Shown here: positions 1-64,000 of the stretch, in pieces | Layout: each line of letters opens with the position of its first letter | Numbering within the stretch: position 1 is the first letter of the stretch | Notes under the pieces: model-generated | What the model was told of the DNA's origin: nothing | The model's input: the letters and a program-made list of their open reading frames with translations, nothing else | Databases searched by the model: none | Virus record (IMG/VR): IMGVR_UViG_2974514734_000001 | Location: 32,683-96,682 of that record | Source of the DNA: a virus | Taxonomy: Duplodnaviria; Heunggongvirae; Uroviricota; Caudoviricetes; Ackermannviridae | Length of the DNA: 64,000 nt | Reading direction: 5' to 3' (one strand) | Position numbers and translations under genes: made by a program

Positions 1-2
1 GC

Positions 3-824
3 GCCCCTGAGAAACGCGCATTCTATCTTGACGTCGGTACTCTCGGTAAGAAATCTGCTGAAGAATACATGACCATGATGATGGGTAAATTCAAAAACCG
101 CAACGCATATGACCGCACCACTGGTAAGATAACAGGTAATGCCCATCTTATGGGTATTGCAGAGGATTATTGGTTGCCGCGCCGCGAAGGTCAGAATGCT
201 ACAGAGATTGCGACTGTTGGGGGTGGGAATCAATTGGGCGAAATGGATCACGTGAACTATTTCCGTGAAAAACTCTATGATGCTCTAATGATCCCTAAGA
301 GCCGCCTCCAAGAGGAAGGATCTATTAACATTGGGGGTTCTAACCTTGCGGAGATTACACAGGAAGAGCTGCGCTTCAGCAAGTTCTGTGCTGGGTTACG
401 ACGCCGTTACTCCCATTTCTTTATGGAATTCTTGCGCCGCCAGTTAATTTTGAAAGGCGTTACGGATGAAAAGGATTGGAATGAGAAGATCAAACCGTTT
501 ATAAAGTTTGAATTCACATCCGATAGTTACATTCGTGAACAACAAGAAAACGCTATCTTGAATGATCGTCTGGCTTCATTGAACACTGTTGAGCCATTTG
601 TTGGTTCCATTTTCTCCATAGACTACGTCATGAGAAATGTATTGCGTATGTCTGATGAAGAAGTTAAAGAACAACAAACGAAGATCGCGGAAGAGAAGAA
701 GAAAGGTCTCTATCCGAAGGTTCAAGCAGATGAAACTGGCAATTATAGCGGTTCAGATGTTAGTCCGTTGAAGTTTAAACCTGAGACTATCCCATTCTCC
801 GGTTCAACAGACGATAGTATTTAA
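3..824 (+). CDS. 20: portal vertex protein gp20, C-terminal part (5' end lies outside the window)
   Basis: Open frame from base 3 with no upstream stop; first gene of a 20-67-68-21-22-23 T4-like head gene series. Confidence 0.7.
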   Translation, partial: APEKRAFYLDVGTLGKKSAEEYMTMMMGKFKNRNAYDRTTGKITGNAHLMGIAEDYWLPRREGQNATEIATVGGGNQLGEMDHVNYFREKLYDALMIPKSRLQEEGSINIGGSNLAEITQEELRFSKFCAGLRRRYSHFFMEFLRRQLILKGVTDEKDWNEKIKPFIKFEFTSDSYIREQQENAILNDRLASLNTVEPFVGSIFSIDYVMRNVLRMSDEEVKEQQTKIAEEKKKGLYPKVQADETGNYSGSDVSPLKFKPETIPFSGSTDDSI

Positions 825-829
825 AGTTC

Positions 830-841
830 AACTAAATATAG
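830..841 (+). promoter_or_regulatory. late-promoter-like CTAAATATAG upstream of gp67
   Basis: TAAATA core similar to T4 late promoter TATAAATA, about 25 nt upstream of the ATG; flanked by an AT-rich inverted repeat TATTTA/TAAATA. Confidence 0.3.
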
Positions 842-865
842 AAAATTAATTCGGAGATCAAAATC

Positions 866-1036
866 ATGAGCGCAATTGATATCGTTCGTGCAGTAATTGA
901 CGGTGACACTGAAACTGCTGTTGCAGAATGCAACATGGAACTTGATGCACGTAGTCAAGAACTATTAAACCAAGGCACAGCATATGTTCTGGATTCTATC
1001 GCAGCTGATATGAATTCAAACAACAACGGCCAGTAA
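866..1036 (+). CDS. 67: prohead core protein gp67-like (56 aa)
   Basis: Small ORF not in the six-frame track (<60 aa); GGAGA RBS; lies between gp20 and gp68 as in T4. Confidence 0.55.
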   Translation: MSAIDIVRAVIDGDTETAVAECNMELDARSQELLNQGTAYVLDSIAADMNSNNNGQ

Positions 1037-1044
1037 GGAGATGC

Positions 1045-1362
1045 ATGATGGAAATCACAGAGATCGCCACGTTCGCTGATTTCCTGGCCTCTCGTATGGA
1101 CGAGCAGCGAGTCATCGATAAAGTGAACGCTCGTGGTAAACGCCGCCGCCGCTTGAAATGTGCCCCTGGGTTCAAATTGTCGGCTGATGGTTCACGTTGT
1201 GAAGTTATGGACGCCAGCGAACGTCGTGTTCGCAAGATCGGCAACCGCAAAGCCCTCCGCTCTAAAAAGCGTATGGGAATGGGCTATCAACGTAAAATCG
1301 AGCGCCGCAAGAAAAAGGCTATGAAGTTCCGCAAAATGATGGGACTGAGTAAGAACAAGTAA
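1045..1362 (+). CDS. 68: prohead core protein gp68-like (basic, R/K-rich)
   Basis: AAGGAG RBS; highly basic 105-aa protein in the T4 gene 68 position. Confidence 0.55.
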   Translation: MMEITEIATFADFLASRMDEQRVIDKVNARGKRRRRLKCAPGFKLSADGSRCEVMDASERRVRKIGNRKALRSKKRMGMGYQRKIERRKKKAMKFRKMMGLSKNK

Positions 1363-1369
1363 GGAGTTT

Positions 1370-2038
1370 ATGATGAAACTGTTGCGTGAGATCACAGCGA
1401 TAGGGAAGGATCTTCAAATCGGTGAGGCCACAACCTCAACTGGTGGGAAGGCCATGTTCATCGAAGGTCCGTTTGTGATGTGTAACCAAGTCAACCGTAA
1501 CGGGCGTAACTATGATCTGCAGAAAGTGGGTATTCCTGCTGTCGAAGCATACGACAAAGAGTATATCCAAGATCGTCGCGCAATCGGTGAAGTCACACAT
1601 CCTGACTATCCTTTCCCTAATCTGGTGGAAGCTGCGCTCAAAACCGAATCCCTTCGCTGGGAAGGCACTAATGCCATCGGTCGGGCGCGAATTTTAAATA
1701 CACCAAAAGGCCAAATCATACGTGCATTGGCTGAAGCAGATTTCAATCTGGCCGTGTCTACACGTGGTCTGGGCGAGACCAAGTCAGTAAACGGTTATGA
1801 CGACGTTCAACCTGGCTTTATGCTCACCGCTGTTGATGCAGTCGACCGTCCTTCTGGACAAGTTTGTTATGTTAAGGCTGTGAGTGAATCTGTTGAATGG
1901 CAGCTTGATGAGGCTTCGGGTATTTGGATGCCTCGTGATGTTAAAGGGAAAGTTGTAGACCAGTTGGTGAAAACCAATATCCAGGTTGAAGACGATTTCC
2001 TGCGCCGCCTTGATGCAGCATTGAATCATCTGGGCTGA
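1370..2038 (+). CDS. 21: prohead core scaffold protease gp21
   Basis: 222 aa, AAGGAG RBS; size and position match T4 gp21 (212 aa) between gp68 and gp22. Confidence 0.8.
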   Translation: MMKLLREITAIGKDLQIGEATTSTGGKAMFIEGPFVMCNQVNRNGRNYDLQKVGIPAVEAYDKEYIQDRRAIGEVTHPDYPFPNLVEAALKTESLRWEGTNAIGRARILNTPKGQIIRALAEADFNLAVSTRGLGETKSVNGYDDVQPGFMLTAVDAVDRPSGQVCYVKAVSESVEWQLDEASGIWMPRDVKGKVVDQLVKTNIQVEDDFLRRLDAALNHLG

Positions 2039-2047
2039 ATTTCAGCT

Positions 2048-2058
2048 CACTAAATACT
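2048..2058 (+). promoter_or_regulatory. late-promoter-like CACTAAATACT upstream of gp22, in the loop of a TTCAG/CTGAA hairpin
   Basis: CTAAATA motif 27 nt upstream of the gp22 ATG. Confidence 0.35.
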
Positions 2059-2084
2059 GAAAAATCGTTCAGAAGGAAACTATC

Positions 2085-2924
2085 ATGAAACCTGAATTGC
2101 AAAATCTGTTTGAAGGCGTTAACGGCATCAGCCCAGATTTCCTGGATAAAGTATCCAATTTGCTGGAATCGAAAGTTGAAGCGGCTCGTCTGAAAGCTAT
2201 CCAAGAAACCGAAGCAGCTGGCAACGTCGAGCGCCTGAATTTGGTAGAATCTCACCAGAAAGAAATCGCCGACCTGAAAGAAAATTTCATTCTGCAATTG
2301 GCTGGGAAAGTTGACTCATTCCTCAACGCGGTGGTTGAAGAATGGGCTAACAAAAATGCCCCAGCTATTGACGCTCAGATCAAAACTGAAGCTGCTGAAC
2401 GCTTCCTCACTGGTTTCTCCAACGTGCTGAAAGAAGCAGGTGTGAGTTTCGCTACTGACCCAGACGGTCAGATTGCCGCCCTCACCAGTCGCCTTGCTGA
2501 AGCAGAACAACGCGCCAATATGGCTAATACAGAGTTGAGCCAACTCAAAGAAAGCGAGACTAAACGCCAGCGCAATGATGTCATTGATCGTATTTGTGAA
2601 GGTATGGTTGACACCAAGAAAGACACTGTTGTCAACCTGCTGGAAGGTATTGAATTCCAGACCGAGTCTGAATTTGAATCCCGTGTGCGCACCTTCCGTA
2701 ACCTGGTAGAAGGCAAAGATGACTTCTCTGATAAAGTCGGCAAAGACAATGAAAAAGGCAAGCCGGATGGCGACAAGTCTGAAAAAGACATCAAAGAAGG
2801 TAAAAAACCGAAGAAAGAAGGTGAAGCCGACGATGATGACGATGACGATGATGACAAAGACGAAGTTGGCAAAGAAGTCAACGAAGCCGTCCGTCGCCAG
2901 ATCAGTGCTTTGCTGAACGGCTAA
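2085..2924 (+). CDS. 22: prohead scaffold protein gp22
   Basis: 279 aa, coiled-coil, very acidic C-terminus with a DDDDDDDDDK run; T4 gp22-like. Confidence 0.85.
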   Translation: MKPELQNLFEGVNGISPDFLDKVSNLLESKVEAARLKAIQETEAAGNVERLNLVESHQKEIADLKENFILQLAGKVDSFLNAVVEEWANKNAPAIDAQIKTEAAERFLTGFSNVLKEAGVSFATDPDGQIAALTSRLAEAEQRANMANTELSQLKESETKRQRNDVIDRICEGMVDTKKDTVVNLLEGIEFQTESEFESRVRTFRNLVEGKDDFSDKVGKDNEKGKPDGDKSEKDIKEGKKPKKEGEADDDDDDDDDKDEVGKEVNEAVRRQISALLNG

Positions 2925-2935
2925 TTTTAGCAGCC

Positions 2936-2962
2936 ACAGCCCTCGAAAGGGGGCTTGATTTT
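2936..2962 (+). terminator. stem-loop AGCCC-tcgaaa-GGGGCT followed by TGATTTT
   Basis: GC stem plus T-run after the gp22 stop. Confidence 0.45.
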
Positions 2963-3015
2963 GAACTACTAAGTAATTTCAACTTAACTGAATATCAATG
3001 TAAGGAACGAGCATC

Positions 3016-4338
3016 ATGACTAAGAAACTTGTAACCGAAGAAATGCGCAAACAGTGGCTGCCAGTTCTCCAAAAAGAATCTGAAGCTATTCAACCTCTGT
3101 CTGCCGAAAACGTAACCATCCGTCTGATGCAGAACCAGGCTGAATGGAACGCAAAAAACCTGGGCGAATCTGACGCACCTGGTTCTGTGAACAGCACTGT
3201 CGGTAAATGGCAGCCAGTTCTGATCGACATGGCAAAACGTCTGGCGCCGATCAACATCGCGATGGACTTCTTCGGTGTTCAGCCGCTGTCTGGTCCTGAC
3301 GGTCAGATCTTTGCACTGCGCGCTCGCCAGGGTATTGGTGACAGTTCCAACACCGCACAGTCTCGTAAAGAACTGTTCATGCAGGAAGCCGATTCCGGCT
3401 ATTCCGGTGATGGTACTGTACAGGCTGGCGACCCGTCAGGCTTTAGTCAGGCTGAGATCGAAGGTTCCGGCTCTGTCGTGACCACTATCGGTAAAGGTAT
3501 GCCGTCAAGTGACGCTGAACTGCTGGGTACTACCACCAATCCGTGGGCGCGTGTTGGTATCACCGTTCAGAAAGCGACCGTTACTGCCAAGTCTCGCGGC
3601 CTGTATGCTGATTACAGCCATGAACTGCGTCAGGATATGATGGCAATTCACGGCGAAGACGTGGATAATATCCTGTCTGACGTGATGGTAACTGAAATTC
3701 AGGCGGAAATGAACCGTGAATTCATCCGTACCATGAACTTCAGTGCTGTTCGCTTCAAAAAATTCGGCACCAACGGTGTTGTTGATATCGCGCAGGACAT
3801 CTCTGGTCGTTGGGCGCTGGAAAAATGGAAGTTCCTGACTTTCATGCTGGAAGTTGAAGCGAACGGTATCGGTGTTGACACCCGTCGTGGTAAAGGCAAC
3901 CGTGTTCTGTGTTCTCCGAACGTGGCGTCTGCTCTGGCGATGTCTGGCATGCTGGACTATGCTCCGGTTCTGCAGGAAAACACCAAGCTGGCTGTTGACC
4001 CGACTGGTCAGACCTTCGCGGGTGTTCTGTCCAACGGTATGCGCGTCTATGTTGACCCGTATGCTGTAGCAGAATATATCACCCTGGCGTACAAAGGCGC
4101 GACCGCGCTGGATGCTGGTATCTTCTTCGCGCCGTATGTGCCGCTGGAAATGTACCGCACCCAGGGTGAAACCACCTTCGCTCCGCGCATGGCGTTCAAA
4201 ACCCGTTACGGCATCTGTGCTAACCCGTTCGTACAGATTCCAGCTAACCAAGACCCGCAGGTTTACGTGACTGCTGACGGTATTGCTCAAGACAGCAACC
4301 CGTATTTCCGCAAAGGTCTGATAAAAAGTTTGTTTTAA
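3016..4338 (+). CDS. 23: major capsid protein gp23 (440 aa)
   Basis: N-terminal region alignable by eye to T4 gp23 (…DFFGVQPLSGPDGQIFALRARQG vs …AFDICGVQPMNSPTGQVFALRAVYG); follows gp22. Confidence 0.9.
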   Translation: MTKKLVTEEMRKQWLPVLQKESEAIQPLSAENVTIRLMQNQAEWNAKNLGESDAPGSVNSTVGKWQPVLIDMAKRLAPINIAMDFFGVQPLSGPDGQIFALRARQGIGDSSNTAQSRKELFMQEADSGYSGDGTVQAGDPSGFSQAEIEGSGSVVTTIGKGMPSSDAELLGTTTNPWARVGITVQKATVTAKSRGLYADYSHELRQDMMAIHGEDVDNILSDVMVTEIQAEMNREFIRTMNFSAVRFKKFGTNGVVDIAQDISGRWALEKWKFLTFMLEVEANGIGVDTRRGKGNRVLCSPNVASALAMSGMLDYAPVLQENTKLAVDPTGQTFAGVLSNGMRVYVDPYAVAEYITLAYKGATALDAGIFFAPYVPLEMYRTQGETTFAPRMAFKTRYGICANPFVQIPANQDPQVYVTADGIAQDSNPYFRKGLIKSLF

Positions 4339-4363
4339 TTAACAATAACTTACGCTATAATCA

Positions 4364-4390
4364 AACCCCGCCATGTGCGGGGTTTTCTTT
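4364..4390 (+). terminator. rho-independent terminator AACCCCGCcatgtGCGGGGTTTTCTTTTC
   Basis: 8-bp GC stem plus T-run immediately after gp23; near-identical copy at 21633-21660. Confidence 0.7.
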
Positions 4391-4430
4391 TCTAAGATAT
4401 GGGGTTATATTACTCAGAAAGGAGATCATT

Positions 4431-5276
4431 ATGACCCCGTATGTGTACAGAATAAAATCTAAACAAGGACATTTCTATTACGGATGTCGTTATTCCAAAG
4501 ATTGCCATCCCGATGATTTGTGGGCAACATATTTCACTTCTTCCTCCCTGGTTAAATCTTTAATAGAAGAAAATGGGTTAGAATTCTTTGACACCAAGAT
4601 TGTTATGGTATGTGAAACTCCAGAAGATGCTCTGCGCGTAGAAGGATTATTAATATCAAAGACTCATAAGTTTCCTGGCTGTTTGAATCAATTCCTTTGT
4701 CGTAGAGATGGAACTCCTGTCTACCTTGGCACATATGGTAAACGTGACCCAGAACTAATTGAAAGAATAGCCCAATTACACAGAGGGAAGAAAAGAAGTC
4801 CTGAATTTAGGGAATATATGAAAGCATTAAAAACAGGAACCACTTGGTCTGAAACACAAAGGAATGGTGTCAAGGCTTTCCAACAAACAGAAGCGTACCA
4901 ACAATTAAGAAACAAAATCAATACAACCAATAAAAATAGAACAAAAACTCCCGAAGAGTTGGCTTCCATTTCAACTTCCCTGAGAGGACGTAAGAAGCCC
5001 GCTGGATTTGGGGAAAGGGTATCGGCCACCAATAAAGTAAGAAACTCTTCTCTGAGCATTTGGCAAACGAATAGAGCCAAACCATTACAACACGTTTGGG
5101 CTATGGCTGACCAATTCTATCAATTATGGAAGAATGAAGGTTGGGGACATGAACGATTTTGTAACCGGATGAACGACGGGAATAATATTCGAGTGTTCTA
5201 TAACATGTACAAAATGTTCAAATACGAAAATTGGGTTCCTATGGAAGACCCTGAATGGGTAAAAGATTTCATGTAG
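4431..5276 (+). CDS. GIY-YIG homing endonuclease, Seg-like (T4 segD position)
   Basis: N-terminal YVYRIKSKQGHFYYGCR (GIY-YIG variant), NUMOD-like repeats; paralog of 35958-36680; AAAGGAG RBS. Confidence 0.7.
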   Translation: MTPYVYRIKSKQGHFYYGCRYSKDCHPDDLWATYFTSSSLVKSLIEENGLEFFDTKIVMVCETPEDALRVEGLLISKTHKFPGCLNQFLCRRDGTPVYLGTYGKRDPELIERIAQLHRGKKRSPEFREYMKALKTGTTWSETQRNGVKAFQQTEAYQQLRNKINTTNKNRTKTPEELASISTSLRGRKKPAGFGERVSATNKVRNSSLSIWQTNRAKPLQHVWAMADQFYQLWKNEGWGHERFCNRMNDGNNIRVFYNMYKMFKYENWVPMEDPEWVKDFM

Positions 5277-5336
5277 TTTTTCTTTATCTGTCCTCAGTGC
5301 TATTATGATATGGTCTATCACTGAGGAAACTACATC

Positions 5337-5777
5337 ATGTCAAAAGAAAAATACATATTCATCAGCCCCGCTACGAAGGAGTTCTTCATCTCCGACGTGA
5401 AAGATCGTGTTGAGAAGTTCCGCTACATGCGCAGCTATGGTTTGCCATCTGGTGATATTGATTATCAGTCACTGGACAATGATCGCCAAGATCTGATCGA
5501 CGACGGTTGGCGTTTAGTTCCGTCCCCTCAGTACATTCATATCACGTTGTACTACATGAAGGACAGCGGGAAGTTCTATTCCGAAGGTGAACTCGTACTC
5601 AATCGAGGAAAAGCAGAAGCCGAACCTGCCAAAACCTGGATGTTGGCGATGGATCAGATCCGTGAATTGCTGGACTCCGGCAATCTGCCTGGCCTGATCA
5701 AGGGTTCAAAATTCGACGTGTTCGTTACTGGCCAGGGTCATCCTGGTGGCTATCCACATTTGTTCCGTATTAACTGA
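5337..5777 (+). CDS. hypothetical protein (146 aa)
   Basis: ORF with GAGGAA RBS. Confidence 0.45.
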   Translation: MSKEKYIFISPATKEFFISDVKDRVEKFRYMRSYGLPSGDIDYQSLDNDRQDLIDDGWRLVPSPQYIHITLYYMKDSGKFYSEGELVLNRGKAEAEPAKTWMLAMDQIRELLDSGNLPGLIKGSKFDVFVTGQGHPGGYPHLFRIN

Positions 5778-5785
5778 GGTTCGAC

Positions 5786-6022
5786 ATGAGAATCAAAAAG
5801 ATAGGTGCAAGCCCATTGACGGGAACAATCTTCCAGGGCACATTGAACACCAAGACCAGTATGTGGGTCGGTGAGAAGACTGATGTGACCGAGGACTGTG
5901 TAGCGGCCACGGCCGAACACTTGCGCCACATTAAAAAGAAATACTGCTGGCCGACAACCGACGGCAAGTTCTTAGTGTTGTCTGCTCAGGTGTATGACAC
6001 TCTCCCTGATGAATTCAAATAA
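5786..6022 (+). CDS. hypothetical protein (78 aa)
   Basis: ORF closely following the previous gene. Confidence 0.35.
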   Translation: MRIKKIGASPLTGTIFQGTLNTKTSMWVGEKTDVTEDCVAATAEHLRHIKKKYCWPTTDGKFLVLSAQVYDTLPDEFK

Positions 6023-6039
6023 TTAAAAGAATTCAATAG

Positions 6040-6073
6040 ACGGGGTTTACTTCTTCAATAAACCCCGTATACT
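6040..6073 (+). promoter_or_regulatory. PeSL-like cassette: 10-bp stem-loop (ACGGGGTTTA/TAAACCCCGT) overlapping a T4-type early promoter (GTTTAC 6045-6050, 17-bp spacer, TATACT 6068-6073)
   Basis: Read directly; the same TTTACTTCTTCAATAA architecture recurs at 43178 and other sites. Confidence 0.6.
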
Positions 6074-6123
6074 TTCATTCCATAAGCAGCACAACACTGA
6101 CTCTGAAATGAAGGAACTACACC

Positions 6124-6588
6124 ATGACAACCGTAAAAATCTCCGTCTGGGCATTCAACAATTTCACCAAATTTGACGCGTTTGTTAAAAACGCTCTGGG
6201 CATCACCAACATAGAATCCTTCACTTCTTATGACCGCGAAGATCAGGTCAAAATGCTTCGTCCTGAAATCGACCTTGACGCAATGCTGAACGCCATCAAG
6301 AATCACGATGACAACCTGGTTGAATTCGAAAACCTCCGCACCTCTATCTTCAAAAAGAACGGTGGAATTCGTAAGCTGAGCAACAAAACCATCAAATATG
6401 TCACCGAAGGGTTCTTTGTGGTGTTCGACTTCATCGAAACCAAGCCGAACGAACTGCGTAAAGATTTAGACGGCAACGTCATCACCCTGAAAATATTTGG
6501 CGAAGCCAAGGCCGATATGATGCGTGACGGTCTGTGTGATGAGACATTCACATACGACGAATATTGCGATCAGTGCCAAGATCTGTAA
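6124..6588 (+). CDS. hypothetical protein (154 aa)
   Basis: ORF with the conserved GAAGGAACTACACCATGAC initiation region. Confidence 0.5.
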   Translation: MTTVKISVWAFNNFTKFDAFVKNALGITNIESFTSYDREDQVKMLRPEIDLDAMLNAIKNHDDNLVEFENLRTSIFKKNGGIRKLSNKTIKYVTEGFFVVFDFIETKPNELRKDLDGNVITLKIFGEAKADMMRDGLCDETFTYDEYCDQCQDL

Positions 6589-6656
6589 TTTGTTCTAAAC
6601 CATTTGAACGGGTATGTTAAAATCATACCCAACCCCTACAAATAGAGGACTATAAC

Positions 6657-6974
6657 ATGGCTTGTAAAACACCAGAAATGAAATTAGTTGTTTCTTCAAC
6701 GAGGCGTCGCAGCCGCAGTCGAAATCTCATCACCCGTTTAGATATTCTACGTCAAAAATATCAAGGCCACAGCGTGTTCACACGCATCCGTAACGCATTA
6801 AAGGAAGGGCGAACCGAGTTGGAGCTATATCGTCCGAACGGTTCGACTCGAGCGTATCAGACCACCGACGGTTTGCTGGAACTGATACGCCTATCAGGGA
6901 TGAACATAGAACCCCGTTCATCGGGAACCCCGCTATGCAGCCTGTACGTCATCAGCAATCTTGGGGTGCTGTGA
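6657..6974 (+). CDS. hypothetical protein (105 aa)
   Basis: ORF. Confidence 0.35.
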   Translation: MACKTPEMKLVVSSTRRRSRSRNLITRLDILRQKYQGHSVFTRIRNALKEGRTELELYRPNGSTRAYQTTDGLLELIRLSGMNIEPRSSGTPLCSLYVISNLGVL

Positions 6975-6979
6975 GTTCT

Positions 6980-7402
6980 ATGAAGAAGTATATCGTTCTT
7001 ATAACGGGTTCCCGTTCTATAACTGAGCGGGACAAAATATTTGCCAAATTAGATGAACTCTTAATCCCTCACGAGATAGAGACGTTTATTGAAGGTGAAG
7101 CAGTAGGTGTGGATCTGATATCCCGTGATTGGTGTGAAATCAATTATGTGCATATCACACCAATGCCGATCCCTCAAAATTACCATACGTTATATGGGAA
7201 AGGTGCGGGCAATCAACGTAACAAAGATATGCTGGACAAGGCTCTAACATTGGCGAAGCAAAAAGATCTTGAGGTCTTTGGAATTGCATTATGGGATGGT
7301 TCGTCTACTGGGACGCAAGACATGATCAAGCGCATGAAGAAAGCGGGAATAAATGTCAATATCACTCTCATGGGCAAACCCAAAACCAAACGATTGTTAT
7401 AA
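6980..7402 (+). CDS. hypothetical protein, possible SLOG/DprA-LOG-like nucleotide-binding domain
   Basis: N-terminal KKYIVLITGSRS…GVD motif; weak, from memory of the family. Confidence 0.3.
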   Translation: MKKYIVLITGSRSITERDKIFAKLDELLIPHEIETFIEGEAVGVDLISRDWCEINYVHITPMPIPQNYHTLYGKGAGNQRNKDMLDKALTLAKQKDLEVFGIALWDGSSTGTQDMIKRMKKAGINVNITLMGKPKTKRLL

Positions 7403-7405
7403 ATA
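7398..7405 (+). promoter_or_regulatory. exact T4 late promoter consensus TATAAATA
   Basis: TATAAATA, 27 nt upstream of the ATG at 7433 (GAGGAG RBS). Confidence 0.45.
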
Positions 7406-7432
7406 AATTTGCCACCCATGAGGAGTTATACC

Positions 7433-7603
7433 ATGTTACAAATACTGTTGGTGCTTTGTGTCGCATTTACCATGTACTTCATGGCGCGCATCTGTTTTAT
7501 TACTTTAGATGACATGAAGGGTATCCCGCGTGACCCCAAATTCATCTTTCTGAAGAAGTTTGCCAAAAAGTTCTCAGAAAACTTTATTTATCATCTACCA
7601 TGA
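7433..7603 (+). CDS. small hydrophobic/membrane protein (56 aa)
   Basis: MLQILLVLCVAFTMYFMARICFI… hydrophobic N-terminus; GAGGAG RBS. Confidence 0.4.
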   Translation: MLQILLVLCVAFTMYFMARICFITLDDMKGIPRDPKFIFLKKFAKKFSENFIYHLP

Positions 7604-7607
7604 TTAA

Positions 7608-7632
7608 ATACCCCCAAAATTGGGGGTATTTT
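7608..7632 (+). terminator. stem-loop ATACCCCCAaaatTGGGGGTAT plus TTTT, directly before the ATG at 7634
   Basis: GC stem, T-run; TTAAATA motif overlaps its 5' side. Confidence 0.5.
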
Positions 7633-7633
7633 T

Positions 7634-8362
7634 ATGAACACACAAATCTATGATGTCCTTTCCTCTGGCAATGCATTTAGCAATCCGCTTCCATCCCTCT
7701 CCGGTCCTTCTCAGGATTTAATAACCAGTGGCATCACCAATATACCATTGATAACTGCCAACGCTACTCCGGAGATGCAGGCGGCTATGGCAGCTGGTGG
7801 ACTAACACCAGAAATACTCACAGCAGCCACCACCATGTATAGCACCGCCAACACAGGGATAACAACTCTGAACACATATGGCGACCAAAGTATCAATGAC
7901 GCGTATTCTCGCATCGGTACTTCCGTGTCATACAAATCAGGTCTGAAGGGTATATCACGAGAGCCAAACAATTGTGATTTGATCAACAAGGCTTTTGGTG
8001 TTGTTCAGGATTTAGGACGCCAATGGCTGAATGCTATGGAAGGCGCTCTACAGACCGTAACAAACAAGATATCGGAATTATATGAGATGATCATGGAAGG
8101 TGCCTCAGAAGGAATGGCAAAGCTGCAGGAATTGGCTGCAGAAGTAACGGGACACATCAATACTGCGATAACCGCAGTCAACGGGGTTATAAGTGATATT
8201 ACAGATGGTATAGCCGCAGAACTTGCTCACATCGAAAGCATGATCAAAGAGTGCTTGAATTTCTCTTTTGCTAACGTGCTCGGGGAATGGGCTAAAGATC
8301 TGTGCGCCGGAGGTGTTATTGACAAAATAGGGACTCCAGCATTAAAAGAATCCCTGAAATAA
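7634..8362 (+). CDS. hypothetical protein (242 aa)
   Basis: ORF. Confidence 0.5.
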   Translation: MNTQIYDVLSSGNAFSNPLPSLSGPSQDLITSGITNIPLITANATPEMQAAMAAGGLTPEILTAATTMYSTANTGITTLNTYGDQSINDAYSRIGTSVSYKSGLKGISREPNNCDLINKAFGVVQDLGRQWLNAMEGALQTVTNKISELYEMIMEGASEGMAKLQELAAEVTGHINTAITAVNGVISDITDGIAAELAHIESMIKECLNFSFANVLGEWAKDLCAGGVIDKIGTPALKESLK

Positions 8363-8363
8363 A

Positions 8364-8984
8364 TCAATGACGAGCAGGGAGGACTCCCACTGGTTCGATG
8401 CCTTCGATCATCAGGGAGTCCTCTCCAACATCGCTCAAGCGAATCCAAACCTTACCCCCTGGCCTTATCTCATAGATGTTCATCTCGTTTCCAACAGCAG
8501 ACCCATTCACAAAAACGCCTTGAGTAGCAATCCGAATAGGCGTTTTGGTGTTGTTAATTATCTGAAAAGATATCGTCATATCCCTTGTCAATTCCACATT
8601 TCTTGCTGTTGTATATCTCCTCATTTTTTCAAAGAAAGATGGATTGAATGTGGCTATGATGCTGTTGTTTTGTGAGTAGTAAATACTGGCAGACAGGTAA
8701 GGGATTTTCCCCTCATCACCTTTCCTCAATAGAGGGATCGTGGTTTTCCAGTACGGTCTCAACGCCTGGTTGTTATCATCAAAACAACCGACGGCTTGTA
8801 TGGTTTGGAAATTCTGGAAGTCCGCCACAACTTGATCCAGTAACTTTTTATTACATTTGTCGACATCAGCAGAAATATTGACTGGTATAGTTCTGATTTC
8901 AGGATCCCAAAGATCGGTGACAGAAATCACGGACGTGACAAAGATACGGCAGCTTGTAAGTACAAGCACCATTATCATCGTCAT
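8364..8984 (-). CDS. putative lipoprotein (signal peptide with LTSC lipobox)
   Basis: Start chosen at MTMIMVLVLTSC… (ORF in track extends to 9062); lone minus-strand gene in a plus-strand block. Confidence 0.4.
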   Translation of the reverse strand: MTMIMVLVLTSCRIFVTSVISVTDLWDPEIRTIPVNISADVDKCNKKLLDQVVADFQNFQTIQAVGCFDDNNQALRPYWKTTIPLLRKGDEGKIPYLSASIYYSQNNSIIATFNPSFFEKMRRYTTARNVELTRDMTISFQIINNTKTPIRIATQGVFVNGSAVGNEMNIYEIRPGGKVWIRLSDVGEDSLMIEGIEPVGVLPARH

Positions 8985-9047
8985 GATCCATTTTCTGAAT
9001 CCGCGTATCAGGAACACTAAAACGTTCTCCACAGCAAAGGTGCTAAC

Positions 9048-9545
9048 ATGACAGGTGTACAATTCAAAAACGAAAATCCTAATTTCGCGGCTTCCGATAA
9101 ATGGCGCTTAACCATCGGAGACCTGGTGCTGCTAACCCGTTCGATACATGACTTCAGTATCCCTGGCGTGTATTCCGAAGGTATCGAAGGCCCATCCCCT
9201 GGCGATGTCCTAAACTCTATACCTTCAGAACGTCTCACGTATGACCCCATCGTATTTACGTTCGTTATCGATGAGAGTTGGTACAACTGGGAACAGATTT
9301 ACAATTGGATCGCTTCGAACGCTGGTTCAGATTTAGCTGTTAGCCGCGACATCACCATCGACCTTCTTGATAACATGAATCGACCTATTGGTCTACAATT
9401 GTTGTTGGAAGAAGCCCGTCCCACAGCTTTGGATAACGTATTGGTGGATGTGGATGCTGCGGTTCCCCAACTGGTCACGACTGTTACGTTCAAATATTTG
9501 AAACTGACACCGACCCGCGTAACCCGCGAAATTGATAAACAATAA
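9048..9545 (+). CDS. hypothetical protein (165 aa)
   Basis: ORF. Confidence 0.45.
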   Translation: MTGVQFKNENPNFAASDKWRLTIGDLVLLTRSIHDFSIPGVYSEGIEGPSPGDVLNSIPSERLTYDPIVFTFVIDESWYNWEQIYNWIASNAGSDLAVSRDITIDLLDNMNRPIGLQLLLEEARPTALDNVLVDVDAAVPQLVTTVTFKYLKLTPTRVTREIDKQ

Positions 9546-9583
9546 GTTATAATACAGAGAGTTGAAACAGCAGGAAATAAACC

Positions 9584-10039
9584 ATGAGTGAAACAAAATT
9601 TGAAACAATGAAGACCGAAGATATAATGGCGGAATTAGATCCTCTTATTTCGGTGAATCCTGAAGACATGAATTTAGACCAAATATCATTGAAAATTGGT
9701 CGTTCATGGATGGCTGTCCAGCGCCATTACATTCGTGAAGGGCGTTATCTAGAATTTTTGACAGGAAAATTCCGTCAAATCGATCTTTATTTACGTCGGT
9801 ATTATGCAGGGGAATTACCACCCAACGTTTATGTTGAACGCCCATTAAAAGTTCGCCCCCTGAAATCCGATATAGATGTATGGGTAAAAGCAGATGATGA
9901 TTATATCGAATTGTCTAGCATGCTTCAAGAGCAGAAAGCCAAAGTCAAGTTCATCGAAAGTTGCTTAGATCGTTTGAACAAACTCGGCTATGAAGTGAAA
10001 AATGCGATTGATTGGCGAAAATATTTGGACGGTATGTGA
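9584..10039 (+). CDS. uvsY: recombination mediator UvsY-like
   Basis: 151 aa; …YYAGE… and C-terminal FIESCLDRLNKLGYEVKNAIDW resemble T4 UvsY …YYSGRG… / LDFCSGALDAIKSRGFAIKHIQD; adjacent to uvsW as in T4. Confidence 0.65.
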   Translation: MSETKFETMKTEDIMAELDPLISVNPEDMNLDQISLKIGRSWMAVQRHYIREGRYLEFLTGKFRQIDLYLRRYYAGELPPNVYVERPLKVRPLKSDIDVWVKADDDYIELSSMLQEQKAKVKFIESCLDRLNKLGYEVKNAIDWRKYLDGM

Positions 10040-10785
10040 TGGTTTCCCTGCAGGCTTTGCGTAAACTCAATGATTTTGAGAACCGCCATTACACATTTCA
10101 GCAGTATGCCTTGCCCTTTAAGGAACTGACTTGTATAACAACGGAAAACGGTCGCCATTATGTGTCTCCAACAGGCGTCAAACTCACATCTGTAACAACG
10201 ATGTTGGGGCGTACCGGAGATCATACATGGTTAGAAGCCTGGCGGGACAAGTTGGGACACGAAGCCGCCGATATCGAAACAGAGCGTTGCGCAGACCGTG
10301 GGGAAAAACTTCATTTGGCCTGTGAATTATATCTCAAAAACAGGCCGATGAAGGAAGTGTTAGAAGCCGCAGGGGAATACGTGTTTATGTTTAAACAGGT
10401 CTTCCCCTACCTGAACAAAATGAGCAAGATATACGCACAGGAGATTCCGTTATATAGCGAAGTCCTTGGTCTTGCTGGTCGTGTTGATCTCATCGGCGTT
10501 TACGAGGGAATCCCCAGCATTATCGATTTCAAAACATCTAACACCCTGAAAACTCGGAGCATGATAGAAGATTACAGCATTCAACTATGCCTGTACTCAG
10601 TCATGTTTCAACAGATGTTTAATGTTAAGATCGAACGTTTGGTCAATATTATATCTAACGAAAATTCTCTTGTCCCGACTATAATCGAATTTAATCGAAA
10701 AGACGTTATTTCTAAAATGTTTGATCGTGTTCGCCTGTATCATAAAATGGATAAAGAACAGAACGGGATCTGGGCGGATCGCTAA
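10039..10785 (+). CDS. PD-(D/E)xK nuclease (YqaJ/Cas4/RecB-like fold)
   Basis: …GRVDLIGVYEGIPSIIDFKTS… (D…D-x-K motif); ATG overlaps the uvsY stop (TGATG). Confidence 0.5.
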   Translation: MVSLQALRKLNDFENRHYTFQQYALPFKELTCITTENGRHYVSPTGVKLTSVTTMLGRTGDHTWLEAWRDKLGHEAADIETERCADRGEKLHLACELYLKNRPMKEVLEAAGEYVFMFKQVFPYLNKMSKIYAQEIPLYSEVLGLAGRVDLIGVYEGIPSIIDFKTSNTLKTRSMIEDYSIQLCLYSVMFQQMFNVKIERLVNIISNENSLVPTIIEFNRKDVISKMFDRVRLYHKMDKEQNGIWADR

Positions 10786-10813
10786 ATACTCCATAATATT
10801 GGGGGAATTAGTG

Positions 10814-12319
10814 ATGTCAGAAATTCAAATAATCAAAGTTAACGAAGTGCGCATGCGAATCTTGGCGGAGGACTATATCCGCGAAGAACTCAACGATTAC
10901 TTCAAATTTGAAGATCCTAATTTCCAACCGAATCCATTCAGTAAATGGGATGGCGTGGTACGCTTGTTCACAAAGAGTTCTGGCCTTATAGACATCGGTC
11001 TGTTGTTTGAGGTGTTTAAGTTCTGTAAGATGAATGGTTACACCATCAAATTAGATCCCGCCTTAAAATATATCCAAGATATACCAGACGAAGAGATACA
11101 TACATTTATCAATTCCCTGAACGCTGTTTACCGTGATGAAAACAAGCAATACCAAATCGCAACAGTGCGTGACTATCAATTCGACTCAGTGGCCACAGCA
11201 ATACGCCAATCCAGATGCGTGCTAGAAGCGGCTACGAGCGCGGGTAAATCGTTTATTTTGTACATCATGGCGCGTTACTACAGGCAACGCAGAGAGGCAC
11301 TGGAAAGCAATCTCAAGACGTTGATCGTTGTACCTTCCATTCACTTGGTGACTCAGTTGTATGACAACTTTGAGGAATACAGCCACGGGACAGATTGGAA
11401 TCCGATGATGAATGTCCAAATGATATGTGAAGGTGCAACAAAGGATATATTCAAGCCCATAGTCATTTCCACTTGGCAGGGAATTCAGAATCAGCCCAAA
11501 GAATGGTTCCATCAATTTGGGGATATTGTTGTCGACGAAGTACACACATCTAAATCTGAAAAGCTATCTTATATCCTGAACAACTGCATTAATGCTGACC
11601 AAAGATTGGGTGTAACCGGAACCCTCGCGAATACAAAGGTTGCAGGGTTGCAGGTCGTTGCCCATTTTGGAGCATACCATAAAATTATTACAGCACGTGA
11701 TTTAATAAATCTTGGTTATGCCACAGATATCCATGTCAACATGATTGAAGTCATACATCCCATGGCGGATTGTATAGAAATGCATGGTGCTGAGTATCAA
11801 AAGGAAATAGAATTCCTCATAGCGAATGAACGTCGAAACGAATTGATAGCCAAAATGGCGTTGTCTTTGAAAGGTAACGTGGCCGTCATGTTCGAACGCA
11901 TTGACGCCCATATGATGATTGTTTATGAAATGCTTTCAGCCGTTAAGAAAAACGTATTTGTCATTAACGGCGAAGTTAAGACAGAAGTTCGTAAACAAAT
12001 TCAGGCAGCGATGGAAGAGGGTGAAGATATAACACTGTTGGCATCTTATGGGACCATGCAACAGGGCGTGTCGATCAAAAAACTTCATCATCTGATATTG
12101 GCACACCCGAGTAAATCCTATATTCGTGTCATACAGACTTTAGGGCGTCTCATGCGCCAGCACTCTTCAAAGGATGTTGCCAAGATCTGGGATTTAGTAG
12201 ACAACTTGCGTTACAAAGGATTTTCGTACAACCATGCCCTTAGACATTCACATGAAAGATATAAATTTTATCTTATGGAGCGACACCCTGTACAAATGAA
12301 GAAAGTGTCGCTCCAGTAA
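10814..12319 (+). CDS. uvsW: UvsW-like SF2 DNA helicase
   Basis: Walker A AATSAGKS, DEVH box (IVVDEVH), helicase C motifs; start at MSEIQ with GGGGGA RBS (track ORF starts earlier and overlaps the upstream gene). Confidence 0.85.
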   Translation: MSEIQIIKVNEVRMRILAEDYIREELNDYFKFEDPNFQPNPFSKWDGVVRLFTKSSGLIDIGLLFEVFKFCKMNGYTIKLDPALKYIQDIPDEEIHTFINSLNAVYRDENKQYQIATVRDYQFDSVATAIRQSRCVLEAATSAGKSFILYIMARYYRQRREALESNLKTLIVVPSIHLVTQLYDNFEEYSHGTDWNPMMNVQMICEGATKDIFKPIVISTWQGIQNQPKEWFHQFGDIVVDEVHTSKSEKLSYILNNCINADQRLGVTGTLANTKVAGLQVVAHFGAYHKIITARDLINLGYATDIHVNMIEVIHPMADCIEMHGAEYQKEIEFLIANERRNELIAKMALSLKGNVAVMFERIDAHMMIVYEMLSAVKKNVFVINGEVKTEVRKQIQAAMEEGEDITLLASYGTMQQGVSIKKLHHLILAHPSKSYIRVIQTLGRLMRQHSSKDVAKIWDLVDNLRYKGFSYNHALRHSHERYKFYLMERHPVQMKKVSLQ

Positions 12320-12320
12320 T

Positions 12321-12698
12321 TCATTTGTCTTGGTTCACATAGGCGGGGGTTGCCTCGCCTTCTTTGTCAGAACCGAACAAACAACCCATCGTGTTGATGC
12401 ATTGTTGTAGAACTTCCGGTTCAAGAATCTGACTCATCAGTTCTTCATTAGATTCCATCAGCGGGATGACTTTTACTTCCCGCGCCTGTCCTTGTTGGAT
12501 AATGCCGATATACAGACCTTTGGTGTCTGGCAGTAACGGGATCACCATCATTGGTGTCACGACAAACTTAGAAGTGCAATAGAGGCTGTGTAAGTAAACA
12601 CCTTTCAATGTCGGTTGTGCTTCTGCCAACATTGAAGACATTGAAAGGTTGGATTCTTGAACTTCCCCCACTGCATATAAACCTACGAATTGTTCCAT
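12321..12698 (-). CDS. hypothetical acidic protein (125 aa), convergent with and abutting uvsW
   Basis: AAGAGAG RBS on minus strand; stop 1 nt from the uvsW stop. Confidence 0.5.
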   Translation of the reverse strand: MEQFVGLYAVGEVQESNLSMSSMLAEAQPTLKGVYLHSLYCTSKFVVTPMMVIPLLPDTKGLYIGIIQQGQAREVKVIPLMESNEELMSQILEPEVLQQCINTMGCLFGSDKEGEATPAYVNQDK

Positions 12699-12905
12699 AT
12701 ATCACTCTCTTGTTAGTAAACATAACTACATAATAATCTCATGCTGTGTTTAGACCAAATAAATTATTTTGCTAGTTGAATAAAAATCGCTTTCTTGTTG
12801 AACAATCCGTGCGTAATATACGAGTTGTGAGCTTTGCGAGCAACGAGTATTATCACGAGCGAAGCGAGTAGACTGTTAAAGAAAGGTTTTATTAAAACAG
12901 AATAT

Positions 12906-12930
12906 TATAAATGCCGTCAGGCATTTATTT
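12906..12930. promoter_or_regulatory. palindrome ATAAATGCC-gtca-GGCATTTAT containing TATAAATG (late-promoter-like on both strands)
   Basis: Perfect 9-bp inverted repeat inside a 335-bp non-coding region. Confidence 0.3.
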
Positions 12931-13034
12931 ATCGCGCGTAGGGCAATTTATTACTTGTTCTATAACTACAAACACGCGATACTAATTTGCGTCAAATATG
13001 ACTTGAACCCCACTATATTTTGAGGATACAACTA

Positions 13035-13703
13035 ATGCAAGAGATCACTCTCTCCGAACGCACTTTACAACTGCTGGCTAACTTTGAAACCATCTGCCCC
13101 TCTATCGTTCTGGCACCTGGTAAAAAGTTGCGCACTGTTAACGATTCCAGTACAGTTATCGCTATTGCCGACATCGACGAAGACTTCCCGTTCGAATTCC
13201 CGATTCTGGATCTGACCAAATTGCTGGCAATCCAGCGTCTGCCGAGTTTTAAAGGCGGTAAAATTGAAATGTCAGAAGACCACATTTTGCTGAAAGGTGA
13301 AAACTCCCAACTGCAATTCTGGCGTTCCGCTAAAGAACTGACTGTCGTTCCGGCGGACAGCATCGATCTTACGTCTGTAGAATTTGAAGCAACGGTCACT
13401 CCTGAAAAAATGAAAGAGCTGACTCGCGCCTGTTCTACTCTGGGTCACAAAACTGTACGTCTGGTTGCCAGCGGCGGTAAAACTCGTCTGGTGGGCACGA
13501 CCACTACTATCGACAATTCCAACGATTACACTGTTGAGTTGGGTGAAACAACTCTGGGTGATTTTGCTATGCCTGTTGATGTGGTCAACCTGAAAATGAT
13601 CGAAGGCAACTACGTGATCCGCGCCTGTGCCGAAATGCAACTGGTTAACTTCCAATCCGCAGACGGCACCATCAACTATTACGTCGGCATGCAGCTGGAT
13701 TAA
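13035..13703 (+). CDS. 45: sliding clamp gp45
   Basis: 222 aa, GAGGA RBS; same length class and position as T4 gp45, followed by a terminator then gp44. Confidence 0.8.
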   Translation: MQEITLSERTLQLLANFETICPSIVLAPGKKLRTVNDSSTVIAIADIDEDFPFEFPILDLTKLLAIQRLPSFKGGKIEMSEDHILLKGENSQLQFWRSAKELTVVPADSIDLTSVEFEATVTPEKMKELTRACSTLGHKTVRLVASGGKTRLVGTTTTIDNSNDYTVELGETTLGDFAMPVDVVNLKMIEGNYVIRACAEMQLVNFQSADGTINYYVGMQLD

Positions 13704-13728
13704 TCAATAACGATTCGGCGCTTTATTA

Positions 13729-13755
13729 TCGGTGGCGGGGGTTTCCCCGCCCTTT
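13729..13755 (+). terminator. terminator GGCGGGGGtttCCCCGCC plus CTTTG
   Basis: GC-rich hairpin between gp45 and gp44, as in T4. Confidence 0.55.
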
Positions 13756-13781
13756 GAAACGTTTTATCTAAAGAGGCTGCA

Positions 13782-14771
13782 ATGTCTAACATCACTATCG
13801 TCACAGATCAATACGCGTGGGAAAACAAATATCGCCCTGACAATCTGGATGAGATCGTCCTCCCTTCAGACGTCCGTGCAAAAATCCATGGCTATGTTAC
13901 ATCAGGCAATGGAAACATCCCCTCAATGCTGTTCTATTCCCCTCAGCCTGGTACGGGCAAGACTACTTCTGCTCTGGCTGTGTGTAACGAAATCGGTTGC
14001 ATCAAACCGTTGATGATCAATGCGTCACTGGATAACAGCATTGATGTCATCCGTGACCGTGTTATTCAATACGCAACTGGCGTCAGTGTTTTCGGTGGCC
14101 GCAAAGTCGTTATCCTCGATGAAGTTGAGCGACTTTCCATGGCGGCGCAGGAATCCCTGAAAGGCATCGTAGAGAAAGTCTCCAAAAACTGCTCCTTCAT
14201 CCTGACGACTAATGCGAAACAGCGCGTTAACGAACCTCTGCGTTCCCGCTGTCGTGAAATTGATTTTATCTGGTCCGAAAAGGAAGCAGATGAAGTTAAA
14301 CTCCAATTCATGCGTCGTTGCGCAACTATCCTGACAGAGGAAGGTATTCCGTATGAAGCTGGTGTAATTGCTTCCATTGTGAAAGCATATTTCCCAGATA
14401 ATCGCAAAATTATGGGAACTCTTCAGGATAATGCCACCACGTTTGGTAAAATCGATGAACGCGCTCTGGCACAGGTTAAAGCAGGGGAATTCCAAGCGCT
14501 GGTTGATTTCCTGAAAACCAATGATTGGGCTGGGATGAAGCAGTGGGTGACCGACAACCAAAACTACATCACTGAAGATTTTTATTCCCGTTTCTTCCAT
14601 TTCTGCGTTCCCCAGAACAAGGAAAAGACTCCTTTGATTCAAAAAGAGTCAATCCCTGATCTGGTATGTGTCTGTGGTCAGTCTCAGATTGAACATCGTT
14701 CCGTCGGCGACGTCTGGTTACACGGCGTTTACTTCTTGACAAACGTCATGCTAAACATCAAATGGAAGTAA
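13782..14771 (+). CDS. 44: clamp loader large subunit gp44 (AAA+)
   Basis: Walker A PQPGTGKTT, DEVE Walker B, SRC motif (LRSRC). Confidence 0.9.
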   Translation: MSNITIVTDQYAWENKYRPDNLDEIVLPSDVRAKIHGYVTSGNGNIPSMLFYSPQPGTGKTTSALAVCNEIGCIKPLMINASLDNSIDVIRDRVIQYATGVSVFGGRKVVILDEVERLSMAAQESLKGIVEKVSKNCSFILTTNAKQRVNEPLRSRCREIDFIWSEKEADEVKLQFMRRCATILTEEGIPYEAGVIASIVKAYFPDNRKIMGTLQDNATTFGKIDERALAQVKAGEFQALVDFLKTNDWAGMKQWVTDNQNYITEDFYSRFFHFCVPQNKEKTPLIQKESIPDLVCVCGQSQIEHRSVGDVWLHGVYFLTNVMLNIKWK

Positions 14772-14775
14772 TATT

Positions 14776-15198
14776 ATGGCCGCTCCGTCACTGTTCGATT
14801 ACCTCGGTGCGTTGAATAGCACCAAAGAGAATCTGTTGATGACCGAAGACCCCGAAATCAGAAAGGCATTTGATCCTTTCATGACTCGGCGCGGCCTTGC
14901 TCAGAGTAAAGACACGCTTGTGGTTGCTGAACAAATGAACCGCTTCCATGCCATTACTCCTTGGATGCAATGGAACCTGGCGTTTCATAGCATTCCGGCA
15001 AAACGTCGCTATGACAAGTGGTCTAAGAAGGGAGCTATGGATCCTGATGTAAAATTGATTTCTGAGTATTATTACATCAGTCCTGAAAAGGCTTCAGAAT
15101 ATGTTCGATTCCTGCCGAAAGAAGTCCTGGCTGAAATCAAGGCGAAGGTCGAACGTTCCAACAGCAACGAAAAAGCCAAACCGCGCAAGGCTAAGTAA
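14776..15198 (+). CDS. 62: clamp loader small subunit gp62
   Basis: AKRRYDKWSKKG resembles T4 gp62 PRGKRYGKWAKL; immediately after gp44. Confidence 0.65.
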   Translation: MAAPSLFDYLGALNSTKENLLMTEDPEIRKAFDPFMTRRGLAQSKDTLVVAEQMNRFHAITPWMQWNLAFHSIPAKRRYDKWSKKGAMDPDVKLISEYYYISPEKASEYVRFLPKEVLAEIKAKVERSNSNEKAKPRKAK

Positions 15199-15227
15199 TT
15201 CAAATAATTGTTAAAGGGGTATGAGTC

Positions 15228-15692
15228 ATGGCGCGTAATACGCTGGACATCTTAAAACTTTCAGCTGTCAACGATGAGGCCAGCATTGTTGACTGTATGG
15301 TTGAAGTTCAATTGAACCAAGACAAACCAGGGATTTTCCTGGGTATCAAGGAAACGCTGAGTCGGATAGGGGTTAACACTCGTCAAGAGCCTAACACCTT
15401 GTATCAAACGTGCCATATTCTGCATAAATTTGGCAGATATCACATCGTGCATTTCAAGCATTTGTTCATGCTAGATGGGCACTACAACGGCTTTACGCGT
15501 GAAGATGTCCTGCGTATGAATCGGATTATACGGCTTCTGGAGCAATGGAATATGGTTAAGATCTTGCATCCGGAACAAATAACCGAAGTGGCTGACATGT
15601 CTCGGATCAAAGTTGTAAAACATGACCAAGTTTCTGAGTGGAAATTGGTTCCAAAATACACTATTCGCCCAAGTCGGGCAAAAAGCGAATAA
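15228..15692 (+). CDS. regA: translational repressor RegA
   Basis: …KETLSRIGVN…LYQTCHILHKFGRYHIVHFKHLFMLDG…EWKLVPKYTI matches T4 RegA almost motif for motif. Confidence 0.9.
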   Translation: MARNTLDILKLSAVNDEASIVDCMVEVQLNQDKPGIFLGIKETLSRIGVNTRQEPNTLYQTCHILHKFGRYHIVHFKHLFMLDGHYNGFTREDVLRMNRIIRLLEQWNMVKILHPEQITEVADMSRIKVVKHDQVSEWKLVPKYTIRPSRAKSE

Positions 15693-15708
15693 CTGGAGTC
15701 GCTATATT

Positions 15709-16578
15709 ATGACAACTACATTTAATAAAAACGTGAGATTGAATTTGGCTTTTGGTAATGCGGCTGGAGATATTACAGCCCCTGACTTCGGTAAAATTCG
15801 CAATCAGGCCAAACTGGTTCTGGAAGAGACCCGCGAATTACTGGAAGCGGCTTATTTCGACCACGAGGTGAAAATTGAGTTCACTGCATCTCCGCGAGTC
15901 CTGAAAGAACCTGCTGTTGTCGACATCAAAGACATTATGCGCCAGATTTTGGACGCTCAGGGCGACATCACAACAGTCAATGACGGCGTGGCACACATTG
16001 CTGGTTTTAATGGTGATGAATGTTTACAACGTGTGTTTGCCTCTAACATGAGCAAATTTATTCGCTCAGAAGATGAAGTCGGTCCGGCACTGGAATATTA
16101 TTATTCACGCGGTTTCCCAGATGGCCAGTTACGCGTTGAAGGTGAATTCCCTCAGGCATGCATCAAAGTGAATGAGACTGTGATGTGGAATGGCAAAGAA
16201 TATCCGAAAGGAAAATTCCTGAAAAACATGGCTGTGTTCAAAGAGCCTGATTTCTCTGATATGCTGACGAATACCCCTTCCCGTCAGATCAATGACATCG
16301 TTGTCAGCATGGCAATTGAAGAAGGACAGGTATTTGTTGATGATCTGAACGGCGTGGCGTTGGTATCTCCAAAAACGTTGGAAGTAATTCTTTCTATGGC
16401 AGTTGAAAAATCTTCTCGACCAGTAGATGTTAACGGCCAAATTGAAAGTTATGTGCCAGCGTATATCATTAACGATACCAATATGCCTAAGCTGTGTGGG
16501 GTGTGGGGTGCTAATGTTCGCGTATACGCGTGCGCACCTGTTCAAAACACTGTGACACACCTCTCTCGCTTCGATTAA
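15709..16578 (+). CDS. MazG-like (all-alpha NTP pyrophosphatase, T4 gp56 dCTPase-like) N-terminal domain protein with unknown C-terminal domain
   Basis: LVLEETRELLEAAYF … VFASNMSKF resemble the MazG EExxE… and …N..K motifs and T4 gp56 ADETRELYTSLGG; GGAG RBS; sits where T4 has gene 43. Confidence 0.4.
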   Translation: MTTTFNKNVRLNLAFGNAAGDITAPDFGKIRNQAKLVLEETRELLEAAYFDHEVKIEFTASPRVLKEPAVVDIKDIMRQILDAQGDITTVNDGVAHIAGFNGDECLQRVFASNMSKFIRSEDEVGPALEYYYSRGFPDGQLRVEGEFPQACIKVNETVMWNGKEYPKGKFLKNMAVFKEPDFSDMLTNTPSRQINDIVVSMAIEEGQVFVDDLNGVALVSPKTLEVILSMAVEKSSRPVDVNGQIESYVPAYIINDTNMPKLCGVWGANVRVYACAPVQNTVTHLSRFD

Positions 16579-16597
16579 TATAATCCGTTATTCACTA

Positions 16598-16630
16598 AAC
16601 AACAGAGGCTATAATGGCCTCTGTTTTTGT
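16598..16630 (+). terminator. terminator AACAGAGGCtataatgGCCTCTGTT plus TTTGT
   Basis: 9-bp stem, T-run. Confidence 0.6.
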
Positions 16631-16647
16631 ATTCTAGAGAGGATACC

Positions 16648-17850
16648 ATGAAAGATAAACCGTGTGACATTCCTTATTGCGGTGTTCGGGAAGCTAAAAT
16701 TAAATCTGCCAAACCCGTCCTGGACCAGCAGATTGTAAAGTGGTCTTACGAATGGATGCACGATCGTTACCAGATCCACGTCAAGAAGGACGTCCAGCGT
16801 CTTCCTGCTCCTTGGACGAATAATCCTATACTACGGCAGGTTAAGTTCTGTAACGTCCGGAGAGAGCACGACAGGCAGTCCCTCAACCTGATCAACAACA
16901 TCGTCAAGAACGACGCTCTGAGCATGGCCGACAAAATGTTCAACTGTGTTCTGTTCCGCATGTTCAATCTCTGGGATCCGATCAAGGTGGCGCTCGAGGG
17001 CGCTATGACGATTTCAGACTTTGCTAAAATCAACCTGGACGAGACCCGCGCCCGTCTTCAGAAGTTCGAGGCCGACGGTGGTAAGGTATTCACCAATGCC
17101 TTCAACACGGGCGGTCTGAAGCAATGCCTGGCTTTTCCTGAGCTGGTTGTCAACCACAAGGAGCAGCGCTTCGGTGGCATGATGGTTAAGGTACACCGTG
17201 TTGGCCAGGGTGTCGTGGATGAATTGGATTACAAGGTCGCCAAGAAGCTGGTTGAAGAGAATCCTGGGGAGTACACGATTGAGGGTTGGGAGCCGTACAT
17301 GCCAATGCGAGTCATCCGCTCTTTGAAGGCATTCGTCAACAAACACCCTCATTACTTTGATCGCCTCAGGGAATTTAGCCGTCCCGACTCTGTTTACCAG
17401 GCGATGTATGACGACATTGAGGGGCTTGGGCCATTCCTGGCATATCAGATCTGGGTGGACTTCACATACATCCCTGAGTATCCATTCAGTGAGAATCATT
17501 TCACTATCGCTGGTCCAGGTTGCCGTGCGGGTATTGACCTGATGTTCCTGGATAAGGACGGCATGACTCATGAAGAATGCATATTCTGGCTACGGGATAA
17601 TCAGGACGCAGTTTATGGTCCTCTTGGGTATAACAGGGAAGAATTTTGGTCTGCGGAAGAGCCTTGGGATCACCATTTAAATATAATGGCAGGAGAAAAT
17701 ATGTTTTGTGAACTTCAGAAATACACCCGTTGTGTAGAGGCTTTACAGCAAGGTAAAAAACCGCGCGGGAAGGTTGGATACGATGGGGAAGGACAACCTA
17801 AAGCGACGACATCTGGTTCTAAAAACCTACTAAATTTATTTAAAAAGTAA
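16648..17850 (+). CDS. hypothetical protein (401 aa)
   Basis: GAGAGGA RBS; no motif I can assign. Confidence 0.5.
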   Translation: MKDKPCDIPYCGVREAKIKSAKPVLDQQIVKWSYEWMHDRYQIHVKKDVQRLPAPWTNNPILRQVKFCNVRREHDRQSLNLINNIVKNDALSMADKMFNCVLFRMFNLWDPIKVALEGAMTISDFAKINLDETRARLQKFEADGGKVFTNAFNTGGLKQCLAFPELVVNHKEQRFGGMMVKVHRVGQGVVDELDYKVAKKLVEENPGEYTIEGWEPYMPMRVIRSLKAFVNKHPHYFDRLREFSRPDSVYQAMYDDIEGLGPFLAYQIWVDFTYIPEYPFSENHFTIAGPGCRAGIDLMFLDKDGMTHEECIFWLRDNQDAVYGPLGYNREEFWSAEEPWDHHLNIMAGENMFCELQKYTRCVEALQQGKKPRGKVGYDGEGQPKATTSGSKNLLNLFKK

Positions 17851-17909
17851 CTTACTTTGTGAGTTAAGAAAGTATATTATAACAGGAACTTTCATTTGGA
17901 GTTCCTGTT

Positions 17910-19061
17910 ATGTTTTACGAATTATTGATTTCTAAAGGCGGTAAACCGCATTTTATCAAGAAGTATTTGAGGATGATTCAATCTTTCAAATATCCTGATG
18001 GTGACTACACCGAATTACACCACATCCTTCCCAAGAGCATGTTCCCTGAATATTCCAAAGACAAGATCAATTTGGCAAGACTTACTGGCAGGCAACATTA
18101 TCTTGCCCATGTGTGTTTGGCCTTGGCTTTCCCGAATTCTGATATGGTATATGCTGTTCTTTTGATGAGCCGTGGGGGTAGGTATACACCAACGGGCATA
18201 AAATTTAATTCTCACCTTTACGAAAAGTTAAGGAAAGAATTTGGACAAAGAATATCCAAACTCACAAAGGGTGTCTCTAAATGCGTCGGGGCAAACAACC
18301 CAATGTATGGGAGAAGAGGAAAGAATAATCCCCAATATGGGTATAAGAGAACTCCAGAGCAAGTCAAGAAAATTACCAAAGGATTGATGAAAATCCATGA
18401 AAGGATGGCTTCTGATCCTGAATATAAAAGGCGGGTTTTAGAGAAACGCCGCGCCAACATGGATTTAGAACAATTTTCTGAACGTGCCAGGAAAGCTAAA
18501 CTTGGGGAACTCAATCCCAATTATGGGAAGGACTTAACCAACTCATTCACACCAGAGCAACGCGCCAAACAGAAAGAAAACGCTCAGAAAGGCATGTTGG
18601 CTAAGATGCCTTGGGAGAAGGGTAAATGGAACCCCGACAATGACGTATATTGGGAGAAAGCTGATCAATTCCTTGAAGCCCTGAATACGATGAAACGTTC
18701 AGAAGCCCTCTTGTTCGTGTATGGAACAAAAGATCTGAAGGCGTTTAATGCCACCAGTGGGATAATCGAACGTTTCAATAAAGGCTGGGAACCATTAAAA
18801 TGCGTAAAATGGTTAAAAAGATACAAGGGTGAAAAAATGAGCTGGAAATTGTTCAAACTGTGTAAAGCGACTGATGAGTTTCTTCTGAAAGCCCGTATGG
18901 AAGGACGTCTCGTGTACACTCCTTACCCAGGCACTACTCGGTTTTGCAACACGCTGAGGAAACAGAAATCAGTTTCTGGGCCGAGACGTTTGATGAAGCA
19001 GGGGATGCTGGCATACAACTCCGGTGATACTCGGCCTTGTGACGGCGGTAAGATCGTCTGA
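17910..19061 (+). CDS. HNH homing endonuclease (Mob-like) with NUMOD-type repeats
   Basis: ELHHILPKSM HNH motif; repeated NPMYGRRGKNNPQYG modules. Confidence 0.8.
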   Translation: MFYELLISKGGKPHFIKKYLRMIQSFKYPDGDYTELHHILPKSMFPEYSKDKINLARLTGRQHYLAHVCLALAFPNSDMVYAVLLMSRGGRYTPTGIKFNSHLYEKLRKEFGQRISKLTKGVSKCVGANNPMYGRRGKNNPQYGYKRTPEQVKKITKGLMKIHERMASDPEYKRRVLEKRRANMDLEQFSERARKAKLGELNPNYGKDLTNSFTPEQRAKQKENAQKGMLAKMPWEKGKWNPDNDVYWEKADQFLEALNTMKRSEALLFVYGTKDLKAFNATSGIIERFNKGWEPLKCVKWLKRYKGEKMSWKLFKLCKATDEFLLKARMEGRLVYTPYPGTTRFCNTLRKQKSVSGPRRLMKQGMLAYNSGDTRPCDGGKIV

Positions 19062-19070
19062 ATAAAGATT

Positions 19071-19111
19071 CCCTTTACTTCATTCTTCAATAACTCTTTT
19101 CAACGTATTAT
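19071..19111 (+). promoter_or_regulatory. degenerate PeSL-like early promoter region (CTTTAC…TTCAATAA…TATTAT), followed by a 5'UTR hairpin GCGCCC…GGGGCGC
   Basis: Shares TTTACTTC…TTCAATAAC with the other cassettes, but the -35/-10 spacing is disrupted by about 10 extra nt. Confidence 0.3.
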
Positions 19112-19180
19112 TGACCTCACTTAAACGAAGCGCCCTGGCAAACGGGGCGCACATTTGAACTGAAACAGGAAGACTATACC

Positions 19181-21202
19181 ATGGCAGAATTCAAACCCTT
19201 CGCAACGGCAGTTAATAACAACGTGCTGGCGATGTCCGCAACTGGTCTGTTCATGACCAATATCGATAAAGATGCTCTTTGGGATCTGTATCTGGCATCT
19301 TTCCCTGCTGGTACTAACCCGCTGTACCGCGAACGTACTGAACACGATTGCACCTGCTGTAAACAATTCATCCGTAACATCGGCGGTGTTGTCACCATCG
19401 ATTCAGAGCTGAACGTGATTTCCATCTGGGACAACATTGATCTGGGTAATGAATATGACGTGGTGGCTGCGGCTCTTTCCGCTTATGTCAAACAACACGC
19501 AATCGTCGATGTTTATTTTAACGATTCTGCCAAAGTCGGCCTGTCTCACAATCACGAATCTGGTGAAGATGGCAAAATCCGTACTTACAATCATTTCCAT
19601 ACCCAATTACTTGGTAGCTATGTTCTGCGTCCGGACGCAATCGCTTCGAAAAAAGGTGAAATCCGCCAGGCTATTGAATTGTTTGAACGCGGTCTGCGTG
19701 AAATTACTCTGGAATCAGCTGAAATCGTTCTGGAACTGATTGACCAGAATTCTCTGTATCGCGGCGCAGAACACAAAGCAGCAGTGAAGGGATTTGTTGA
19801 AACCAAAAAGGCATATGAACAAATCCCCGAATCAGCCCGTTCTCTGTGGACATGGCATACTGGATACCGTTCAAACAATCATGTTCCACACGGCATCCGT
19901 AACACAGTTATCGGCACTCTGCTGACAGATATCAGCGAAGGCGTGGAACTGGAAAAGGCTGTTAAGTCGTTTGAATCCAAAGTTGCTCCGGCGAACTACA
20001 AACGTCCGACCGCGCTGGTTTCAAAATCCATGATCGAAAACGCTCAGAAAGAAGTTATTGCTCTGGGTTTGGAAGACTCACTGGCGCGTCGTTATGCGGT
20101 TTATGATGATCTGACAATCAACAACGTTTTGTTCGCAGATCTGGCCGCTCAGAAAGCGATGGATCCGTTTGCACAGCTGGCCGCAGAAGTGAAAACTCCG
20201 ACTAAGTCCTTAGAAAAAGTTGAAGAGATCAGCGTTGATGATTTCCTGAGCAATGTTCTACCAAAAGCGCATTCAATGGAAGTGCTGGTAGAGAATTCTC
20301 ATACTAGCAACCTGATGTCCCTGGTTGCTCCGGCGAACCCAGATGCACCTAACCTGTTCAAGTGGAACAACGGTTTCTCCTGGTCTTACAACGGTGAAGT
20401 GGCCGATTCCATTAAAGAACGTGTAAAGGCTGCTGGCGGTAAAGTTGACGGGTATCTGCGCGTTTCCTTGGCGTGGCACAATAACGACGACCTCGATCTG
20501 CATATGTTCTTTAACAATATGGAGCACGTTTACTTCCGTGATCGTCGCTCTATGACAGGTGCCCATCTGGATATCGATATGAACGGTATGGATGGTATCG
20601 ATCCAAACCGCGCTCCGGTGGAAAATATCATCTTTACAGATGAAAGCAAGCTGCGCGATGGTGAATACCGTTTCGAAATCCACAACTACAATCAACGTGA
20701 AAAGATCGACGAAGGGTTTGAAGTCGAAGTAGAATACAAAGGCGCAACGCATCGTTTCAGCCATCCTGGCCTGAAAGATCAGGGGCGTATCACTGCAGTC
20801 ATCCTGACTGTTAAAGACAAACAAGTTGTTGGCATTAAGTCCGAACTGGCTAATGTTGATAAGTCTAAAGAAGTTTGGGGTATCAAGACTGCGACCTTCC
20901 AGAAAGTACAGCTGGTCCTGAATTCACCAAACCATTGGGATGGGGAGCAAACTGGTAACAAGCATGTGTTCTTCATTCTTGAAGGTTGTGCTAATCCTGA
21001 AGGTACTCGTGGTTTCTACAACGAATATCTGAAGCCAGAACTGGATAAACATCGTAAGGTTTTTGAAATGTTGGGTAGTAAAATGAAAGTCCAGCCGAAT
21101 GAAAACCAACTGTCCGGTCTGGGATTCTCGACGACGCAACGCAACCACGTGTTCGTAAAAGTGTCCGGCGCGTTTAACCGTACTGTAAAAGTCATTTTCT
21201 AA
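19181..21202 (+). CDS. hypothetical large protein (673 aa)
   Basis: AGGAAG RBS plus conserved TATACCATGGC context; no Walker motifs or known signatures recognised. Confidence 0.5.
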   Translation: MAEFKPFATAVNNNVLAMSATGLFMTNIDKDALWDLYLASFPAGTNPLYRERTEHDCTCCKQFIRNIGGVVTIDSELNVISIWDNIDLGNEYDVVAAALSAYVKQHAIVDVYFNDSAKVGLSHNHESGEDGKIRTYNHFHTQLLGSYVLRPDAIASKKGEIRQAIELFERGLREITLESAEIVLELIDQNSLYRGAEHKAAVKGFVETKKAYEQIPESARSLWTWHTGYRSNNHVPHGIRNTVIGTLLTDISEGVELEKAVKSFESKVAPANYKRPTALVSKSMIENAQKEVIALGLEDSLARRYAVYDDLTINNVLFADLAAQKAMDPFAQLAAEVKTPTKSLEKVEEISVDDFLSNVLPKAHSMEVLVENSHTSNLMSLVAPANPDAPNLFKWNNGFSWSYNGEVADSIKERVKAAGGKVDGYLRVSLAWHNNDDLDLHMFFNNMEHVYFRDRRSMTGAHLDIDMNGMDGIDPNRAPVENIIFTDESKLRDGEYRFEIHNYNQREKIDEGFEVEVEYKGATHRFSHPGLKDQGRITAVILTVKDKQVVGIKSELANVDKSKEVWGIKTATFQKVQLVLNSPNHWDGEQTGNKHVFFILEGCANPEGTRGFYNEYLKPELDKHRKVFEMLGSKMKVQPNENQLSGLGFSTTQRNHVFVKVSGAFNRTVKVIF

Positions 21203-21239
21203 TTGATTTTACCACAAATTCGTAATAAGGAACAATGAA

Positions 21240-21611
21240 ATGTTTGATCATGCAACCCGTTTAAAACTGCGTTTCAACTCTAACAAAGGTCTGCTGTCTG
21301 TTGAGCAGGTTTGGGATCTGAACCTGAATGCCCTAAACGAACTGGCGAAAGACCTCAGCCGTCAGGTGAAGGAAGCCGCCAGCGATGAAGAAGATTTCAT
21401 CGGCGTGAAAAGCGCAGTCGACTCTCAGTTACAACTGCGTTTCGATATCGTGAAAGCGATCATCGGTGTTAAACTGAAAGAACGTGACGAAAGCGCAACC
21501 GCCGCCGAACGTAAAGCGAATAACCAGGCGATCATGGAACTGATCCAGCGTAAGAAACAGCAGGAACTGGAAGGCCTCTCTGTTGAAGAACTGGAAAAAC
21601 TCCTGAAATAA
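21240..21611 (+). CDS. hypothetical coiled-coil protein (123 aa)
   Basis: ORF, AAGGAA RBS. Confidence 0.45.
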   Translation: MFDHATRLKLRFNSNKGLLSVEQVWDLNLNALNELAKDLSRQVKEAASDEEDFIGVKSAVDSQLQLRFDIVKAIIGVKLKERDESATAAERKANNQAIMELIQRKKQQELEGLSVEELEKLLK

Positions 21612-21632
21612 TCTGTCGGCTCCGGCCTGAGC

Positions 21633-21660
21633 AACCCCGCTATGTGCGGGGTTTCTTTTG
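21633..21660 (+). terminator. terminator CAACCCCGCtatgtGCGGGGTTTCTTTT (near-copy of 4364-4390)
   Basis: GC stem plus T-run. Confidence 0.7.
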
Positions 21661-21670
21661 GAGAAATATT

Positions 21671-21907
21671 ATGAAACAAATTACTAAGACAGTACAAATC
21701 ACCCAATATCAAACGGATGACGGCAGAGTGTTCGATACTCTTGGTCAGGCCGAACATTATGAGAAGATGAAGTCCGGTATTCGCAAGGTATGCTCTTCTT
21801 GTGATGGCAAAGGTCGCGACTCTCCGTCGGGCGACGGGCGTGATATGACGACTTGTCATTATTGTGGTGGTAAAGGCTGGGTAGAAAAGAAAGAGATATG
21901 GGGTTAA
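21671..21907 (+). CDS. small DnaJ CR-type zinc-finger protein (two CxxCxGxG motifs)
   Basis: CSSCDGKG and CHYCGGKG. Confidence 0.5.
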   Translation: MKQITKTVQITQYQTDDGRVFDTLGQAEHYEKMKSGIRKVCSSCDGKGRDSPSGDGRDMTTCHYCGGKGWVEKKEIWG

Positions 21908-22317
21908 TGAAACCTGTCATCTGTGATTACTGCGGTCAACCTGCCCAATACGTCGGGGGCGATGCTGTATACCCCCACCGCCCCGACCTCCGCAATCTGA
22001 AGTTCTGGGTATGCTCGCCATGCGACGCTCGTGTGGGTTGCCATACCCATGGGGATGGTAGACAACCTCTGGGAAGGATGGCGAATGCCGCTCTCCGTGC
22101 TGCTAAGCAGGAAGCTCATAGGTCGTTTGACCCTATCTGGAAAAGTGGGCAGAGGAGCAGGAGTGATGCTTACAGCTGGCTGGCTCATAATCTGGGGATC
22201 AAGAAGCGCGATTGCCATATCGGCTTGTTCGATATCGATATGTGCCGTAAAGTAGTCGCTGTGTGTAATCAACTAAAGGCACAAGATAATGTCAAAGGAA
22301 ATACAAGAAGCATTTGA
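21907..22317 (+). CDS. zinc-finger protein (DUF3268-like: CDYCG…IYPHRPDL…FWVCSPCDARVGCH)
   Basis: Start overlaps the previous stop (TAATGA). Confidence 0.45.
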   Translation: MKPVICDYCGQPAQYVGGDAVYPHRPDLRNLKFWVCSPCDARVGCHTHGDGRQPLGRMANAALRAAKQEAHRSFDPIWKSGQRSRSDAYSWLAHNLGIKKRDCHIGLFDIDMCRKVVAVCNQLKAQDNVKGNTRSI

Positions 22318-22540
22318 AAAATTATCTCAGGTAATGACCGACTGCAACCGCCGGAATTATTGTGATGAAGCGTATACCAAATTGAAAACTGCTGTTGAAA
22401 CCGAGCTGGCAGGTCTTTCCGTTTTCAAAGATATTCAGACCGAAGTGCTATATCTGTCGGATGAAGATTTAAGGCGTTGTCCCCGCAAGATTTACCAATT
22501 ACTGGATCGTTTGGTGAAAGTGGGGGTGAATAATGGGTAA
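22289..22540 (+). CDS. hypothetical protein (83 aa)
   Basis: ORF overlapping its neighbours by a few codons. Confidence 0.4.
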   Translation: MSKEIQEAFEKLSQVMTDCNRRNYCDEAYTKLKTAVETELAGLSVFKDIQTEVLYLSDEDLRRCPRKIYQLLDRLVKVGVNNG

Positions 22541-23258
22541 TCGTGAAGGGATTAAACTCACACCAGAACTTCTGAAGTCACATATTGCTGAAGTGATTTA
22601 TGAAGACCGTGAAGTTGGTGGTCACCGCGTCATTACATGCCATTTCAAGATGGACAATGGCTTTGTCGTCTGGGGTAAGAATAGTTCCACATCGGTAGAC
22701 CCTGCCAACTTCGATGAAGAAATAGGCAAGCAGCTGGCCTATGAAAAGACCCTTTCTCAACTGTGGGAACTGGAAGCATATCGCGCGATAGTAGAAAAGC
22801 AGATCATCGATGTGTCCGCCAAAGATGCTAAGATCAACATTGATGAATATGTGTCAGAAAGGGGATCGATACATGAGATGGGTGGTTCTGAATTCCTTGA
22901 GGGTAAAGGACAATCCGTCGTGTTTCGTCATCCCAAGGATCCAAGTCGGGGATTTCGAGTTGAATTTGTTCGCACCGATAATGAACGTTATGACGAACGG
23001 CGTAATGGTGAAGCAAGATCTTTGGTGGAAGCGTATCTTCGCTCGTTTATGACTTCTGAAGATCTAAATTCTGAACTTGTCTTGCGTTTGGCGAAAACGT
23101 GTAATGCTGCTTCAGGGGATTATCCGTGGTGTGACCTGTCTGAAGACAAACGCCAAGCAGCTTGTGATCGTGTTAAGAAATTCTTGTTAGATCCGAAAGC
23201 CCAACCTGGTGATTCCGTGGGGGCGCTGTATAGAGCCATCGTGGTGTCATACTTGTAA
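22533..23258 (+). CDS. hypothetical protein with possible Gp49/66-like N-terminal domain
   Basis: …CHFKMDNGFVVWGKNSS…PANFDEEIGKQLAYEKTLSQLWELEAY; from memory, low confidence. Confidence 0.35.
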   Translation: MGNREGIKLTPELLKSHIAEVIYEDREVGGHRVITCHFKMDNGFVVWGKNSSTSVDPANFDEEIGKQLAYEKTLSQLWELEAYRAIVEKQIIDVSAKDAKINIDEYVSERGSIHEMGGSEFLEGKGQSVVFRHPKDPSRGFRVEFVRTDNERYDERRNGEARSLVEAYLRSFMTSEDLNSELVLRLAKTCNAASGDYPWCDLSEDKRQAACDRVKKFLLDPKAQPGDSVGALYRAIVVSYL

Positions 23259-23525
23259 TTCTTCAAAAGTCTTTCAAAATCAATAACGTCCGGCAAATTG
23301 CTGGGCGTTTCAATTAATAAGCCAAGGTATAATGGCCCAATTGTAAAGCGAGGGAAATTACTTTGCCCAAACCATTTTTGCGTTCAGGAGTTGACTCTCT
23401 TGACTCACAGTTTAAACCCAGCGAAGTTTTAATCCAACAGATTGAAACTAATCGCGAATTCATAGAACACATGCTGGCAAAGCCGGAAGGTGAAGCCGCT
23501 CAAACCACCAAAGAAGGTAATAACG

Positions 23526-25742
23526 ATGATTGAATCATTAACATTTAAAAATGCGGTAGCAACTGTCGCGCCGTCTAACCATGTAATCGTTGTGGACATC
23601 TCCGGTTCCATGTATCGTTCACTTCCAGAAGTCCGTAAGCATCTGAAGGAAAATCTCCCGTCTCTGGTTAAACCAGAAGATACCGTCAGCATTCTTTACT
23701 TTTCATCCCGTGGTGATTTCGGTACGGTATTCGCTGGCCGTCAGATCAATAGCGCGACCGATCTCAGTGAAATCAATAAACTGATTGACCGCTTCCTGCA
23801 ACCGTCAGGTTGTACGGGATTTGTAGAACCTCTGAAGTTGGCTGCTGAAACCGCGATGAGCCTGAACAAACCTGGTTATGTCAATAACCTGGCGTTCATG
23901 ACCGACGGCTATGACAACTGCTGGCGCTCTAATGAAATCCTGGATGCCGCTGAAGTACTGCCCAAAGCGTTTGATAACATTACCTTCATCGAATACGGTT
24001 GGTACTGTAACCGCGAACTGCTGTCTCTGATGTCCGAGCGTTCTGGCGCGACCCACGTGTTTGCCGAAGGTCAGACTGAATATCAGACCGAATTGGAAAA
24101 TGTACTGAAATCATCTACGCCGAAAGTGGTTGTTGATGTCCCCCTGGTTTACACTCATGCCATCTACGTTGAAAACGGCGTGGCAACTGTGCTAGCCGTA
24201 CAACCAGATGAAGAACACCCGATTGGCCACGTCAGCATCCCTGAAAGCGTTTCTCAGCTGTGGGTTGTAAACCCCGACATGATCGACCAGCTGGATAATC
24301 TGGCAGACACCCAGGCGGCATACGTGCTGGCATTCTATGGCGTGTACACCATGGACGCCGATCTGGTCTGGGCCGCGCTGAAGAAGACGGGTGACGTCCG
24401 CTTCATCAAACAATACAGCAACTGTTTCACCAAGCAGGACTATTCCAACATCAAAGTCGATCTGACCCAGGCTATCGTGGATGAAACTCTGCGCGGCGTA
24501 GATGGCATCGATTACAATATGGTTCCAGCTGAAGATGCAACGACCATTGTTGATGTCTTGACCTACCTGGCCGAAGCCGATGTCTCTGTTGTCACTAAGC
24601 ATCCACTGTTCTCTTACAACAGTATTGGGCGCGGTACTGTACAGAAAGTTGACGACACCGAAGACAAATTGGCCGAAGAGATTGCGAATGCGACTTCTAA
24701 AGAAGAGCGTAAAGCCCTGGCGCTCAAACTGGCCGAGCACGAAGATTGGACCCCCGAATTCAATCCAGCAGATGATAAAGGGATTGTCCCGATTAGCAAT
24801 CTGGTCTATAATTCAGAACGTCCTAACATTAGTGTACAAACAGTTCAACACGGAACGGTTGTTGTACCCGAGTTCGTACAGAAGAAATATGAACTTCCTG
24901 AAGAGTTGGGAACCTGGCGTTATCGCAATTACACCATTGTCAAGGATGGTATCATCAACCTGAAAACAATGCCTATTACTGCGGATTCTCCGATTGTTCG
25001 GGCTAAGGTGGCACAGGATTTGACTGCCATGGGTGTTCATGTGTTTGGTGGACCGGAAGTCTTCATTGTAAATCTGGAAAGTGTCCCAATGGTTAACCGC
25101 GCTATGACAAAGAATATCAGTGCTGCTGAATTCTTTGCAGACAATGTGCGACGTGAAGCATTGAAGGCGAAACAAAAAGTTCTGAAATTCTATCGTGATG
25201 AGCTGGTTGGTAAAGGCAATGCTGCTGGTTTGGCTTCAAAATATGGCAAAGAAGCGGCTGATTTCCTGTCAGCAAACGGCATTCGCGACTATGGATTTTC
25301 ACCGAAGACTTCTTCTGTAGAATCAACCGATGTCTATATGAGTCGTGAATTGAATGTGAAAATCAAAGGCGCATCTTCACTGCCGAGCATCGCGTCTGTT
25401 ATCAAAAAACAGACGGACGGTAAAAAACTGAATGTCGCTGATCAGCTGATCGCTAATGCCCTGGCTGAATACAATGCATTCGTTAAATCACCGATGATCA
25501 CCAGTGTACCGGAAGAGACTCAGAAAAAGCTGATCGAAAGTTGGATTGGTGATGCAGCAAAAGCAGCTATCAACGAAGTTCGCGCTCTGAACAAAACGCT
25601 GTCCAAGGTAGTTTATGGGATTGTTGCAGGCCATGGTTGGTTTACCGACCTGGATTTGGAAGAATCCACTATGGATGTGGAAGTTGATGGGGTGAAATAC
25701 ACCGTCACTGCCGAACTGGCCGAAAAAGAAGTCAAAATCTAA
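23526..25742 (+). CDS. von Willebrand factor A (vWA) domain protein, 738 aa from the ATG start (track ORF 23490-25742 is 750 aa from an upstream GTG)
   Basis: MIDAS motif VVDISGSMY (DxSxS) plus downstream T/D residues; ATG at 23526 with GAAGG RBS (the track uses an upstream GTG at 23490). Confidence 0.65.
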   Translation: MIESLTFKNAVATVAPSNHVIVVDISGSMYRSLPEVRKHLKENLPSLVKPEDTVSILYFSSRGDFGTVFAGRQINSATDLSEINKLIDRFLQPSGCTGFVEPLKLAAETAMSLNKPGYVNNLAFMTDGYDNCWRSNEILDAAEVLPKAFDNITFIEYGWYCNRELLSLMSERSGATHVFAEGQTEYQTELENVLKSSTPKVVVDVPLVYTHAIYVENGVATVLAVQPDEEHPIGHVSIPESVSQLWVVNPDMIDQLDNLADTQAAYVLAFYGVYTMDADLVWAALKKTGDVRFIKQYSNCFTKQDYSNIKVDLTQAIVDETLRGVDGIDYNMVPAEDATTIVDVLTYLAEADVSVVTKHPLFSYNSIGRGTVQKVDDTEDKLAEEIANATSKEERKALALKLAEHEDWTPEFNPADDKGIVPISNLVYNSERPNISVQTVQHGTVVVPEFVQKKYELPEELGTWRYRNYTIVKDGIINLKTMPITADSPIVRAKVAQDLTAMGVHVFGGPEVFIVNLESVPMVNRAMTKNISAAEFFADNVRREALKAKQKVLKFYRDELVGKGNAAGLASKYGKEAADFLSANGIRDYGFSPKTSSVESTDVYMSRELNVKIKGASSLPSIASVIKKQTDGKKLNVADQLIANALAEYNAFVKSPMITSVPEETQKKLIESWIGDAAKAAINEVRALNKTLSKVVYGIVAGHGWFTDLDLEESTMDVEVDGVKYTVTAELAEKEVKI

Positions 25743-25750
25743 ATTCATCT

Positions 25751-25775
25751 GGCGGGGAAACCCGCCTTCATTTTG
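25751..25775 (+). terminator. terminator GGCGGGGaaaCCCGCC plus TTCATTTT
   Basis: GC stem, T-rich tail. Confidence 0.5.
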
Positions 25776-25779
25776 AGAT

Positions 25780-26097
25780 ATGCTTATGTCAAACAAACCA
25801 ACTTATGTTGAAGTAATGCGTGTTCTGGCTCAGTACGCTTGTGACAACCTGAACATGGAAACTTGGCGCGACGGTGACCATAAAGAAAAGTTCGATAATA
25901 TCGACGACAACATCGATGCGTTGGCTCCTCTTCGGGCCAAGAGCGATCTCGGCGGTGATGATCTTGACATGATTGAACTCATCATGGAAGTTGAAGAACA
26001 ATATGATGTTGAAATCAGTGATGAATGGGTAGGCAAACATGGTGATGATCCCACGCTCGGCGAATTAGCTGAATTGGTAGTTGCCCTCCGCAAATAG
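25780..26097 (+). CDS. acyl carrier protein-like acidic protein lacking the phosphopantetheine-attachment serine
   Basis: LGGDDLDMIELIMEVEEQYDVEISDE corresponds to ACP [26 protein letters not shown], with the DSL Ser replaced by Asp. Confidence 0.5.
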   Translation: MLMSNKPTYVEVMRVLAQYACDNLNMETWRDGDHKEKFDNIDDNIDALAPLRAKSDLGGDDLDMIELIMEVEEQYDVEISDEWVGKHGDDPTLGELAELVVALRK

Positions 26098-26103
26098 CAG
26101 AAG

Positions 26104-26170
26104 TCCCCAACGGTTTGTTGGGGATTTTTACTTTTAGGGGGTTTACTTGAATAAACATTTGCCGTATTAT
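26104..26170 (+). promoter_or_regulatory. PeSL-like cassette: hairpin TCCCCAAC…GTTGGGGA, then early promoter GTTTAC (26141-26146), 18-bp spacer, TATTAT (26165-26170), containing TTCAATAAC
   Basis: Read directly. Confidence 0.5.
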
Positions 26171-26223
26171 TCAATAACTGGCTAACGTGGGGTTGGTCAG
26201 ACATTGAATAGGTTGGTTATAAC

Positions 26224-26463
26224 ATGTCAAATAAAAAAGTAGAAACGACAGTAGAAATTGATCGTAATTGGGGATTACTCCGCGCTAAAGGTTTTCGTCG
26301 TGTTTATATGACCAAGGAAGTTTATGTTCAGCGTCGCGACGTTATTATCAGCAAGAAAGGTAAAGAGTGGGTTGCTGAAGAAGTTGACATTGAAACGGGT
26401 GTCGTCGGTAAGGTTAAAGCCAAGGCCGCGATCCTCTTCGCTCTTCTGAAGCATATCAATTAA
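26224..26463 (+). CDS. hypothetical protein (79 aa)
   Basis: ORF downstream of the cassette. Confidence 0.45.
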   Translation: MSNKKVETTVEIDRNWGLLRAKGFRRVYMTKEVYVQRRDVIISKKGKEWVAEEVDIETGVVGKVKAKAAILFALLKHIN

Positions 26464-26478
26464 TTCTATAAATTATGG

Positions 26479-26504
26479 CGGGGTATGATTACCCCGCTTA
26501 TTTG
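26479..26504 (+). terminator. hairpin GCGGGGTAtgatTACCCCGC plus TTATTTG
   Basis: 8-bp stem. Confidence 0.45.
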
Positions 26505-26522
26505 AAATGTAGGAACTATACC

Positions 26523-27035
26523 ATGACCGATCAACAAATTCAAGATTTATTTTACCTCGTCCATGATAAGTCCCATATCATGCAGCCCGGTACTGTTTCT
26601 CCGGAAGTGGCAGACCTCATAAACGCGCTTAGAACTCGCCAGACCGTGACCCTTTGGCGTGGGTTGTGCAAGGAAGATGTTGTCTTCCTTGATTCTATGT
26701 TCAACGCCCGCGATGCATTCAGAACCTGGTCGTGTGCCCTGAGTATGACCGAATCAAAATCTTATGCCAAGAAATTCTCCCATGGCTACAAAACGAAGGC
26801 GTTGCTGCGCGTGTTATGCCATCGCACTAAAACGACCGAGCGTCCGTTGGGGCTGAACGTCGTGGAAGCCTTGGTCGCCAACATTAACACCAAAGATGAA
26901 GGGGAAGTTGATATGCTGGCGCTGGCGCGGATAGAGCAGGAATGGATATTCAATCGTCCTCGCGTCGCGCCCGTATCCCACATCGTCAACAAAGACGGTT
27001 ATTCTGTTTATACCGTTAACCTCATCACATTATAG
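26523..27035 (+). CDS. putative R-S-E-type ADP-ribosyltransferase (Mod/Alt-like)
   Basis: Ordered motifs TLWRG (Arg), ALSMTES (S-x-S/T), RIEQEWIF (Q/E-x-E); conserved AGGAACTATACCATGAC start context; motif-only inference. Confidence 0.3.
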   Translation: MTDQQIQDLFYLVHDKSHIMQPGTVSPEVADLINALRTRQTVTLWRGLCKEDVVFLDSMFNARDAFRTWSCALSMTESKSYAKKFSHGYKTKALLRVLCHRTKTTERPLGLNVVEALVANINTKDEGEVDMLALARIEQEWIFNRPRVAPVSHIVNKDGYSVYTVNLITL

Positions 27036-27045
27036 GAGCCTTGCC

Positions 27046-27330
27046 ATGGTAGACCCACAAGCGATCGTCCGCGCCCAGGTGAAGGACATCATCAAAGATA
27101 AAACCAACGAGAGCCATACCCTCTCGCGTCAGCTGGCTCGCGTGGCTGAAATCCGGTTCAACATAGAAGAGCGCAACTTCCAGGAGGCGCTGATGGGCAT
27201 GTTGGACTTCATCACCCGCCAGACCGTTGGCAGAGATTACACACCTGATGACTTTACCCGGTTGATCAACACGACCAACCATGAAGGCACCACCATCCGC
27301 GAACTCTTTAAATCAATCCCAAGGGGATAA
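27046..27330 (+). CDS. hypothetical protein (94 aa)
   Basis: ORF. Confidence 0.45.
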   Translation: MVDPQAIVRAQVKDIIKDKTNESHTLSRQLARVAEIRFNIEERNFQEALMGMLDFITRQTVGRDYTPDDFTRLINTTNHEGTTIRELFKSIPRG

Positions 27331-27331
27331 A

Positions 27332-27499
27332 ATGGATATAGATTTGGTCTGGGCCATCACCAAAGGCCTCTTGTTGGTCATCTTTGCCATCTTCATAGGA
27401 GGCGGCTTGTTCTTCCTGTTCTTGTTCAAGCGCCTGGACAGGGAGAAGACGCGGCGTGAAGCAGCACGTGAGGAGCGCCGTCATACCCGCTGGCACTAA
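27332..27499 (+). CDS. small membrane protein (1 TM, basic tail)
   Basis: …LLLVIFAIFIGGGLFFLFLF… ; AAGGGGA RBS. Confidence 0.4.
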   Translation: MDIDLVWAITKGLLLVIFAIFIGGGLFFLFLFKRLDREKTRREAAREERRHTRWH

Positions 27500-27531
27500 C
27501 TAAGGGATAACCCTATATCCCGAGGTGTGTC

Positions 27532-27981
27532 ATGTTCCTTACATCCTTTATTGACTGGATGAATATCATAAATGGCCTGAGGATCCCTGTTGGGAACCTC
27601 GGGCTTTCTCGTTCTTCTATGCCGCAAATCGATGCCGACAAACAAGAAGATTTTCACAAATATCTTGAAGACAACGGCGTGTCCATAGATGCTGCGCAAG
27701 TGCCCATCAAAATGCTTCGTCTTACCCAGAACGAAATCAACAAGATGAAGGTCTGGAAGATTATGAAGCAAATCCGAAATAAGAAACCTATGGGTCGAGT
27801 TTGGGTGTCTTCTGACAATTACGTTGTTGACGGATCTCACCGATTTGTCGCTGCGTTGAACATGGACGGCAAACAGCGCATGAAGGTCTACAAAGTTGAT
27901 TTGCCAGCGATGGAATTCGTAAAACTCGCCAAACAATTTCAGGGTGTGCGATACAGAACGGTCAGTGATAGTCGATACTGA
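27532..27981 (+). CDS. ParB-like nuclease domain protein
   Basis: VVDGSHRFVAA resembles the ParB/Srx DGxHR…A motif. Confidence 0.5.
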   Translation: MFLTSFIDWMNIINGLRIPVGNLGLSRSSMPQIDADKQEDFHKYLEDNGVSIDAAQVPIKMLRLTQNEINKMKVWKIMKQIRNKKPMGRVWVSSDNYVVDGSHRFVAALNMDGKQRMKVYKVDLPAMEFVKLAKQFQGVRYRTVSDSRY

Positions 27982-28065
27982 TCTGAATACGATAGTTTAT
28001 TGAAACCCTTTACTCAACATGGTGACAGCCCTATCATTTTATCCAATGAAATAAGGAGAATCACC

Positions 28066-28755
28066 ATGAAACGTTTAATCATCGCGGTTGTGCTGGCTGG
28101 TCTGACACTTCCTGCCACCGCCAAGCTGAATTCTACAGGTGAAAAACTGTGGTCTGATCTTTCCTACTGTGCTGGGTTCTCCCAAGCCGTGGCTATAGAC
28201 AAAACTGGTTCCATAGAGAACTTTGCTGAACTCTGGGCCACAGGTAATGTCACAGATGCCGTTGTAAATGCTGGTATTGAGTTTAATCGATATAAGCAAG
28301 GCGCGTTCAACCTGAAAGGATATATGAACGACGAAGAATTTAACCGAGGAGGCATGGAGGCGAGCGATCTTATTATGACTGGTCGTATGGGTACACAAGG
28401 ACGAATGACCGTAAGACAGTGCCGTTCTCTTCCTTCTCCAGCATTACAAAAAGGTGTGCAGGTTGGCCGACGTCAGCTGGATCTCATCAATGATGGAAAC
28501 CAATGTATTCGAGTATTTGAATACAGCGCTGATCAAGAATCTGATCGAAGACTGAAAAAGGAATGGCGGACTCGCGCCCTTGGCCTGAGAGCATGGCTGG
28601 TGGAAAATGATCATTATTATGAAGACCGTGTACAGAATGGTTTGAAAGATCTTTCCACTAATTTGTCTGTCAATCTAGACGACCCAAGGCTTTCGCGTGA
28701 ACTCAAGCAAACACGGATTGACTGTGACAATATGATGAAGGAGAACGAAAGATGA
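28066..28755 (+). CDS. secreted/periplasmic protein (signal peptide MKRLIIAVVLAGLTLPATA)
   Basis: AAGGAG RBS; cleavable N-terminal signal. Confidence 0.5.
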   Translation: MKRLIIAVVLAGLTLPATAKLNSTGEKLWSDLSYCAGFSQAVAIDKTGSIENFAELWATGNVTDAVVNAGIEFNRYKQGAFNLKGYMNDEEFNRGGMEASDLIMTGRMGTQGRMTVRQCRSLPSPALQKGVQVGRRQLDLINDGNQCIRVFEYSADQESDRRLKKEWRTRALGLRAWLVENDHYYEDRVQNGLKDLSTNLSVNLDDPRLSRELKQTRIDCDNMMKENER

Positions 28756-29072
28756 GAAACATAATATTCTTGTTATTCTTTTCTATGTTGGCATCATTCC
28801 AAGTTGTGGCAACTCCGGCTAGCAAATTGAATATGTGTGCGGCCTGGTTGTCTACTTATCAACAATTTCACCCTGATGATAAAGATACATCCATCCTTTT
28901 ATCAGATTATGAAGGTGAGTTGAAACGCCTTGATCTCTACAGCGTGGATCAAATAGAGAATGCGCTTGATTTACCCATGATGGAGTCCGCTGCCGACAAT
29001 AGCAAACAGACGATCAAAGATCTGACTATGTGTCGGGAAATAGCGACTAATTTCGTTGGAAATCAAAGATAA
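28752..29072 (+). CDS. secreted protein (signal peptide)
   Basis: MRNIIFLLFFSMLASFQVVA…; overlaps the previous stop (ATGA). Confidence 0.45.
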   Translation: MRNIIFLLFFSMLASFQVVATPASKLNMCAAWLSTYQQFHPDDKDTSILLSDYEGELKRLDLYSVDQIENALDLPMMESAADNSKQTIKDLTMCREIATNFVGNQR

Positions 29073-29120
29073 TTTCAGGTTAAAATTTAACTTCCATTGA
29101 ACTGAAAGGTGTATTTCGTG

Positions 29121-30083
29121 ATGATCATTACCAAAAAGATCGCTGATGCGGTCGTTGAAAAGAATAAAATGTTCGCACCTAACAAAGCAAAGGTTATTCT
29201 GATTCACGAAGACGGGCGCGTCATCTTCGCTGAAAAGTTCGAGCAGGGTTGTACTTTCTGGTTCGCAGACACTATGCGCGAAAGCAAGCTGCAGGGCATC
29301 ATCTATAAATTGACTCTGGTTGCCAAGCGCAATGACCAGGGTGATTGGGTTACGGTCTGCGATTTCAGCTCTAAGGTTGAAACGAAAGCCAAAACCCGCC
29401 AAGAAAGAATTTTAGAGGCTCAGGAAAAACTTCGAGTCGCTCGCACATCATCCGCGGAGAAGCCGGAAATCAAACCAGCCGTTATGCCTGTCACCAAACT
29501 GCCTCCAGTGAGTGAAAAATCTGTTGAGCAGTACGCCGAGAAGCGCAAGGGTGACGGCATGTCTGTTTCAAAGATGTGTAAGATTGTTGAGCCTTTTAAG
29601 GGCGATTCTCCACATGAGCCGAATCCAGTATCTGAATCCCAGCGTTTGGTGAAACTGGAAGACGGCTATGTTGTGGAGAAGTCTGTTTCGACAGTAGAAC
29701 CGTTCTGTCCAGATACAGCAAAAGTCAAATCGCTGGCTGAAAAAGTTCACGGTTCAGAATTCATCTCCCTGCGCGAACTCGAACCACCTACCCGCCGCCG
29801 GATCGCAAATGAGTTATTTGTGTCCTTCAGACCTGACGGGAAGATCATCCTGTGTAAAGCCCTGCGGGATTCTCTACCTTGGACAACCTTGAACATGGTA
29901 GTGACACGCAACTTCAATAGATTCGGTATCATGCAAGGCAAGGATTACAACGTTAACCAGAGCGGAACATATGCAAATCGTCATATGTGCGACAAATTGT
30001 CTTTCCCAAACGATTCTGGCACTATTCGTGTTCGTTTAGAATGGGATGAAAGTTTGAACATGTATGTCGGTGATATAAAATAA
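29121..30083 (+). CDS. hypothetical protein (320 aa)
   Basis: ORF. Confidence 0.45.
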   Translation: MIITKKIADAVVEKNKMFAPNKAKVILIHEDGRVIFAEKFEQGCTFWFADTMRESKLQGIIYKLTLVAKRNDQGDWVTVCDFSSKVETKAKTRQERILEAQEKLRVARTSSAEKPEIKPAVMPVTKLPPVSEKSVEQYAEKRKGDGMSVSKMCKIVEPFKGDSPHEPNPVSESQRLVKLEDGYVVEKSVSTVEPFCPDTAKVKSLAEKVHGSEFISLRELEPPTRRRIANELFVSFRPDGKIILCKALRDSLPWTTLNMVVTRNFNRFGIMQGKDYNVNQSGTYANRHMCDKLSFPNDSGTIRVRLEWDESLNMYVGDIK

Positions 30084-30094
30084 TTCTATAATAC

Positions 30095-30126
30095 AAGGGC
30101 GGTTATTATTAAACCGCCTTTATTTG
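30095..30126 (+). terminator. terminator AAGGGCGGTTattattAACCGCCTT plus TATTTG
   Basis: 10-bp stem. Confidence 0.55.
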
Positions 30127-30139
30127 AGAGATCTATATT

Positions 30140-30808
30140 ATGAACAACAAGAGCCGTATTATCATCGGGGCTGACCAGGGTAATTTATATTTTGAAAGAT
30201 CTGGTGTTGTCGCCCACGCTATCCTTCCCACTGGAATTTCCGTTTATTGTGTGGAACATCCTGACCCTGCAGTTAAACGTCTTTGCTATGTCTCCCGTGA
30301 AAATGGACTAATTGTATTGCCAGAAGGCGCGATTATGCGTGCACGATTTTGGCCGATCGATTTTAATTCCATGAGCAATAGGGAGATCGACGCCCGTTTC
30401 TTCGCATATAATATGAACCGGACTCTAATAAATGAAACTCAGAGAGTTGTTCATTTCGACAATGAAACTCATGGAGTGACGTTAGAATTCAGAACTCGTG
30501 GTGAAGCTCTTCAGGTGAAGAAATCAAGCTGGAAAACTGAAGGGACGTTCACACATGATTATGCGTTAATCGACAAATTGTGCAATCAGTTTCGCATTAG
30601 CCTGACTGCCAACGACGATTTAGGTCAGTATGTTGTATGGACAGCCCGTTCACCACATATGAACGGTATCATGATGGAGAGTGAAACTCGTAATCGCGCT
30701 GTGCTCCAACTGCTGCTGTTAGAAGCGTATTCTCGCAACCCGTTGGAATATCTGTCTCGGGAACAGATTGATAACGCGCTTTCTCATTGTAACCGTCTGG
30801 AGGTGTAA
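30140..30808 (+). CDS. hypothetical protein (222 aa)
   Basis: ORF. Confidence 0.45.
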   Translation: MNNKSRIIIGADQGNLYFERSGVVAHAILPTGISVYCVEHPDPAVKRLCYVSRENGLIVLPEGAIMRARFWPIDFNSMSNREIDARFFAYNMNRTLINETQRVVHFDNETHGVTLEFRTRGEALQVKKSSWKTEGTFTHDYALIDKLCNQFRISLTANDDLGQYVVWTARSPHMNGIMMESETRNRAVLQLLLLEAYSRNPLEYLSREQIDNALSHCNRLEV

Positions 30809-30809
30809 T

Positions 30810-31097
30810 ATGTCCGGCGTATGGTGTGATGTATTGTTGGTAAGATTTTCAAACGGGATGGATAACCAGATTATTTCATTCTTTTATCCTGTTCCCTTTT
30901 CTTCTATGGGTCTGACCGTCAAGCGCGTACTTGACATAGAAGAAAAACTCAACGCCATGCCGTATATGGCACGACCACACGTGCTGGGTTGTGAACTGTT
31001 AAACGAAATGATGATTGACGAGAATCTTGTTGAAACAATTATCACGCGTGAACAGATGAAAACCATACTGTCTCAGGGAGAACCCCATGTCGAATAA
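30810..31097 (+). CDS. hypothetical protein (95 aa)
   Basis: GGAGGTG RBS. Confidence 0.4.
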   Translation: MSGVWCDVLLVRFSNGMDNQIISFFYPVPFSSMGLTVKRVLDIEEKLNAMPYMARPHVLGCELLNEMMIDENLVETIITREQMKTILSQGEPHVE

Positions 31098-31407
31098 ACC
31101 GTTTGAACTTAAATTTCGTGTTTGGCATATTCCCCAGGTTCCTGGGAACGCTTTTCATGTTGCGGTTCCAACATTTGAAGAAGCGCAGCGCCTGAAGAAT
31201 ACTCTGGCTGATTATGATTTGTTCCAGTTCAACAACAATATCAAGCCGGATTATTGTAATGCTTCGGGCATTCAGATTTATCAACATGATCTGACCGATG
31301 ATGATCTTAATGATATGGGTCTGGATGATCGTTGGGTTGATATGGAAGATGTTGACGAACTCAACGATTATTTCGAGCATCTGCGCAGTACAGGGTGGGA
31401 AATATGA
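31087..31407 (+). CDS. hypothetical strongly acidic protein (106 aa)
   Basis: C-terminal DDDLNDMGLDDRWVDMEDVDELNDYFE. Confidence 0.45.
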   Translation: MSNKPFELKFRVWHIPQVPGNAFHVAVPTFEEAQRLKNTLADYDLFQFNNNIKPDYCNASGIQIYQHDLTDDDLNDMGLDDRWVDMEDVDELNDYFEHLRSTGWEI

Positions 31408-31613
31408 TCGGGTTAATCCGTTATCTGTTCATATTCGTAATAACAACATTCATTTTATTTTTCTTTTTCAAATACTTGAAAGAGACTAAAATCTACCGGA
31501 GTAAACGTTGGCGCAAACGGGTGAGAGTAACTTTCCTACTGCTGATTTCTTCGGTTACAATAACTGCACTCACGTTGGGTGCTTATATTTACATTTTTGA
31601 AGGAGTACATTGA
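31404..31613 (+). CDS. small integral membrane protein (2 predicted TM)
   Basis: Hydrophobic; translationally coupled to the SPFH gene (TGATG). Confidence 0.4.
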   Translation: MIGLIRYLFIFVITTFILFFFFKYLKETKIYRSKRWRKRVRVTFLLLISSVTITALTLGAYIYIFEGVH

Positions 31614-32404
31614 TGTTCAAGAAACTGGTATTTGGCGCAATTATGGTCCTAGCAGCAAGCCTTCTTTCAGGCTGCGGCGGTGTTATCGATGAAGGAAACG
31701 TCGGTGTTCGAACCCAATGGGGTGAAGTGGACATGAACCCTGTAACAGCGGGGATCTACACCAGCTTTGTTTCAAGCGTGGATGTTTACACGACCAAAGA
31801 AGCCGTCGTGAGTCTGACGAAAATGACGCCAAAGGCCAAAGACAACCTGACCTTGGAAGATCTGGATGTGGACGTTTATTACACACCGAACGTCGCGAAG
31901 GTTCCTTGGTTCCATACCAAATTTGCAGGTCAGAGCGCTGAACTCGGTGACGGCACGATAGCGGTGGGATTCAACCTGGTTAAAACCGCCGCAGCATCCT
32001 CAACGATGGACGCCGTTTCCTCTTTGGATTCTATGACAATTCACACCCAACGGGCTGAGTTAGAAAAGATGATCAAGGAACGCACCCAGCAGCAATTGGA
32101 AACTGCTGCGCCTGGCATGTTCACAATCACACGTGTGTTGGTGAAAAAGGCGCTGACAGATCCTTCGATTGAGCAATCTATCCGTGATAATGTCATGGCC
32201 GACAAACGTTTGGATACAGCAAGAAAGAACGTTGAAATTCGAGACCAAGAAGCCAGGGCGAATCAGAAACTGACGACATCTCTGACACCTGAATATTTAC
32301 AACACGAATATAACATGGTGTTGCAATCTTGCGCCAACAGCGGGAAATGTACTCTGATTGTTGATGGTTCAGGCTCAAGTAAAATGCTAAACGTCGGCAA
32401 ATAA
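31613..32404 (+). CDS. SPFH/band-7 (stomatin/HflK-like) domain lipoprotein
   Basis: Lipobox LLSGC; EGNVGVRTQWGEV… SPFH-type N-terminus. Confidence 0.55.
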   Translation: MFKKLVFGAIMVLAASLLSGCGGVIDEGNVGVRTQWGEVDMNPVTAGIYTSFVSSVDVYTTKEAVVSLTKMTPKAKDNLTLEDLDVDVYYTPNVAKVPWFHTKFAGQSAELGDGTIAVGFNLVKTAAASSTMDAVSSLDSMTIHTQRAELEKMIKERTQQQLETAAPGMFTITRVLVKKALTDPSIEQSIRDNVMADKRLDTARKNVEIRDQEARANQKLTTSLTPEYLQHEYNMVLQSCANSGKCTLIVDGSGSSKMLNVGK

Positions 32405-32487
32405 ACGCTTTATTCAATAGTATTTGTTAGGTAAGCTGTAGTCCTCTTGTAGTGAAACATCGTAAACAACCAACTGGAGTAATCCGA

Positions 32488-32766
32488 ATGAACCGTACTG
32501 ATTTTATCGCCCACATCGCCCAAACCCAGGGTATGACCAAAGGCGAAGCTGAGAAAATCGTTGCATCTTTTATTAATGGCGTGAAAACTGCAGTCGCGGC
32601 TGGCCAATCTGTCCAATTCGTAGGCTTCGGCGCGTTTGAAGTTAAACATCAGGAAGCGCGCACTGGCCGCAACCCGCTGAACGGGCAAGCGATTCAGATC
32701 GAAGCGAAAAATGTTGTTAAATTCAAAGTCGGTGAAGGTCTGAAAGCTGCTGCCAACGGCCAGTAA
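32488..32766 (+). CDS. HU/IHF-family DNA-binding protein
   Basis: MNRTDFIAHIA…GFGAFEV…RTGRNPLNGQAIQI…; GGAG RBS. Confidence 0.85.
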   Translation: MNRTDFIAHIAQTQGMTKGEAEKIVASFINGVKTAVAAGQSVQFVGFGAFEVKHQEARTGRNPLNGQAIQIEAKNVVKFKVGEGLKAAANGQ

Positions 32767-32814
32767 TCACATCCAGAGCGGTCGTGCCTAGCACAGCGTG
32801 TTAGGCTAAAAGAG

Positions 32815-32845
32815 AAAGCCGAGGTTAATGCCTCGGCTTTTTCGT
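32815..32845 (+). terminator. terminator AAAGCCGAGGttaatgCCTCGGCTTTTTCG
   Basis: 10-bp stem plus T-run. Confidence 0.65.
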
Positions 32846-32891
32846 TGTTGGAATTCGGGTAAACTATAACAGAACCCAAAGGAGGAACAAC

Positions 32892-34613
32892 GTGACAGCA
32901 TTTAATCAATACCGAAAGGCAATTGACGCCATAGGCCGTAAGGTTCCTATAGAAGAAATACAAAGCCTTGCCAAAAACGAATTTCCATATGACAAGGCGA
33001 ACCAAGGCCAGATGGAATGTATCGTCGAAGCCGTTGATGCCTTGGTCAACAAAAAGGTCAAACACGTGATCATTGAAGCCCCAACTGGAGTGGGGAAATC
33101 TTTGATTGGGACAACAATTCATAAAGTGATTCGCCATTTGGTTTTACAGGCCGATCCTTATGGGCAATTCCGCACGTCTATCAGTACGCCCACCAAAGGT
33201 CTACAAGATCAGTATGCTGCTGAAAAGGCGGTGGCGATAGACATCCTGAAAGGCAAGAAGAACTATCGTTGCCACGTACACCCAGATGTGTATTACAACG
33301 CCGTGCAATGCCGTATAGCATGCCGCGACGGGCATTGTAGCAAACGCCGTTGTCCTTATGTACAGGCGCGCAATTTATGGACTGATATTTCGTCATTGCG
33401 TTGCACTAATGCAGCTATGATGATTGAGATGTGCACCACCATCTGTATGAAGCCTGAAAACCGTTCCGATATGCTGATCTTAGACGAGTGTCATAAGATG
33501 CCCTCTACGCTCCTAGAGCACACGATAATGGAATACAATACAAAGGCTGTGGATGGGCTGCGAACTATCCCCGAAGGGAAGGAGATAGTCTCTATCATTG
33601 CCGATATCGTAGAACGCACCAAGGACTATGTCTTGGGCAAGTTGTATTCCTTGTCCGGTGAAATGCATTCGATGTTTGAAGACCTCCATCTTAAAGTGGA
33701 GTCTTTGTTGGAAGTTCTTGAAGAATTGGTTGAAGATGACCGCCTGAGTGAAAGCCAGGTGATGAAACTCGCCGACATTATCGATGTACTACACAATCTG
33801 AGTGATTATTGTGGTATTATGTCTCAGACAAAGGCCAGCACCTTTATCGTACAGGAAAAGGGAGATGACTTTATTCGGTTTAAACCCGTCATGCCTTCTG
33901 ATGTAAGTGAATTTGGATTGTTCAGGAAAGCCGATTACCATGTTCATATGTCGGCAACAATCTGCGGAATCGATTCATATGCCCGTTCCTTGGGTATCCG
34001 CCAGGGGGATTATCATTCAATACAGATTGGAAATCCAATCCCAATTGAAAATCGGAAAGTCAACTATATGCCCATCGTTAAGATGACCAACAACATGGGC
34101 GATTATGAAATGAAAAGGCTGACGGAATACATTGATGAAATAATCGCATTCCATCCAGGGCAATCTGGCATCATACATACAGTGAGCTATGATCGCGCAT
34201 TAGCAATACAAAAATTCAGCAAATACCAGAACTTTATCCATGTGCCACGCACTCGAAAGGCGTTGATGGATATTATGGAAAATGCCTTCAGGACAAAAAC
34301 ACCTTGTGTTATTGCCAGTCCGGCCATGGAAGAAGGATATGACTTCAAAGGTGATTACAGCCGATTCCAAATACTGATCAAAGTTCCTTACGATTATTTG
34401 GGTGATCCATTGATCGCACATATCAATTCAGTGGATCCGTCTGCGTACTTCCGCAACGCAGTATTGCGCATTGTTCAGATGTGCGGACGTTCGGTCAGGG
34501 GTGTGGATGACTGGGCTGCAACATACATAATCGATTCTTCCTTTGAATCTCTTATGATGCGCAACCCAGAATTCTTCCCAACCTGGTTCACCGATGCAGT
34601 GTTTGAGGTTTAA
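32892..34613 (+). CDS. DinG/XPD-family Fe-S DNA helicase
   Basis: Walker A EAPTGVGKS, DECH box (ILDECHK), four-Cys cluster CHV…CRIACRDGHCSKRRC; GTG start after AAAGGAGG. Confidence 0.7.
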   Translation: MTAFNQYRKAIDAIGRKVPIEEIQSLAKNEFPYDKANQGQMECIVEAVDALVNKKVKHVIIEAPTGVGKSLIGTTIHKVIRHLVLQADPYGQFRTSISTPTKGLQDQYAAEKAVAIDILKGKKNYRCHVHPDVYYNAVQCRIACRDGHCSKRRCPYVQARNLWTDISSLRCTNAAMMIEMCTTICMKPENRSDMLILDECHKMPSTLLEHTIMEYNTKAVDGLRTIPEGKEIVSIIADIVERTKDYVLGKLYSLSGEMHSMFEDLHLKVESLLEVLEELVEDDRLSESQVMKLADIIDVLHNLSDYCGIMSQTKASTFIVQEKGDDFIRFKPVMPSDVSEFGLFRKADYHVHMSATICGIDSYARSLGIRQGDYHSIQIGNPIPIENRKVNYMPIVKMTNNMGDYEMKRLTEYIDEIIAFHPGQSGIIHTVSYDRALAIQKFSKYQNFIHVPRTRKALMDIMENAFRTKTPCVIASPAMEEGYDFKGDYSRFQILIKVPYDYLGDPLIAHINSVDPSAYFRNAVLRIVQMCGRSVRGVDDWAATYIIDSSFESLMMRNPEFFPTWFTDAVFEV

Positions 34614-35377
34614 TAACCCGCAATAAACGATAAATGGCACTTGATATTTGGTTCAAGTGTCGTTATCGTGATAATCATATTGTCCACATCTTGGCTGAAA
34701 GATATATTTGCGATCGGTTTGGTTTGAACATGATTATACAGGCTATAAATCAGATCTTCACCACGATAACCGATTTTGCCATCAGTGTCCTGCCAATGAC
34801 CGAGGGTAGACTCTCGAGCGTGTACTCGGAATTCGACCATATGAAACAATGCTTTTGGGATTGTCTTCAGTATGCTGGTCCCAACAACCGGAATATCAAT
34901 AGAAGAGTCGTTGGAGTTTCCTTCATAAACAGATTCCCAACCAAATGTTGGATCCCCGCCAGCTACAGGAGTTCTTTTCCAGTATTGGAATTCTGGGTTG
35001 CCCGAAGCGTTCTTTTGTAGGAGGATTACTTCACCGCCTTCAAAATTGGAAGTGTCTATATCGTCCCTTGCTAATAAATCTGCCGGAGAACCAATAAATT
35101 TCCAAGTTTCGCGATCTAAAATAGACTTATAATAATCGGTGAATACGTTGCTGTCGTTAGCTGCATTGATTGCGTCTTTAAGACCTTCACCTGTGACCAT
35201 CTCATTAAGTTTTAGCCACATGTTTTTGACAGCTGACGCAGCTGCGACTTGACCTTCAGTCCCACCCGCCGTGTAGTCATAAATGATGTCCAGCTTTTGT
35301 ATGGAATCATTTATAGACAAGAGCAAACGCTCAATTTCTGGGGCGGTCAGACTGAAACGATATGCGCGTTCTGACAT
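34610..35377 (-). CDS. hypothetical protein (255 aa), minus strand
   Basis: GAGGAA RBS; TATAAGTA late-promoter-like upstream; convergent with the helicase. Confidence 0.45.
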   Translation of the reverse strand: MSERAYRFSLTAPEIERLLLSINDSIQKLDIIYDYTAGGTEGQVAAASAVKNMWLKLNEMVTGEGLKDAINAANDSNVFTDYYKSILDRETWKFIGSPADLLARDDIDTSNFEGGEVILLQKNASGNPEFQYWKRTPVAGGDPTFGWESVYEGNSNDSSIDIPVVGTSILKTIPKALFHMVEFRVHARESTLGHWQDTDGKIGYRGEDLIYSLYNHVQTKPIANISFSQDVDNMIITITTLEPNIKCHLSFIAGY

Positions 35378-35419
35378 GATTCGTTCCTCATCGATAAAAC
35401 CAGTTTGGGATACTTATAC

Positions 35420-35947
35420 ATGATTGAAATATACACTGACGGGGCATCGTCCCCTCAGAAGACACGAGCCGCTGGTTGGGCATTTGCCATCAGTCCAATC
35501 ACTGGAGAGCAATGGAAAGTGTTTTATGGGTATTTACCCCCGCCGTCAACGAACAATATAGCTGAGTTACTCGGGGTTATAAACGCAATGAAGATCCTAT
35601 GGAAATTCTCTAATTGCGGTGAACGCTGCATTCCCCCAGCCCGCATTATATCCGACAGCCAATATGTTATCAATAGCGTTTTGGAGTGGCGTCGTAAATG
35701 GGAATATGAAGGAATGCCGCCTAAGAACACAGAACTTCTGCTCGAGTTGTTCGATTATTATGACAAAGTTTGTTCAATTTGTGAACTTGAATTAAAATGG
35801 GTGAAAGGTCATGCAGGAACGATGGGCAACGAAATTGCGGATCAGTGGAGCGTTAGAGCCAAAGAAGATAGTTCAATGGTTCTTGAAAATAACCGTTTCT
35901 CGGTCAAGAAAGTCGTTGGTTCTTTCAATGAATTCATTGGTATTTGA
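35420..35947 (+). CDS. RNase HI (RnhA-type)
   Basis: IEIYTDGAS, NNIAELLGV, SDSQYVI, KGHAGTMGNEIAD motifs. Confidence 0.75.
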   Translation: MIEIYTDGASSPQKTRAAGWAFAISPITGEQWKVFYGYLPPPSTNNIAELLGVINAMKILWKFSNCGERCIPPARIISDSQYVINSVLEWRRKWEYEGMPPKNTELLLELFDYYDKVCSICELELKWVKGHAGTMGNEIADQWSVRAKEDSSMVLENNRFSVKKVVGSFNEFIGI

Positions 35948-35957
35948 GGATTAGATC

Positions 35958-36680
35958 ATGGGTATTCCATTCGTTTACTGTTTGAAAAGTAAGGATGGAC
36001 ATTTGTATTTTGGCTCCAAGATTGGAGAAGATTCTGATCCAAAGCAGCTTATGGAAACATATTTCACTTCATCAAAATATGTCAAAGACTTGATGAAAAC
36101 AAAAGGAAACGATTATTTTCAGGTAGTGGGTATAGAAATATTTCCAGGTAAACCGGAAGAAGCGTTTTGGAAAGAACAACAATTGATAGAGTCCTCTTAC
36201 GACAACCCCATGTTACTAAACAAACATTATCAAACTGTTGGGACTAAACCATGGACTCAATTAGGCAGAAAGGGGAACAAACAGTATTTGTTTGGAAAGG
36301 GGCACCTCCGCGCTGGTAAAAATAATCCAATGTTTGGTAAACAAGGAGCCATGAAAGGTATTACAGGGAAAGACCATCCGGCCTATGGCGTAGATCGGTC
36401 GGGTGACAAAAATGGTATGTTTGGGAAATGCGGGGAATTACATCACCACTATGGAACTCCTCCATGGGAAGTTCCAATAAGCAAGAAATTGGGGACTTCA
36501 AAACATTGGTTGGTTGCAGAAGAAATACGATTGGAGTGGGTTGCTGGCGCAAGGCAATGCGACTTGTCAAGGAAATATGGAATTAGCATAAAGACCATTG
36601 AAACTATGGTCGGCAAATTCCGTTCCGGTTGGATACCTTCACAAGACCCTCAGTGGGTTAATTTTAAAGGTGGTGTATAA
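35958..36680 (+). CDS. GIY-YIG homing endonuclease, Seg-like (paralog of 4431-5276)
   Basis: FVYCLKSKDGHLYFGSK, NUMOD repeats GKNNPMFGKQG, C-terminal HTH-like region. Confidence 0.7.
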   Translation: MGIPFVYCLKSKDGHLYFGSKIGEDSDPKQLMETYFTSSKYVKDLMKTKGNDYFQVVGIEIFPGKPEEAFWKEQQLIESSYDNPMLLNKHYQTVGTKPWTQLGRKGNKQYLFGKGHLRAGKNNPMFGKQGAMKGITGKDHPAYGVDRSGDKNGMFGKCGELHHHYGTPPWEVPISKKLGTSKHWLVAEEIRLEWVAGARQCDLSRKYGISIKTIETMVGKFRSGWIPSQDPQWVNFKGGV

Positions 36681-37474
36681 TGTGTGCTATGAATTTTGTA
36701 GACAGGGGTGATAACGTCACCAAATATTTCACAGACGAAGATAATGACCGTGTTGTTGGAATATTGAGAGATTGGATTCCGGCTCGCAAAAAGGCTTTGG
36801 CCGAAGGAACACCCCTACCAAGAATCCCCAATTATGTGGCCATGAATGTTCAGATGATTATTAAGAACATGAGTATGCGCTACAACTATCGTGATTATCC
36901 ATACCGCGAAGACATGGTCAGTGAGGCCGTTGTTAACATTCTTCGTTACCTCCATACATTTGACGTCAGTCATATCGGCAAGAAAGGAAAAATCAATTTC
37001 TTCTCTTGGGTAACGATGTGCGCCGATCGTTCATTCGCCAAGAAACTCACCAGTGAAGAAGAACACAATTATATCAAGTTGCGTTCATTTGAAGAAGCAG
37101 GTGGTTTCGCTGCATTATCAGATGACCCAGACTTCCAGCAACAGACATTCGTAGACAGCACTGGTATAACAATGGACTTCCGTGAGCGTATCGGAAATTT
37201 TGAAACTAAGAAAGAAGCCCAGCGCGAAAAGGAACGCCAAAAGCAAATCGCCATCAAAGAAGAGGAAAAGAATAAGAAAATTCCTCGCGGTATACTTCAA
37301 TGTCTCACAAAGAGTGAAAATACCATTACCGCCGACGCCGAAGATAATTCAGACTATGACTTCGGCTCTACTCAATTCAATCTGGAAGACGAAATATGTT
37401 CTATGGAACCAGATTGGGAAGAAGCAAAGAAACGAGCATTAGAACGGGAGCAACAAAATAATGGCGATTGCTAA
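36680..37474 (+). CDS. 55: late-transcription sigma factor gp55-like, with an extended acidic/basic C-terminal tail
   Basis: …AMNVQMIIKNMSMRYNYRDY…INFFSWVTMCADRSFAKKL resembles T4 gp55 [21 protein letters not shown]…ITQACFNAFVQRIKK; precedes gp47/gp46 as in T4. Confidence 0.6.
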   Translation: MCAMNFVDRGDNVTKYFTDEDNDRVVGILRDWIPARKKALAEGTPLPRIPNYVAMNVQMIIKNMSMRYNYRDYPYREDMVSEAVVNILRYLHTFDVSHIGKKGKINFFSWVTMCADRSFAKKLTSEEEHNYIKLRSFEEAGGFAALSDDPDFQQQTFVDSTGITMDFRERIGNFETKKEAQREKERQKQIAIKEEEKNKKIPRGILQCLTKSENTITADAEDNSDYDFGSTQFNLEDEICSMEPDWEEAKKRALEREQQNNGDC

Positions 37475-38576
37475 AATTGGCGATTTACATATCGGGAGCC
37501 GTAATGGTTCCCGTTACGTTCGAGAATTCATAAAGAATTATCTCATCAATTATTTTATTCCAGAATTGGTTGACGCCGATATTAAAGAAGTGTGGCAATT
37601 TGGTGATACGTTTGATGTTCGCAAATTCATGTATGGTCGCGATAAAGATTGGTTGAAAGATGAATTAACGCCAGCCCTGAGAAAGGCGGGTATCAAATGG
37701 AATGGCATCGTTGGAAACCATGATATCACGTTAGAAGAGTCCAATCGCATTAACTGGCCTTCTTATCTTAATGAATTGGCACCGGATGTTTATCATTATT
37801 ACAGCGAACCAACTGAAGTAATGATTGAAGGTGTCAAGACCCTCCTACTGCCGTGGATTAACAAAGAGAACTATGATGCGTCCATTAAAGCGATACAAGA
37901 TACAGACGCCAAGTACTGTTTTGCGCATCTGGAGTTGGCAGGGTTCAAAATGTACCAGTCCTCTGTATGTGATAAAGGTCAGATCGACTTGGCGCTCCTT
38001 TCGAAATTCGAGCGCGTGGATACCGGACATTTCCATACCCGTTCGATGGAAGGTAACATTCAGTATATTGGGACTCCTTATCATCTTACCTGGGAAGACC
38101 ACAAAGACGGGACGAACCGAGGATTCTATGTAGACGACATGAATGGCGGGGAATTGTTTATCCCCAACAACGAACAACAAACGTTGTTCCGGTTCGTGGA
38201 ATACGACTACACACAAATGTCTTCTGATACTGAAGGTAATTGGATCGACCCCGATTGGTTAAACAATGTTTTGGGTATTGAAGGGCAAATCGTTAAGGTG
38301 ATTGTACAGAACCGTGACAATGCCAAGCATTATGAAAAGTTCTGTGACGCATTGAAGCGCTGTAAATGCATCGATTACAACTTCATCGATCGGACGATTA
38401 CTGTTGCTTCCGAGAAGGTAGAAGTCACTGAAGAGATGGTGGCTACTGATGCTGTAGAAGTCTTGAAAAATGATATCCGCGCAGCCAACAATATCCAGCG
38501 CCCTGAAAATGTTTGCAAACTTGCAGAACAATTTTATAATGCTGCCCAACAACGTTTGAACACATTGGATGCATAA
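37461..38576 (+). CDS. 47: recombination endonuclease subunit gp47 (Mre11/SbcD-like)
   Basis: GDLHIG, GNHD, GHFH phosphoesterase motifs. Confidence 0.85.
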   Translation: MAIAKIGDLHIGSRNGSRYVREFIKNYLINYFIPELVDADIKEVWQFGDTFDVRKFMYGRDKDWLKDELTPALRKAGIKWNGIVGNHDITLEESNRINWPSYLNELAPDVYHYYSEPTEVMIEGVKTLLLPWINKENYDASIKAIQDTDAKYCFAHLELAGFKMYQSSVCDKGQIDLALLSKFERVDTGHFHTRSMEGNIQYIGTPYHLTWEDHKDGTNRGFYVDDMNGGELFIPNNEQQTLFRFVEYDYTQMSSDTEGNWIDPDWLNNVLGIEGQIVKVIVQNRDNAKHYEKFCDALKRCKCIDYNFIDRTITVASEKVEVTEEMVATDAVEVLKNDIRAANNIQRPENVCKLAEQFYNAAQQRLNTLDA

Positions 38577-38578
38577 TA

Positions 38579-40912
38579 ATGAACAATGTAGACCTATTAT
38601 CAAAATTTGGTTCGCTGTTGAAAGAAGCGGACACTCCTGTTTCTGTTGAAGTACCATTTGAAATTCGTGGGGAAATTACCCACAAACTGACTTTCCATCG
38701 CGGTCGCGCTAAAAACTTCCGTTCCATCGGTAATGAATTCATGGAAATTGATTACCAACGCAACCCTGCAACCCTAGTCACATCTGATGACAATGGGGCG
38801 GGTAAATCTACAATGCTTGTTTGGCTGTTGTTCTTCGTTCTGTATAATGACACATATAGCAAGAAAGAAAAGAAAGCCGGATTAGTCAATTCCCAAAACA
38901 AAAAGGAATGCGTGGGTGAAGTTGAGTTCTCCACTCGAGGAAGTGAATGGAAAGTCCGTCGCGGTATCAAACCAGATTTTGTAGAAGTTTATCAGATGGT
39001 GGAAGGAGAGTGGAAGCAAGTCGTGAACGATGCGGCCAAAGCTGATATGAACAAGTACATCGTGAATCTCATCGGTGTGGACCAGAAGATGTTCGAGAAC
39101 TCTTTGGTTCTGGGCAAGGAGAAGTTTATTCCTTTCACAGAGATGTATACTGCTGACCGCCGCGCCATGGTTGAAACAATTTGGGACTTGGGTTTCTTCA
39201 GCCTGATGAATGAGGATGTTAAAGCATCTATCAAGGCGGTAACGAACGAACTCACGACGGTCACCAATGATTACGCCTTTCATGATGTGAATCTAAAAGG
39301 CCAGCAAGCGCAGTTGGAACAGATCAATAATTCCAATGCGATGATTCAGCAACAATCTGCGGATATCCTTGTCCAAGAGAAGGAACGTCTGAATAGCCTG
39401 AATTCAGATATCGGCGCAGTGCAGGAACAACTGACAGAGTCCCGTGCTCAAGACTCTAAATTGGAATCAGAATTATCAGAAGTCCGTAATCGTCTGAACG
39501 CTGAAATGAAGGTGGATATCGATGCCATCAATGACGAGTATTTTGCCAAAATTCAAGCGGTTCAGGATGAGGCTGATACCAAGGCTGAAGACTATGAACG
39601 TATCGAGGTGTCTGATGGCGAACGTTCATTACAAGAAATTCGGGAGAGAATGGCGGTAGTCGCGGAACGTAAAAATGATCTGGTCAGCCAACGGAATGCT
39701 AACCTGGATGAACTGAACAAAGCATTAGCGCGGCGTCAGCAGGGTGAGAACTTCCGTATCAAATTCGTAACAGAAATGGAAGGACATGAATCTGCCATCA
39801 AACGTTTCCACGATATGGGCACTTGCCCTACGTGTACGCAATTAGTGTCGAACGATACCAAATCACGCATTGAAAGTCAATATTATCCACAAATCAGTGA
39901 ACTGACTGACAAGATTCTTCAGGTTGACACAGCCCTAGAAGAAGTTAATTCTCTGATTGAGAATTACAACGTCAAAGATTCAGAATTATCTTCTCAGATT
40001 TCGGTTGTTGACAAAGAACTGGATGCTTTGCGCAATGAAATCCGAGAAGCGGAATCAGCGATCGCTGCATTAAAACGCGACATCCAAGGATTTTATGATG
40101 TGGCAGCTGTTGAGAAAACATCTTTACAGCGGGAACAACAGTCCAAAATTAACGACGTCCTCAAGGCCGTAGACACCCGTTATGAAGATATCACGACGTC
40201 AATCCGTCAAGCGCGTGAGCAGCTCTCTAAGAGCATCAACGACACGGCTGATAAACTCACCAGCCTGAAATCACGCCGTGCCCCTCTGGAGGCATCCATT
40301 GCCGATTTAGAGCGTAAATTGGCGGTTAAGCCGACACCAACTGACGCCCTGGAAGAAGAGATCGCTCGCATCACGGCGTTAATGGAAGATCTGAATGCGC
40401 GGCGCGTAGAGTTGGATGAGAAATTGCAAGACCTGAACCATCTTCTGTTCTTCCTAAAAGATGATCAGACCAAGGCTCGAATTATCAGCCTGTATTTGCC
40501 TTTCCTCAATAGTAAAATAAACGAGTATCTTGAAGCACTCAATATGTTCTTGGATATTGCTGTTGATGATACATTTGAAATCACCATGAGCGCTGCAGGT
40601 CGTAAAGGGCAAAGCATCTTCTCATTATCTACTGGTCAGCGTAGTCGCCTGAACCTGGCTGTGACATTAGCTTTACGAGATGTTGCAAACCTCAAGGCGT
40701 CGGTGCAATGTAACCTGTTTGTGTTAGATGAAATCCTTGAGAACATGAGTGAGCGCGGCGTACAAGAATCGGTTGAGATGCTGAAGCATAAATTTGGCGG
40801 GAACAATCTGTTCGTTATCAGTCAACGCGAGCAGGAATTCCAAGAGTATTTCCAACACAACATCCGTTATGGTCTGCGTAATGGCATGACTGAAGTGATT
40901 AAGAAGGATTGA
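38579..40912 (+). CDS. 46: recombination ATPase gp46 (Rad50/SbcC-like), 777 aa
   Basis: Walker A DDNGAGKST, long coiled coil with CPTC zinc hook, signature LSTGQRSRL, Walker B LFVLDE. Confidence 0.85.
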   Translation: MNNVDLLSKFGSLLKEADTPVSVEVPFEIRGEITHKLTFHRGRAKNFRSIGNEFMEIDYQRNPATLVTSDDNGAGKSTMLVWLLFFVLYNDTYSKKEKKAGLVNSQNKKECVGEVEFSTRGSEWKVRRGIKPDFVEVYQMVEGEWKQVVNDAAKADMNKYIVNLIGVDQKMFENSLVLGKEKFIPFTEMYTADRRAMVETIWDLGFFSLMNEDVKASIKAVTNELTTVTNDYAFHDVNLKGQQAQLEQINNSNAMIQQQSADILVQEKERLNSLNSDIGAVQEQLTESRAQDSKLESELSEVRNRLNAEMKVDIDAINDEYFAKIQAVQDEADTKAEDYERIEVSDGERSLQEIRERMAVVAERKNDLVSQRNANLDELNKALARRQQGENFRIKFVTEMEGHESAIKRFHDMGTCPTCTQLVSNDTKSRIESQYYPQISELTDKILQVDTALEEVNSLIENYNVKDSELSSQISVVDKELDALRNEIREAESAIAALKRDIQGFYDVAAVEKTSLQREQQSKINDVLKAVDTRYEDITTSIRQAREQLSKSINDTADKLTSLKSRRAPLEASIADLERKLAVKPTPTDALEEEIARITALMEDLNARRVELDEKLQDLNHLLFFLKDDQTKARIISLYLPFLNSKINEYLEALNMFLDIAVDDTFEITMSAAGRKGQSIFSLSTGQRSRLNLAVTLALRDVANLKASVQCNLFVLDEILENMSERGVQESVEMLKHKFGGNNLFVISQREQEFQEYFQHNIRYGLRNGMTEVIKKD

Positions 40913-41223
40913 TCATGGGAAGTCTGATCCGTGTATCAAAGAAATCCAAGGGCGCTGAAAAGCGCCTGTACAAAGCTGTTCGCCTGATGATCCTCTACAA
41001 GTACACTGCTGAGAATCAATGCTGGCGCAAGAAGACGCGTGTCCGCTACCAAGTCGCCCAGTACCAGATGAAGCAACGCGTTATCCGTTTGGCGATGAAG
41101 ATCGCAGGAAATTACAAGTATTGGACATGTGAGGCTGTGGGCAGTCGCAAGGCAATTGACCTTGTCGAAGACCGGAATCTGTCTTTCCTGATCAATCTAT
41201 CGGATTATGAGGACATGTCGTGA
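40909..41223 (+). CDS. hypothetical basic protein (104 aa)
   Basis: ORF, GAAGGA RBS. Confidence 0.4.
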   Translation: MIMGSLIRVSKKSKGAEKRLYKAVRLMILYKYTAENQCWRKKTRVRYQVAQYQMKQRVIRLAMKIAGNYKYWTCEAVGSRKAIDLVEDRNLSFLINLSDYEDMS

Positions 41224-41549
41224 AAGTCGTCCACTTCAAGAAGGAGCCATATGACGTCTACATTGGGCGGCCTGGCAAATGGGGTAATGACTTCGAAGTC
41301 AAAGACCATGGGCGCGGCGTTTGTATCGAGTTATTCGAAGACGATTTGTATGTGCGTCTGATTGAAGGGGAAATCACTGAGGATGAACTCCTTGAACTGG
41401 ACGGAAAGATTCTAGGGTGCTGGTGTAAACCACGCCCCTGCCACGGGGATGTTTACGTCAAAGTGATCGGTCGTATTAAACTATTCCGTAAGTTGGGTAA
41501 ATCTTTTACTGAATATTTGAGACAAACATATGTCAGAAGAGAAAGATGA
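41220..41549 (+). CDS. DUF4326-like protein
   Basis: DVYIGRPGKWGNDF…LGCWCKPRPCHGDV; GTG start overlapping the previous stop. Confidence 0.4.
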   Translation: MKVVHFKKEPYDVYIGRPGKWGNDFEVKDHGRGVCIELFEDDLYVRLIEGEITEDELLELDGKILGCWCKPRPCHGDVYVKVIGRIKLFRKLGKSFTEYLRQTYVRRER

Positions 41550-41814
41550 AATACAGATTGCTTGTGATATCGCTGTGGAATTATGGAATCAGCGAAATAA
41601 ACATCATCAGGTAGCATTGACACCAAAACGTTACCTAGAGCAAGGTGGGTTGATCGTTGTTGACGCCGTCTTGGGTTTCAACAAGTACACAGATATGCAA
41701 ATCCTCCAAGGGGATTTCATAGTGGCATCAAAATCAGCATGGGACGATCCTATGGAATTTGTCTACGGTTGGTTGGAATGCATCGAGGAATCATACCATC
41801 TGATCTACGAATAA
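41530..41814 (+). CDS. hypothetical protein (94 aa)
   Basis: ORF. Confidence 0.4.
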   Translation: MSEEKDEIQIACDIAVELWNQRNKHHQVALTPKRYLEQGGLIVVDAVLGFNKYTDMQILQGDFIVASKSAWDDPMEFVYGWLECIEESYHLIYE

Positions 41815-41819
41815 GGTGA

Positions 41820-41850
41820 AGGGCACTAAATATCACGTGCCCTTTATCTT
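41820..41850 (+). terminator. terminator AGGGCACtaaatatcacGTGCCCT plus TTATCTTTT; loop contains CTAAATA
   Basis: 7-bp stem, T-run. Confidence 0.55.
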
Positions 41851-41910
41851 TTAACCCTGTCAGGAGGCTCCAGCGAGCTGCAAGTCGACAAACACATAAG
41901 GAACGCCATC

Positions 41911-42528
41911 ATGACGATGACAACGTTGAAGGCCATGGCCTTGTCCGTGACCTTTACCATTGCCAGCGGGAGTGTGCACGCTTCCCAAAGTACCACCCAA
42001 TGTGATTACGAATTTTCTGATCAGCAACTTTCAACTATGGCCACTGCCTATCACATAGGCAAACAGCAAGACCTTGGTTTCACCCTAGCCGCGATATCAT
42101 GGAGGGAAAGCCGCGCCGGAGAAGATGTGGTATCCATGCGGAATAACCTGAAATCGGCTAATATGGGGGCATTCCAAAATCGCGTCCAAACCGTTGGGAA
42201 ACGGGAGGGATGCAAAACACAGAAGTGTTACGCCAACGTGGCGATTAAATTGCTGGTCAATCAAGAGTACGCAGCCAATGCAGCCCTTGATGAAATGAAT
42301 TTCTGGCTTGGGTATCATAACCAAAACATCCGCAAATCGCTCTCCTCTTACAATGCCGGTTTCAGTCGTAACCAAAAATCCAATTCATACGCTGCTGATG
42401 TCGTGAAGAGGGCTAAATATCTTCAACGATGTGTGTCTTTCAAAGGCATGGCAATAAACCCGAAGGTCGACCCAGGAGTGATCGCCATGAATAAGCGCAC
42501 GATTGAGAAACTCAAGAGGACCCGATAA
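41911..42528 (+). CDS. secreted lytic transglycosylase (SLT domain) with signal peptide
   Basis: Signal peptide; WRESRAG (catalytic E-S), GAFQ, YNAG motifs. Confidence 0.55.
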   Translation: MTMTTLKAMALSVTFTIASGSVHASQSTTQCDYEFSDQQLSTMATAYHIGKQQDLGFTLAAISWRESRAGEDVVSMRNNLKSANMGAFQNRVQTVGKREGCKTQKCYANVAIKLLVNQEYAANAALDEMNFWLGYHNQNIRKSLSSYNAGFSRNQKSNSYAADVVKRAKYLQRCVSFKGMAINPKVDPGVIAMNKRTIEKLKRTR

Positions 42529-43166
42529 TGAATATCACTCCATCCCAGACCGGATACGAGCACTTAATGGTGTTTATTGCGATTCAGGGGGCAAAAGAAG
42601 GCATCATCAGTTCTGAATATTCTGGAACGATGCGCCTGGCTGATTATGTTGCTCCCGAAGCGTTTATCAAGAAATGTATCGACGCATGGTGCCTTTATGC
42701 TCTCGGCACGTATCCTACTCCTCCGGCAGGTGAGCTACTGTTTACCGTTCCGACCCCAGCCGCTGGCGACACAGACGCGATCTTTGCTGATATGTTGGCC
42801 AAAGGTTATCTGACATATGACAGTGCTCACGGCGTGTATGATTTTTCTGCGCTGAATCGTATCTTCGGATTCACCATAACTTCTGAAGCCAATATTCCTG
42901 ATTATGGAATACTAGCATGGGGCGTCGACGGTTTGGGGGCAACATATGCATCTTCGGATGTCGGTCCTGTGTTGATAGACCCAGGGGTGACAATGGAGCA
43001 ATACATGTCACAATTCCCTCAACATAATGTAACCGGAAGCGACATCATTATTGTCTATCCTGGTTCTAATGCGCTACCCCGTTTGGTCACGGGTTGGCAG
43101 CCACAATTGAAGGACATTGTCTCTGGGATCAGGTTCCATATTCCCGTTGTCAATCCAACACCTTAA
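42528..43166 (+). CDS. hypothetical protein (212 aa)
   Basis: ATGA overlap with the previous gene. Confidence 0.45.
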   Translation: MNITPSQTGYEHLMVFIAIQGAKEGIISSEYSGTMRLADYVAPEAFIKKCIDAWCLYALGTYPTPPAGELLFTVPTPAAGDTDAIFADMLAKGYLTYDSAHGVYDFSALNRIFGFTITSEANIPDYGILAWGVDGLGATYASSDVGPVLIDPGVTMEQYMSQFPQHNVTGSDIIIVYPGSNALPRLVTGWQPQLKDIVSGIRFHIPVVNPTP

Positions 43167-43177
43167 ATTATTCAATA

Positions 43178-43222
43178 AAAGGGGCAAAAGCCCCTTTACT
43201 TCTTCAATAACCCACGTATAAT
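43178..43222 (+). promoter_or_regulatory. PeSL-like cassette: terminator hairpin GGGGCaaaaGCCCC, then early promoter CTTTAC (43194-43199), 17 bp, TATAAT (43217-43222)
   Basis: TTTACTTCTTCAATAACCCACGTATAAT, near-identical to the 6045-6073 cassette. Confidence 0.6.
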
Positions 43223-43270
43223 TCTAAACATAAGCAGTACGACACCAACTTGAAACGAAGGAACTATATC

Positions 43271-43639
43271 ATGACCAAAACTGAATTGAACAACATTCTG
43301 AACGTTGCTGGGTACAAGAATATTATTCGTGGGAACAACAAAATCGCGCGTGACCGTAGCAACAAAATCATTAAGGGGTTCCCCCTGTGTAAAACTGGTC
43401 CGCTCGATATCAGCAACCCGTCCAAGCGCTTGTTTAAAGACTTATTGCGTGAACTCGGCACTAAAGGCCTGGTGCTAGATAAAAAGGATGACCTGGTTGA
43501 CTTTGGCATCGCGGTTATGAAGATTGCCAAATTCAAAATAACTCTGTGCGTACAGACAATTCAGACATATGACTACTCTGAAGGACGTGACCCGAATTAC
43601 GAAACAAAATATGTCAACGTAAGGATTGAAGGGTTATAA
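43271..43639 (+). CDS. hypothetical protein (122 aa)
   Basis: Conserved GAAGGAACTATATCATGAC start context. Confidence 0.45.
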   Translation: MTKTELNNILNVAGYKNIIRGNNKIARDRSNKIIKGFPLCKTGPLDISNPSKRLFKDLLRELGTKGLVLDKKDDLVDFGIAVMKIAKFKITLCVQTIQTYDYSEGRDPNYETKYVNVRIEGL

Positions 43640-43650
43640 TACGAATATGC

Positions 43651-43675
43651 GGGGGCTTGATGCCCCTTTCTTTTC
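43651..43675 (+). terminator. terminator GGGGCttgatGCCCC plus TTTCTTTTCG
   Basis: GC stem, T-run. Confidence 0.55.
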
Positions 43676-43720
43676 GCTAATTAAGGAAAACCGCACCGAT
43701 TTATTATCAGGAGAATTACA

Positions 43721-46108
43721 ATGGCCATCCAATCTTTCTTAAATTTCCTTGACGAGTCCAAACAATTGGACGAAGCGTTTAACTCCGCTCCATACGAATT
43801 GACTTTCGGCAAGAAAAATGCTGGTGACATTTTCTTCACGTTCGTAGACGAAGATGAAAAAGAATTCCGCATCCAATTTTATACCCCGCAGGGGCTGGGC
43901 AAGAACGTTCGTCAGGTCTTCATAGGCCAGAAACGTGGTTCAACCTATCCAGACGCAATCGGTCGTTTCAAAAACCCAATGCGTGTCATCGCATCCATGA
44001 TCGAAGCGACTAAACAATTCATGGCGACACCGCTGGGTAAAACCATTGATGGGTTTGCGATTAACTTCTCCAAGAAAGCTCTAGAACGCGGAACGACGTT
44101 ACTCCCAAAAATTATTCGTCAATCTGGTCTGAAGCAGAAACTCAACGTCATGGATCTGACTTATACCCCAATCCCTGACCGTGCCTTCGTATGGGTTGTA
44201 CGCAAAGGCAAGGATCCTGCTCAGGTATTCGATGGTCCGAAAATGAAAGGCGTGACTTGGGACGACCCAGACAAAGTCGGTGACGTTCCTGACCAGGCTG
44301 CTCGTGACGCCGCACTACAAGGTGACATGGATGATTTGAGCCAAGCCATAAATGCCGATTCTCGCTGGATTCTGACCAAGGCTGATCATACTCAGCCTAT
44401 GCTGGTCTGGTCTGGTAAAGAACGTGGGCGGACTATTACCGCCAATATCGCACCTCACGCGAATGAACCTGGTGTGTATGCTGGTAGTATCATGAACGAG
44501 AAACGGATCCGCGCTCAATCCCCAGACGCTATTGTACGCCAACTGGGATTACCGCAGATCCCTGTGAATATTCTGAATGATTTCACCAAGCAGTCGTCCA
44601 TCTTCTGGAAAGAGATGACGGGAGATTCTGGAAAAATAGACATGCAGACTTTGCCAAAAACAGGATCTGTGGATGACTTACGAAATCAGGGTTATATTGC
44701 TCGCCTTCTGGGGATTGTAGACACATATGCTCCACAACAGGTCGGTATGTATGCAGGTGAAAAACTAACACGAATCGGCGCGGGCAAATATCGTACTTCG
44801 GGTGGTCTGGACATTCAGGTTTATTTCTGGGGAATTGTCAACGGAAAACTTTCTGTAGAAGTAGTATCAGATTTGTCTGGTCATTACCAACTTATGCTGG
44901 AAGGAGACGTGAAAAACGCCGCTTATGAAATAGTGGGCGCAATCTCCCGTGCAGCCGATTCTCAATTTGCGGGAGAAGTAGAATGCCGTGTGGTTCCTAT
45001 CAATGGTGCCCCATATCCGATTCAAAAAATTTCCCGTTCTCAGGGATATTCTTACGTTGATTGTGGTTCTTTCACATTGAAGATCGCTGACGCTCTGCTG
45101 AATCGGTTTACCTTGGGCAAGGCGGTCAAACTTGATCTGATGAAAGAGTTTCCTCGTACAACATTCAAAGTCCGCTATGATTGGCGTGGAAAAGATACTC
45201 TGTTGGTTCAATCTTCCGACGAGCGTACTATCTTTGGTGAAATCAACACCAATTCCAGTGAAAATGCAGTGATCACTGCAAACATCAAAGTACCAAGCAA
45301 CGCTAAATTTTTTGGTGAAACCGTTCATGGCTTCTCTGTAGCGTGGGATTTCCAGTTCCCTGCTGGTAGCAAGTTGCAAGCCGCAAGATTCGTTACCAAC
45401 GTAACTTACGATTTTGATCGAAATAAAGCCAACATCACCACCATGTTGACTGAAAATGGTCGAAATGTGGTAGACAGCAATGGATATGATATTTCGTTGT
45501 CTGTCAAATCAGTGCAAGATGCATTGGATGAGATTTCTCGACGCCTGAAAGACGCGGCTTCGCAACTGAGCCATCTCAGTTCATCAAACTATAACCCTAA
45601 CAATCTGTTCCTGAATGACATCACTGTCAGTAAATTTGGCGCGATTATGTTCCAAGACAAAGATTTGGCACAGTCCAGGAACCGCACGGCAGTCATTGAT
45701 GCTTTGGCTCGGGCTAAAGATCAGGCTGCTGGAGGTAAGAATGCAGGTGATCTGGCCACCTATGCCGAATCCATTCGTGACAGCGCTCCTAATGGACGAG
45801 ATCTGGATTGGCAGGTATACACAGCCAGTAATGGTACAGTTCTGAATGTTGCTTGGGATATCACTTTCCGTCGCAATACGACCGAAGGAGCATATCGTGA
45901 ATTCAAGGATCAGATCAACCGTGCCAACCAATACCTGCAAACGGTATACAACGACGCGAAATCTAAAGGCTATAATCCTACCGAGCCAAATCTCATGACT
46001 CTTGAACGCGCTCGCCAATCCGACGAATGGGCTATGAGTAATGGTGATAGTGCATACAGTGAATATGAACAATCGCTGGGTGGTAATCTTCAGATTAGTC
46101 TGAAATAA
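43721..46108 (+). CDS. large hypothetical protein (795 aa) with Alt-like N-terminal prohead-protease cleavage motif (possible packaged internal/injected protein)
   Basis: N-terminus MAIQSFLNFLDE|S resembles T4 Alt MELITELFDE|D and the gp21 (L/I)xE cleavage consensus. Confidence 0.45.
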   Translation: MAIQSFLNFLDESKQLDEAFNSAPYELTFGKKNAGDIFFTFVDEDEKEFRIQFYTPQGLGKNVRQVFIGQKRGSTYPDAIGRFKNPMRVIASMIEATKQFMATPLGKTIDGFAINFSKKALERGTTLLPKIIRQSGLKQKLNVMDLTYTPIPDRAFVWVVRKGKDPAQVFDGPKMKGVTWDDPDKVGDVPDQAARDAALQGDMDDLSQAINADSRWILTKADHTQPMLVWSGKERGRTITANIAPHANEPGVYAGSIMNEKRIRAQSPDAIVRQLGLPQIPVNILNDFTKQSSIFWKEMTGDSGKIDMQTLPKTGSVDDLRNQGYIARLLGIVDTYAPQQVGMYAGEKLTRIGAGKYRTSGGLDIQVYFWGIVNGKLSVEVVSDLSGHYQLMLEGDVKNAAYEIVGAISRAADSQFAGEVECRVVPINGAPYPIQKISRSQGYSYVDCGSFTLKIADALLNRFTLGKAVKLDLMKEFPRTTFKVRYDWRGKDTLLVQSSDERTIFGEINTNSSENAVITANIKVPSNAKFFGETVHGFSVAWDFQFPAGSKLQAARFVTNVTYDFDRNKANITTMLTENGRNVVDSNGYDISLSVKSVQDALDEISRRLKDAASQLSHLSSSNYNPNNLFLNDITVSKFGAIMFQDKDLAQSRNRTAVIDALARAKDQAAGGKNAGDLATYAESIRDSAPNGRDLDWQVYTASNGTVLNVAWDITFRRNTTEGAYREFKDQINRANQYLQTVYNDAKSKGYNPTEPNLMTLERARQSDEWAMSNGDSAYSEYEQSLGGNLQISLK

Positions 46109-46112
46109 GTCA

Positions 46113-46133
46113 TAGCCCCTTCGGGGGCTAAAT
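46113..46133 (+). other. UUCG-tetraloop hairpin AGCCCCttcgGGGGCT followed by CTAAATA
   Basis: Read directly; no U-run. Confidence 0.35.
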
Positions 46134-46159
46134 ACATCAAAATCCTTAGGAGATCCACG

Positions 46160-46729
46160 ATGAAACCGTTTATCGAATATTTTAAAGAACAAGCTCAACA
46201 ACCGCAAACTCATGGCGGCATACAAGGCAAAAGTGTAACCATCACCAAACAGGCCGACGGAACCCAATGGTGTACTGGTGCCACCGTAACCCAGATCACT
46301 CCAGATAATCAGGCCGACATCTATAATCTGGAATTGACTAACGGCAACACCACCAAAGTAAAACTCACACCGGACCAGGTTCATGCGGTTTCTGTGGGCA
46401 AAGATGTTGTTGCCGTTCATGACGGTTTTGAGTTCTTCTTTGGGAAAGATGCCAGCAAAGGTCAGGTCACAGAATCCTATGCCCAAGAATTGGCGAACAT
46501 GGATAAGATGATCGGTAAAGCGCTGGGCGTTGGCAAATCTCGTAAAAGCGGTCGTACAGAGTTTGAATATTCCGGTATTCCTGGTATTGGAAAACCTGTC
46601 GCAATCGACTTCGGCGGAGAAGACGATCCATATGTAATTGTCACAGTCGCTGGCAAACAGCATGACATCAGTAAGGGGAAAACCCTAGCTGCGGACATTG
46701 CCAAATATATTGGCGTTAAACCTGTCTAA
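46160..46729 (+). CDS. hypothetical protein (189 aa)
   Basis: AGGAGA RBS. Confidence 0.45.
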   Translation: MKPFIEYFKEQAQQPQTHGGIQGKSVTITKQADGTQWCTGATVTQITPDNQADIYNLELTNGNTTKVKLTPDQVHAVSVGKDVVAVHDGFEFFFGKDASKGQVTESYAQELANMDKMIGKALGVGKSRKSGRTEFEYSGIPGIGKPVAIDFGGEDDPYVIVTVAGKQHDISKGKTLAADIAKYIGVKPV

Positions 46730-46738
46730 GGAGGTTGT

Positions 46739-46981
46739 ATGAAAGGATTCCAGGACTTCCTCTTGAAGGAAGCAAAGGTTGACCATCGCCGCCTTGGGCA
46801 GCAGGGCATGTACGACATCACGGATGTTGGTCGTCCAACCAAAGGCGAGCTGATCGATTACTACAATCGCAACGGTGATAAGCGGCAGGGGAAAGTGAAG
46901 TCCGTGAACGCGCAAGACATCATGACCCTGACAGACACCGACACGGGTGAAACCGTCAAGATGACTCTGGTCAAGCCGTGA
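46739..46981 (+). CDS. hypothetical protein (80 aa)
   Basis: AAGGAGG RBS. Confidence 0.45.
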   Translation: MKGFQDFLLKEAKVDHRRLGQQGMYDITDVGRPTKGELIDYYNRNGDKRQGKVKSVNAQDIMTLTDTDTGETVKMTLVKP

Positions 46982-46986
46982 TTACA

Positions 46987-47015
46987 ATCCCCCTAAATAC
47001 AGGGGGATTTTCTTT
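46987..47015 (+). terminator. terminator ATCCCCCTaaatacaGGGGGAT plus TTTCTTTTT; loop contains CTAAATA
   Basis: 8-bp stem, T-run. Confidence 0.55.
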
Positions 47016-47030
47016 TTAGGGGTAAATATC

Positions 47031-47384
47031 ATGGTCAATGCGAGTATATTCATCAACCGTGGACTGCTTGCTATAGCCCACTCTCATGCCCTCCACTTCG
47101 TTACAACGTCCTATGCCAAGCACAAGGCACTCGGGGAGTTCTACGGGGAACTGGAGGACTTGCTAGACACCTTTACGGAAGCGTATATTGGTGCGGGTGG
47201 TATATACATTCCAGGATTCGAGAACATCAAATTATACAATCCTGAACCGATATCGTATATCAACAGCGTGGTCATCGACGTTAATGGGATCTACAATCAG
47301 TGTGATAGCCATTTACAAAACACGCTTGACGAAATCAAAACTTTGTGCTATCAAACGATTTACAAACTGAAGCAATTGTCCTAA
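47031..47384 (+). CDS. hypothetical protein (117 aa)
   Basis: ORF. Confidence 0.4.
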   Translation: MVNASIFINRGLLAIAHSHALHFVTTSYAKHKALGEFYGELEDLLDTFTEAYIGAGGIYIPGFENIKLYNPEPISYINSVVIDVNGIYNQCDSHLQNTLDEIKTLCYQTIYKLKQLS

Positions 47385-47447
47385 CTCAATAGGATCATCA
47401 TCAGGTTATAATTTTGCCCATTCGTCATCAATAGGATACAGATAACA

Positions 47448-48065
47448 ATGGGCAAAATCTTTATACCTTCTCACTCAGAAGGTAGTCAAATCGCTGCAAA
47501 ATTTCTACACAAACAAATGAATTGTGGTGCTGTGTTCGTAGAACCAAATTCATTCGATAATCGTGAATCCCCTGACGCCATCGGGTTCAGACCTGGGGGT
47601 TGTTCTATATTAATGGAAGTTAAAGTCTCCCGCGCCGACTTCCTGACAGACAAAAAGAAACCTCATCGCATGAATCCTTCCATAGGCATGGGAGCATATC
47701 GTTTCTATGTTTGCCCAGCAGATGTTATTAAAATTGAAGACCTCCCTCCCAAGTGGGGTTTGTTGTACTTCACCCCTAGAAAATCTTTGAAGCCCGTTCA
47801 CGTTCCGAATATGCAATATTCCTCTTTGTCTTCACCGGAACATTATGCATCATATTTGTCTAAATCTTTGGGCAAAAGAAGACATACAGATATCCCTCCT
47901 TATCTATTAGGGTACAAACAGATGCTGGAAGAATTCGCCCACTTTGAACGCAATCAGGTTGCGGAACAAAATATTCTGTATGGGGCTTGGCGACAGCTTT
48001 GCATAGCTCAAAGTCGCGGGGTGGATTATAATGTGACAGAAGTGTTCCAGAGGCCAAATATCTAA
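47448..48065 (+). CDS. hypothetical protein, possible PD-(D/E)xK nuclease fold
   Basis: …SPDAIGFRPGGCSILMEVKVSRAD… (D…E-x-K-like); weak. Confidence 0.3.
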   Translation: MGKIFIPSHSEGSQIAAKFLHKQMNCGAVFVEPNSFDNRESPDAIGFRPGGCSILMEVKVSRADFLTDKKKPHRMNPSIGMGAYRFYVCPADVIKIEDLPPKWGLLYFTPRKSLKPVHVPNMQYSSLSSPEHYASYLSKSLGKRRHTDIPPYLLGYKQMLEEFAHFERNQVAEQNILYGAWRQLCIAQSRGVDYNVTEVFQRPNI

Positions 48066-49129
48066 TGAAATTCTTGGACGAACAATACATCAATTTTCTC
48101 GCCCCCCGACTTGATAAATTCAGTTGGGAACGTGTTGGCGCTGTCGCCAAATTTCGTTGCCCATTATGTGGGGATTCTAAGAAGAGTGCCAACAAGCGTC
48201 GTGGTCACTTCTTTTATGATCGTGATGACGATGTGTTTCGTTTCAAGTGCCACAACTGTAATGAAATGAGCGGTTGGGCGTTTGAATTCTGGTTGAAGAA
48301 GTTTGACGAGCGTCTGTATAATGAATACAACCTTGAAAAATTCAGGATCATGGGGGATACCAGTTCCCGCCCGTTACAAAAACTCAAACCACTACAGCGC
48401 CTGACCCAGACAGCGCGTATCGGTTCTCAGGTCGCCAAACGGGATGAAGAGCACCTTGGGAATATGATACGCCTTGATCTTCTTGACCGTGATCATATCG
48501 CCCGTCGTTACGTTGAAGGCAGGGGAATGCCGGAGAGCACGTTATCTTTGTTGTATTACAGCAGGAATTTTCGTCAAGATCTTCTGAGTTTCGAAACGGA
48601 TGTTGAGAAGCAAAAGAAGATACCCGAAGATGAGCGGCTGGTAATCCCATTCTGGACCCAAGACGGGCGCATGAAGATAGTTCAGGGGCGCGCATTCGGC
48701 GATAACCTTCCTGATGGGGTATTACGGTATGCCACTGTCAAGCCTAAGAACGAAGATACTAAGATCTACGGGGAAGAGCGCATCATTTGGAACAAAACAA
48801 AGTTGGTAGTAGAAGGTCCAATTGATAGCTTGTTTCTACCCAATTGTCTTGCGACTGCCGATGCCGACTTATTAAGTGCTAAGGGAGACATCTATATCCC
48901 CGATAACCAATACAGGAACAAACAAGTTTGTGACGGTATACAGAAGATGATAGACAGCGGAGTCAAAGTCGTTCTGTTTCCACCGGAAATACCGTGGAAG
49001 GATATCAATGATATGGTTCGCCCCGACAAGGGAAATATCCCGATACGTGATCTGCTTCAGATCATAGCCAAGAACGTATATCAGGGACTGTCGGCGTCCT
49101 TACGATTTTCTGACTTGAGGAAGATATGA
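48065..49129 (+). CDS. 61: DNA primase gp61
   Basis: FRCPLCGDSKKSANKRRGHFFYD zinc ribbon; EGPIDSLF and INDMVR match T4 gp61 RFRCPVCGDSK…EGPIDSLF…VNDMIR. Confidence 0.85.
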   Translation: MKFLDEQYINFLAPRLDKFSWERVGAVAKFRCPLCGDSKKSANKRRGHFFYDRDDDVFRFKCHNCNEMSGWAFEFWLKKFDERLYNEYNLEKFRIMGDTSSRPLQKLKPLQRLTQTARIGSQVAKRDEEHLGNMIRLDLLDRDHIARRYVEGRGMPESTLSLLYYSRNFRQDLLSFETDVEKQKKIPEDERLVIPFWTQDGRMKIVQGRAFGDNLPDGVLRYATVKPKNEDTKIYGEERIIWNKTKLVVEGPIDSLFLPNCLATADADLLSAKGDIYIPDNQYRNKQVCDGIQKMIDSGVKVVLFPPEIPWKDINDMVRPDKGNIPIRDLLQIIAKNVYQGLSASLRFSDLRKI

Positions 49130-49335
49130 TGGATTTAAAAGAACTGAATAGTATGGACGATGAAGAGATTCTTCGCGGGTATATGCAAGCCCGTGAAGGA
49201 TATGTCCTATCTGGTTTAGAATCTAAGAGTTTCATCCATGGTTGGAGGAACGGAATGGTGGACTTCGGCGGTTGTCCTATCACTGAAGAACAAATGAATT
49301 TGGCTCGCCAGTATTTGAAAAAGAAGCCGACCTAA
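49126..49335 (+). CDS. hypothetical protein (69 aa)
   Basis: ATGATG overlap with the primase stop. Confidence 0.4.
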   Translation: MMDLKELNSMDDEEILRGYMQAREGYVLSGLESKSFIHGWRNGMVDFGGCPITEEQMNLARQYLKKKPT

Positions 49336-49363
49336 AACTTTTTAACTCAAAAACCTTCTCTCT

Positions 49364-49388
49364 AGGCCTCATTCTACGAGGCCTTTTA
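49364..49388 (+). terminator. terminator AGGCCTCattctacGAGGCCT plus TTTAAAA
   Basis: 7-bp stem. Confidence 0.5.
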
Positions 49389-49427
49389 AAATACTTCAAA
49401 AATAATTTAAAAATTTATTGAAAAAGA

Positions 49428-49457
49428 CTTTACTCTTCAATAATCATGCACTATTAT
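49428..49457 (+). promoter_or_regulatory. early promoter CTTTAC (49428-49433), 18 bp, TATTAT (49452-49457), preceded by an A/T-rich UP-like tract and containing TCTTCAATAAT
   Basis: Read directly. Confidence 0.5.
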
Positions 49458-49534
49458 AGTTCACATAGGGCGGTACACAACACCCCGCCGAATGAAAAGT
49501 GAAACGACCCAACTACATTATGAGGAATTACATC

Positions 49535-50023
49535 ATGGCTACTACCAAAACTCTGATCACCAACGGCACCATCTCTTTTGAACTGAACACCGAAGTTGCA
49601 AAAGTTGAAATGTTCCGCATCGCTCAGGCAGCTGGCTTCACTGGTGGCAAAACTTCCTTCATGAATCTGCTGAACGGCAAAGTGAAAGCGACCAACGGCT
49701 TCACCCTGGTAGAGCAGGTTGTCGTAGACAAAGCCGTGGTTGCCAAGACTGCTGACAAGGTTGGCATGCTGAAAGACCTGGGCCATGACATCCACGTTGT
49801 CGAAGCGAACACCGAAACTTACGGCACCATCGTAGTCGGTAAAGGTCGCATTCAGCTGAACCCGCTGAACAACGGAACCTTCTCCGTGATGGTATTCCCG
49901 AAAAAGGGTTATGACAACAGCGATATCGTGAAAGCCGCTGGCGGTGAAGCGAAATCCCAGTATGTCAAAATGGGTAAACTGAGCGCCGACGCAGTAGAAA
50001 CTCTGGTGAACAAACTGGCTTAA
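49535..50023 (+). CDS. hypothetical protein (162 aa; A/K/V/G/T-rich), probably a highly expressed early gene
   Basis: GAGGAA RBS; 5'UTR hairpin GGGCGG…CCCGCC; bracketed by terminators. Confidence 0.5.
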   Translation: MATTKTLITNGTISFELNTEVAKVEMFRIAQAAGFTGGKTSFMNLLNGKVKATNGFTLVEQVVVDKAVVAKTADKVGMLKDLGHDIHVVEANTETYGTIVVGKGRIQLNPLNNGTFSVMVFPKKGYDNSDIVKAAGGEAKSQYVKMGKLSADAVETLVNKLA

Positions 50024-50026
50024 CCG

Positions 50027-50058
50027 CAAGGGGGAAACCTCCCCCTTTCAAAGTTTTG
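50027..50058 (+). terminator. terminator AAGGGGGAaaccTCCCCCTT plus TCAAAGTTTT
   Basis: 8-bp stem. Confidence 0.6.
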
Positions 50059-50073
50059 GTAGGAGAATGAGAC

Positions 50074-50262
50074 ATGAGTAGAGCAATTATCCAAGCCTCT
50101 CCTGGCGCTCTATGGGTTGCCGACCGAATTCCCAACGCGCACTTTCCTCAGTTCCAAGAGGAACTGGAACAAGCGATGTTGAAAATATTTGAAAAATATG
50201 GGTATGATTCCGAAGTTAGGACTTCCTTCAAAGAAATCATGCCTGTCGTCGTAGTCAGATAA
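50074..50262 (+). CDS. hypothetical protein (62 aa)
   Basis: AGGAGA RBS. Confidence 0.4.
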   Translation: MSRAIIQASPGALWVADRIPNAHFPQFQEELEQAMLKIFEKYGYDSEVRTSFKEIMPVVVVR

Positions 50263-50331
50263 TCGACACTAAATCCTCAAGTTCGACTTTCACTTTAAAT
50301 ACCTTCGCATACATTGCGGAGGTATTTTCTT

Positions 50332-51126
50332 ATGGCCATTCTAAAACTTGGCAACCGAGGTTCTGAAGTCAAAGCACTTCAACAAAGCCTCAACAAAATC
50401 GGTTTTTCTCTTACAGCCGATGGCATATTTGGTAAAGCAACAGAGAATGCTGTCAAATCCGTTCAGGCAGGTGCTGGATTGGTTATTGATGGTATTGCTG
50501 GGCCAAAGACCTTCTATGCTATCCGCAACGCTGGAGACGCTCATCAGGAACATCTGACCGAAGCGGACTTGGTTGACGCAGCACGTGAACTTGGTGTTGA
50601 GCTGGCCAGTATGAAAGCGGTGAACCAGGTAGAATCCCGTGGCATGGGTTTTACCAAAACTGGCAAGATCAAAACTCTGTTTGAGCGCCACATCATGTAC
50701 AAAAAGGTGACGGCCAAATTCGGGCAAGCAAGAGCCAATGCTCTGTACCAACTCTACCCAACATTGGTTAACCCCAATTCTGGCGGGTATATCGGCGGAG
50801 ACGCGGAGTTGGAACGCCTTCAGGGTGCAATCGCCCTTGACGAGGACTGCGCTTACGAGAGTGCTTCCTACGGCCTATTCCAGATCATGGGGTTCAACTG
50901 CCAAATCTGTGGCTATTCAAATGCCAAAGAGATGTTCACTGATTTCCTGACTGGTGAACGCGCTCATCTTCTGGCATTTGTGAAATTCATCAAAGCTGAC
51001 GCCAATATGTGGAAAGCCCTGAAGAATAAGAATTGGGCCGAGTTTGCTCGTCGGTACAATGGTCCGGCATATGCGAAAAACCAGTATGATACTAAACTGG
51101 CGGCAGCATACAAGAGTTTCTGCTAA
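50332..51126 (+). CDS. endolysin: N-terminal peptidoglycan-binding domain plus C-terminal N-acetylmuramidase-like (DUF3380-type) domain
   Basis: LKLGNRGSEVKALQQSLNKIGF…DGIFGKATENAVKSVQ (PG_binding_1-like); C-terminal YGLFQIMGFN…YNGPAY..NQYDTKL. Confidence 0.65.
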   Translation: MAILKLGNRGSEVKALQQSLNKIGFSLTADGIFGKATENAVKSVQAGAGLVIDGIAGPKTFYAIRNAGDAHQEHLTEADLVDAARELGVELASMKAVNQVESRGMGFTKTGKIKTLFERHIMYKKVTAKFGQARANALYQLYPTLVNPNSGGYIGGDAELERLQGAIALDEDCAYESASYGLFQIMGFNCQICGYSNAKEMFTDFLTGERAHLLAFVKFIKADANMWKALKNKNWAEFARRYNGPAYAKNQYDTKLAAAYKSFC

Positions 51127-51131
51127 TTCTC

Positions 51132-51158
51132 AAGGCCGGAAACGGCCTTTTTCTTTAT
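51132..51158 (+). terminator. terminator AAGGCCGgaaaCGGCCTT plus TTTCTTTAT
   Basis: 7-bp stem, T-run. Confidence 0.6.
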
Positions 51159-51233
51159 CTGATATACAGGTATGCTGGGCGTGTCGCTTAATTAAAGGTG
51201 TCGACAACCCCTGTAGATATAGGAAGGTTCAAC

Positions 51234-52073
51234 ATGCAATCTGCGTCTAAAGTTGTATCCATGAAGCCAGCGAAGACAAAATCTGCTCGTAAGAAAGACA
51301 CCATCCAGAAGGAAGAAGACTGGATGAAGTTTTCCAAAGGCGATTTCAAAATTGCTCCGTTCAATGGCCTCTCAGAAAATCAGAACCTCGCATATCAATC
51401 CGCACTCAATGAACATCTCACTATCGCAATCGGTCCGGCAGGTACAGGCAAATCCTATTGCGGTGCATCTGCTGCAGCAAAACATCTGATAGACAAAACA
51501 ATCAACAAGATCATCATCACACGTTCTCCTTTACCGACCGGAACCACAGCGGGGTTCCGGCCTGGTGACACATATGAAAAGTTGATGCCTTATTTGATGC
51601 CGCTCATACAGACATTCAAAAAGGTTCTCAAAACAGATACGGGTTCCGACGGTTTCTTCAACTATCTGTGGGAGAAACGCATCATAGAAATTCAAGACCT
51701 TGAAACTGTAAAAGGGATGACTTTCGATGATTGTTTCCTGATTATCGAAGAGGCGCAGGAATGCGATATGGAGCAGCTGAAGAACTTACTGACCCGTGCT
51801 TCAGATTCTTCGTACATCTTCGTGAATGGAGATATCAAACAGTCTAACAAGAGACTGCGTGATAGTGCGTTACAGACGTATGTGGATTCCTTTAAAGACT
51901 TCAACAACAAGCTGGAAACAGGTTCCTTGCAAATTGACGGCGTAGAAATCGGAGATGAATATCCAGAGTGGGTTCAACCATTCAGCATCATCGAATTCGA
52001 TAAGTCTGATCGTAATGGTCGCGGCAACTTCACCCGCCTAATGTTAGAAATTAACGACCTGTACAACATTTAA
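51234..52073 (+). CDS. phoH: PhoH-like ATPase
   Basis: Walker A IGPAGTGKS; PhoH-type architecture. Confidence 0.7.
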   Translation: MQSASKVVSMKPAKTKSARKKDTIQKEEDWMKFSKGDFKIAPFNGLSENQNLAYQSALNEHLTIAIGPAGTGKSYCGASAAAKHLIDKTINKIIITRSPLPTGTTAGFRPGDTYEKLMPYLMPLIQTFKKVLKTDTGSDGFFNYLWEKRIIEIQDLETVKGMTFDDCFLIIEEAQECDMEQLKNLLTRASDSSYIFVNGDIKQSNKRLRDSALQTYVDSFKDFNNKLETGSLQIDGVEIGDEYPEWVQPFSIIEFDKSDRNGRGNFTRLMLEINDLYNI

Positions 52074-52157
52074 ATACCACACGAACTTCCCCACCGCCTT
52101 CAATCCATGGAGGCGGTGTATAATAACAGCCTGCATAAACACAAACCGAGGATCGCT

Positions 52158-54434
52158 ATGATTAACATCATAAAGCGGGACGGATCTTCTGTCCCCTTTG
52201 ACATTGAAAAACTCCATACCGTTATTGAACGAGCATGTGACGGCCTTGAAGGAGTATCAGTGTCTGAGGTGGAAGCTGCATCGAAGATTCAATTCACCGA
52301 TAACATGAAAACCGAACGCATTCAGGATATCATTATCCAAGCTGCGGCCACCTTAATTTCTGTTGATAAACCCAATTATCAATATGTTGCTGCCCGCCTG
52401 AAGTCGTATGACCTGCGCAAGGTTGTCTATGGTCAGTACAAGCCACCTCATTTGCTGGATATCTTTGCAAAGAACACCAAGCTGGGTGTTTATGACCGCG
52501 AATTCCTCGAACTTTACTCTAAAGAAGAATTCGAAGAACTTAACACAGTCATCAACCACAAACGCGACAAGAATTTCACTTGGGCAGCAATGGGCCAGCT
52601 GACTCAAAAATATCTTTTGCGTGATCGTTCTTCTGACAGCAAAGTGTATTATGAAACCCCTCAAGTCATGTACATGGCAATCGCTATGGCATTATTCTCA
52701 GCTTGGGATAAAGAAAGCAGACTGACAATGGTAAAGAAGTTCTATGAATACGCCAGTACAGGCAAATTCAGTCTTCCAACACCTATTATGTCCGGCGTCC
52801 GCACCCCGACCCGACAGTTCAGCTCTTGTGTATTGATCAAAACTGGTGATACATTGGACTCAATTAATGCCACTGCGAAAAGCATCGTGGATTATGTTTC
52901 CAAACGTGCTGGCATCGGATTCGATGTTGGAGCAATTCGTGGCATCGGTAGCCCTATCCGTAAAGGGGAAATGGTCCATACAGGTCTGGTTCCATTCATC
53001 AAGTATTTGACTGGTGCCCTGAAGTCTTGCTCTCAAGGCGGTATCCGTGGTGGATCGGCAACATGCTATGTTCCCATCTGGCATTATCAATTTGATGATG
53101 TCGTTGTTCTCAAAAACAACCGTGGATTGGAAGAGAACCGTGAACGCCGTATCGACTATGGGATTCAGATTAACCGCGTCATGTTCGAGCGCCTGGTGAA
53201 CAAACAGCCTCTATACCTGTTTGATCCAAAAGACAACCGTGAAATGTATGAAGCATTTTTCGCAGACGTCAATAAATTCCGCGAAATGTACGACAATATG
53301 ATCAAGGCCGCCGACGCCGGATTATGTCGTTCCAAAAAGCTGCAAGCTGAAGAAGTGTTCCAAATGCTACTAGACCAGCGTTCTGACACTGGCCGGATCT
53401 ACATCGCATTCGTTGATCACATGAACGAGTATAGTCCGTTCAATTTGGACACGATTTATAGCTCTAATCTATGTTTAGAAATCGCGCTCCCGACTCGTGA
53501 GTTCCAACAGTATGATGATGAAGATGGTCGCATTGCCCTGTGTACACTCGCATCATTTAACCTGACGGCATTTGAAGATCCAATAGAAATGGAAGATGTT
53601 GCTTTCGTTCTGGTTTCAGCTTTGGATATGTTGTTGGAATATCAGGACTACCCAGCTCGCCAAGCCCGTTTGGCCGTAGAAGAATATCGTCCTCTGGGTA
53701 TCGGTATCGTCAACGTCGCACATTTCCTGGCCAAGAATTTCACGGGTTATGGATCGCCTATCGGATTAGAACTTCTAGACAAGTGGATGGCGCATCTTCA
53801 TTTCTACTTGGTCAAAGCGTCCAACCGTCTGGCCATGCGTTTCGGATCTTGTAAGAAATCAACTATCCATGAATCCGGATTTGTAACAGCCGACCTTCAG
53901 CCTCTCCCGCTGGACATCCTACCCAATGGCAAAAAGCCTGTTGGGCAAGCCTATGGTCTTGACTGGGAAGGACTGAAGCAGAACCTATCCGAGTATGGGA
54001 TCCGTAACGCCACGTTGTTAGCCGTAGCACCAACTGAAAGCTCCTCTCAAGTGCTGAACGCAACGAACGGTATAGAGCCACCAAAAGGTCTCATCAGCAT
54101 CAAAGGCAGCAAGGACGGCGTCTATAAACAGATCGTTCCGGATGTAGAAACCCTTGGTCCTCTATATGACCTGAAATGGAATCTGGATTGTATTGAATAC
54201 CTGAAGACGGCTGCGGTCATACAACGTTGGGTAGATCAATCTATCAGCACCAACACATGGTATGACCCAGAGAAATATCCAGAAGGCAAGATCCCGCGCT
54301 CTCTTATGATGCAGGATATTCTGTCTTTCTACATGTGGGGTGGTAAAACTCTGTATTACAACACAAACAAAGACTCCAAGGAAGACGAGGAGCTGAAACA
54401 AGTTGAAGAAATTTGTGACACCTGTGTTGTTTGA
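52158..54434 (+). CDS. nrdA: ribonucleotide reductase large subunit NrdA (class Ia)
   Basis: ATP-cone MINIIKRDGSSVPFDIEKL; C-terminal CDTC; GAGGA RBS. Confidence 0.9.
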   Translation: MINIIKRDGSSVPFDIEKLHTVIERACDGLEGVSVSEVEAASKIQFTDNMKTERIQDIIIQAAATLISVDKPNYQYVAARLKSYDLRKVVYGQYKPPHLLDIFAKNTKLGVYDREFLELYSKEEFEELNTVINHKRDKNFTWAAMGQLTQKYLLRDRSSDSKVYYETPQVMYMAIAMALFSAWDKESRLTMVKKFYEYASTGKFSLPTPIMSGVRTPTRQFSSCVLIKTGDTLDSINATAKSIVDYVSKRAGIGFDVGAIRGIGSPIRKGEMVHTGLVPFIKYLTGALKSCSQGGIRGGSATCYVPIWHYQFDDVVVLKNNRGLEENRERRIDYGIQINRVMFERLVNKQPLYLFDPKDNREMYEAFFADVNKFREMYDNMIKAADAGLCRSKKLQAEEVFQMLLDQRSDTGRIYIAFVDHMNEYSPFNLDTIYSSNLCLEIALPTREFQQYDDEDGRIALCTLASFNLTAFEDPIEMEDVAFVLVSALDMLLEYQDYPARQARLAVEEYRPLGIGIVNVAHFLAKNFTGYGSPIGLELLDKWMAHLHFYLVKASNRLAMRFGSCKKSTIHESGFVTADLQPLPLDILPNGKKPVGQAYGLDWEGLKQNLSEYGIRNATLLAVAPTESSSQVLNATNGIEPPKGLISIKGSKDGVYKQIVPDVETLGPLYDLKWNLDCIEYLKTAAVIQRWVDQSISTNTWYDPEKYPEGKIPRSLMMQDILSFYMWGGKTLYYNTNKDSKEDEELKQVEEICDTCVV

Positions 54435-54465
54435 TTAGGTCTATACCACACAATCGTTTAATATC

Positions 54466-54490
54466 AGGGGTGATTCTTCACCCCTTATTC
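54466..54490 (+). terminator. hairpin AGGGGTGAttcTTCACCCCT plus TATTCATC
   Basis: 9-bp stem, weak T-run. Confidence 0.4.
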
Positions 54491-54504
54491 ATCAGGAAAG
54501 AAAC

Positions 54505-55608
54505 ATGAACGAACAAAAGCAATTCTCAGTATTCGATCCATCTTCAAATAATACAGAACTGCCATTCTTTGGCGACCCTGTAAGTATCCAGCGTTATGAC
54601 AAAGTGACTTGGCCTTTTGTTCAAAAATGGTATGAAAAAGGCCTCAGCCAATTCTGGCGTCCGGAAGAAGTGGATGTCACCAAAGACAAAGCGGACTTTG
54701 CCACTCTATCCGCTGCGGAACAACACATCTACTTCAGCAACCTGAAACGCCAAACCATGCTGGACTCTATTCAGGGCGCTGCTCCGTTCGAAGCGTTTGG
54801 CCCATGGGCATCAACACCAGAAGCGCAATTTGCTATTCTGGAGTGGACGCGCCAAGAAGCCATCCACTCACTATCTTATACGCATATCCTTCGTAACACA
54901 GTGAATGATCCTGGTATCGTTTTTGACCATGTTCTGGACGTTCAGGAGATCGTCGATTGCGCCGGACAGATCAGCGTATACTACGACGACATGGTGCGTT
55001 ACAGCGGGATGCGTATGGCTGGACGCGCGTTCACCCGTGAAGACATCATGAACGCCAAGCGTGCATTCTGGCGTGCTCTATTTGCCGCCAACTCCCTCGA
55101 AGGCATTCGTTTCTATGTTTCATTTGCGTGTTCTTGGGCATTCATGCAATTCCTCAACAAAATGGAAGGCAACGCTAAAATCATTCGTCAGATTGCTCGT
55201 GATGAGCAAGATCACCTCATCCTGACCCAGACTTTCCTGAACCGTCTGCCACTGATGGACCCTGATTTTGCCATTATTAGAGAAGAACTGCGCGGCGAAA
55301 TGACCCAGATGTATGTCGACGTTGTCAACCAAGAAAAAGAATGGGCGAATTATCTGTTCAAAGACGGCTCAATGCTGGGACTGAATGCAAATATCCTTCA
55401 TCAAATGGTGGACTGGTTGGCAACACATCGTATGGGAGCCATTGGCCACCCATATCCAGGACAAGCCCGTAAAGACAATCCGGTGCCATGGATAAATGAG
55501 TGGCTAGATAATAAAACAATGCAATATGCATTACAGGAAGCGGAAGCCCCTGATTATCTGACTGGTGTCCTTACTGGATCAGTCTCCGACGGTCTGAAAT
55601 TTGCCTAA
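54505..55608 (+). CDS. nrdB: ribonucleotide reductase small subunit NrdB
   Basis: Di-iron R2 motifs (…EAIHS…, …EGIRFYVSFA…). Confidence 0.85.
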   Translation: MNEQKQFSVFDPSSNNTELPFFGDPVSIQRYDKVTWPFVQKWYEKGLSQFWRPEEVDVTKDKADFATLSAAEQHIYFSNLKRQTMLDSIQGAAPFEAFGPWASTPEAQFAILEWTRQEAIHSLSYTHILRNTVNDPGIVFDHVLDVQEIVDCAGQISVYYDDMVRYSGMRMAGRAFTREDIMNAKRAFWRALFAANSLEGIRFYVSFACSWAFMQFLNKMEGNAKIIRQIARDEQDHLILTQTFLNRLPLMDPDFAIIREELRGEMTQMYVDVVNQEKEWANYLFKDGSMLGLNANILHQMVDWLATHRMGAIGHPYPGQARKDNPVPWINEWLDNKTMQYALQEAEAPDYLTGVLTGSVSDGLKFA

Positions 55609-55617
55609 AGGTGAGAA

Positions 55618-55842
55618 ATGATTACGATTTATTCCAAACAAGGTTGTGCGCAATGTTTACAAGCTGAAAACATCTGTCGCATTCGCGGTATTGAACACCA
55701 AATTCTGAAGCTAGACAAAGATTACAAGCTGGAAGAATTACAGAAAATCACTGGTAAGCAACGCATGTCTATGCCCGTGATTGTTCTGGCTGACCAAACC
55801 GTGACCGACGTTACTGGACTCGCCGCAAGTTTGAAACGCTGA
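55618..55842 (+). CDS. glutaredoxin/NrdH-like redoxin
   Basis: CAQC active site, thioredoxin-fold size. Confidence 0.6.
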   Translation: MITIYSKQGCAQCLQAENICRIRGIEHQILKLDKDYKLEELQKITGKQRMSMPVIVLADQTVTDVTGLAASLKR

Positions 55843-55847
55843 TCTTT

Positions 55848-55897
55848 CAAAGCCCCTCATTGAGGGGCTTTACTTTTGAAACCTTTCCGCCTATACT
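55848..55897 (+). promoter_or_regulatory. PeSL-like cassette: terminator AAAGCCCCTCattgAGGGGCTTT, then early promoter CTTTAC (55868-55873), 18 bp, TATACT (55892-55897)
   Basis: Read directly. Confidence 0.6.
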
Positions 55898-55947
55898 TCC
55901 CAGTAATTCATTGGCAAACGCCACAAATTGAAAGCGGGTACTACATC

Positions 55948-56181
55948 ATGACCAACTCTGAAATATATCATGCTTCTATGCATTATCACGACCTACGCGC
56001 CCGTCCAGGACACGCCAAACAAAAAGCATTCTGGGTGGCAGAACTCAGATTACGCCGTGCTGTCGTTAACCACCAAATAATCATGAATCGGAAAAACGAC
56101 AAATCACCGTTGTTGGCAGATTCTTATCTTGAACTCCGCACAGCCTATGAACAAGCCAAACAGCACGTAATAGGAGCATAA
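55948..56181 (+). CDS. hypothetical protein (77 aa)
   Basis: ATG downstream of the cassette promoter (the track uses an upstream non-ATG start). Confidence 0.4.
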   Translation: MTNSEIYHASMHYHDLRARPGHAKQKAFWVAELRLRRAVVNHQIIMNRKNDKSPLLADSYLELRTAYEQAKQHVIGA

Positions 56182-56182
56182 T

Positions 56183-56644
56183 ATGTCTAACAAATTACTC
56201 ACCAACCCCCGCCACAACTTTGGTTATATCCAATTACCAGAAGTGATAGACACGTTGTTTGCTGAAGACAAGGAAGAAGTTTGTTGGGCACCAGCGACCC
56301 TTATTGAACGCGAAATTTTCAAATCTGAAGTAGACGTGATGTTCCGCATCGGTTCATCCGGAGACCTCCATTATTTGGGGAAAGTGACCGAGTTAAAGAC
56401 ATGCCATGCTCAAAGATTTTTGCGCATTGACACCACTCAATGTGAAGACTTTTCATTCAGCATTCTGCGTGAATATGTTCAGGTCAACCGTCCTGTGTAT
56501 CAACACCGTCCTTATTTGACGTCGATGCATATAGACAATTATATTTCAGATATCCACTTGCGCGCCTCAACCATACATGAAGAGGATTCTGGTGTCGCGG
56601 TTGATACGGTACTCAACATGATTGTGATTACGTTGGTGCCATGA
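56183..56644 (+). CDS. hypothetical protein (153 aa)
   Basis: ORF. Confidence 0.4.
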   Translation: MSNKLLTNPRHNFGYIQLPEVIDTLFAEDKEEVCWAPATLIEREIFKSEVDVMFRIGSSGDLHYLGKVTELKTCHAQRFLRIDTTQCEDFSFSILREYVQVNRPVYQHRPYLTSMHIDNYISDIHLRASTIHEEDSGVAVDTVLNMIVITLVP

Positions 56645-56645
56645 T

Positions 56646-56984
56646 ATGTATAAATTCCCGATATTAGAGACGGTGTATTCCGTCAATAACAAAGAAGAAC
56701 CTTTATTTGAAAATTTAGATACCCTGTTAAAGGAAAGCGCACATGTTCCTCTTGTCCTCAAAGGGAAAGAAATAGGGTACAGCCATGACTGTCAAATAAT
56801 GCGTTCTGAAGGCAGTGATATCCTTCGCATTCGTTTAACATTTGTGTTGACGGGGAGACTAGATGGTATGGTGGTTAACCTAAAGCCAACCACCATAGCC
56901 CATAGAATAGGTGGGAAATTACTGTACCGTTTACTGACGCATTTTGAAATAATTACCAACCGCTCCAATACCAACGCACCTTAA
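56646..56984 (+). CDS. hypothetical protein (112 aa)
   Basis: ORF; convergent with the gp25-like gene. Confidence 0.4.
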   Translation: MYKFPILETVYSVNNKEEPLFENLDTLLKESAHVPLVLKGKEIGYSHDCQIMRSEGSDILRIRLTFVLTGRLDGMVVNLKPTTIAHRIGGKLLYRLLTHFEIITNRSNTNAP

Positions 56985-57365
56985 TCAGTTTGTGCGTTTT
57001 AACCATATGGTGTCTGTTATCGGCTCTGGGTTGTTGACCACATAGAACGTGATGGTTACGCCCAGAGAATGATAATCGTCCGACAATGATACATCAACAG
57101 ATTGCAATTCAGCTCTTGGCTCAAAAAGAGCAATGGCATCTTCAACTTTGTTCTTCACGTCGACCTGTATCGTGGGATTTGTGTTTTCCCCCAACATGGT
57201 ATACAACCCTGCCCCAATACTCGGATATGTCGGCCAATCACCTACTGTAGACATCACGATATTTCGCACAGATTGTAGTACAGCATAAATGCCTGTTTTC
57301 TTAGTGACATCTTTGGTGACCGGATGCATGCCAAACTTCAGGTCAATGTCCTTGTACTCTTTCAT
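56985..57365 (-). CDS. 25: baseplate wedge protein gp25-like (GPW/lysozyme-like fold)
   Basis: MKEYKDIDLKF… resembles T4 gp25 …LYSDIDPEM…; AAGGGG RBS before this ATG (the track ORF extends to 57398). Confidence 0.55.
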   Translation of the reverse strand: MKEYKDIDLKFGMHPVTKDVTKKTGIYAVLQSVRNIVMSTVGDWPTYPSIGAGLYTMLGENTNPTIQVDVKNKVEDAIALFEPRAELQSVDVSLSDDYHSLGVTITFYVVNNPEPITDTIWLKRTN

Positions 57366-57429
57366 GTTAAACCCCTTTGGATATTGCCTCTCCAGCACGA
57401 GAGGGCATTATCTGCCCTCACCAGTGTAA

Positions 57430-59055
57430 TCATGCGCCTTTACCACCAAAATTGCCACCGTTATCCTCTAACTCCGGTTTTATATCAATTGGACCTGGGC
57501 CTGTAGTTGTTACAGGAGTTGCCCCCGCACGTGAGGCGGCGCGACCAGCGCCTTCAGCATATTTGATGTTGCCTTCAATAGTCTGTGCGACCGATAATTT
57601 ATCGCAAATTATTTCAGTTGCCAGTATCTTAGGAACCTTCAAAGTGTTAGACACTTCAAACATTTCACAGATGAGACGCAACACGTTCTGTGCCTGTATC
57701 TCAGCCAATTGGGAAAATTTCATCAACGCTGTTCCAGCGACCACATTGGAATAGTTAGAAGAGTGTAAGTGATAAACTTCTCCTGTCTTGCGCTGTACTT
57801 CAGTCCCACCAATTGTCAGGTTATGATCACGCCCCACATAATAACGTTTGTCGAACATCGTCAGGTCATAATGATCTTTGACTGATTTATTAACAACATC
57901 ACCGTCAGGAAGCATTTGCTTGTAAGAACCAGAAGAGTGCATCCAATGCAAACGTTCCCCGCCTGGAGTGTCATCGACCTCCATAATATGCCCAGCGCGA
58001 GAAGCCATAACATTGTTGTATGGATAACGAGACCCCCCAGCCGAAGGAACCGATACCTCTCCTGTGTTGTCAATATCCTGAACACGACCAGAAGGAGGCG
58101 GTGTTTCTTGGACTTTCGGGGTACGATCTGGAATGGGTTCAGACCATTTACCGTTTTGTTGTGCCGGAGCTGCTGAAGCTGTAGTTGCTGGACCTGGCCA
58201 ACGATAACCCAACACGGATGAGCGGCTAAAACGGCTCACCTTCACAGAATCGGATTGGTTTCCCCCGATACACCAAACGTAGTTGGCGTCAAATTTCTGA
58301 ACGAATGCAACGTGACCAAATGTCGGGTTGTTCCCGCGCCGGAACACTACAACAGCGCCATAACGTGGTTCTGACAGAGGAGATCCCCATTGTAGATATG
58401 AGCGAGCCAAAGCAGAACGTGTTGATGTATATCCGGCCTGTATCAGAACCCATCCAACAAACGACGCACACCAACTAACTTCATCTTCTGAAGCCCCCAG
58501 GGAAGTTGTCTTATGATATTCCAATATCCTTGGGTTGTTATTGAACTTACCAGAATATTCTTTGACGCCCAATTCCCCACGAGCCACGGTCATCCACTTC
58601 TCAGGATCATAACCGTCTACTGGTGGTTGTGGATCCGGTTGCGGTTCATCCTCAATCTTAACAGGAACATTCTCGACGGCATTATACTTCTGCCTTTCTA
58701 TAGATTGAACGACCTGACCCAGCGCCAATGGGTTTGTATCTGACCCATCTGTTGGTGTTGCTGCTGGCCATACCCATGCAATACGGATGTTCTGATATGC
58801 TTCATCCAAAGCAAACCCCATAACGTCAGATCCGACAGTGATACCCGTCGGAGACCAGCCTAAACCTGCCGAGGAGGCGTTAGATGCTGGCATAAGCATT
58901 TTACCCCAAGGCAATAATTCGGTAGGCAGGAGAGTGGTATCCTCCGTGTGTACCCCATAGATGCGTACTGCGACGCGCCCGTTTTGATCGGGATCATTCA
59001 CGTCTTCAACGCGCCCGTAAAACCAACGCAAGTTGTCTAACATATTGAAACCCAT
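57430..59055 (-). CDS. 5: baseplate hub / tail spike gp5 with a CHAP/NlpC-P60-type cysteine peptidase domain in place of T4's lysozyme
   Basis: N-terminus …LRWFYGRVEDVNDPDQNGRVAVRIYGVHT…LPW resembles T4 gp5 LNWFVGVVEDVMDPSLIGRVRVRVHGLHT…LPW; mid-region SWCASFVGWV … GHVAFV (Cys/His CHAP signature). Confidence 0.75.
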   Translation of the reverse strand: MGFNMLDNLRWFYGRVEDVNDPDQNGRVAVRIYGVHTEDTTLLPTELLPWGKMLMPASNASSAGLGWSPTGITVGSDVMGFALDEAYQNIRIAWVWPAATPTDGSDTNPLALGQVVQSIERQKYNAVENVPVKIEDEPQPDPQPPVDGYDPEKWMTVARGELGVKEYSGKFNNNPRILEYHKTTSLGASEDEVSWCASFVGWVLIQAGYTSTRSALARSYLQWGSPLSEPRYGAVVVFRRGNNPTFGHVAFVQKFDANYVWCIGGNQSDSVKVSRFSRSSVLGYRWPGPATTASAAPAQQNGKWSEPIPDRTPKVQETPPPSGRVQDIDNTGEVSVPSAGGSRYPYNNVMASRAGHIMEVDDTPGGERLHWMHSSGSYKQMLPDGDVVNKSVKDHYDLTMFDKRYYVGRDHNLTIGGTEVQRKTGEVYHLHSSNYSNVVAGTALMKFSQLAEIQAQNVLRLICEMFEVSNTLKVPKILATEIICDKLSVAQTIEGNIKYAEGAGRAASRAGATPVTTTGPGPIDIKPELEDNGGNFGGKGA

Positions 59056-59384
59056 TAGTCAATTAGAATCATGTGATATTTATGGCGGGGATTTGAAATC
59101 TGTCGAATAATATATTATAGGAAGCTCTGCTTCCGTTCAACCTTTATTCTTTTCGTTCCTACTCGCTGAAGCTCGTAACACCGCCCTGACAGGCAGTCCC
59201 ATTCCAATGCCATGGAGGCATAAAGGCGAGGAAAATACTGTACACCTCAGAATATGCGTAGAAAAGCATTATTTTTGTTTCAAAACAAATTCAAAACAGA
59301 TTTACACAACATTCATATCAGGAACAATGGTGTTATAGCAATTTCGGGTTAAACAATCCTTTCTTAAACGGTAATACAGGTAAG

Positions 59385-59412
59385 CAAAGAAAACCCCACA
59401 TTACGTGGGGTT
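59385..59412 (-). terminator. hairpin CCCCACattaCGTGGGG with T-run on the minus strand (TTTTCTTTG)
   Basis: Would terminate leftward transcription from the 59562-60365 gene. Confidence 0.4.
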
Positions 59413-59561
59413 GGAAGATTTCTTAGACAATCTAATTTTCAGTGTCTCGGTAAGCAAATCAAGATGCCACGGCATCGATTCACTGATTTCAAATATGCTA
59501 TAGCCGTGTGCCTTTAATTCGTCACACATCACAAAGTAGGAGAGTAAATCAATTTCAAAAA

Positions 59562-60365
59562 TTAAATGAAAATTTCAGTGACACTGTTAAATTTGACTTC
59601 ATGTTCTTTCCCACACGAAGGACATTTAATTTTCGTCGCGTAACGGATACGAGGAATCTTTTTAAAGAAATCGTCGGATATATCTTGAACAATCTCAGAT
59701 TCAATATTTTCCCCCACCCATTTAACAAATTCATCTTTGACGCGTTGACGTTCTTTAGCAACATCAGGTGCTATGCCAGGCTCTGCCGGATTCTCTACTT
59801 TCCAAACCTGACCATCATCGTCATACAAACAATCAATAAATGTCGCGATCATTTGCTCCACAGATGATGCTTCGTTGAGCACTGAGGCGTCCGAGAAGGA
59901 CGGTTGACGCATCTTGATGTGATAGCCACCAGGGAGGTCAAATGTTTCCCTGAAGCCTTCTGGGGACACGCATTTCACTTGGTTGAGGGGGATCGGTAAA
60001 ACAAGTTCTTGACCACATTCTTTAAGGCCAGAAACTGGTTCTTCACCTTCATTTGTGTCGGATGGAACTTTGTTGTTACATTTGTATCGTATCTTCATGA
60101 CCTCGCCGATAGATATACAGCGCATCTTTAAAAATACTTCTTCAGTAACACCGATTGGCAGTTTACTAAAGGGAACCCCAGCGTCAACACAACTATCAAA
60201 CAGTTGCTCCAGCGTCGCCACACGTTCACTCATAGGAGTGTTCGGATCAGCAACCTGAAGTAACATGGTCTGTTGCCCTGCTGTGAAAGCGCGGTATTTA
60301 ATCACCGTCGGCCAGAAATCACTTTTGTGTGTTCTCTCAGTTTTGGGCAATGATGGTAAATTCAT
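59562..60365 (-). CDS. putative late structural (baseplate-region) protein, 267 aa, C-terminal CPSCGKEH
   Basis: Minus strand, GGAGA RBS, exact late promoter upstream; occupies the position upstream of gp5 (T4: gene 53). Confidence 0.35.
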   Translation of the reverse strand: MNLPSLPKTERTHKSDFWPTVIKYRAFTAGQQTMLLQVADPNTPMSERVATLEQLFDSCVDAGVPFSKLPIGVTEEVFLKMRCISIGEVMKIRYKCNNKVPSDTNEGEEPVSGLKECGQELVLPIPLNQVKCVSPEGFRETFDLPGGYHIKMRQPSFSDASVLNEASSVEQMIATFIDCLYDDDGQVWKVENPAEPGIAPDVAKERQRVKDEFVKWVGENIESEIVQDISDDFFKKIPRIRYATKIKCPSCGKEHEVKFNSVTEIFI

Positions 60366-60403
60366 AATGTATCTCCACGGTATATTGTAACCATATTTAT
60401 AAT

Positions 60404-60411
60404 GAGGACCG
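60404..60411 (-). promoter_or_regulatory. T4 late promoter TATAAATA (minus strand) 38 nt upstream of the 59562-60365 gene start
   Basis: Plus strand TATTTATA, i.e. TATAAATA on the minus strand, then GGAGA RBS then ATG. Confidence 0.55.
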
Positions 60412-60414
60412 AAA

Positions 60415-60939
60415 ATGCACGCGTTCTGTTTCAGTAAAGTTGGAGAACAACTTACCATTAATTATCCGGATACAAATACGGATTTCTTTGTATTGCTAAC
60501 GGATTTCGCAAATAAATTGGGGATCAAGAATATCGCCATGACTGTGGACGATATGAAATTTGGTCGTCTGGGTGTAAAAGATTTATTGAATTACGGATTC
60601 AACGTAATCATCGTCGATCAGACATACAGCCCAATTGACGAGGAAGATGTTATTCCAGTTTGGGTTCAACGAGACATAAACACTCTGGATAAGCATTATC
60701 CCGATTGTGTCATCATTGGCGAATTAATACCATATTTTCATAAACGTCGTCGGCTTGAATCAATTAAAAGTTATTTTCAAGATAGCGATGACGGATATAA
60801 AATGGATGTCCTTACGAGCGGTTGGGTTGTGAAGAATACCACAGGCAATGCCGACCGAATTACTTCCCGTCTTTATGAATATGTTAAAGAACGGGATTAT
60901 GAACTGGAGAACAATAATGCCAAACGTAGAACGCGCTGA
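60415..60939 (+). CDS. hypothetical protein (174 aa), divergent from the minus-strand late gene
   Basis: GAGGA RBS. Confidence 0.45.
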   Translation: MHAFCFSKVGEQLTINYPDTNTDFFVLLTDFANKLGIKNIAMTVDDMKFGRLGVKDLLNYGFNVIIVDQTYSPIDEEDVIPVWVQRDINTLDKHYPDCVIIGELIPYFHKRRRLESIKSYFQDSDDGYKMDVLTSGWVVKNTTGNADRITSRLYEYVKERDYELENNNAKRRTR

Positions 60940-61402
60940 TATTCAGCAGGTACAAGACGTCATCCTTCAACGCCTCCGCGCTGTGATCACAAATGAAAAG
61001 GGAGAAATTGCGCCAGGGTTTGAAGGCGCATTCGACGGTTTCGTTGCTGATGATCAGGGGAACCCCGTTGTACAAACGATCGCTGGCATGATTATGCTGA
61101 ATAGCGAATTTATGGCTGATGGTAAAATCCATTATTCTCCCAATCTCAGTGTTGACGGAGAATCTTTGGCTTCCGAAGTGGTTGATTTAACGGTTGCCGT
61201 TGGTGAGTTGGGTTATGTTTTGATGGTTTGCACCGCGCATTATGTGGACGCCAACGGCCATGTGTCATATGGTGATGAAGCGCGGGGGATCAAACGTCAT
61301 GTAGATACTGCTGCAGTTCTGCAGCAGATCCGTCAGATGCAAGAAGAAATGGACTCCAAACCTCGTCTGATTTTGCCAGATAGTAAAATCGTGACAAGAT
61401 AA
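60917..61402 (+). CDS. hypothetical protein (161 aa)
   Basis: GGAGAA RBS; overlaps the previous gene. Confidence 0.4.
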   Translation: MPNVERADIQQVQDVILQRLRAVITNEKGEIAPGFEGAFDGFVADDQGNPVVQTIAGMIMLNSEFMADGKIHYSPNLSVDGESLASEVVDLTVAVGELGYVLMVCTAHYVDANGHVSYGDEARGIKRHVDTAAVLQQIRQMQEEMDSKPRLILPDSKIVTR

Positions 61403-61451
61403 TCCGGTCTAAATACCCATAACACAATGAAACTTCGTTATGGGTATTTTT

Positions 61452-62051
61452 ATGAAATTTTGCGGAATCGACTATTCTTATGGCTGTCCTGCCATGTGCT
61501 TCTGGGATGATAAAGATCCTTTGGATTTTGACCATCTTCATTTCTATGCGCATCATACTGTAGAAAAACATTGTCGTCAGGTACGGCATAACATCCTCAT
61601 TTTACGCCAGCCGAAATATGAATCCCCAGAAGAACGCTTCTACAATATCTCCAAATGGGCCGAAGCTGTTCTTCTAACCGAGAAGCCTGATTTCATCACC
61701 CTTGAGGGGTACGCAATGGGCAACTCGAAGAATTCCAATAACATATGCCAGACTGCTGAAAATACATCTTTATTGAAGCAAGCAATGCGCCGGAATAATA
61801 TGGAATTCCAGATCGTCACTCCTTCTTTCGTTAAAAAGCATTTCTGTGGTAAAGGAAACGCCGATAAATTGGTAATGATCGATCATTTCGAGAAGCTGTT
61901 CAACGTTAAGATGCGTGGTATAATGGACATGTTGGACGTGAAGGATCCAAAGCCTATCGATGATCTTGTAGACTCATTCGCAAACATGGTGTCTGGACCT
62001 TACTTCATAGAAAATTATCCCGATTTCAATAGAGGTGTAAGAAATGATTAA
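61452..62051 (+). CDS. possible RuvC-like Holliday junction resolvase
   Basis: N-terminal MKFCGIDYS (GID-x-S Asp), ITLEGYA (Glu), C-terminal …IDDLVDSFANMV resembling RuvC DAADALAIA. Confidence 0.35.
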   Translation: MKFCGIDYSYGCPAMCFWDDKDPLDFDHLHFYAHHTVEKHCRQVRHNILILRQPKYESPEERFYNISKWAEAVLLTEKPDFITLEGYAMGNSKNSNNICQTAENTSLLKQAMRRNNMEFQIVTPSFVKKHFCGKGNADKLVMIDHFEKLFNVKMRGIMDMLDVKDPKPIDDLVDSFANMVSGPYFIENYPDFNRGVRND

Positions 62052-62340
62052 TTACTGGCTGTTGGCAGACATACTGCTTTTCGCCTTGCTGTTGATAACG
62101 GCATTTATTTGGGTTAAGGGATTTCTGACATTCCTACACTCGTTGAGTGCCATGATATCTTTCTATGCTGTGTCCCCCCATAGTGACGTCAATGTACGAG
62201 CAGCAAATCAATCTGACATGTTGGCTGAATACGTCATGATGCGTGATAAAGCAACCAGGATCGTCCTGTTTTCTACACTGGCGGGGGCGGTTATTATATT
62301 TATACAACACGTCTTGGAGGCAACTCATGCCGTTTTATGA
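62044..62340 (+). CDS. small membrane protein (2-3 TM)
   Basis: Hydrophobic segments. Confidence 0.4.
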   Translation: MINYWLLADILLFALLLITAFIWVKGFLTFLHSLSAMISFYAVSPHSDVNVRAANQSDMLAEYVMMRDKATRIVLFSTLAGAVIIFIQHVLEATHAVL

Positions 62341-62572
62341 TTATGCCTGTACAGGTTGTGGTAATTCTTTCAGTACCAGAAGGTCTTGTGCTGAACGCCA
62401 TACGCCTGAATTAGATCCATGCGCTGAATGTGGCGGTGAAATCAAAATGGTCATTGGAGCACCAAAGATCGTATCTGGTGTCCGTGGCCCACAATCCGCA
62501 CCTGATGGCTTCAAAGACGTATTGCGTCATATTAAGAAGCAGTCTGGGAAGGGGAATACAATCGATGTCTGA
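62327..62572 (+). CDS. FmdB-type zinc-ribbon protein
   Basis: MPFYDYACTGCGNSF…CAECGG (CxxC…CxxC); GGAGG RBS. Confidence 0.45.
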   Translation: MPFYDYACTGCGNSFSTRRSCAERHTPELDPCAECGGEIKMVIGAPKIVSGVRGPQSAPDGFKDVLRHIKKQSGKGNTIDV

Positions 62573-62807
62573 CCAACAAATAGCACAAGTCCTCACACCT
62601 GATTCATTCTCAGAATTGGTGTTGATGCGAGCGAGCCAACGCAAGGAATCAATCCTTGAAACAATGGCCAGTGTTTGTGAAGAGTATGACATCGAAGAAG
62701 CAAAGGTCAAAAAATTGATCACGCCCCCTCTTCTGTCAAGGCTAACAGCTGAATGTTCTGATGCTCGGTTGTTGAAGGGTGAATTGAAATCTAAAAAACT
62801 CATTTAA
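62565..62807 (+). CDS. hypothetical protein (80 aa)
   Basis: ATG overlapping the previous stop. Confidence 0.35.
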   Translation: MSDQQIAQVLTPDSFSELVLMRASQRKESILETMASVCEEYDIEEAKVKKLITPPLLSRLTAECSDARLLKGELKSKKLI

Positions 62808-62816
62808 GGTTGTAAC

Positions 62817-63056
62817 ATGAGCAAAGAGCAAATTTATAAATTGTTGAAGGCGCAAGAGTATCTGCCAGGTTCTATCCGCTGGCGTCACGGTAGCCTCAAT
62901 GAACATGCTGATGATATGGATCGCGTTCGTTTCACAACGCCGGAAGGTAAATCCTATGTCATTGAGTACCATACATTCTTGGAAGGTCATAAAACCTTCT
63001 CGGATGTGTACGATATCATTGAGATAGACCCAGCAAAACAAATGATTGCGGGTTAA
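62817..63056 (+). CDS. hypothetical protein (79 aa)
   Basis: ORF. Confidence 0.4.
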   Translation: MSKEQIYKLLKAQEYLPGSIRWRHGSLNEHADDMDRVRFTTPEGKSYVIEYHTFLEGHKTFSDVYDIIEIDPAKQMIAG

Positions 63057-63152
63057 CTCAATAGCAAAAGGCAGTATAATTACATCGTCGGAATAATTGA
63101 CAAATACATTTACAGAATAGCCCGAAGGGGCGGATTATAGAGGAATATTAAA

Positions 63153-64000
63153 ATGGGTAATTTATTTGATCGTCTTAAACAATCTCGTGGCCAACAAGCC
63201 GAAGCTATGCAACAGCGACTCGCTCAGCAAGGCCAGCGTGTTGGTGGCGGTCGTGACCCACGCATCTGGAAGTGGACCTGGAATGACAAGGGTACTTCCG
63301 AAAACATCATTCGTTTCCTACCTATCCCTTTGGTGGACATGAAGGCTCAAGAAGAAGGCACCATCCCTGAAGATGCTGTGTTAACTCCATGCGCCATGAT
63401 CATGAAACACGCTTTCCAGGGTGCTGGCGGCTGGTATATCGAAAACTCACCTCAGACTTTCGGTAACGATGATCCTGTTCGTGACCACGATCGTCCTCTG
63501 TGGGCACAACAGAAAGAAACGAACGATGAAAAACTGAAGACAGTCCTGAAAAAACGTCTGCCGGACACCAAATACTACGCCAACATCTTGGTGATCAAAG
63601 ATGGCAATAATCCGGAAAATAACGGCAAGGTCTTCTTGCTGGAATTCGGTAATGCCGTCAAGAAAATCCTGGATTCGGCTCAGAATCCTAAGTTCTCAAC
63701 CGACCCTAAATTCGACCCGTTCGATATGTGGGAAGGCGCGAACCTGATTCTGAACCTATTTGGTGAAGAGAAAGAGTTCGGAAACTGGAAAGGCCTGGTT
63801 GCCAACTTCACCAACGTGAAGTGGGATAGTCCGGCACCGCTGGGAACCGACGAATACATTGAAGAGATCTGGGAAAAAGAGCACAGCTTGTTTGAGTTCT
63901 TTAATCCGGCCAACTTCAAATCGTACGAAGATCTGGAAAAACGTTTGCGCAAAGTTCTGGCCATCCCTGATAATCAGCCTCTGGTTGAAGGTGGTGCTTC
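63153..64000 (+). CDS. 32: single-stranded DNA-binding protein gp32, N-terminal part (3' end lies outside the window)
   Basis: Not in the ORF track (no stop within the window); GAGGAA RBS; …NIIRFLPIP… resembles T4 gp32 …AVIRFLPS…; basic/acidic layout. Confidence 0.75.
   Translation, partial: MGNLFDRLKQSRGQQAEAMQQRLAQQGQRVGGGRDPRIWKWTWNDKGTSENIIRFLPIPLVDMKAQEEGTIPEDAVLTPCAMIMKHAFQGAGGWYIENSPQTFGNDDPVRDHDRPLWAQQKETNDEKLKTVLKKRLPDTKYYANILVIKDGNNPENNGKVFLLEFGNAVKKILDSAQNPKFSTDPKFDPFDMWEGANLILNLFGEEKEFGNWKGLVANFTNVKWDSPAPLGTDEYIEEIWEKEHSLFEFFNPANFKSYEDLEKRLRKVLAIPDNQPLVEGGA

Follow-up and report, generated by a model that had tools for sequence, protein, structure and literature searches.

PeSL-like candidate promoter cassettes precede exchanged and core genes in Salmonella phage barely and its Ackermannviridae relatives

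Promoter-early stem-loops (PeSLs) were defined in the T4-like phages RB49/phi1, T4/PST and KVP40/nt-1 (Arbiol 2010, PMC2839356; Comeau 2014, PMC4122927), and analogous elements, the PmSLs, were described alongside them (Comeau 2014, PMC4122927). ViI, Vi01 and CBA120 go unmentioned in the latter study. PeSLs lie preferentially in hyperplastic regions beside ORFs of unknown function, have demonstrated promoter and terminator activity, and give rise to mini-circles when neighboring cassettes recombine. For the ViI-like phages, informatics was stated to be unable to identify the early transcription signals, and homologues of MotA and AsiA were reported absent (Kutter 2011); in T4, the MotA box lies 12 ± 1 bp from the −10 and replaces the −35. 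Our literature search on early promoters, transcriptomes, transcription starts, reporters and termination in Ackermannviridae and Kuttervirus retrieved nothing usable.

The window studied here, a stretch of 64,000 nucleotides, comes from Salmonella phage barely (Kuttervirus, Ackermannviridae; ViI group). An earlier note had listed six sites in it as repeated stem-loop and promoter cassettes resembling PeSLs; all six coordinates were checked in the sequence and hold the described elements, and a seventh copy, at 28009, had been left out. At 6046, 26142, 28009, 43195, 49429 and 55869 we find, at the sequence level, sigma-70-like hexamers about 17 bp apart (class 1). Only 6046 and 43195, which also have similar leaders, have an exact 16-mer in common, so that the word "near-identical" used in the earlier note suits this pair, the remaining sites following a common consensus only. 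The elements of these two cassettes, c1 and c2, are:

6010..6126, + strand: cassette c1, before barely_32, with an AT-rich region upstream
6040-6049 / 6059-6068, + strand: c1 inverted repeat ACGGGGTTTA / TAAACCCCGT around the −35 (−14.1 kcal/mol)
6046-6051, + strand: c1 −35-like hexamer TTTACT
6054-6061, + strand: c1 spacer box TTCAATAA
6068-6073, + strand: c1 −10-like hexamer TATACT
6081-6089, + strand: start of the CA-rich c1 leader, near CATAAGCAG
6110-6123, + strand: c1 ribosome-site block GAAGGAACTACACC, followed by ATG 6124
6589..6656, + strand: 3' boundary of the c1 slot, a conserved intergenic module before barely_33
43163..43273, + strand: cassette c2, before barely_83
43171-43178, + strand: c2 upstream box TTCAATAA
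43178-43185 / 43190-43197, + strand: c2 hairpin AAAGGGGC / GCCCCTTT (−13.6 kcal/mol)
43195-43200, + strand: c2 −35-like hexamer TTTACT
43203-43210, + strand: c2 spacer box TTCAATAA
43217-43222, + strand: c2 −10-like hexamer TATAAT
+ strand: c2 leader CATAAGCAGTACGACACCAAC and ribosome-site block TTGAAACGAAGGAACTATATC, with ATG 43271
43651..43675, + strand: 3' boundary of the c2 slot, a terminator-like hairpin and T-tract after barely_83

The T-run of the c2 hairpin doubles as the start of the −35. The module that closes the c1 slot consists of TTTGTTCTAAACC, a hairpin GGGTATG..CATACCC and the ribosome-site block AAATAGAGGACTATAAC. The other four class-1 cassettes are laid out as follows:

49400..49537, + strand: cassette c3, before barely_91 (ATG 49520 or 49535)
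49415-49422 / 49436-49443, + strand: c3 inverted repeat TTATTGAA / TTCAATAA around the −35
49429-49434, + strand: c3 −35-like hexamer TTTACT
49452-49457, + strand: c3 −10-like hexamer TATTAT
about 49468-49489, + strand: c3 leader hairpin GGGCGG..CCGCC (−10.6 kcal/mol)
55841..55950, + strand: cassette c4, before barely_98
55849-55871, + strand: c4 hairpin AAAGCCCCTC / GAGGGGCTTT (−16.6 kcal/mol)
55869-55874, + strand: c4 −35-like hexamer TTTACT
55892-55897, + strand: c4 −10-like hexamer TATACT
+ strand: small c4 leader hairpin TGGCAAACGCCA and ribosome-site block GGGTACTACATC, with ATG 55948
26105..26226, + strand: cassette c5, before barely_58 (ATG 26224)
26105-26123, + strand: c5 terminator-like hairpin CCCCAACGGTTTGTTGGGG (−20.2 kcal/mol)
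26142-26147, + strand: c5 −35-like hexamer TTTACT
26165-26170, + strand: c5 −10-like hexamer TATTAT
26148-26155 / 26166-26173, + strand: c5 inverted repeat TTGAATAA / TTATTCAA overlapping the −10
27990..28068, + strand: cassette 28009, before the i-spanin gene barely_63, with TTTATTGAA upstream and ATG 28066
28009-28014, + strand: −35-like hexamer TTTACT of cassette 28009
28032-28037, + strand: −10-like hexamer TATCAT of cassette 28009

Cassette c3 has an AT-rich UP-like region, aaaataatttaaaaatttattgaaaaag at 49400-49426, and c5 carries a tandem TTTTTACTTTT. The GC hairpin that the earlier note had placed at each of its sites is present at four of the six (c1, c2, c4 and c5). It is absent from c3 at 49429, where the AT-rich inverted repeat TTATTGAA/TTCAATAA stands in its place, and is weak and unconvincing at 19074; cassette 28009 has no GC hairpin either. 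The hairpins of c2 and c4 fail the intrinsic-terminator scan rule because their T-run is interrupted, the tail TTTACTTCTT falling short of 5 T in 8.

Genome-wide, the motif TTTACT-N16/17-TAnnnT has 10 matches in the 157,920 bp of barely, all on the + strand. This total is not exceptional, as shuffled genomes contained 5.3 matches on average and at most 13; the placement is, with 8 of the 10 falling in intergenic sequence, whose share of the genome is 7.5% (binomial P about 1e-6). Seven of these eight are intergenic by annotation, and 55869 was added because the annotated start of barely_98 is mis-called: TTG 55876 is probably wrong, with ATG 55948 in its place. The 16-mer with up to 3 mismatches was found 11 times against 0.86 expected, and a generic sigma-70 scan also detects 43195, 49429 and 55869. 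The cassettes are not peculiar to the window, since the search returned strict copies (TTTACT) at genome positions 107826 and 150817 and a looser one (TTTACA) at 99792. Intergenic placement together with conservation throughout the family leads us to reject a chance origin.

The sixth listed site, taken in the earlier note for a degenerate copy, turned out to belong to a different class. TTTAC at 19074-19078 lies 27 nt from the −10, and the orthologues keep TTCAATAA-N12-TATATT and lose TTTAC, so we rejected 19074 as a degenerate class-1 copy. The class-2 unit at this place reads:

19086..19183, + strand: class-2 unit before barely_50 (ATG 19181)
19086-19093, + strand: class-2 box TTCAATAA, followed by a 12-nt spacer
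19106-19111, + strand: class-2 −10-like hexamer TATTAT
about 19130-19150, + strand: leader hairpin of the barely_50 unit (−17.6 kcal/mol)
+ strand: ribosome-site block ACAGGAAGACTATACC of the barely_50 unit

Across 21 genomes the box, the 12-nt spacing, the −10, the hairpin and the ribosome site of this unit are kept, and TTTAC is not. The class-2 motif TTCAATAR-N10-14-TAnnWT has 12 matches, 10 of them intergenic, against 1.0 in shuffles. The box stands 6 nt from the −10 in class 1 and 12 nt from it in class 2.

To follow the cassettes in relatives we relied on anchor-protein searches in place of an exact 16-mer scan of IMG/VR, which gave at least 119 loci, mostly chance matches in unrelated contigs, and was too unspecific. 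The cassettes occupy the same positions in all related genomes fetched per locus (9–22 per locus): c1 is near-identical, with at most 1-2 differences, in 8 other Kuttervirus genomes, c5 is syntenic in 22 genomes, and cassette 28009 is kept in 19 of the 22 genomes scanned. A 98-nt stretch of c2 matches 283 Ackermannviridae records at 80-100% identity. In the LIMEstone1 record, the two orthologues of c2 and c3 are annotated as "putative middle promoter" plus terminator. The cassette had no match in 5,426 E. coli genomes and 72,556 plasmids, and an origin from the host or from a plasmid was rejected on these empty searches.

Our conservation set comprised 21 genomes whose primases range in identity between 100% and 60%. 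Across it both hexamers and the distance between them are maintained, and the 3' half of the spacer varies; TTCAATAA inside the class-1 spacer is retained while adjacent bases change. Upstream lies an AT-rich consensus, aat...T..AaAa.atTt. The −10 is mostly preceded by CC or CG, with no TGn, and a ribosome-site block TTGAAAnGAAGGAACTAYAYC-ATG is common to the cassettes. Stems are maintained through compensatory changes (GGGGC/GCCCC, GGGAC/GTCCC, GCCTGG/CCAGGC and GGCCGG/CCGGCC), and a perfect inverted repeat of at least 6 bp was present in 63 of 81 distinct sites as compared to 28% of shuffles. By placement, 30 of the repeats, all GC-rich, adjoin the −35, another 24 enclose it, and 7 are located in the spacer or −10.

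This architecture agrees with the published description of PeSLs, as the earlier note had proposed: an AT-rich region, a predicted sigma-70-type promoter, a stem-loop, a Shine-Dalgarno site and a start codon, with hexamers matching the PST/T4 consensus TTTACW-N17-TAYWAT (Comeau 2014, PMC4122927) and a stem, A3-4G3-loop-C3T3-4, that resembles the nt-1 type. However, barely belongs to the Ackermannviridae and not to the T4-like group, its genome carries only about 10 copies, far fewer than RB49/phi1, and the stem-loop usually abuts or brackets the −35 instead of lying between −35 and −10. Moreover, promoter and terminator roles, demonstrated for PeSLs, are predictions from sequence in the barely cassettes. 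T4 early promoters have a GTTTAC −35. The barely cassettes resemble them in the TTTAC-type −35, the 17-bp spacing, the TATAAT-like −10, the AT-rich UP-like region and additional conserved positions outside the hexamers (Hinton 2010, PMC2988021), but lack the TGn extended −10 of the T4 arrangement (UP, −35, TGn, −10).

The genes downstream of the cassettes returned no Pfam match and fall into PHROGs families that are all of unknown function, as had been noted earlier for each cassette. In four slots, those behind c1, c2, c4 and c5 (6046, 43195, 55869 and 26142), these ORFs are replaced or inserted between relatives. The c1 slot holds 3-4 ORF families in 9 genomes, its occupants being barely_32, an unrelated 98-aa ORF, a 93-aa ORF or a 145-aa ORF 38% identical to barely_32, and all variants regain similarity exactly at the module 6589..6656. 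At least 8 unrelated ORF families occupy the c2 slot in about 20 genomes, including, in one genome (L145), a homologue of barely_32. The ORF behind c5 is replaced in several genomes by members of several families, and barely_98 is missing in about half of the relatives, in which c4 stands directly before barely_99.

Identity breakpoints between relatives fall inside the cassette. Across the flanks of the c2 slot, identity between the close relatives L127 and L129 is 98-100%; it drops to 35-40% only between the ribosome site and the next terminator, and returns at about +363. Between CBA120 and barely, similarity at this slot is regained at CCCCTTTCTTTTCGCTAATTAAGG. L129 and L144, about 77% identical upstream, reach 100% identity at ATAAGCAG and keep it over more than 140 nt, and in L139 and L141 a slot ORF is 96% identical while its flanks are 75-81% identical. 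Insertions have a similar outline: compared to L134, L135 has an extra 121-aa ORF at c4 between direct repeats of about 25 bp that comprise the hairpin and −35, and compared to L157, L161 has an extra 74-aa ORF at c5 between 44-bp duplications of the cassette. In addition, phage PC3 (subfamily Aglimvirinae) carries a 96.7%-identical cassette at a non-syntenic locus, between the tail sheath and tail tube genes, where it stands before a homologue of barely_83 that is 29% identical. The modular shuffling suggested in the earlier note is supported by unrelated ORFs in the four slots, duplicated cassettes, internal breakpoints and the PC3 copy. PeSLs likewise show exchange junctions inside the cassette, as well as ORFs of unknown function that lie between two cassettes in one phage and are represented by a single cassette in a relative. 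The PC3 copy also resembles a phage moron, an autonomous insertion in which promoter, leader, ORF and terminator form one unit between core genes; unlike in morons, the regulatory sequence is conserved and recurs at fixed slots throughout the family, and the ORF is what varies.

The notion that the cassettes mark recently acquired genes does not hold as a general statement. Three of the seven window cassettes (49429, 28009 and 19086) precede core genes, with barely_91 present in 19/19 genomes, barely_63 in 20/21 and barely_50 in 21/21, and the cassettes themselves are ancient and syntenic. Even barely_58, behind c5, is present in most relatives. Service to core genes, and a position kept across the whole family, set these cassettes apart from PeSLs. 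Conversely, two variable intervals, 21202-23490 (21 ORF families) and 28755-32892 (27 ORF families), contain no such cassette. The link between cassettes and plasticity is therefore not exclusive, nor is it established statistically, and this control on anchor intervals led us to reject the cassettes as the sole route to gene turnover. Variable genes make up 3/7 of cassette-adjacent genes as compared to about 9/58 of the others, a difference that is unconvincing when taken alone.

The explanation that we favor, and regard as likely, is that the cassettes are, in the Ackermannviridae, composite regulatory units that correspond to the PeSLs of T4-like phages. We infer promoter activity with the host RNA polymerase, early timing and termination. 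Transcription coming in from the gene upstream would be halted or attenuated by the stem-loop beside or around the −35, which is a GC-rich hairpin with a T-run that forms the beginning of the −35 in some units and an AT-rich inverted repeat TTATTGAA/TTCAATAA in others. Next, a host sigma-70-type promoter, (C)TTTACT-N17-TAT(A/T)(A/C)T, preceded by an AT-rich UP-like region and lacking TGn, would start a leader of about 40-60 nt, CA-rich and unstructured or with a GC hairpin, and the strong common ribosome-site block TTGAAAnGAAGGAACTAYAYC would lead to the ATG. Each unit may in this way give its gene an insulated start of transcription and translation. Because 80-120 nt are near-constant across the family and recurrent within a genome, the cassettes would also be homology patches at which co-infecting relatives recombine, so that ORFs may be exchanged, inserted or deleted as precise promoter-to-terminator units. 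We further infer that recombination at the cassette, rather than later selection on it, drives the gene exchange. About 40% of the thymidines that ViI-like phages carry in their virion DNA are hypermodified (PMC5889632), and this could alter how host sigma-70 reads the T-rich hexamers.

Another view takes the cassettes as ordinary, vertically inherited punctuation of terminator and promoter, alike only because the same polymerase and ribosome must be fitted, and ascribes the turnover nearby to general hyperplastic behavior that the cassettes do not cause. It accords with the synteny in every genome fetched per locus, the core genes behind 49429, 28009 and 19086, the cassette-free variable intervals, and the presence of the ribosome-site block also on genes that have no class-1 promoter. 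We nevertheless consider it unlikely, as it has to contend with breakpoints inside the cassette, ORFs inserted between duplicated cassettes, the near-identical PC3 cassette at a different locus before a gene only 29% identical, and a leader 80-100% identical across subfamilies whose genomes are reported to be about 59% similar. A rather improbable explanation is that the constraint acts mainly on the RNA, the leader and ribosome-site block forming an operator for a phage translational repressor or nuclease (RegA-like barely_46, RegB-like barely_81) or else a stability element, with the likeness to promoters secondary. The −35, −10 and their spacing are kept with every kind of leader, other types of promoter are likewise followed by the ribosome-site block, and Rfam matched no family in the whole window, so that no known RNA element explains the leader. 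Still, the conservation of leader and ribosome-site block equals that of the promoter, the + strand has 8 copies of ACTAYAYCATG where our own estimate predicts about 0.15, leader hairpins show compensatory changes, and the annotation of the window includes homologues of RegA and RegB.

A plain sigma-70 promoter does not explain the conserved TTCAATAA in the spacer. An unlikely alternative has the cassettes as regulator-dependent ("middle") promoters, in which a phage or host protein bound to the TTCAATAA/TTATTGAA box would activate from the MotA-box position in class 2 or repress over the −35 through inverted boxes in class 1. The class-2 units, which lack a −35 and have a conserved 8-bp box placed 12 nt upstream of a good −10, do resemble T4 middle promoters and PmSLs, and the label chosen by the LIMEstone1 annotators points the same way, as do the excess of class-2 matches over shuffles (12 against 1.0, 10 intergenic), a 12-nt geometry equal to that of MotA-box promoters (12 ± 1 bp), retention of the box and not of TTTAC across genera at 19086, retention of TTCAATAA among varying neighbors in class 1, and the precedent of analogous PmSLs (Comeau 2014, PMC4122927). 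However, the box is TTCAATAA and not (a/t)(a/t)(a/t)TGCTTtA, the TGCTT box being absent, and its distance from the −10 differs between the classes (6 and 12 nt). Class 1, unlike T4 middle promoters, keeps a good −35 at the correct spacing, so that no activator is needed there, and a stem-loop in RNA or DNA could account for the inverted boxes just as well. MotA and AsiA homologues were moreover reported absent from ViI-like phages (Kutter 2011). A phage-encoded factor that uses the box as a −35 substitute in class 2, in the manner of MotA, and to shut off the early promoters in class 1 is a speculative proposal with a low probability; if true, the cassettes would encode a new kind of early-to-middle switch as well as recombination sites for gene exchange. 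We know of no Alt/Mod-type system in Ackermannviridae.

The composite kind of cassette is already known from PeSLs; what is new is a PeSL-like membership of the Ackermannviridae, as judged from the nucleotide sequences. The cassettes provide a concrete, family-wide candidate promoter consensus for these phages. ViI-like phages are widely used in biocontrol and in reporter-phage engineering, and the four precisely bounded slots at which relatives already differ in small genes are obvious places in which to search for genes of host takeover or anti-defence and to add payloads while sparing core functions. If the PeSL-like reading is right, the PeSL mechanism of modular gene exchange would extend to phages other than the T4-like ones that served to define it.

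The window matches Salmonella phage barely (MT074477.1; Kuttervirus, Ackermannviridae) at 100% identity, covering positions 32683 to 96682 of the record on the + strand, and genome positions equal window positions plus 32682. The remainder of the barely genome was fetched, and motif counts are therefore given genome-wide. Loci of relatives were fetched from IMG/VR by anchor gene (primase, 21; vWA protein, 36; barely_36, 9).

A TTTAC followed by a TATAAT-like hexamer was found at all six sites that the earlier note had listed, five as near-identical cassettes and one as a degenerate copy, with proper spacing at five; an exact 16-mer is shared only by 6046 and 43195, the remaining sites agreeing in consensus alone. 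These five, and further copies with the same promoter-like motif (class 1: TTTACT −35 with a −10 at about 17 nt), are:

c1, before barely_32, + strand: −35 TTTACT 6046, −10 TATACT 6068; GC hairpin 6040-6068 (−14.1 kcal/mol), enclosing the −35
c5, before barely_58, + strand: −35 TTTACT 26142, −10 TATTAT 26165; GC hairpin 26105-26123 (−20.2 kcal/mol)
c2, before barely_83, + strand: −35 TTTACT 43195, −10 TATAAT 43217; GC hairpin 43178-43197 (−13.6 kcal/mol)
c3, before barely_91, + strand: −35 TTTACT 49429, −10 TATTAT 49452
c4, before barely_98, + strand: −35 TTTACT 55869, −10 TATACT 55892; GC hairpin 55849-55871 (−16.6 kcal/mol)
28009: extra copy absent from the earlier list, before the i-spanin gene (barely_63)
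Genome 107826 and 150817: copies beyond the window, TTTACT
Genome 99792: looser copy, TTTACA

The copies found by this genome-wide search outside the window mean that the cassettes are not unique to it. Allowing up to 3 mismatches, the 16-mer had 11 matches against 0.86 expected. The pattern TTTACT-N16/17-TAnnnT occurs 10 times in the barely genome, a total that is unexceptional against shuffles (mean 5.3); every occurrence is on the + strand, and 8 are truly intergenic if the corrected start of barely_98 is used, with intergenic DNA making up 7.5% of the genome (binomial P ~1e-6). The significance of the motif is thus in its placement, the total count alone not being unusual. As to barely_98 (55876-56181), its annotated TTG start falls within the promoter spacer; starting at the ATG at 55948, which follows a conserved ribosome site, the protein has 77 aa like all its homologues, and the annotated start is therefore probably wrong.

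A 98-nt stretch of c2 was found at 776 places in 283 phage records, typically 2-4 per genome and at 80-100% identity, all apparently Ackermannviridae (Salmonella, Escherichia, Klebsiella, Dickeya, Shigella and Serratia phages, and a few oddly named); it had no match in 5,426 E. coli genomes and 72,556 plasmids. Cassettes c2, c3 and c4 occupy the same positions in 21/21 genomes, c5 is syntenic in the 22 genomes scanned, the 28009 copy is present in 19/22, and c1 in all 8 genomes covering its site. Across relatives the −35, spacing and −10 are retained and the 3' half of the spacer varies, which is the footprint that a functional, here putative, sigma-70-type promoter would leave.

The claim that each cassette has a GC hairpin held for c1, c2, c4 and c5; folding showed just a weak hairpin near 19074 and no GC hairpin at either 49429 or 28009. 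Instead, the −35 at 49429, like that at genome 150817, is flanked on both sides by an AT-rich inverted repeat (TTATTGAA/TTCAATAA), and a different inverted repeat (TTGAATAA/TTATTCAA) overlaps the −10 of the 26142 copy. Overall, 63 of 81 distinct family sites contain a perfect inverted repeat 6 bp or longer, as compared to 28% of shuffled controls, and stem pairing is retained in orthologues despite changed sequences. Since the T-run behind the stems is broken (TTTACTTCTT), a generic scan did not call them terminators, though it listed the three promoters at 43195, 49429 and 55869. Copies of the terminator-like hairpin that precedes c5 have been found in either orientation (CCCCAACAAACGTTGGGG and CCCCAACGTTTGTTGGGG, exact reverse complements; L161:12541-12990 versus window 26105-26123), and judging from these copies it looks as if the stem-loop has flipped.

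The earlier note had also counted 19071-19111 as a degenerate copy, a reading we rejected: the TTTAC at 19074 lies 27 nt from the −10 and is not conserved in 21 related genomes, whereas TTCAATAA, 12 nt, TAT(A/T)(T/A)T and a ribosome-site block are all kept at 19086, as is a hairpin in the leader, which shows compensatory changes. This unit and its relatives form what is, by sequence, a second promoter-like class (TTCAATAA-N11-14-TATAAT, without a −35):

Window 19086-19111: class-2 unit before barely_50
Genome 107072 and 111272: class-2 units
Genome 139482, 142476, 146870 and 1624, − strand: class-2 units

TTCAATAR-N10-14-TAnnWT has 12 genome matches (10 intergenic) against 1.0 in shuffles, and a terminator-like hairpin often contains the −10 within its loop. 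The 12-nt distance equals the box-to-(−10) geometry of T4 MotA-box promoters (12 +/- 1 bp); MotA and AsiA are reported by Kutter et al. to be absent from ViI-like phages. On a further reading, which we consider improbable, the TTCAATAA box would be bound by an unknown transcription factor.

Downstream lies the block ACTAYAYCATG, of which the genome has 8 copies on the + strand and none on the − strand, against ~0.15 expected per strand by our own estimate:

Window 5329, 6116, 19173, 26515, 43263 and 55940; genome 107877 and 151494, + strand: ACTAYAYCATG

The block also lies behind other promoter types: at barely_59 and barely_66, for instance, it comes after a late-like CTATAAAT and a hairpin. 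It would therefore serve this phage as a strong translation start in general, not only in the cassettes; a strong ribosome site is one possible role, and an operator bound by barely_46, the RegA-like repressor, is another. A CA-rich leader starting CATAAGCAG is common to c1, c2 and genome 150817, and other cassettes have a leader GC hairpin instead. Those at 49468-49489 and 19130-19150, ~10-20 nt downstream of the −10 and with compensatory changes between genera, lie in the predicted mRNA leader and may stabilise the 5' end or mark sites of processing. Late-promoter-like motifs (CTATAAAT, CTAAATAC), often inside or ahead of a GC hairpin, stand upstream of structural and other genes (26470-26522, 30085-30139, 46986-47009 and many intergenic regions of the genome) and look like a late-class counterpart of the cassettes.

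Comparing cassette-flanked gene content among relatives, as the earlier note had proposed, revealed ORFs replaced or inserted at c1, c2, c4 and c5. Directly behind c2, barely_83 is found in just one genome besides barely, with ORFs of 91, 111, 123, 77 or 109 aa or a barely_32-like one elsewhere (at least 8 unrelated families overall). Behind c1, the ORF in nine Kuttervirus genomes is barely_32, a 38%-identical relative, one of 93 aa or an unrelated one of 98 aa; the swapped segment starts precisely at the ATG and stops at the conserved intergenic module that follows. About half of the genomes have barely_98; otherwise c4 is directly ahead of barely_99. Insertions were seen in L135 (an additional 121-aa ORF between duplicated hairpin and −35 copies) and L161 (74 aa, between 44-bp duplicates of hairpin and −35). 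L127 and L129 are 98-100% identical, but only 35-40% from the ribosome site to the next terminator; L129 and L144 are ~77% identical upstream and 100% from ATAAGCAG on, for >140 nt, so the junction is inside the cassette. Between L139 and L141 the ORF behind the cassette is 96% identical and the flanking proteins 75-81%, which we read as exchange between lineages. CBA120 has the same cassette as barely with an unrelated ORF, the breakpoints being the ribosome site and the downstream terminator. PC3, of another subfamily, carries a 96.7%-identical cassette between its tail sheath and tail tube genes, followed by a protein of the same PHROG as barely_83 with only 29% identity to it. In two Kuttervirus genomes from IMG/VR (L134, L135) the primase is ~77% identical to that of LIMEstone1 and the RegB-like (barely_81) and barely_82 proteins 97-98%, a pattern that indicates a putative larger recombinant block ending near c2.

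The proposal that cassettes mark boundaries of recently acquired genes fails in general, since the genes behind c3 (barely_91, 19/19 genomes), 19086 (barely_50, 21/21) and 28009 (barely_63, 20/21) are core. In a crude interval control, other very variable stretches of the window (21202-23490 and 28755-32892) contained no class-1 cassette. Homing-endonuclease genes (NUMOD3, HNH-like, GIY-YIG; 4431-5276, 17910-19061 and 35958-36680), present in only some relatives (barely_29 in 4/8, barely_49 in 4/21), are a separate source of gene-content variation that is not cassette-bounded. The vWA-domain protein barely_56 (23526-25742) has ~48%-identical homologues on viral contigs of 174-180 kb, a size we take to match RB43/RB16-like phages, so that the gene is not restricted to Ackermannviridae.

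Promoter-early stem-loops (PeSLs) as published combine a sigma-70-like promoter with an AT-rich region, a stem-loop whose position varies, and a Shine-Dalgarno site with its start codon; the ORFs next to them have no known function and vary among closely related phages. Comeau 2014 (PMC4122927) gives the PST/T4-type consensus TTTACW-N17-TAYWAT, an nt-1 stem A3-4G3-loop-C3T3-4 and a Mot-box variant, PmSL. All of these fit the barely cassettes, and the suggested resemblance to PeSLs is thus supported for architecture, consensus and, at four of the cassettes, variable ORFs. Comeau 2014 does not mention ViI-like phages, the literature on PeSLs, T4-type phages and promoters yielded nothing concerning Ackermannviridae, and the literature searched contained no transcription-start or reporter data for this family. 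According to Kutter et al., early promoters of CBA120 were not findable by informatics. The promoter and terminator reading is itself not new, since the LIMEstone1 GenBank record labels the c2 and c3 orthologues "putative middle promoter" and "factor-independent terminator". In ViI-like virion DNA ~40% of thymidines are hypermodified (PMC5889632), which may affect recognition of the T-rich cassette elements. We consider it likely that the cassettes are composites of putative terminator, promoter, leader and recombination site. They would represent a PeSL-like system in the Ackermannviridae, a phage family new to PeSLs.

Follow-up and report, generated by a model that had tools for sequence, protein, structure and literature searches.

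The genes downstream of regA in Salmonella phage barely: a probable family backbone with three variable cassettes

Gene order downstream of regA

In phage T4, the cluster order is 45-44-62-regA-43. In a Kuttervirus genome, the 11 kb following regA had been described in the initial annotation as a hyperplastic accessory island at the position of gene 43, which raises the question of whether this stretch replaced the DNA polymerase gene and whether it forms a module of its own. The window, which is the whole 64,000-nucleotide stretch analyzed (window coordinate = record coordinate - 32682), was 100% identical to Salmonella phage barely (Kuttervirus, Ackermannviridae). The previously listed ORFs are real, all lying on the plus strand where they had been placed and matching the reference annotation NC_049505.1, gp047-gp059. 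Their lengths had been assigned mechanically, and orthologues favored 400 aa (ATG 16648), 738 aa (ATG 23526), and 170 aa (ATG 26523). The genes are as follows.

13035..15692, + strand, sliding clamp (gp45), clamp loader (gp44, gp62), and regA, flanking T4-like cluster (NC_049505.1 annotation)
15709..16578, + strand, MazG-like NTP pyrophosphohydrolase, 289 aa (phrog_2144, E = 1e-135; phrog_671, E = 1e-18)
16648..17850, + strand, aGPT-Pplase clade 1/HMUDK_hel protein (Pplase1), 400 aa (PF18723, E = 3e-80, 270 bits versus cut-off 25)
17910..19061, + strand, HNH + NUMOD3 homing endonuclease, 383 aa (phrog_655, E = 4e-65; phrog_12434; NUMOD3)
19181..21202, + strand, p673, 673 aa, TerD-like beta-sandwich in the C-terminal half, first gene of a two-gene cassette
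21240..21611, + strand, p123, 123 aa, highly charged C-terminal half, constant downstream partner of p673
21671..21907, + strand, Zn78, 78 aa, two DnaJ-type CxxCxGxG zinc fingers (weak Pfam DnaJ_CXXCXGXG match and sequence)
21907..22317, + strand, DUF3268 zinc-finger protein, 136 aa (PF11672, E = 6e-38)
22289..22540, + strand, p83, small protein (phrog_9847)
22533..23258, + strand, PF13876 (N4 gp49/Sf6 gp66 family) protein, 241 aa (PF13876, E = 1e-12)
23526..25742, + strand, vWA protein, 738 aa, MIDAS-bearing vWA domain at the N terminus and a beta-sandwich, C-terminal ~450 aa unassigned
25786..26097, + strand, ACP-like protein, 103 aa (PF00550, 30.1 bits versus cut-off 20.8)
26224..26463, + strand, p79, small conserved protein (phrog_804)
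26523..27035, + strand, R-S-E type ADP-ribosyltransferase (ART), 170 aa (phrog_832, E = 2e-8)

The clamp, clamp-loader, and regA genes of barely are arranged as in T4 on a single strand (regA, 15228-15692, Pfam Translat_reg, E = 4e-35) and showed 98-100% aa identity to those of ViI and Guerrero. In contrast to T4, regA is followed by the MazG-like gene, the first of fourteen other genes, and gene 43 is gp188 on the opposite, minus strand (record 146896-149892), ~98 kb from the block.

The same post-regA gene order is annotated in Guerrero, ViI, PP35, 0507-KN2-1, and phiEa2809, and is common to Kuttervirus, Limestonevirus, Taipeivirus, Nezavisimistyvirus, and Serratia phiMAM1-type phages. In ViI (Vi01), Vi01_131c to Vi01_119c correspond to these genes and are arranged identically after 45-44-62-regA, with 84-93% nucleotide identity over the colinear parts, and the block was also present in CBA120, Guerrero, and other Kuttervirus genomes. 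At the megablast level, 286 phage records matched positions 13000-28000, 108 of them covering at least 80%. Synteny thus revealed the same block in annotated relatives rather than a unique one, and the proposal of an accessory island at the gene 43 position is not supported.

Gene-by-gene presence was determined by tblastn against the five relatives Guerrero, ViI, PP35, 0507-KN2-1, and phiEa2809. The MazG-like, Pplase1, and vWA genes were found in all five, as were those for DUF3268 and PF13876, of which PP35 has only a remnant and a truncated copy, respectively. The ACP-like gene, p123, and p79 (82-100% identity) were found in four, and p673 was full-length in four and a remnant in PP35. The Kuttervirus-only p83 was limited to Guerrero and ViI. 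The organization of Ackermannviridae genes was reviewed as scattered compared to Tevenviruses (PMC11721090), and 114 core genes in mostly conserved order were reported (PMC10892097).

The 11-kb stretch is therefore very probably a conserved Ackermannviridae backbone, a co-directional run of genes for non-structural proteins that follows the clamp, clamp-loader, and regA cluster, and neither an inserted island nor one functional module. It did not replace the DNA polymerase gene, and just three small cassettes vary. The T4 order would never have existed at the post-regA site in this family, hence the position of gene 43 elsewhere, and the block may be described as a mosaic of seven parts. Identity with barely, conservation of the block, indel boundaries, domain assignments, and motifs were observed directly.

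Variable cassettes

ViI is colinear with about 78% of the region and lacks only 17787-19057 (1271 bp), 21685-21906 (222 bp), and 26528-27494 (967 bp), i.e., 2460 of 11327 bp by blastn indel mapping. Unlike ViI, barely carries the HNH endonuclease, Zn78, and an ART/p94/p55 cassette, in place of which ViI has denV, Vi01_118c, and an extra 79-aa gene copy.

The HNH/NUMOD3 homing endonuclease, correctly called from the start, sits on the first indel and is absent from Guerrero as well as ViI (blastn); PP35 has a different endonuclease in this slot and 0507-KN2-1 a remnant. This free-standing enzyme is probably a selfish element in an intergenic slot. Zn78 is encoded on the second indel. At ≥95% identity it occurs in 36 Kuttervirus records, and PBECO4/121Q jumbo phages have a version with ~51% identity. 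The Zn78 stop overlaps the DUF3268 start by one base, as expected of the coupled zinc-finger pair that had been proposed (21671-21907 and 21907-22317). DUF3268 itself is encoded in ViI, Guerrero, 0507-KN2-1, and phiEa2809. The small zinc-finger proteins and the PF13876 protein, for which the earlier gp49-like call was borne out, may form one part of the mosaic.

The ART is the first gene of the third, replaceable cassette, whose slot ViI fills with denV and Vi01_118c and other family members with denV. Residues R46-G47, S74, and E138-x-E140 are invariant, and profile matches were obtained to Vis (4xzj, E = 9e-6) and ExoT (E = 4.5e-4), in agreement with the ART-like call. A direct Pfam match was absent, and 7 of 41 distant relatives matched Pfam ART families. 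Among 5.8 billion proteins, 8 clusters make up this narrow family. T4 Alt/ModA/ModB, Vis, ExoT, and ExoS have the R, S, and ExE residues in common with the barely ART, and ModA/ModB are of similar size; this arginine-type (R-S-ExE) enzyme may modify host proteins like T4 Alt/ModA/ModB. In relatives, one slot of the block carries prs and NAMPT genes, for which possible evasion of NAD+-depleting defense was suggested (PMC11721090).

DNA precursor and DNA modification genes

The predicted catalytic part of the MazG-like protein is its N-terminal ~190 aa with an invariant acidic cluster (E39, E40, E43, E46, D82, D86, and D92), and the phiEa2809 homologue lacks the C-terminal extension of ~100 aa. 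Searches of Pfam, NCBIfam, and PDB sequences gave no match, and the MazG-like label of this putative pyrophosphohydrolase comes from PHROG annotation, upheld by both families, and from the acidic motif. The following gene had been recorded as a 401-aa unknown and can be assigned by its PF18723 (HMUDK_hel) match and as the syntenic orthologue of ViI gp160 (Vi01_130c, note orf00160; 78% aa identity). Pplase1 is also the name annotated for the orthologue in phage Guerrero. ViI gp160, listed as aGPT-Pplase1 in Table 3 of Lee 2018, belonged to the set of five proteins from whose combined lysates the thymidine hypermodification 5-NeOmdU was reconstituted (Lee 2018). The other genes of the hypermodification pathway, HMUDK_HMUD1, HMUD2, ADDT, PLP enzyme, TS-like enzyme, and dUTPase_2, are located elsewhere in the same genome.

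The two genes may act as a DNA-precursor and DNA-modification pair, in which the pyrophosphohydrolase would trim canonical dNTPs (dTTP or dUTP) and let 5-hmdUTP be incorporated. Pplase1, an HhH glycosylase-fold protein that in phage SP10 is fused to the 5-hmdU DNA kinase, would have 5-hmdU DNA as its substrate and act alongside kinases from other parts of the genome en route to 5-NeOmdU, a modification that protects DNA from restriction enzymes.

The p673-p123 pair, vWA, and ACP-like proteins

Homologues of p123 with 31-42% identity follow p673 homologues directly in seven phages outside the family and in two other family genera. The pairing was observed in 10 phages of 8 lineages with a partner of ~125 aa, which in a Vibrio phage is annotated as a coil containing protein. 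The C-terminal half of p673 holds the invariant residues D437, D439, D464, D466, E481, and N482 and a beta-strand-rich stretch. Compared to the TerD and DUF2135 (YfaP) calcium-binding beta-sandwich proteins, p673 adds ~400 N-terminal residues without a relative of known structure, is always paired with p123, and lacks a sequence-level TerD match (Pfam TerD, none of 51 family members).

The PP-binding score of the ACP-like protein is above the cut-off, in line with the earlier ACP-like call. Asp replaces the phosphopantetheine-attachment Ser, with DLGGD-D/E-LD aligning to DLGADSLD of E. coli in 4 of 4 orthologues; phosphopantetheine attachment at the canonical site is thus predicted to be impossible. 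The ACP-like and vWA proteins may serve as a protein-protein adaptor or decoy pair rather than in biosynthesis. The view that the genes are mostly unassignable holds for many of them apart from Pplase1, since p673, p123, p83, the PF13876 protein, the vWA C terminus, and p79 leave more than half of the coding length without assigned function. Some of the parts may be functionally coupled.

Regulatory signals and alternative explanations

Promoter-early stem-loop (PeSL) cassettes mark the hyperplastic regions of T4-type phages, and terminators with such cassettes had been said to bracket the genes. The terminators were partly confirmed, with 25 terminator-like hairpins observed versus 15.2 ± 3.7 expected. 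One more is located in the 26098-26223 spacer, and the clear examples at plus-strand gene ends are the following.

16601..16625, + strand, terminator-like hairpin separating the MazG-like gene from Pplase1, 11-bp stem with a T run after it
21633..21653, + strand, terminator-like hairpin after p123
25751..25766, + strand, terminator-like hairpin after the vWA gene

The promoters were not, as sigma-70-like matches in the block occurred at chance (28 versus 27.4 expected) and no repeated PeSL-type cassette was found in it. Transcript or protein timing data were not found in the literature for any Kuttervirus, and therefore both an early/middle block and the independence of its sub-parts are what we infer, as are expression timing and all biochemical activities in the block. 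The block resembles T4-type hyperplastic regions in its short unassigned genes parted by hairpins and in the few slots varying among close relatives, and differs from them in being mostly family core, in ORFs without repeated flanking promoter/stem-loop, and in sigma-70-like sites that are not enriched.

It is improbable that a lineage-specific hyperplastic island bounded by terminator/PeSL cassettes replaced gene 43 and holds an undescribed anti-defense or host-takeover module. The separation of regA from gene 43, hairpins at several gene ends, the three indel slots relative to ViI, the prs and NAMPT genes filling one slot in relatives, and the presence of an ART would fit such an island. Against it stand the order conserved across five genera, the colinearity with ViI, the chance-level promoters, the presence of gene 43 elsewhere in a family known for its scattered layout, a GC content (0.43-0.49) no different from the rest of the window, and the lack of any PADLOC match. 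Of the supposed module, a DNA-hypermodification (anti-restriction) gene and an ADP-ribosyltransferase are indeed present; these functions are of described kinds and no undescribed module is formed. Even less credible is one extended hypermodification operon in which p673, vWA, and the ACP-like protein help make or install the aminoethoxy group. The block starts with a nucleotide pyrophosphohydrolase and Pplase1, all genes are co-directional, and an ACP fold might in theory hold an intermediate; however, 5-NeOmdU was reconstituted in 2021 with purified 5-hmdU DNA kinase, gp247, and gp226 (PMC8989533), the carrier Ser is missing, and hairpins divide the block. Moreover, Limestonevirus lost p673 and p123 although the family reportedly keeps the modification genes (PMC11721090), and p673 and vWA are distributed in lineages such as Vequintavirinae, phiCbK, and Slopekvirus.

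By analogy with TerD and TerF/TerY-type vWA proteins, p673 and vWA could also represent a shortened Ter-type system carried by phages and serving superinfection exclusion or stress resistance, with prs and NAMPT of relatives as counterparts of Ter-associated phosphoribosyltransferases. The invariant Asp/Glu/Asn residues of p673, the MIDAS vWA protein 2.3 kb downstream, and Ter components reported in phages (PMC7824862) agree with this idea, and MoxR and vWA/metallopeptidase genes that lie no more than ~4 kb from p673 in the unrelated phages AD45-P1 and PB119 hint at a p673-vWA link. It is nevertheless unlikely, given the missing Pfam TerD matches and the absence of TerB, TerC, and TelA from the block. 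Outside the family, CR3, phiCbK, and BC01 have p673 but not this vWA, KP27 has the vWA protein but not p673, and the constant partner of p673 is p123. Within the conserved backbone, p673, with its TerD-like Ca-binding-type domain, and p123 would rather be a mobile two-gene cassette, probably dispensable because Limestonevirus lost both genes together.

Gene order and distribution of the region downstream of regA

The region 15709-27035 downstream of regA is known Kuttervirus backbone with three small variable cassettes, and it has already been sequenced and annotated. In a megablast comparison of window positions 13000-28000 with 50,697 phage records, Salmonella phage barely (MT074477.1/NC_049505.1; Kuttervirus) was a 100% identical full-length match, and the region corresponds to gp047 to gp059 of its record (NC_049505.1 coordinate minus 32682 gives the window coordinate). 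Altogether 286 phage records matched, 108 of them with at least 80% coverage, and the host genera of the matching phages include Salmonella, Klebsiella, Escherichia, Dickeya, Serratia, Shigella, and Erwinia. The six-frame ORF list gave uninterrupted plus-strand ORFs from 13020 to beyond 28000, the same as in the deposited annotation of phage barely. The ORFs named in the initial annotation are thus real; their mechanical lengths were replaced, since orthologue alignments supported the annotated starts and proteins of 400, 738, and 170 aa. Its domain calls were upheld for HNH with NUMOD3, the CxxCxGxG/DUF3268 zinc-finger pair, PF13876, vWA, PP-binding, and the ADP-ribosyltransferase (ART)-like protein. 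The main features are as follows.

Features of the region downstream of regA (window coordinates)
15228-15692, plus strand: regA (Pfam Translat_reg, E 4e-35)
16601-16625, at a plus-strand gene end: terminator-like hairpin, clear example
16648-17850, plus strand: 400-aa protein of aGPT-Pplase clade 1 (Pplase1, gp048)
19181-21202, plus strand: 673-aa protein (p673)
21240-21611, plus strand: p123
21633-21653, at a plus-strand gene end: terminator-like hairpin, clear example
21671-21907, plus strand: 78-aa protein with DnaJ-type zinc fingers (Zn78)
25751-25766, at a plus-strand gene end: terminator-like hairpin, clear example
25786-26097, plus strand: acyl carrier protein (ACP)-like protein
within the spacer 26098-26223: further terminator-like hairpin

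In T4, the gene order is 45-44-62-regA-43. It was correctly noted at the outset that gene 43 does not follow regA here; the gene for the MazG-like 289-aa protein starts 16 bases on. Phage barely encodes its DNA polymerase as gp188, on the minus strand at 146896-149892 of the record, approximately 98 kb from regA. The order 45-44-62-regA-MazG-Pplase1 through to vWA, followed by conserved small genes, was present in all five annotated loci (Guerrero and ViI of Kuttervirus, PP35 of Limestonevirus, 0507-KN2-1 of Taipeivirus, and phiEa2809 of Nezavisimistyvirus), four of which also carry the ACP-like gene. This order was borne out gene by gene in a tblastn matrix, with backbone genes found in five genera. 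The same block in the same order in annotated relatives is the result that the initial annotation itself had named as speaking against its reading.

In a blastn comparison of phage barely with ViI, only 17787-19057, 21685-21906, and 26528-27494 were non-colinear, amounting to 2,460 of 11,327 bp, so that approximately 78% of the region is colinear with ViI. Neither feature of a genomic island, deviating composition or absence from relatives, was found: GC content was 0.43-0.49 both in the region and in the rest of the window, and the matching records are numerous. Nor did gene content differ widely between close relatives, as in a hyperplastic region, the comparison with ViI giving three indels. 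The proposed island in place of gene 43 is therefore refuted by the spread of the block, the shared gene order, the colinearity with ViI, the normal GC content, and the distant gp188. The T4 order is not ancestral here, and therefore nothing "replaced" gene 43; as a null model, it serves Ackermannviridae poorly. Ackermannviridae genes have been described as scattered, without the functional modules of Tevenviruses (PMC11721090), and Vi01-like phages were found in a 2024 comparison to share 114 core genes in a mostly conserved order (PMC10892097).

The re-analysis narrows the truly variable portion of the region to 2.5 kb. The question as first posed matters little, one of the "unknown" proteins belonging to a published thymidine-hypermodification gene set; lasting interest attaches to the p673-p123 pair, the Ser-less ACP beside the vWA protein, and the role of Pplase1. 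NCBIfam named nothing in the region beyond vWA and ACP, and PADLOC gave no hit among 10 proteins. The "clamp loader subunit" label of gp042 (12321-12698, minus strand) looks unsupported, with no Pfam hit and a match only to a PHROG of unknown function.

Variable cassettes

Slot A, a 1,271-bp indel between phage barely and ViI, holds an HNH homing endonuclease matching phrog_655, phrog_12434, and NUMOD3. It combines HNH and NUMOD domains with presence or absence at a fixed intergenic site, as is characteristic of homing endonucleases: the slot is empty in ViI and Guerrero, contains a different endonuclease in PP35 (Limestonevirus), and a remnant in 0507-KN2-1 (Taipeivirus).

A trough of divergence from ViI (15709-21202) is centred on the HNH insertion. 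Amino acid identity was 98-99% for gp45, gp44, gp62, and RegA, 84% for the MazG-like protein, 78% for Pplase1, and 94% for p673, then 95-100% again; nucleotide identity was 84.5% over 15001-17786 versus 92.9% over 21907-26196. The trough looks like the outcome of homing-endonuclease co-conversion or of recombination with a divergent donor.

Slot B holds Zn78 (78 aa, two CxxCxGxG fingers); its stop codon overlaps the start of the DUF3268 zinc-finger gene. Zn78 occupies this slot in 36 Kuttervirus records, that of phage barely among them, and relatives at approximately 51% identity were found in PBECO4/121Q jumbo phages. In 0507-KN2-1, genes for ribose-phosphate pyrophosphokinase (prs) and NAMPT lie between the p123 and DUF3268 homologues (L008 19754-22257); both also occupy this position in the relatives AV101, D5lw, allotria, and SeKF_19, and a prs-like/NAMPT-like pair is absent from the window. 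These two enzymes have been suggested to evade NAD+-depleting defence (2024 review, PMC11721090).

Slot C holds the ART gene (gp059) with p94 and p55 in phage barely, and denV with Vi01_118c in ViI. The ART protein contains the R-S-E motifs in order, R46-G47, L73-S74, and E138-x-E140 being invariant in eight family members, and the motif residues are at least 90% conserved among 41 distant relatives. The family is narrow, with 8 clusters in 5.8 billion proteins, and was found in 76 phage records, 11 at >90% identity and all others at <60%. The protein alone had no Pfam hit, and a single-sequence PDB search returned nothing usable. Searching 1.84 billion representatives with a profile gave 45 relatives; of the 41 scanned, seven matched Pfam ADPrib_exo_Tox, DRAT, or ART, and the joint profile of the relatives matched the arginine ADP-ribosyltransferase Vis (4xzj; E 9.4e-6) and ExoT (E 4.5e-4). 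By its motifs and profile similarity, the 170-aa protein is a predicted R-S-E clade ADP-ribosyltransferase.

Pplase1 and the MazG-like protein

The protein initially considered an unassignable "401-aa unknown" now belongs to aGPT-Pplase clade 1, on the strength of PF18723 and synteny with ViI gp160. The full-length PF18723 (HMUDK_hel) match had an E value of 3e-80 and scored 269.9 bits, the cut-off being 25, aligning residues 28-366 to profile positions 2-279 of 281. The syntenic ViI orthologue is Vi01_130c, noted as orf00160, i.e., gp160, for which Table 3 of Lee et al. 2018 (PMC5889632) gives the name aG/PT-PPlase1; the Guerrero orthologue is annotated Pplase1. Elsewhere, phage barely encodes HMUDK_HMUD1, HMUD2, ADDT, a PLP enzyme, a TS-like enzyme, and dUTPase_2, and Pplase1 thus co-occurs in the genome with genes for 5-hmdU DNA kinase, a Pplase2/ADDT paralogue, and dUMP hydroxymethylase.

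Mixed lysates of five ViI proteins including gp160 converted 5-hmdU DNA to 5-NeOmdU, and gp160 was assayed only within this five-lysate mix (PMC5889632). The 2021 reconstitution of the pathway used purified 5-hmdU DNA kinase, gp247 (serine:DNA transferase), and gp226 (PLP decarboxylase), and gp160 is absent from its assigned enzymes (PMC8989533). In a 2026 paper about a related modification, Pplase2 is named but clade 1 never appears. An identification of the 400-aa protein with the 5-hmdU DNA kinase was rejected: HMUDK_hel denotes a helical domain, and phage barely has its P-loop kinases in gp117 and gp184. Because kinase and clade-1 domain form a fusion in phage SP10 (PMC5889632), Pplase1 would act as an accessory or DNA-handling protein beside the kinase.

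The MazG-like protein matched PHROG families named MazG-like or nucleotide pyrophosphohydrolase, and had no Pfam or NCBIfam match and no PDB sequence match in single-sequence or profile searches. Residues E39, E40, E43, and E46 and D82, D86, and D92 are invariant in five orthologues, an acidic cluster in the aligned sequences that may correspond to a metal-binding motif of the ExxE ... ExxD type. Because its gene adjoins Pplase1 in a phage that builds 5-hmdU into DNA, putative dTTP/dUTP pool editing is suggested for this protein.

The p673-p123 pair

More than 7,500 homologues of p673 were found, with identity falling to approximately 49-50% among the best 120, and the protein occurs in 559 phage records of many families. 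Its AF2 model was confident per domain (pLDDT 83.8, pTM 0.49). The N-terminal approximately 400 residues match nothing solved; single-sequence and profile searches of the PDB gave no usable match for p673, and a Foldseek comparison of the model with the PDB returned only spurious antibody Fab matches. A Pfam scan of 51 relatives yielded just three weak DUF2135 hits, and no mention of the precomputed family PF26675 was found in papers. The label "DNA-directed RNA polymerase" carried by p673 in some GenBank records was rejected, as there is no sequence or fold similarity.

A p123 homologue (31-42% identity) directly follows a p673 homologue in ten phages of eight lineages: Ackermannviridae, Vequintavirinae, phiCbK-like phages, Herelleviridae, Schitoviridae, a Vibrio jumbo phage, an Alteromonas podovirus, and Microcystis LMM01. 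In Limestonevirus, p123 is lost and p673 is cut to its first approximately 89 codons (88.8% identity); this fragment is the decayed remnant of a p673-p123 cassette. The two genes were lost together, and the pair is therefore dispensable and acts as a unit. Together, p673 (with a TerD-like calcium-binding-type domain) and p123 (with a highly charged C-terminal half) appear to form a self-contained, horizontally mobile cassette (19181-21611). That this cassette serves host takeover or counter-defence in an as yet undescribed way, perhaps linked to the vWA protein and the Ser-less ACP mimic, we consider rather unlikely. A Ter-like or counter-defence role of the pair is a guess.

Small hypothetical ORFs are annotated at the Limestonevirus p673 and DUF3268 fragments (PP35, L007 7240-7663; Dickeya phage XF4, 81604-81870). 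The ViI orthologue of p673 (L006 5481-7500) is split between two annotated ORFs, Vi01_129c and Vi01_128c, which suggests that the ViI record has a frameshift or a sequencing error. In two unrelated phages, Xanthomonas PB119 (L015 840-3067) and Alteromonas AD45-P1 (L012 2340-4966), the p673 homologue is preceded, at a distance of 2-4 kb, by genes for a MoxR-like ATPase and a vWA/metallopeptidase. In PB119 and Vibrio phage 2.275.O, the pair is flanked by tRNA arrays.

The vWA and ACP-like proteins

A complete and conserved MIDAS motif (DxSxS ... T ... D) lies in the vWA fold of the vWA protein, for which the structure model was confident (pLDDT 87.2); a single-sequence PDB search gave nothing usable. 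The protein was present in all Ackermannviridae tested and, at approximately 48% identity, in records of KP27 (Slopekvirus) and related phages of Klebsiella, Enterobacter, Cronobacter, and Citrobacter. No ACP-like neighbour of the vWA gene was detected in KP27.

The ACP-like protein shows the signature of the PP-binding four-helix fold, with 30.1 bits against PF00550 (cut-off 20.8), and scored 34.3 against TIGR00517, under the cut-off of 70.45. In alignment to E. coli ACP, the phosphopantetheine-attachment Ser is replaced in all four orthologues, by Asp in Kuttervirus and by Glu in PP35 and 0507-KN2-1. With Asp or Glu at the Ser of the DSL motif, the protein lacks a defining ACP feature, and it may be an ACP mimic or adaptor that is not phosphopantetheinylated at the canonical site.

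Regulatory signals

Terminator-like hairpins numbered 25, compared with 15.2 ± 3.7 in shuffled sequences, and were unrelated to one another in sequence. The hairpins proposed at gene boundaries thus stood up, being commoner than in shuffles; the PeSL-like promoter cassettes proposed with them did not, as a repeat search found no multi-copy intergenic promoter/stem-loop cassette and sigma-70-like promoter matches were at chance level (28 versus 27.4 expected). The T4 late-promoter box TATAAATA was absent from the region and unenriched in the window. No Rfam matches were found in 12000-29000 and no tRNA genes in the window, and a literature search found no Kuttervirus or CBA120 transcriptomes.

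The octamer TCAATAAC occurs in 11 copies, compared with 3.0 ± 1.7 expected. Five copies lie in plus-strand intergenic spacers (13704, 19087, 23280, 26171, and 43204), and two are flanked by a TTTACT box and a TATAAT-like box. As a promoter element the octamer was rejected, being enriched yet inconsistently spaced relative to -10-like boxes.

A 267-bp non-coding spacer without an Rfam match (23259-23525) precedes the vWA gene. The corresponding Guerrero spacer is approximately 352 bases longer and contains an extra small ORF, GUERRERO_123; the PP35 annotation also has a small ORF immediately before vWA. The genes for Pplase1, p673, and ART, each located after a hairpin, have no obvious Shine-Dalgarno sequence at their starts and share the start context (G/C)(A/T)ATACC-ATG (16639-16650, 19172-19183, and 26514-26525), which may represent a shared translation-initiation or RegA-type operator context.

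Follow-up and report, generated by a model that had tools for sequence, protein, structure and literature searches.

The interval 19181-25742 of the window (the whole 64,000-nucleotide stretch of DNA analysed, to which Salmonella phage barely (Kuttervirus, Ackermannviridae) is a 100% identity match) probably consists of two independent, conserved, non-structural phage modules and not of one gene pair. Both large ORFs are real genes, both belong to catalogued families already annotated in GenBank, and the conflict pair of a von Willebrand factor A (vWA) protein and a large orphan put forward in the original prediction does not hold as claimed. The two genes are not neighbours; they are separated by 2.3 kb with six ORFs encoding a 123-aa protein, a zinc finger of 78-87 aa, a DUF3268 protein, an 83-aa protein, a gp49/66-like protein and a 56-aa protein. 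Within this gap, Pfam and PHROG matches delimit a variable block of small accessory ORFs (21671-23258, + strand) including a DnaJ-type CXXCXGXG zinc-finger miniprotein, the DUF3268 zinc-finger protein, the 83-aa ORF and the N4 gp49/Sf6 gp66-like protein, the presence of which differs among Kuttervirus relatives. A terminator-like hairpin (AACCCCGC-TATGT-GCGGGGTT then TCTTTTGG; 21633-21653, + strand) closes the 3ˊ end of the unit formed by the 673-aa and 123-aa genes, and another (GGCGGG-GAAA-CCCGCC then TTCATTTTGA; 25751-25766, + strand) lies directly 3ˊ of the vWA stop codon, both being consensus matches only. Because of these two hairpins, the claim that the large genes are transcribed together is doubtful; six ORFs and the strong hairpin at 21633-21653 stand between them. 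In T4-like phages, however, terminators are often read through. The interval is preceded by the genes for hmdU kinase, clamp loader and regA, and on sequence context both large genes are placed among early or middle genes.

The first gene (barely_50; 19181-21202, + strand) is an ATG ORF of 673 aa with AGGAAG 8 nt upstream, as originally described. Its product is an ordinary full-length member of DUF8224 / PHROG 1735: the PHROG 1735 match (E = 0) spans residues 1-673, and DUF8224 (PF26675) is carried by all close and distant homologues, through which, together with PHROG 1735, the family was assigned, the local Pfam set searched being without the DUF8224 model. The family is matched by 4704 clusters at 50% identity (E < 1e-3). 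An early-promoter cassette had been suggested in front of this gene; a sigma-70 scan called no promoter upstream of 19181, and only a conserved element TTCAATAA-N-TATTATTGAC (19086-19115, + strand) was found, which is shared by eight Ackermannviridae upstream regions. This TTCAATAA...TATTAT element occurs once within the window and is a possible promoter candidate, its TATTAT resembling a -10 box but its -35 being poor. The 5ˊ leader hairpin was recovered as a stem-loop with an 8 bp stem and a 5 nt loop (19130-19150, + strand) in a region, 19105-19195, that folds at -21.6 kcal/mol (z = -2.4), and the stem is maintained via compensatory substitutions in related phages.

The 673-aa protein comprises three parts: the N-terminal ~400 aa, a TerD/DUF2135-like acidic β-sandwich and a C-terminal β-domain. 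Its AF2 model has a mean pLDDT of 88.3; the pTM values of the two large-protein models are 0.58 and 0.69, so inter-domain packing is uncertain. An [H/Y]xCxCC cluster lies in the N-terminal part, along with an invariant His138 and arginines that are likewise invariant. The cluster (HDCTCCKQF, aa 55-63; 19343-19369, + strand), already pointed out in the original prediction, is conserved among 73 homologues (C57 and C60 each in 72/73 and C59 in 53/73, beside H138 in 73/73 and C603 in 65/73) and is retained in the distant 539-548 aa short forms of DUF8224; it may be a metal-binding or redox-active site. The acidic sandwich (aa ~425-560, 20453-20860, + strand; motifs DLDLH...DIDMN...ENI), whose approximate limits were set from a β-rich model segment and the motif positions, resembles in fold the TerD family (Klebsiella TerD 2kxt; Streptomyces SCO6318 2qz7) and DUF2135/YfaP. 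In contrast to the TerD family, the TerD-like fold is just one domain of a three-part protein and is entirely missing from the short DUF8224 forms. Beyond the fold, no TerD match was found in Pfam or NCBIfam, DUF2135 gave only two weak matches, and the Ter system genes for TerB, TerC, TelA and TerF are absent from the neighbourhood and the genome annotation. The regions flanking the sandwich, which make up most of the protein, have no PDB fold match. Sequence and profile searches of Pfam, NCBIfam, PADLOC and PDB were empty; the protein is, as originally noted, without a recognisable nucleotide-binding or catalytic motif, and it shows no homology in these databases to a T4-type structural or replication protein.

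The constant partner of the 673-aa gene is the 123-aa gene (barely_51, PHROG 2018; 21240-21611, + strand), not the vWA gene; the original prediction overlooked both this partner and the TerD-like domain. BLAST clustering placed a 123-aa homologue directly downstream of DUF8224 at 76 of 80 viral loci (median gap 29 nt) and, in cellular genomes, at 58 of the 63 loci where the DUF8224 ORF is full-length, the median gap being 26-29 nt across viral and genome loci; by HMM, 77/80 viral and 57/68 cellular-genome loci contained a homologue at some position. No other conserved neighbour of DUF8224 was found among the 80 viral loci. The 123-aa protein is an ordinary full-length PHROG 2018 member and has no Pfam or PDB relative. 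A terminator-like hairpin follows its homologue at 23/59 loci (0/59 in the coding control), and phiCbK has an annotated terminator at the corresponding place. DUF8224 and the 123-aa gene form a self-contained two-gene cassette that is preceded by a conserved leader of its own and, in many phages, ended by a terminator of its own. Among the uncharacterised two-gene cassettes of tailed phages it is one of the more widespread, with >4700 clusters at 50% identity and hosts ranging from enterobacteria to methanogens; more than 40% identity is kept between phages infecting Proteobacteria, Firmicutes, Cyanobacteria and Bacteroidetes, and the cassette also occurs on Methanobrevibacter contigs. It has been transferred among very different bacterial viruses, and probably archaeal ones too. 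Membership of PHROG 1735 and PHROG 2018 leaves the roles of the proteins unexplained, and a function established for the cassette could be carried over to thousands of phage genomes in one step.

The gene structure, the families and folds assigned, and the patterns of conservation and linkage are observed; complex formation, metal binding, targets and timing are proposed for the 673-aa, 123-aa and vWA proteins by analogy. The 673-aa and 123-aa proteins may act as a complex in which the acidic sandwich would bind Ca2+ or another metal, and the cytoplasm may be where the cassette works, on a target related to nucleic acids or nucleotides that would be host-universal because more than 40% identity is kept across phages of unrelated hosts. 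The DUF8224 short forms are located between RNR and PNK/ligase, and the cassette occasionally adjoins RtcB, PNK/ligase or Nampt genes, a nucleic-acid-metabolism context that is sporadic (2-6 of about 150 loci per enzyme). We tentatively put forward, as a speculation with perhaps one chance in several, that the cassette is a phage module of a new, widely mobile kind for counter-defence or nucleic-acid repair, a two-protein complex with an [H/Y]xCxCC/His centre and a Ca2+-binding TerD-like sandwich directed at a host-universal target. The moron-like autonomy of the cassette (own leader and terminator), its >40% identity and the occasional RtcB, PNK/ligase and Nampt neighbours are compatible with such a role. 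A weaker addition to this proposal is that the cassette cooperates with the vWA adaptor in Ackermannviridae.

The second module is the vWA/MIDAS gene (barely_56, PHROG 2426; 23526-25742, + strand), supported by ORF, Pfam, PHROG and GenBank evidence. The ORF ends at 25742 on the + strand as predicted; its length of 750 aa, which is counted from the first in-frame GTG (23490), probably does not stand. Since the PHROG profile begins at residue 13, GenBank uses ATG 23526 and GAAGG lies 7 nt upstream, the protein most likely starts at this ATG and has 738 aa. The preceding 56-aa ORF (PHROG 8656, E = 9e-40; 23363-23533, + strand), which is gp166 in the FrontPhageNews annotation, has a stop codon overlapping the start of the vWA gene (ATGATTGA), and the vWA gene is probably translationally coupled to this ORF. 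PF00092 matches residues 32-196 of the 750-aa reading with 32.2 bits (cutoff 23.8), and the domain has the Rossmann-like vWA fold in an AF2 model of mean pLDDT 88.5. The MIDAS motif proved intact, with DISGS at aa 24-28 (23595-23609), T97 (23814-23816) and D127 (23904-23906) on the + strand in ATG numbering; across 71 homologues reaching down to 33% identity, T97 and D127 are invariant, while D24, S26 and S28 each show conservation of 90% or more.

The vWA domain and the β-sandwich packed against it (aa 1-~250; 23526-24275, + strand) form an ArnB/Sec23-24-type core; 263-293 residues align with ArnB, 4fx5, ITIH1 and Sec24. This core resembles ArnB/ArnE of Sulfolobus, the Catenulispora vWA protein 4fx5 and Sec23/Sec24, the vWA plus β-sandwich comparison for ArnB being taken from PMC12852372. 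The phage protein differs from the ArnB-type proteins in having twice their length, including an unmatched family-specific C-terminal ~490 aa, and in being without an FHA or ArnA-type zinc-finger partner; no kinase or phosphatase context was seen at its gene. Zinc-finger-like ORFs occur near the vWA gene at 22/79 loci and at 9/56 distant loci, an upstream position being confined to Kuttervirus and a small number of other lineages, and the zinc-finger element or partner on the β-sandwich that marks the ArnB/Sec23-24 type was not found. The C-terminal region (about 470-490 aa; 24276-25742, + strand) gave no Pfam match in 25 members and no PDB sequence or profile match; its strongly conserved motifs include IYRNYTIVKDGI, GIRDYGFSPK and ESTDFYxSKELNVKIKGLSSLPS. 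A phage-borne vWA protein next to a large orphan had been regarded as unusual, but vWA proteins of this family are not unusual in phages: tblastn detected them in 504 phage records, among them those of RB43-like T4 phages, pf16, PBS1 and Rhizobium phages. In RB43 the gene lies within the plastic nrdC-gene 25 region, and no conserved neighbour of the vWA gene was found across 77 loci.

An ATPase partner of the vWA protein had also been envisaged, and a MoxR-like AAA+ protein was sought in the genome. None was found in the whole-genome annotation, in a Pfam scan of nine unannotated mid-size ORFs, or in a Walker A scan that was crude, non-exhaustive and overlooked some known ATPases. The phage gene differs from MoxR AAA+/vWA pairs (RavA-ViaA, CbbQ-CbbO, NorQ-NorD, and phage MoxR with DUF2201) in having no MoxR ATPase adjacent to it or detectable in the genome, and its vWA domain is N-terminal and matches generic VWA models, not DUF2201. 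Nor did the suggested conflict system gain ground, as no conflict-system components were found and defence-system models of PADLOC matched none of the nine proteins of the interval. By analogy, the vWA protein may be a stand-alone Mg2+/MIDAS-dependent adaptor working without a MoxR ATPase, which would clamp a host or phage protein by an acidic residue in early or middle infection. It carries the ArnB/Sec23-24-type vWA and β-sandwich core into phages and would be a tractable bait for host-target discovery.

It is unlikely that the two large proteins are functional partners, with the vWA protein an adaptor of the TerD-domain protein in a conflict or stress system like TerD with vWA (TerF/TerY). 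Such a partnership could account for the shared strand and for the synteny, which is constant in every Ackermannviridae genome examined, and the two genes also lie within 5-7 kb in two other, unrelated lineages (L073 and L247). The TerD-like domain of the 673-aa protein is in keeping with it, as Ter operons, those of phages included, combine TerD with vWA components (PMC7824862, PMC8386662). In the N4-like contexts of pVa5 and L242 the DUF8224 cassette adjoins a MoxR-like AAA ATPase, with a DUF2201 vWA protein also nearby in L242. However, the families co-localise (<10 kb) only in Ackermannviridae, L073 and L247: the vWA family is absent from 73/80 DUF8224 viral loci and 68/68 genome loci, L073 is the sole vWA-seeded viral locus beyond the Ackermannviridae-like group to have DUF8224 at a distance of up to 10 kb, and in phage pf16 (L039, L119) the genes are about 100 kb apart. 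Moreover, the vWA protein matches generic VWA models, with no TerF-type vWA model or other Ter component among the matches, and six variable ORFs and a terminator-like hairpin stand between the genes. The families differ in host and phage distribution, and profile-profile comparison revealed no shared domain. The pair is therefore not supported by genes that are non-adjacent, divided by a terminator-like hairpin and members of families that are almost never found together outside Ackermannviridae; a loose functional link may exist between the two independent modules.

A role of the vWA protein in virion assembly or as a minor structural protein, in the manner of the tail-assembly MoxR-vWA pair of Acidianus two-tailed virus, is slightly less probable still. 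Homologues are labelled 'minor tail protein' in some Klebsiella phage records, and a part for vWA co-chaperones in the assembly of jumbo phages has been suggested (PMC7824862). In ~23 marine T4-like contigs the vWA gene stands beside prohead protease, scaffold and major capsid genes, but these head genes are on the opposite strand, and barely, RB43 and the Rhizobium phages carry the vWA gene among early or DNA-metabolism genes. The vWA protein was detected in Sajous1 virions by mass spectrometry with 1 spectrum, against hundreds for the major structural proteins, and two products labelled 'putative DNA-directed RNA polymerase', the authors' name for the 673-aa homologue, with 3 and 1 spectra (PMC10892097). 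Given such counts of 1-3 against hundreds, neither the 673-aa nor the vWA protein is a virion component. The vWA protein is likewise absent from the structural labels of the LIMEstone proteomics reused in the barely annotation, and no MoxR partner was found. The DNA-directed RNA polymerase label on the 673-aa protein is effectively refuted, as it has no polymerase fold or motifs, no such family in Pfam, NCBIfam or PHROGs and no PDB sequence or profile match behind it; it comes only from product names in GenBank records such as FrontPhageNews, Gloob, KNP2 and Se-B, and those of FrontPhageNews are putative functions from structural (Phyre2) and operon analysis (PMC10892097).

Over positions 19000-26000 the window matches Salmonella phage barely (MT074477, Kuttervirus, Ackermannviridae) at 100% identity, and CBA120, 3HA11 and many further Vi01-like phages at 94-98%. 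The open frames of its two large genes are intact: a 673-aa ORF (19181-21202, plus strand; barely_50, hypothetical in GenBank), whose ATG is preceded by AGGAAG, and an ORF ending at 25742 (plus strand; barely_56, putative vWA-containing protein). The latter had been read as 750 aa, which is a mechanical reading from GTG 23490; the ORF is real, and its start is likely ATG 23526, giving 738 aa, because the PHROG 2426 profile starts at residue 13, the GenBank record annotates this ATG, GAAGG is found 7 nt 5' of it and it overlaps the stop codon of a conserved 56-aa ORF (PHROG 8656). This small ORF is unannotated in the barely record, yet it forms a PHROG family; the stop/start overlap at 23526-23533 (ATGATTGA) suggests that it is translationally coupled to the vWA gene.

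Our analysis of the 673-aa protein places it in PHROG 1735 and Pfam PF26675 (DUF8224). For this protein and the 123-aa protein encoded after it (21240-21611, plus strand; barely_51, PHROG 2018), local Pfam, NCBIfam and PADLOC gave no match, and PDB sequences queried both by single sequence and by profile yielded no relative, in agreement with the original prediction that the larger protein carries no recognisable motif apart from a C-x-C-C cluster. In PHROGs both fall only in families of unknown function, and the 123-aa family has no relative in Pfam. The N-terminal ~400 and last ~100 residues of the 673-aa protein show no PDB fold match, Foldseek hits in BFVD were all uncharacterised phage proteins, and literature and cluster-name searches on PF26675, the PHROG/VOG identifiers and DUF2135 yielded no functional information. 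The label "DNA-directed RNA polymerase" attached to this protein in some records finds no support in Pfam, PDB or fold searches.

DUF8224 is a very large family of uniform length, with 4704 clusters (50% identity) at E < 1e-3 and 1239 at E < 1e-30, and a mean column identity of 43% across 73 diverse members. It is present in 559 phage records, including Ackermannviridae, CR3/CR9/KNP2/Mydo-type myoviruses, phiCbK-like phages, Bastille-like Bacillus phages, N4-like Vibrio and Xanthomonas phages, Ma-LMM01 and Cellulophaga phages. A contig scan with a 12-sequence query added 68 loci in cellular assemblies, among them Bradyrhizobium, Paenibacillus and Limnoglobus chromosomes and Methanobrevibacter MAG contigs. 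The C-x-C-C cluster noticed in the 673-aa protein is a genuine hallmark of the whole family: C57 and C60 each occur in 72 of the 73 members and C59 in 53, and the cluster persists in short forms (539-548 aa) that lack the TerD-like domain. H138 is invariant, and C603, the only cysteine outside the cluster, occurs in 65/73.

On the evidence of gene order, the real partner of the 673-aa gene is the 123-aa gene. Of 80 IMG/VR loci collected with the 673-aa family as seed, 76 have a 123-aa homologue directly 3' on the same strand, with a median gap of 29 nt, and no other conserved neighbour was found around these loci. By BLAST clustering the same arrangement holds in 58 of the 63 cellular-genome loci with a full-length DUF8224 ORF; by HMM, a homologue is in the locus in 77/80 viral and 57/68 genome cases. 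Under strict criteria, 23/59 loci have a terminator-like hairpin after the small gene (0/59 in a coding control), and phiCbK has an annotated terminator at the matching position. We propose that the two products would probably form a metal-binding two-protein complex, which would probably act on a target shared by all hosts. The breadth and conservation of this two-gene cassette make it worth experimental attention.

DUF8224 proteins were also seen at 35-38% identity in Methanobrevibacter/Methanosphaera MAG contigs (L215, L216 and L218-L220), followed by a 123-aa-family homologue in at least L220. Their presence in methanogen assemblies suggests that viruses or proviruses of archaea also carry the cassette.

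The Pfam VWA match of the vWA protein is above threshold, and across Pfam, PHROGs, NCBIfam and PADLOC the protein was matched through its vWA domain only; searching PDB sequences, by single sequence or by profile, likewise matched only that domain. The MIDAS motif reported as intact is conserved in an alignment of 71 homologues with identities down to 33%, in which T97 and D127 are invariant and D24, S26 and S28 show 90% conservation or more; the outcome named as refuting the original prediction, non-conservation on alignment, therefore did not occur. The ~490 residues beyond the vWA core are strongly conserved within the family and have no relative in Pfam or PDB; this is the stretch first described as about 500 aa of unknown sequence. 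A phage-borne vWA protein beside a large orphan had been considered unusual; the vWA family itself is not rare in phages, and tblastn found it in 504 phage records, including Ackermannviridae, RB43/KP15/Miro/GAP161-type T4-like phages, pf16, PBS1 and Rhizobium T4-like phages. The gene's neighbours differ between clades and none is conserved: it is found within the plastic nrdC-gene 25 region in RB43, between recombination nuclease and gyrase genes in Rhizobium phages, and next to head genes, on the opposite strand, in a marine T4-like clade.

The proposal that the 673-aa and vWA genes form an unusual co-transcribed pair is not supported; the sequence-level content of the original prediction is mostly correct. 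Six ORFs lie between the two genes: the 123-aa ORF, a DnaJ-type CXXCXGXG zinc-finger miniprotein (21644/21671-21907, plus strand), a DUF3268 zinc-finger protein (21898/21907-22317, plus strand), an 83-aa ORF, an N4 gp49/Sf6 gp66-like protein and the 56-aa ORF. Several of them are gained or lost among close relatives. A strong terminator-like hairpin (21633-21653; 8-bp stem with six G-C pairs, then TCTTTTGG) also intervenes, 22 nt past the 123-aa stop, and another (25751-25766) follows the vWA stop. Only Ackermannviridae and two further loci (L073 and L247) have a vWA family member less than 10 kb from DUF8224, and in phage pf16 the two genes are ~100 kb apart. Profile-profile comparison detected no domain common to the two proteins. 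In our reading the interval holds two accessory modules that are independent of each other, the mobile cassette of DUF8224 and 123-aa genes and the vWA protein, the latter a putative stand-alone MIDAS adaptor with an ArnB/Sec23-24-like core. All mechanistic steps for both modules are our inferences.

L247, one of only two such co-localisations outside Ackermannviridae, is an unrelated 135-kb contig in which (8001-17145) one strand encodes a PIF1-like helicase, a vWA family protein, a 1436-aa ORF without Pfam match and, ~5 kb further on, a short (547-aa) DUF8224 protein.

Upstream of the 673-aa gene, where an early-promoter cassette and a 5'UTR hairpin had been proposed, the stem-loop at 19130-19150 is conserved in Ackermannviridae, its stem maintained by compensatory changes. 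It follows a TTCAATAA...TATTAT/TATATT element, likewise conserved in Ackermannviridae, which is plausibly a promoter. This element occurs once in the window, so it is no repeated cassette; a sigma-70 scan found no site 5' of 19181, and its 18 sites over 16-28 kb are no excess over the 17.6 expected from shuffled sequence. In barely, a 383-aa HNH/NUMOD3 homing endonuclease (17910-19061, plus strand) is inserted after the 5-hmdU DNA kinase, ahead of the 673-aa gene; it is missing from the equivalent site in most relatives, and the conserved leader is preserved 3' of the insertion.

Searches for a partner of the vWA protein were negative. No MoxR-class ATPase was found in the annotation of barely's 202 features, among nine unannotated mid-size ORFs (two of which are thymidine-hypermodification enzymes) or in a crude Walker A scan, which is non-exhaustive and missed some known ATPases; PADLOC gave no defence-system match. 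A zinc-finger partner analogous to ArnA was rejected: such a partnership with the DnaJ-type miniprotein or the DUF3268 protein lacks conservation beyond this phage group; the former was seen in a few Kuttervirus genomes only.

Genomic context and expression hint weakly at function. In siphophages of Stenotrophomonas and Pseudomonas, short DUF8224 forms are encoded between ribonucleotide reductase and PNK/DNA ligase, and the cassette is flanked by RtcB in two, ligase in six and Nampt in five of ~150 loci; an enrichment of RtcB, PNK, ligase or Nampt near DUF8224 is not supported, at counts of 2-6 loci each without a baseline. The RtcB RNA ligase gene is directly upstream of the cassette in Bradyrhizobium sp. 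Tv2a-2 (L180, 6604-10400) and directly downstream in L121 (10001-13737). A conserved ATPase partner of DUF8224 was also rejected: an AAA+ gene comes after the cassette in pVa5 and Kioshi, and the pattern is not general. In two N4-like contexts, Vibrio phage pVa5 (L161, 5995-9537) and L242 (6966-14023), a MoxR-like AAA ATPase directly adjoins the cassette, and each has an SPFH/Band-7 protein close by; L242 also has a DUF2201 (metallopeptidase-vWA) protein. In barely an SPFH protein lies ~10 kb downstream (window ~31613-32404). That DUF8224, a vWA-type protein and SPFH recur together in two unrelated families of phages may be coincidental. Virion mass spectrometry of Sajous1 gave 1-3 spectra for the 673-aa and vWA products, equated with our proteins by product name rather than sequence, whereas structural proteins gave hundreds (PMC10892097); the two products are thus expressed, though probably absent from the particle.

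The cassette of barely comes after the 5-hmdU DNA kinase and replication genes. The protein directly upstream (16627-17850, plus strand) has the 5-hmdU DNA kinase helical domain (PF18723) of thymidine hypermodification, and MT074477 also encodes an amino acid:DNA transferase (PF18724; 142724-143965) and a 5-hmdU DNA kinase 2 (PF18747; 144507-145400), both annotated merely as hypothetical. Just 3' of the vWA gene, an "acyl carrier protein" (25780-26097, plus strand) has GGDDLD in place of the canonical DSLD motif and so lacks the phosphopantetheine-attachment serine; all 22 Ackermannviridae homologues checked carry GGDELD or FDELD, and it therefore cannot be a conventional acyl carrier. The protein is very acidic, with a pI of 4.2.
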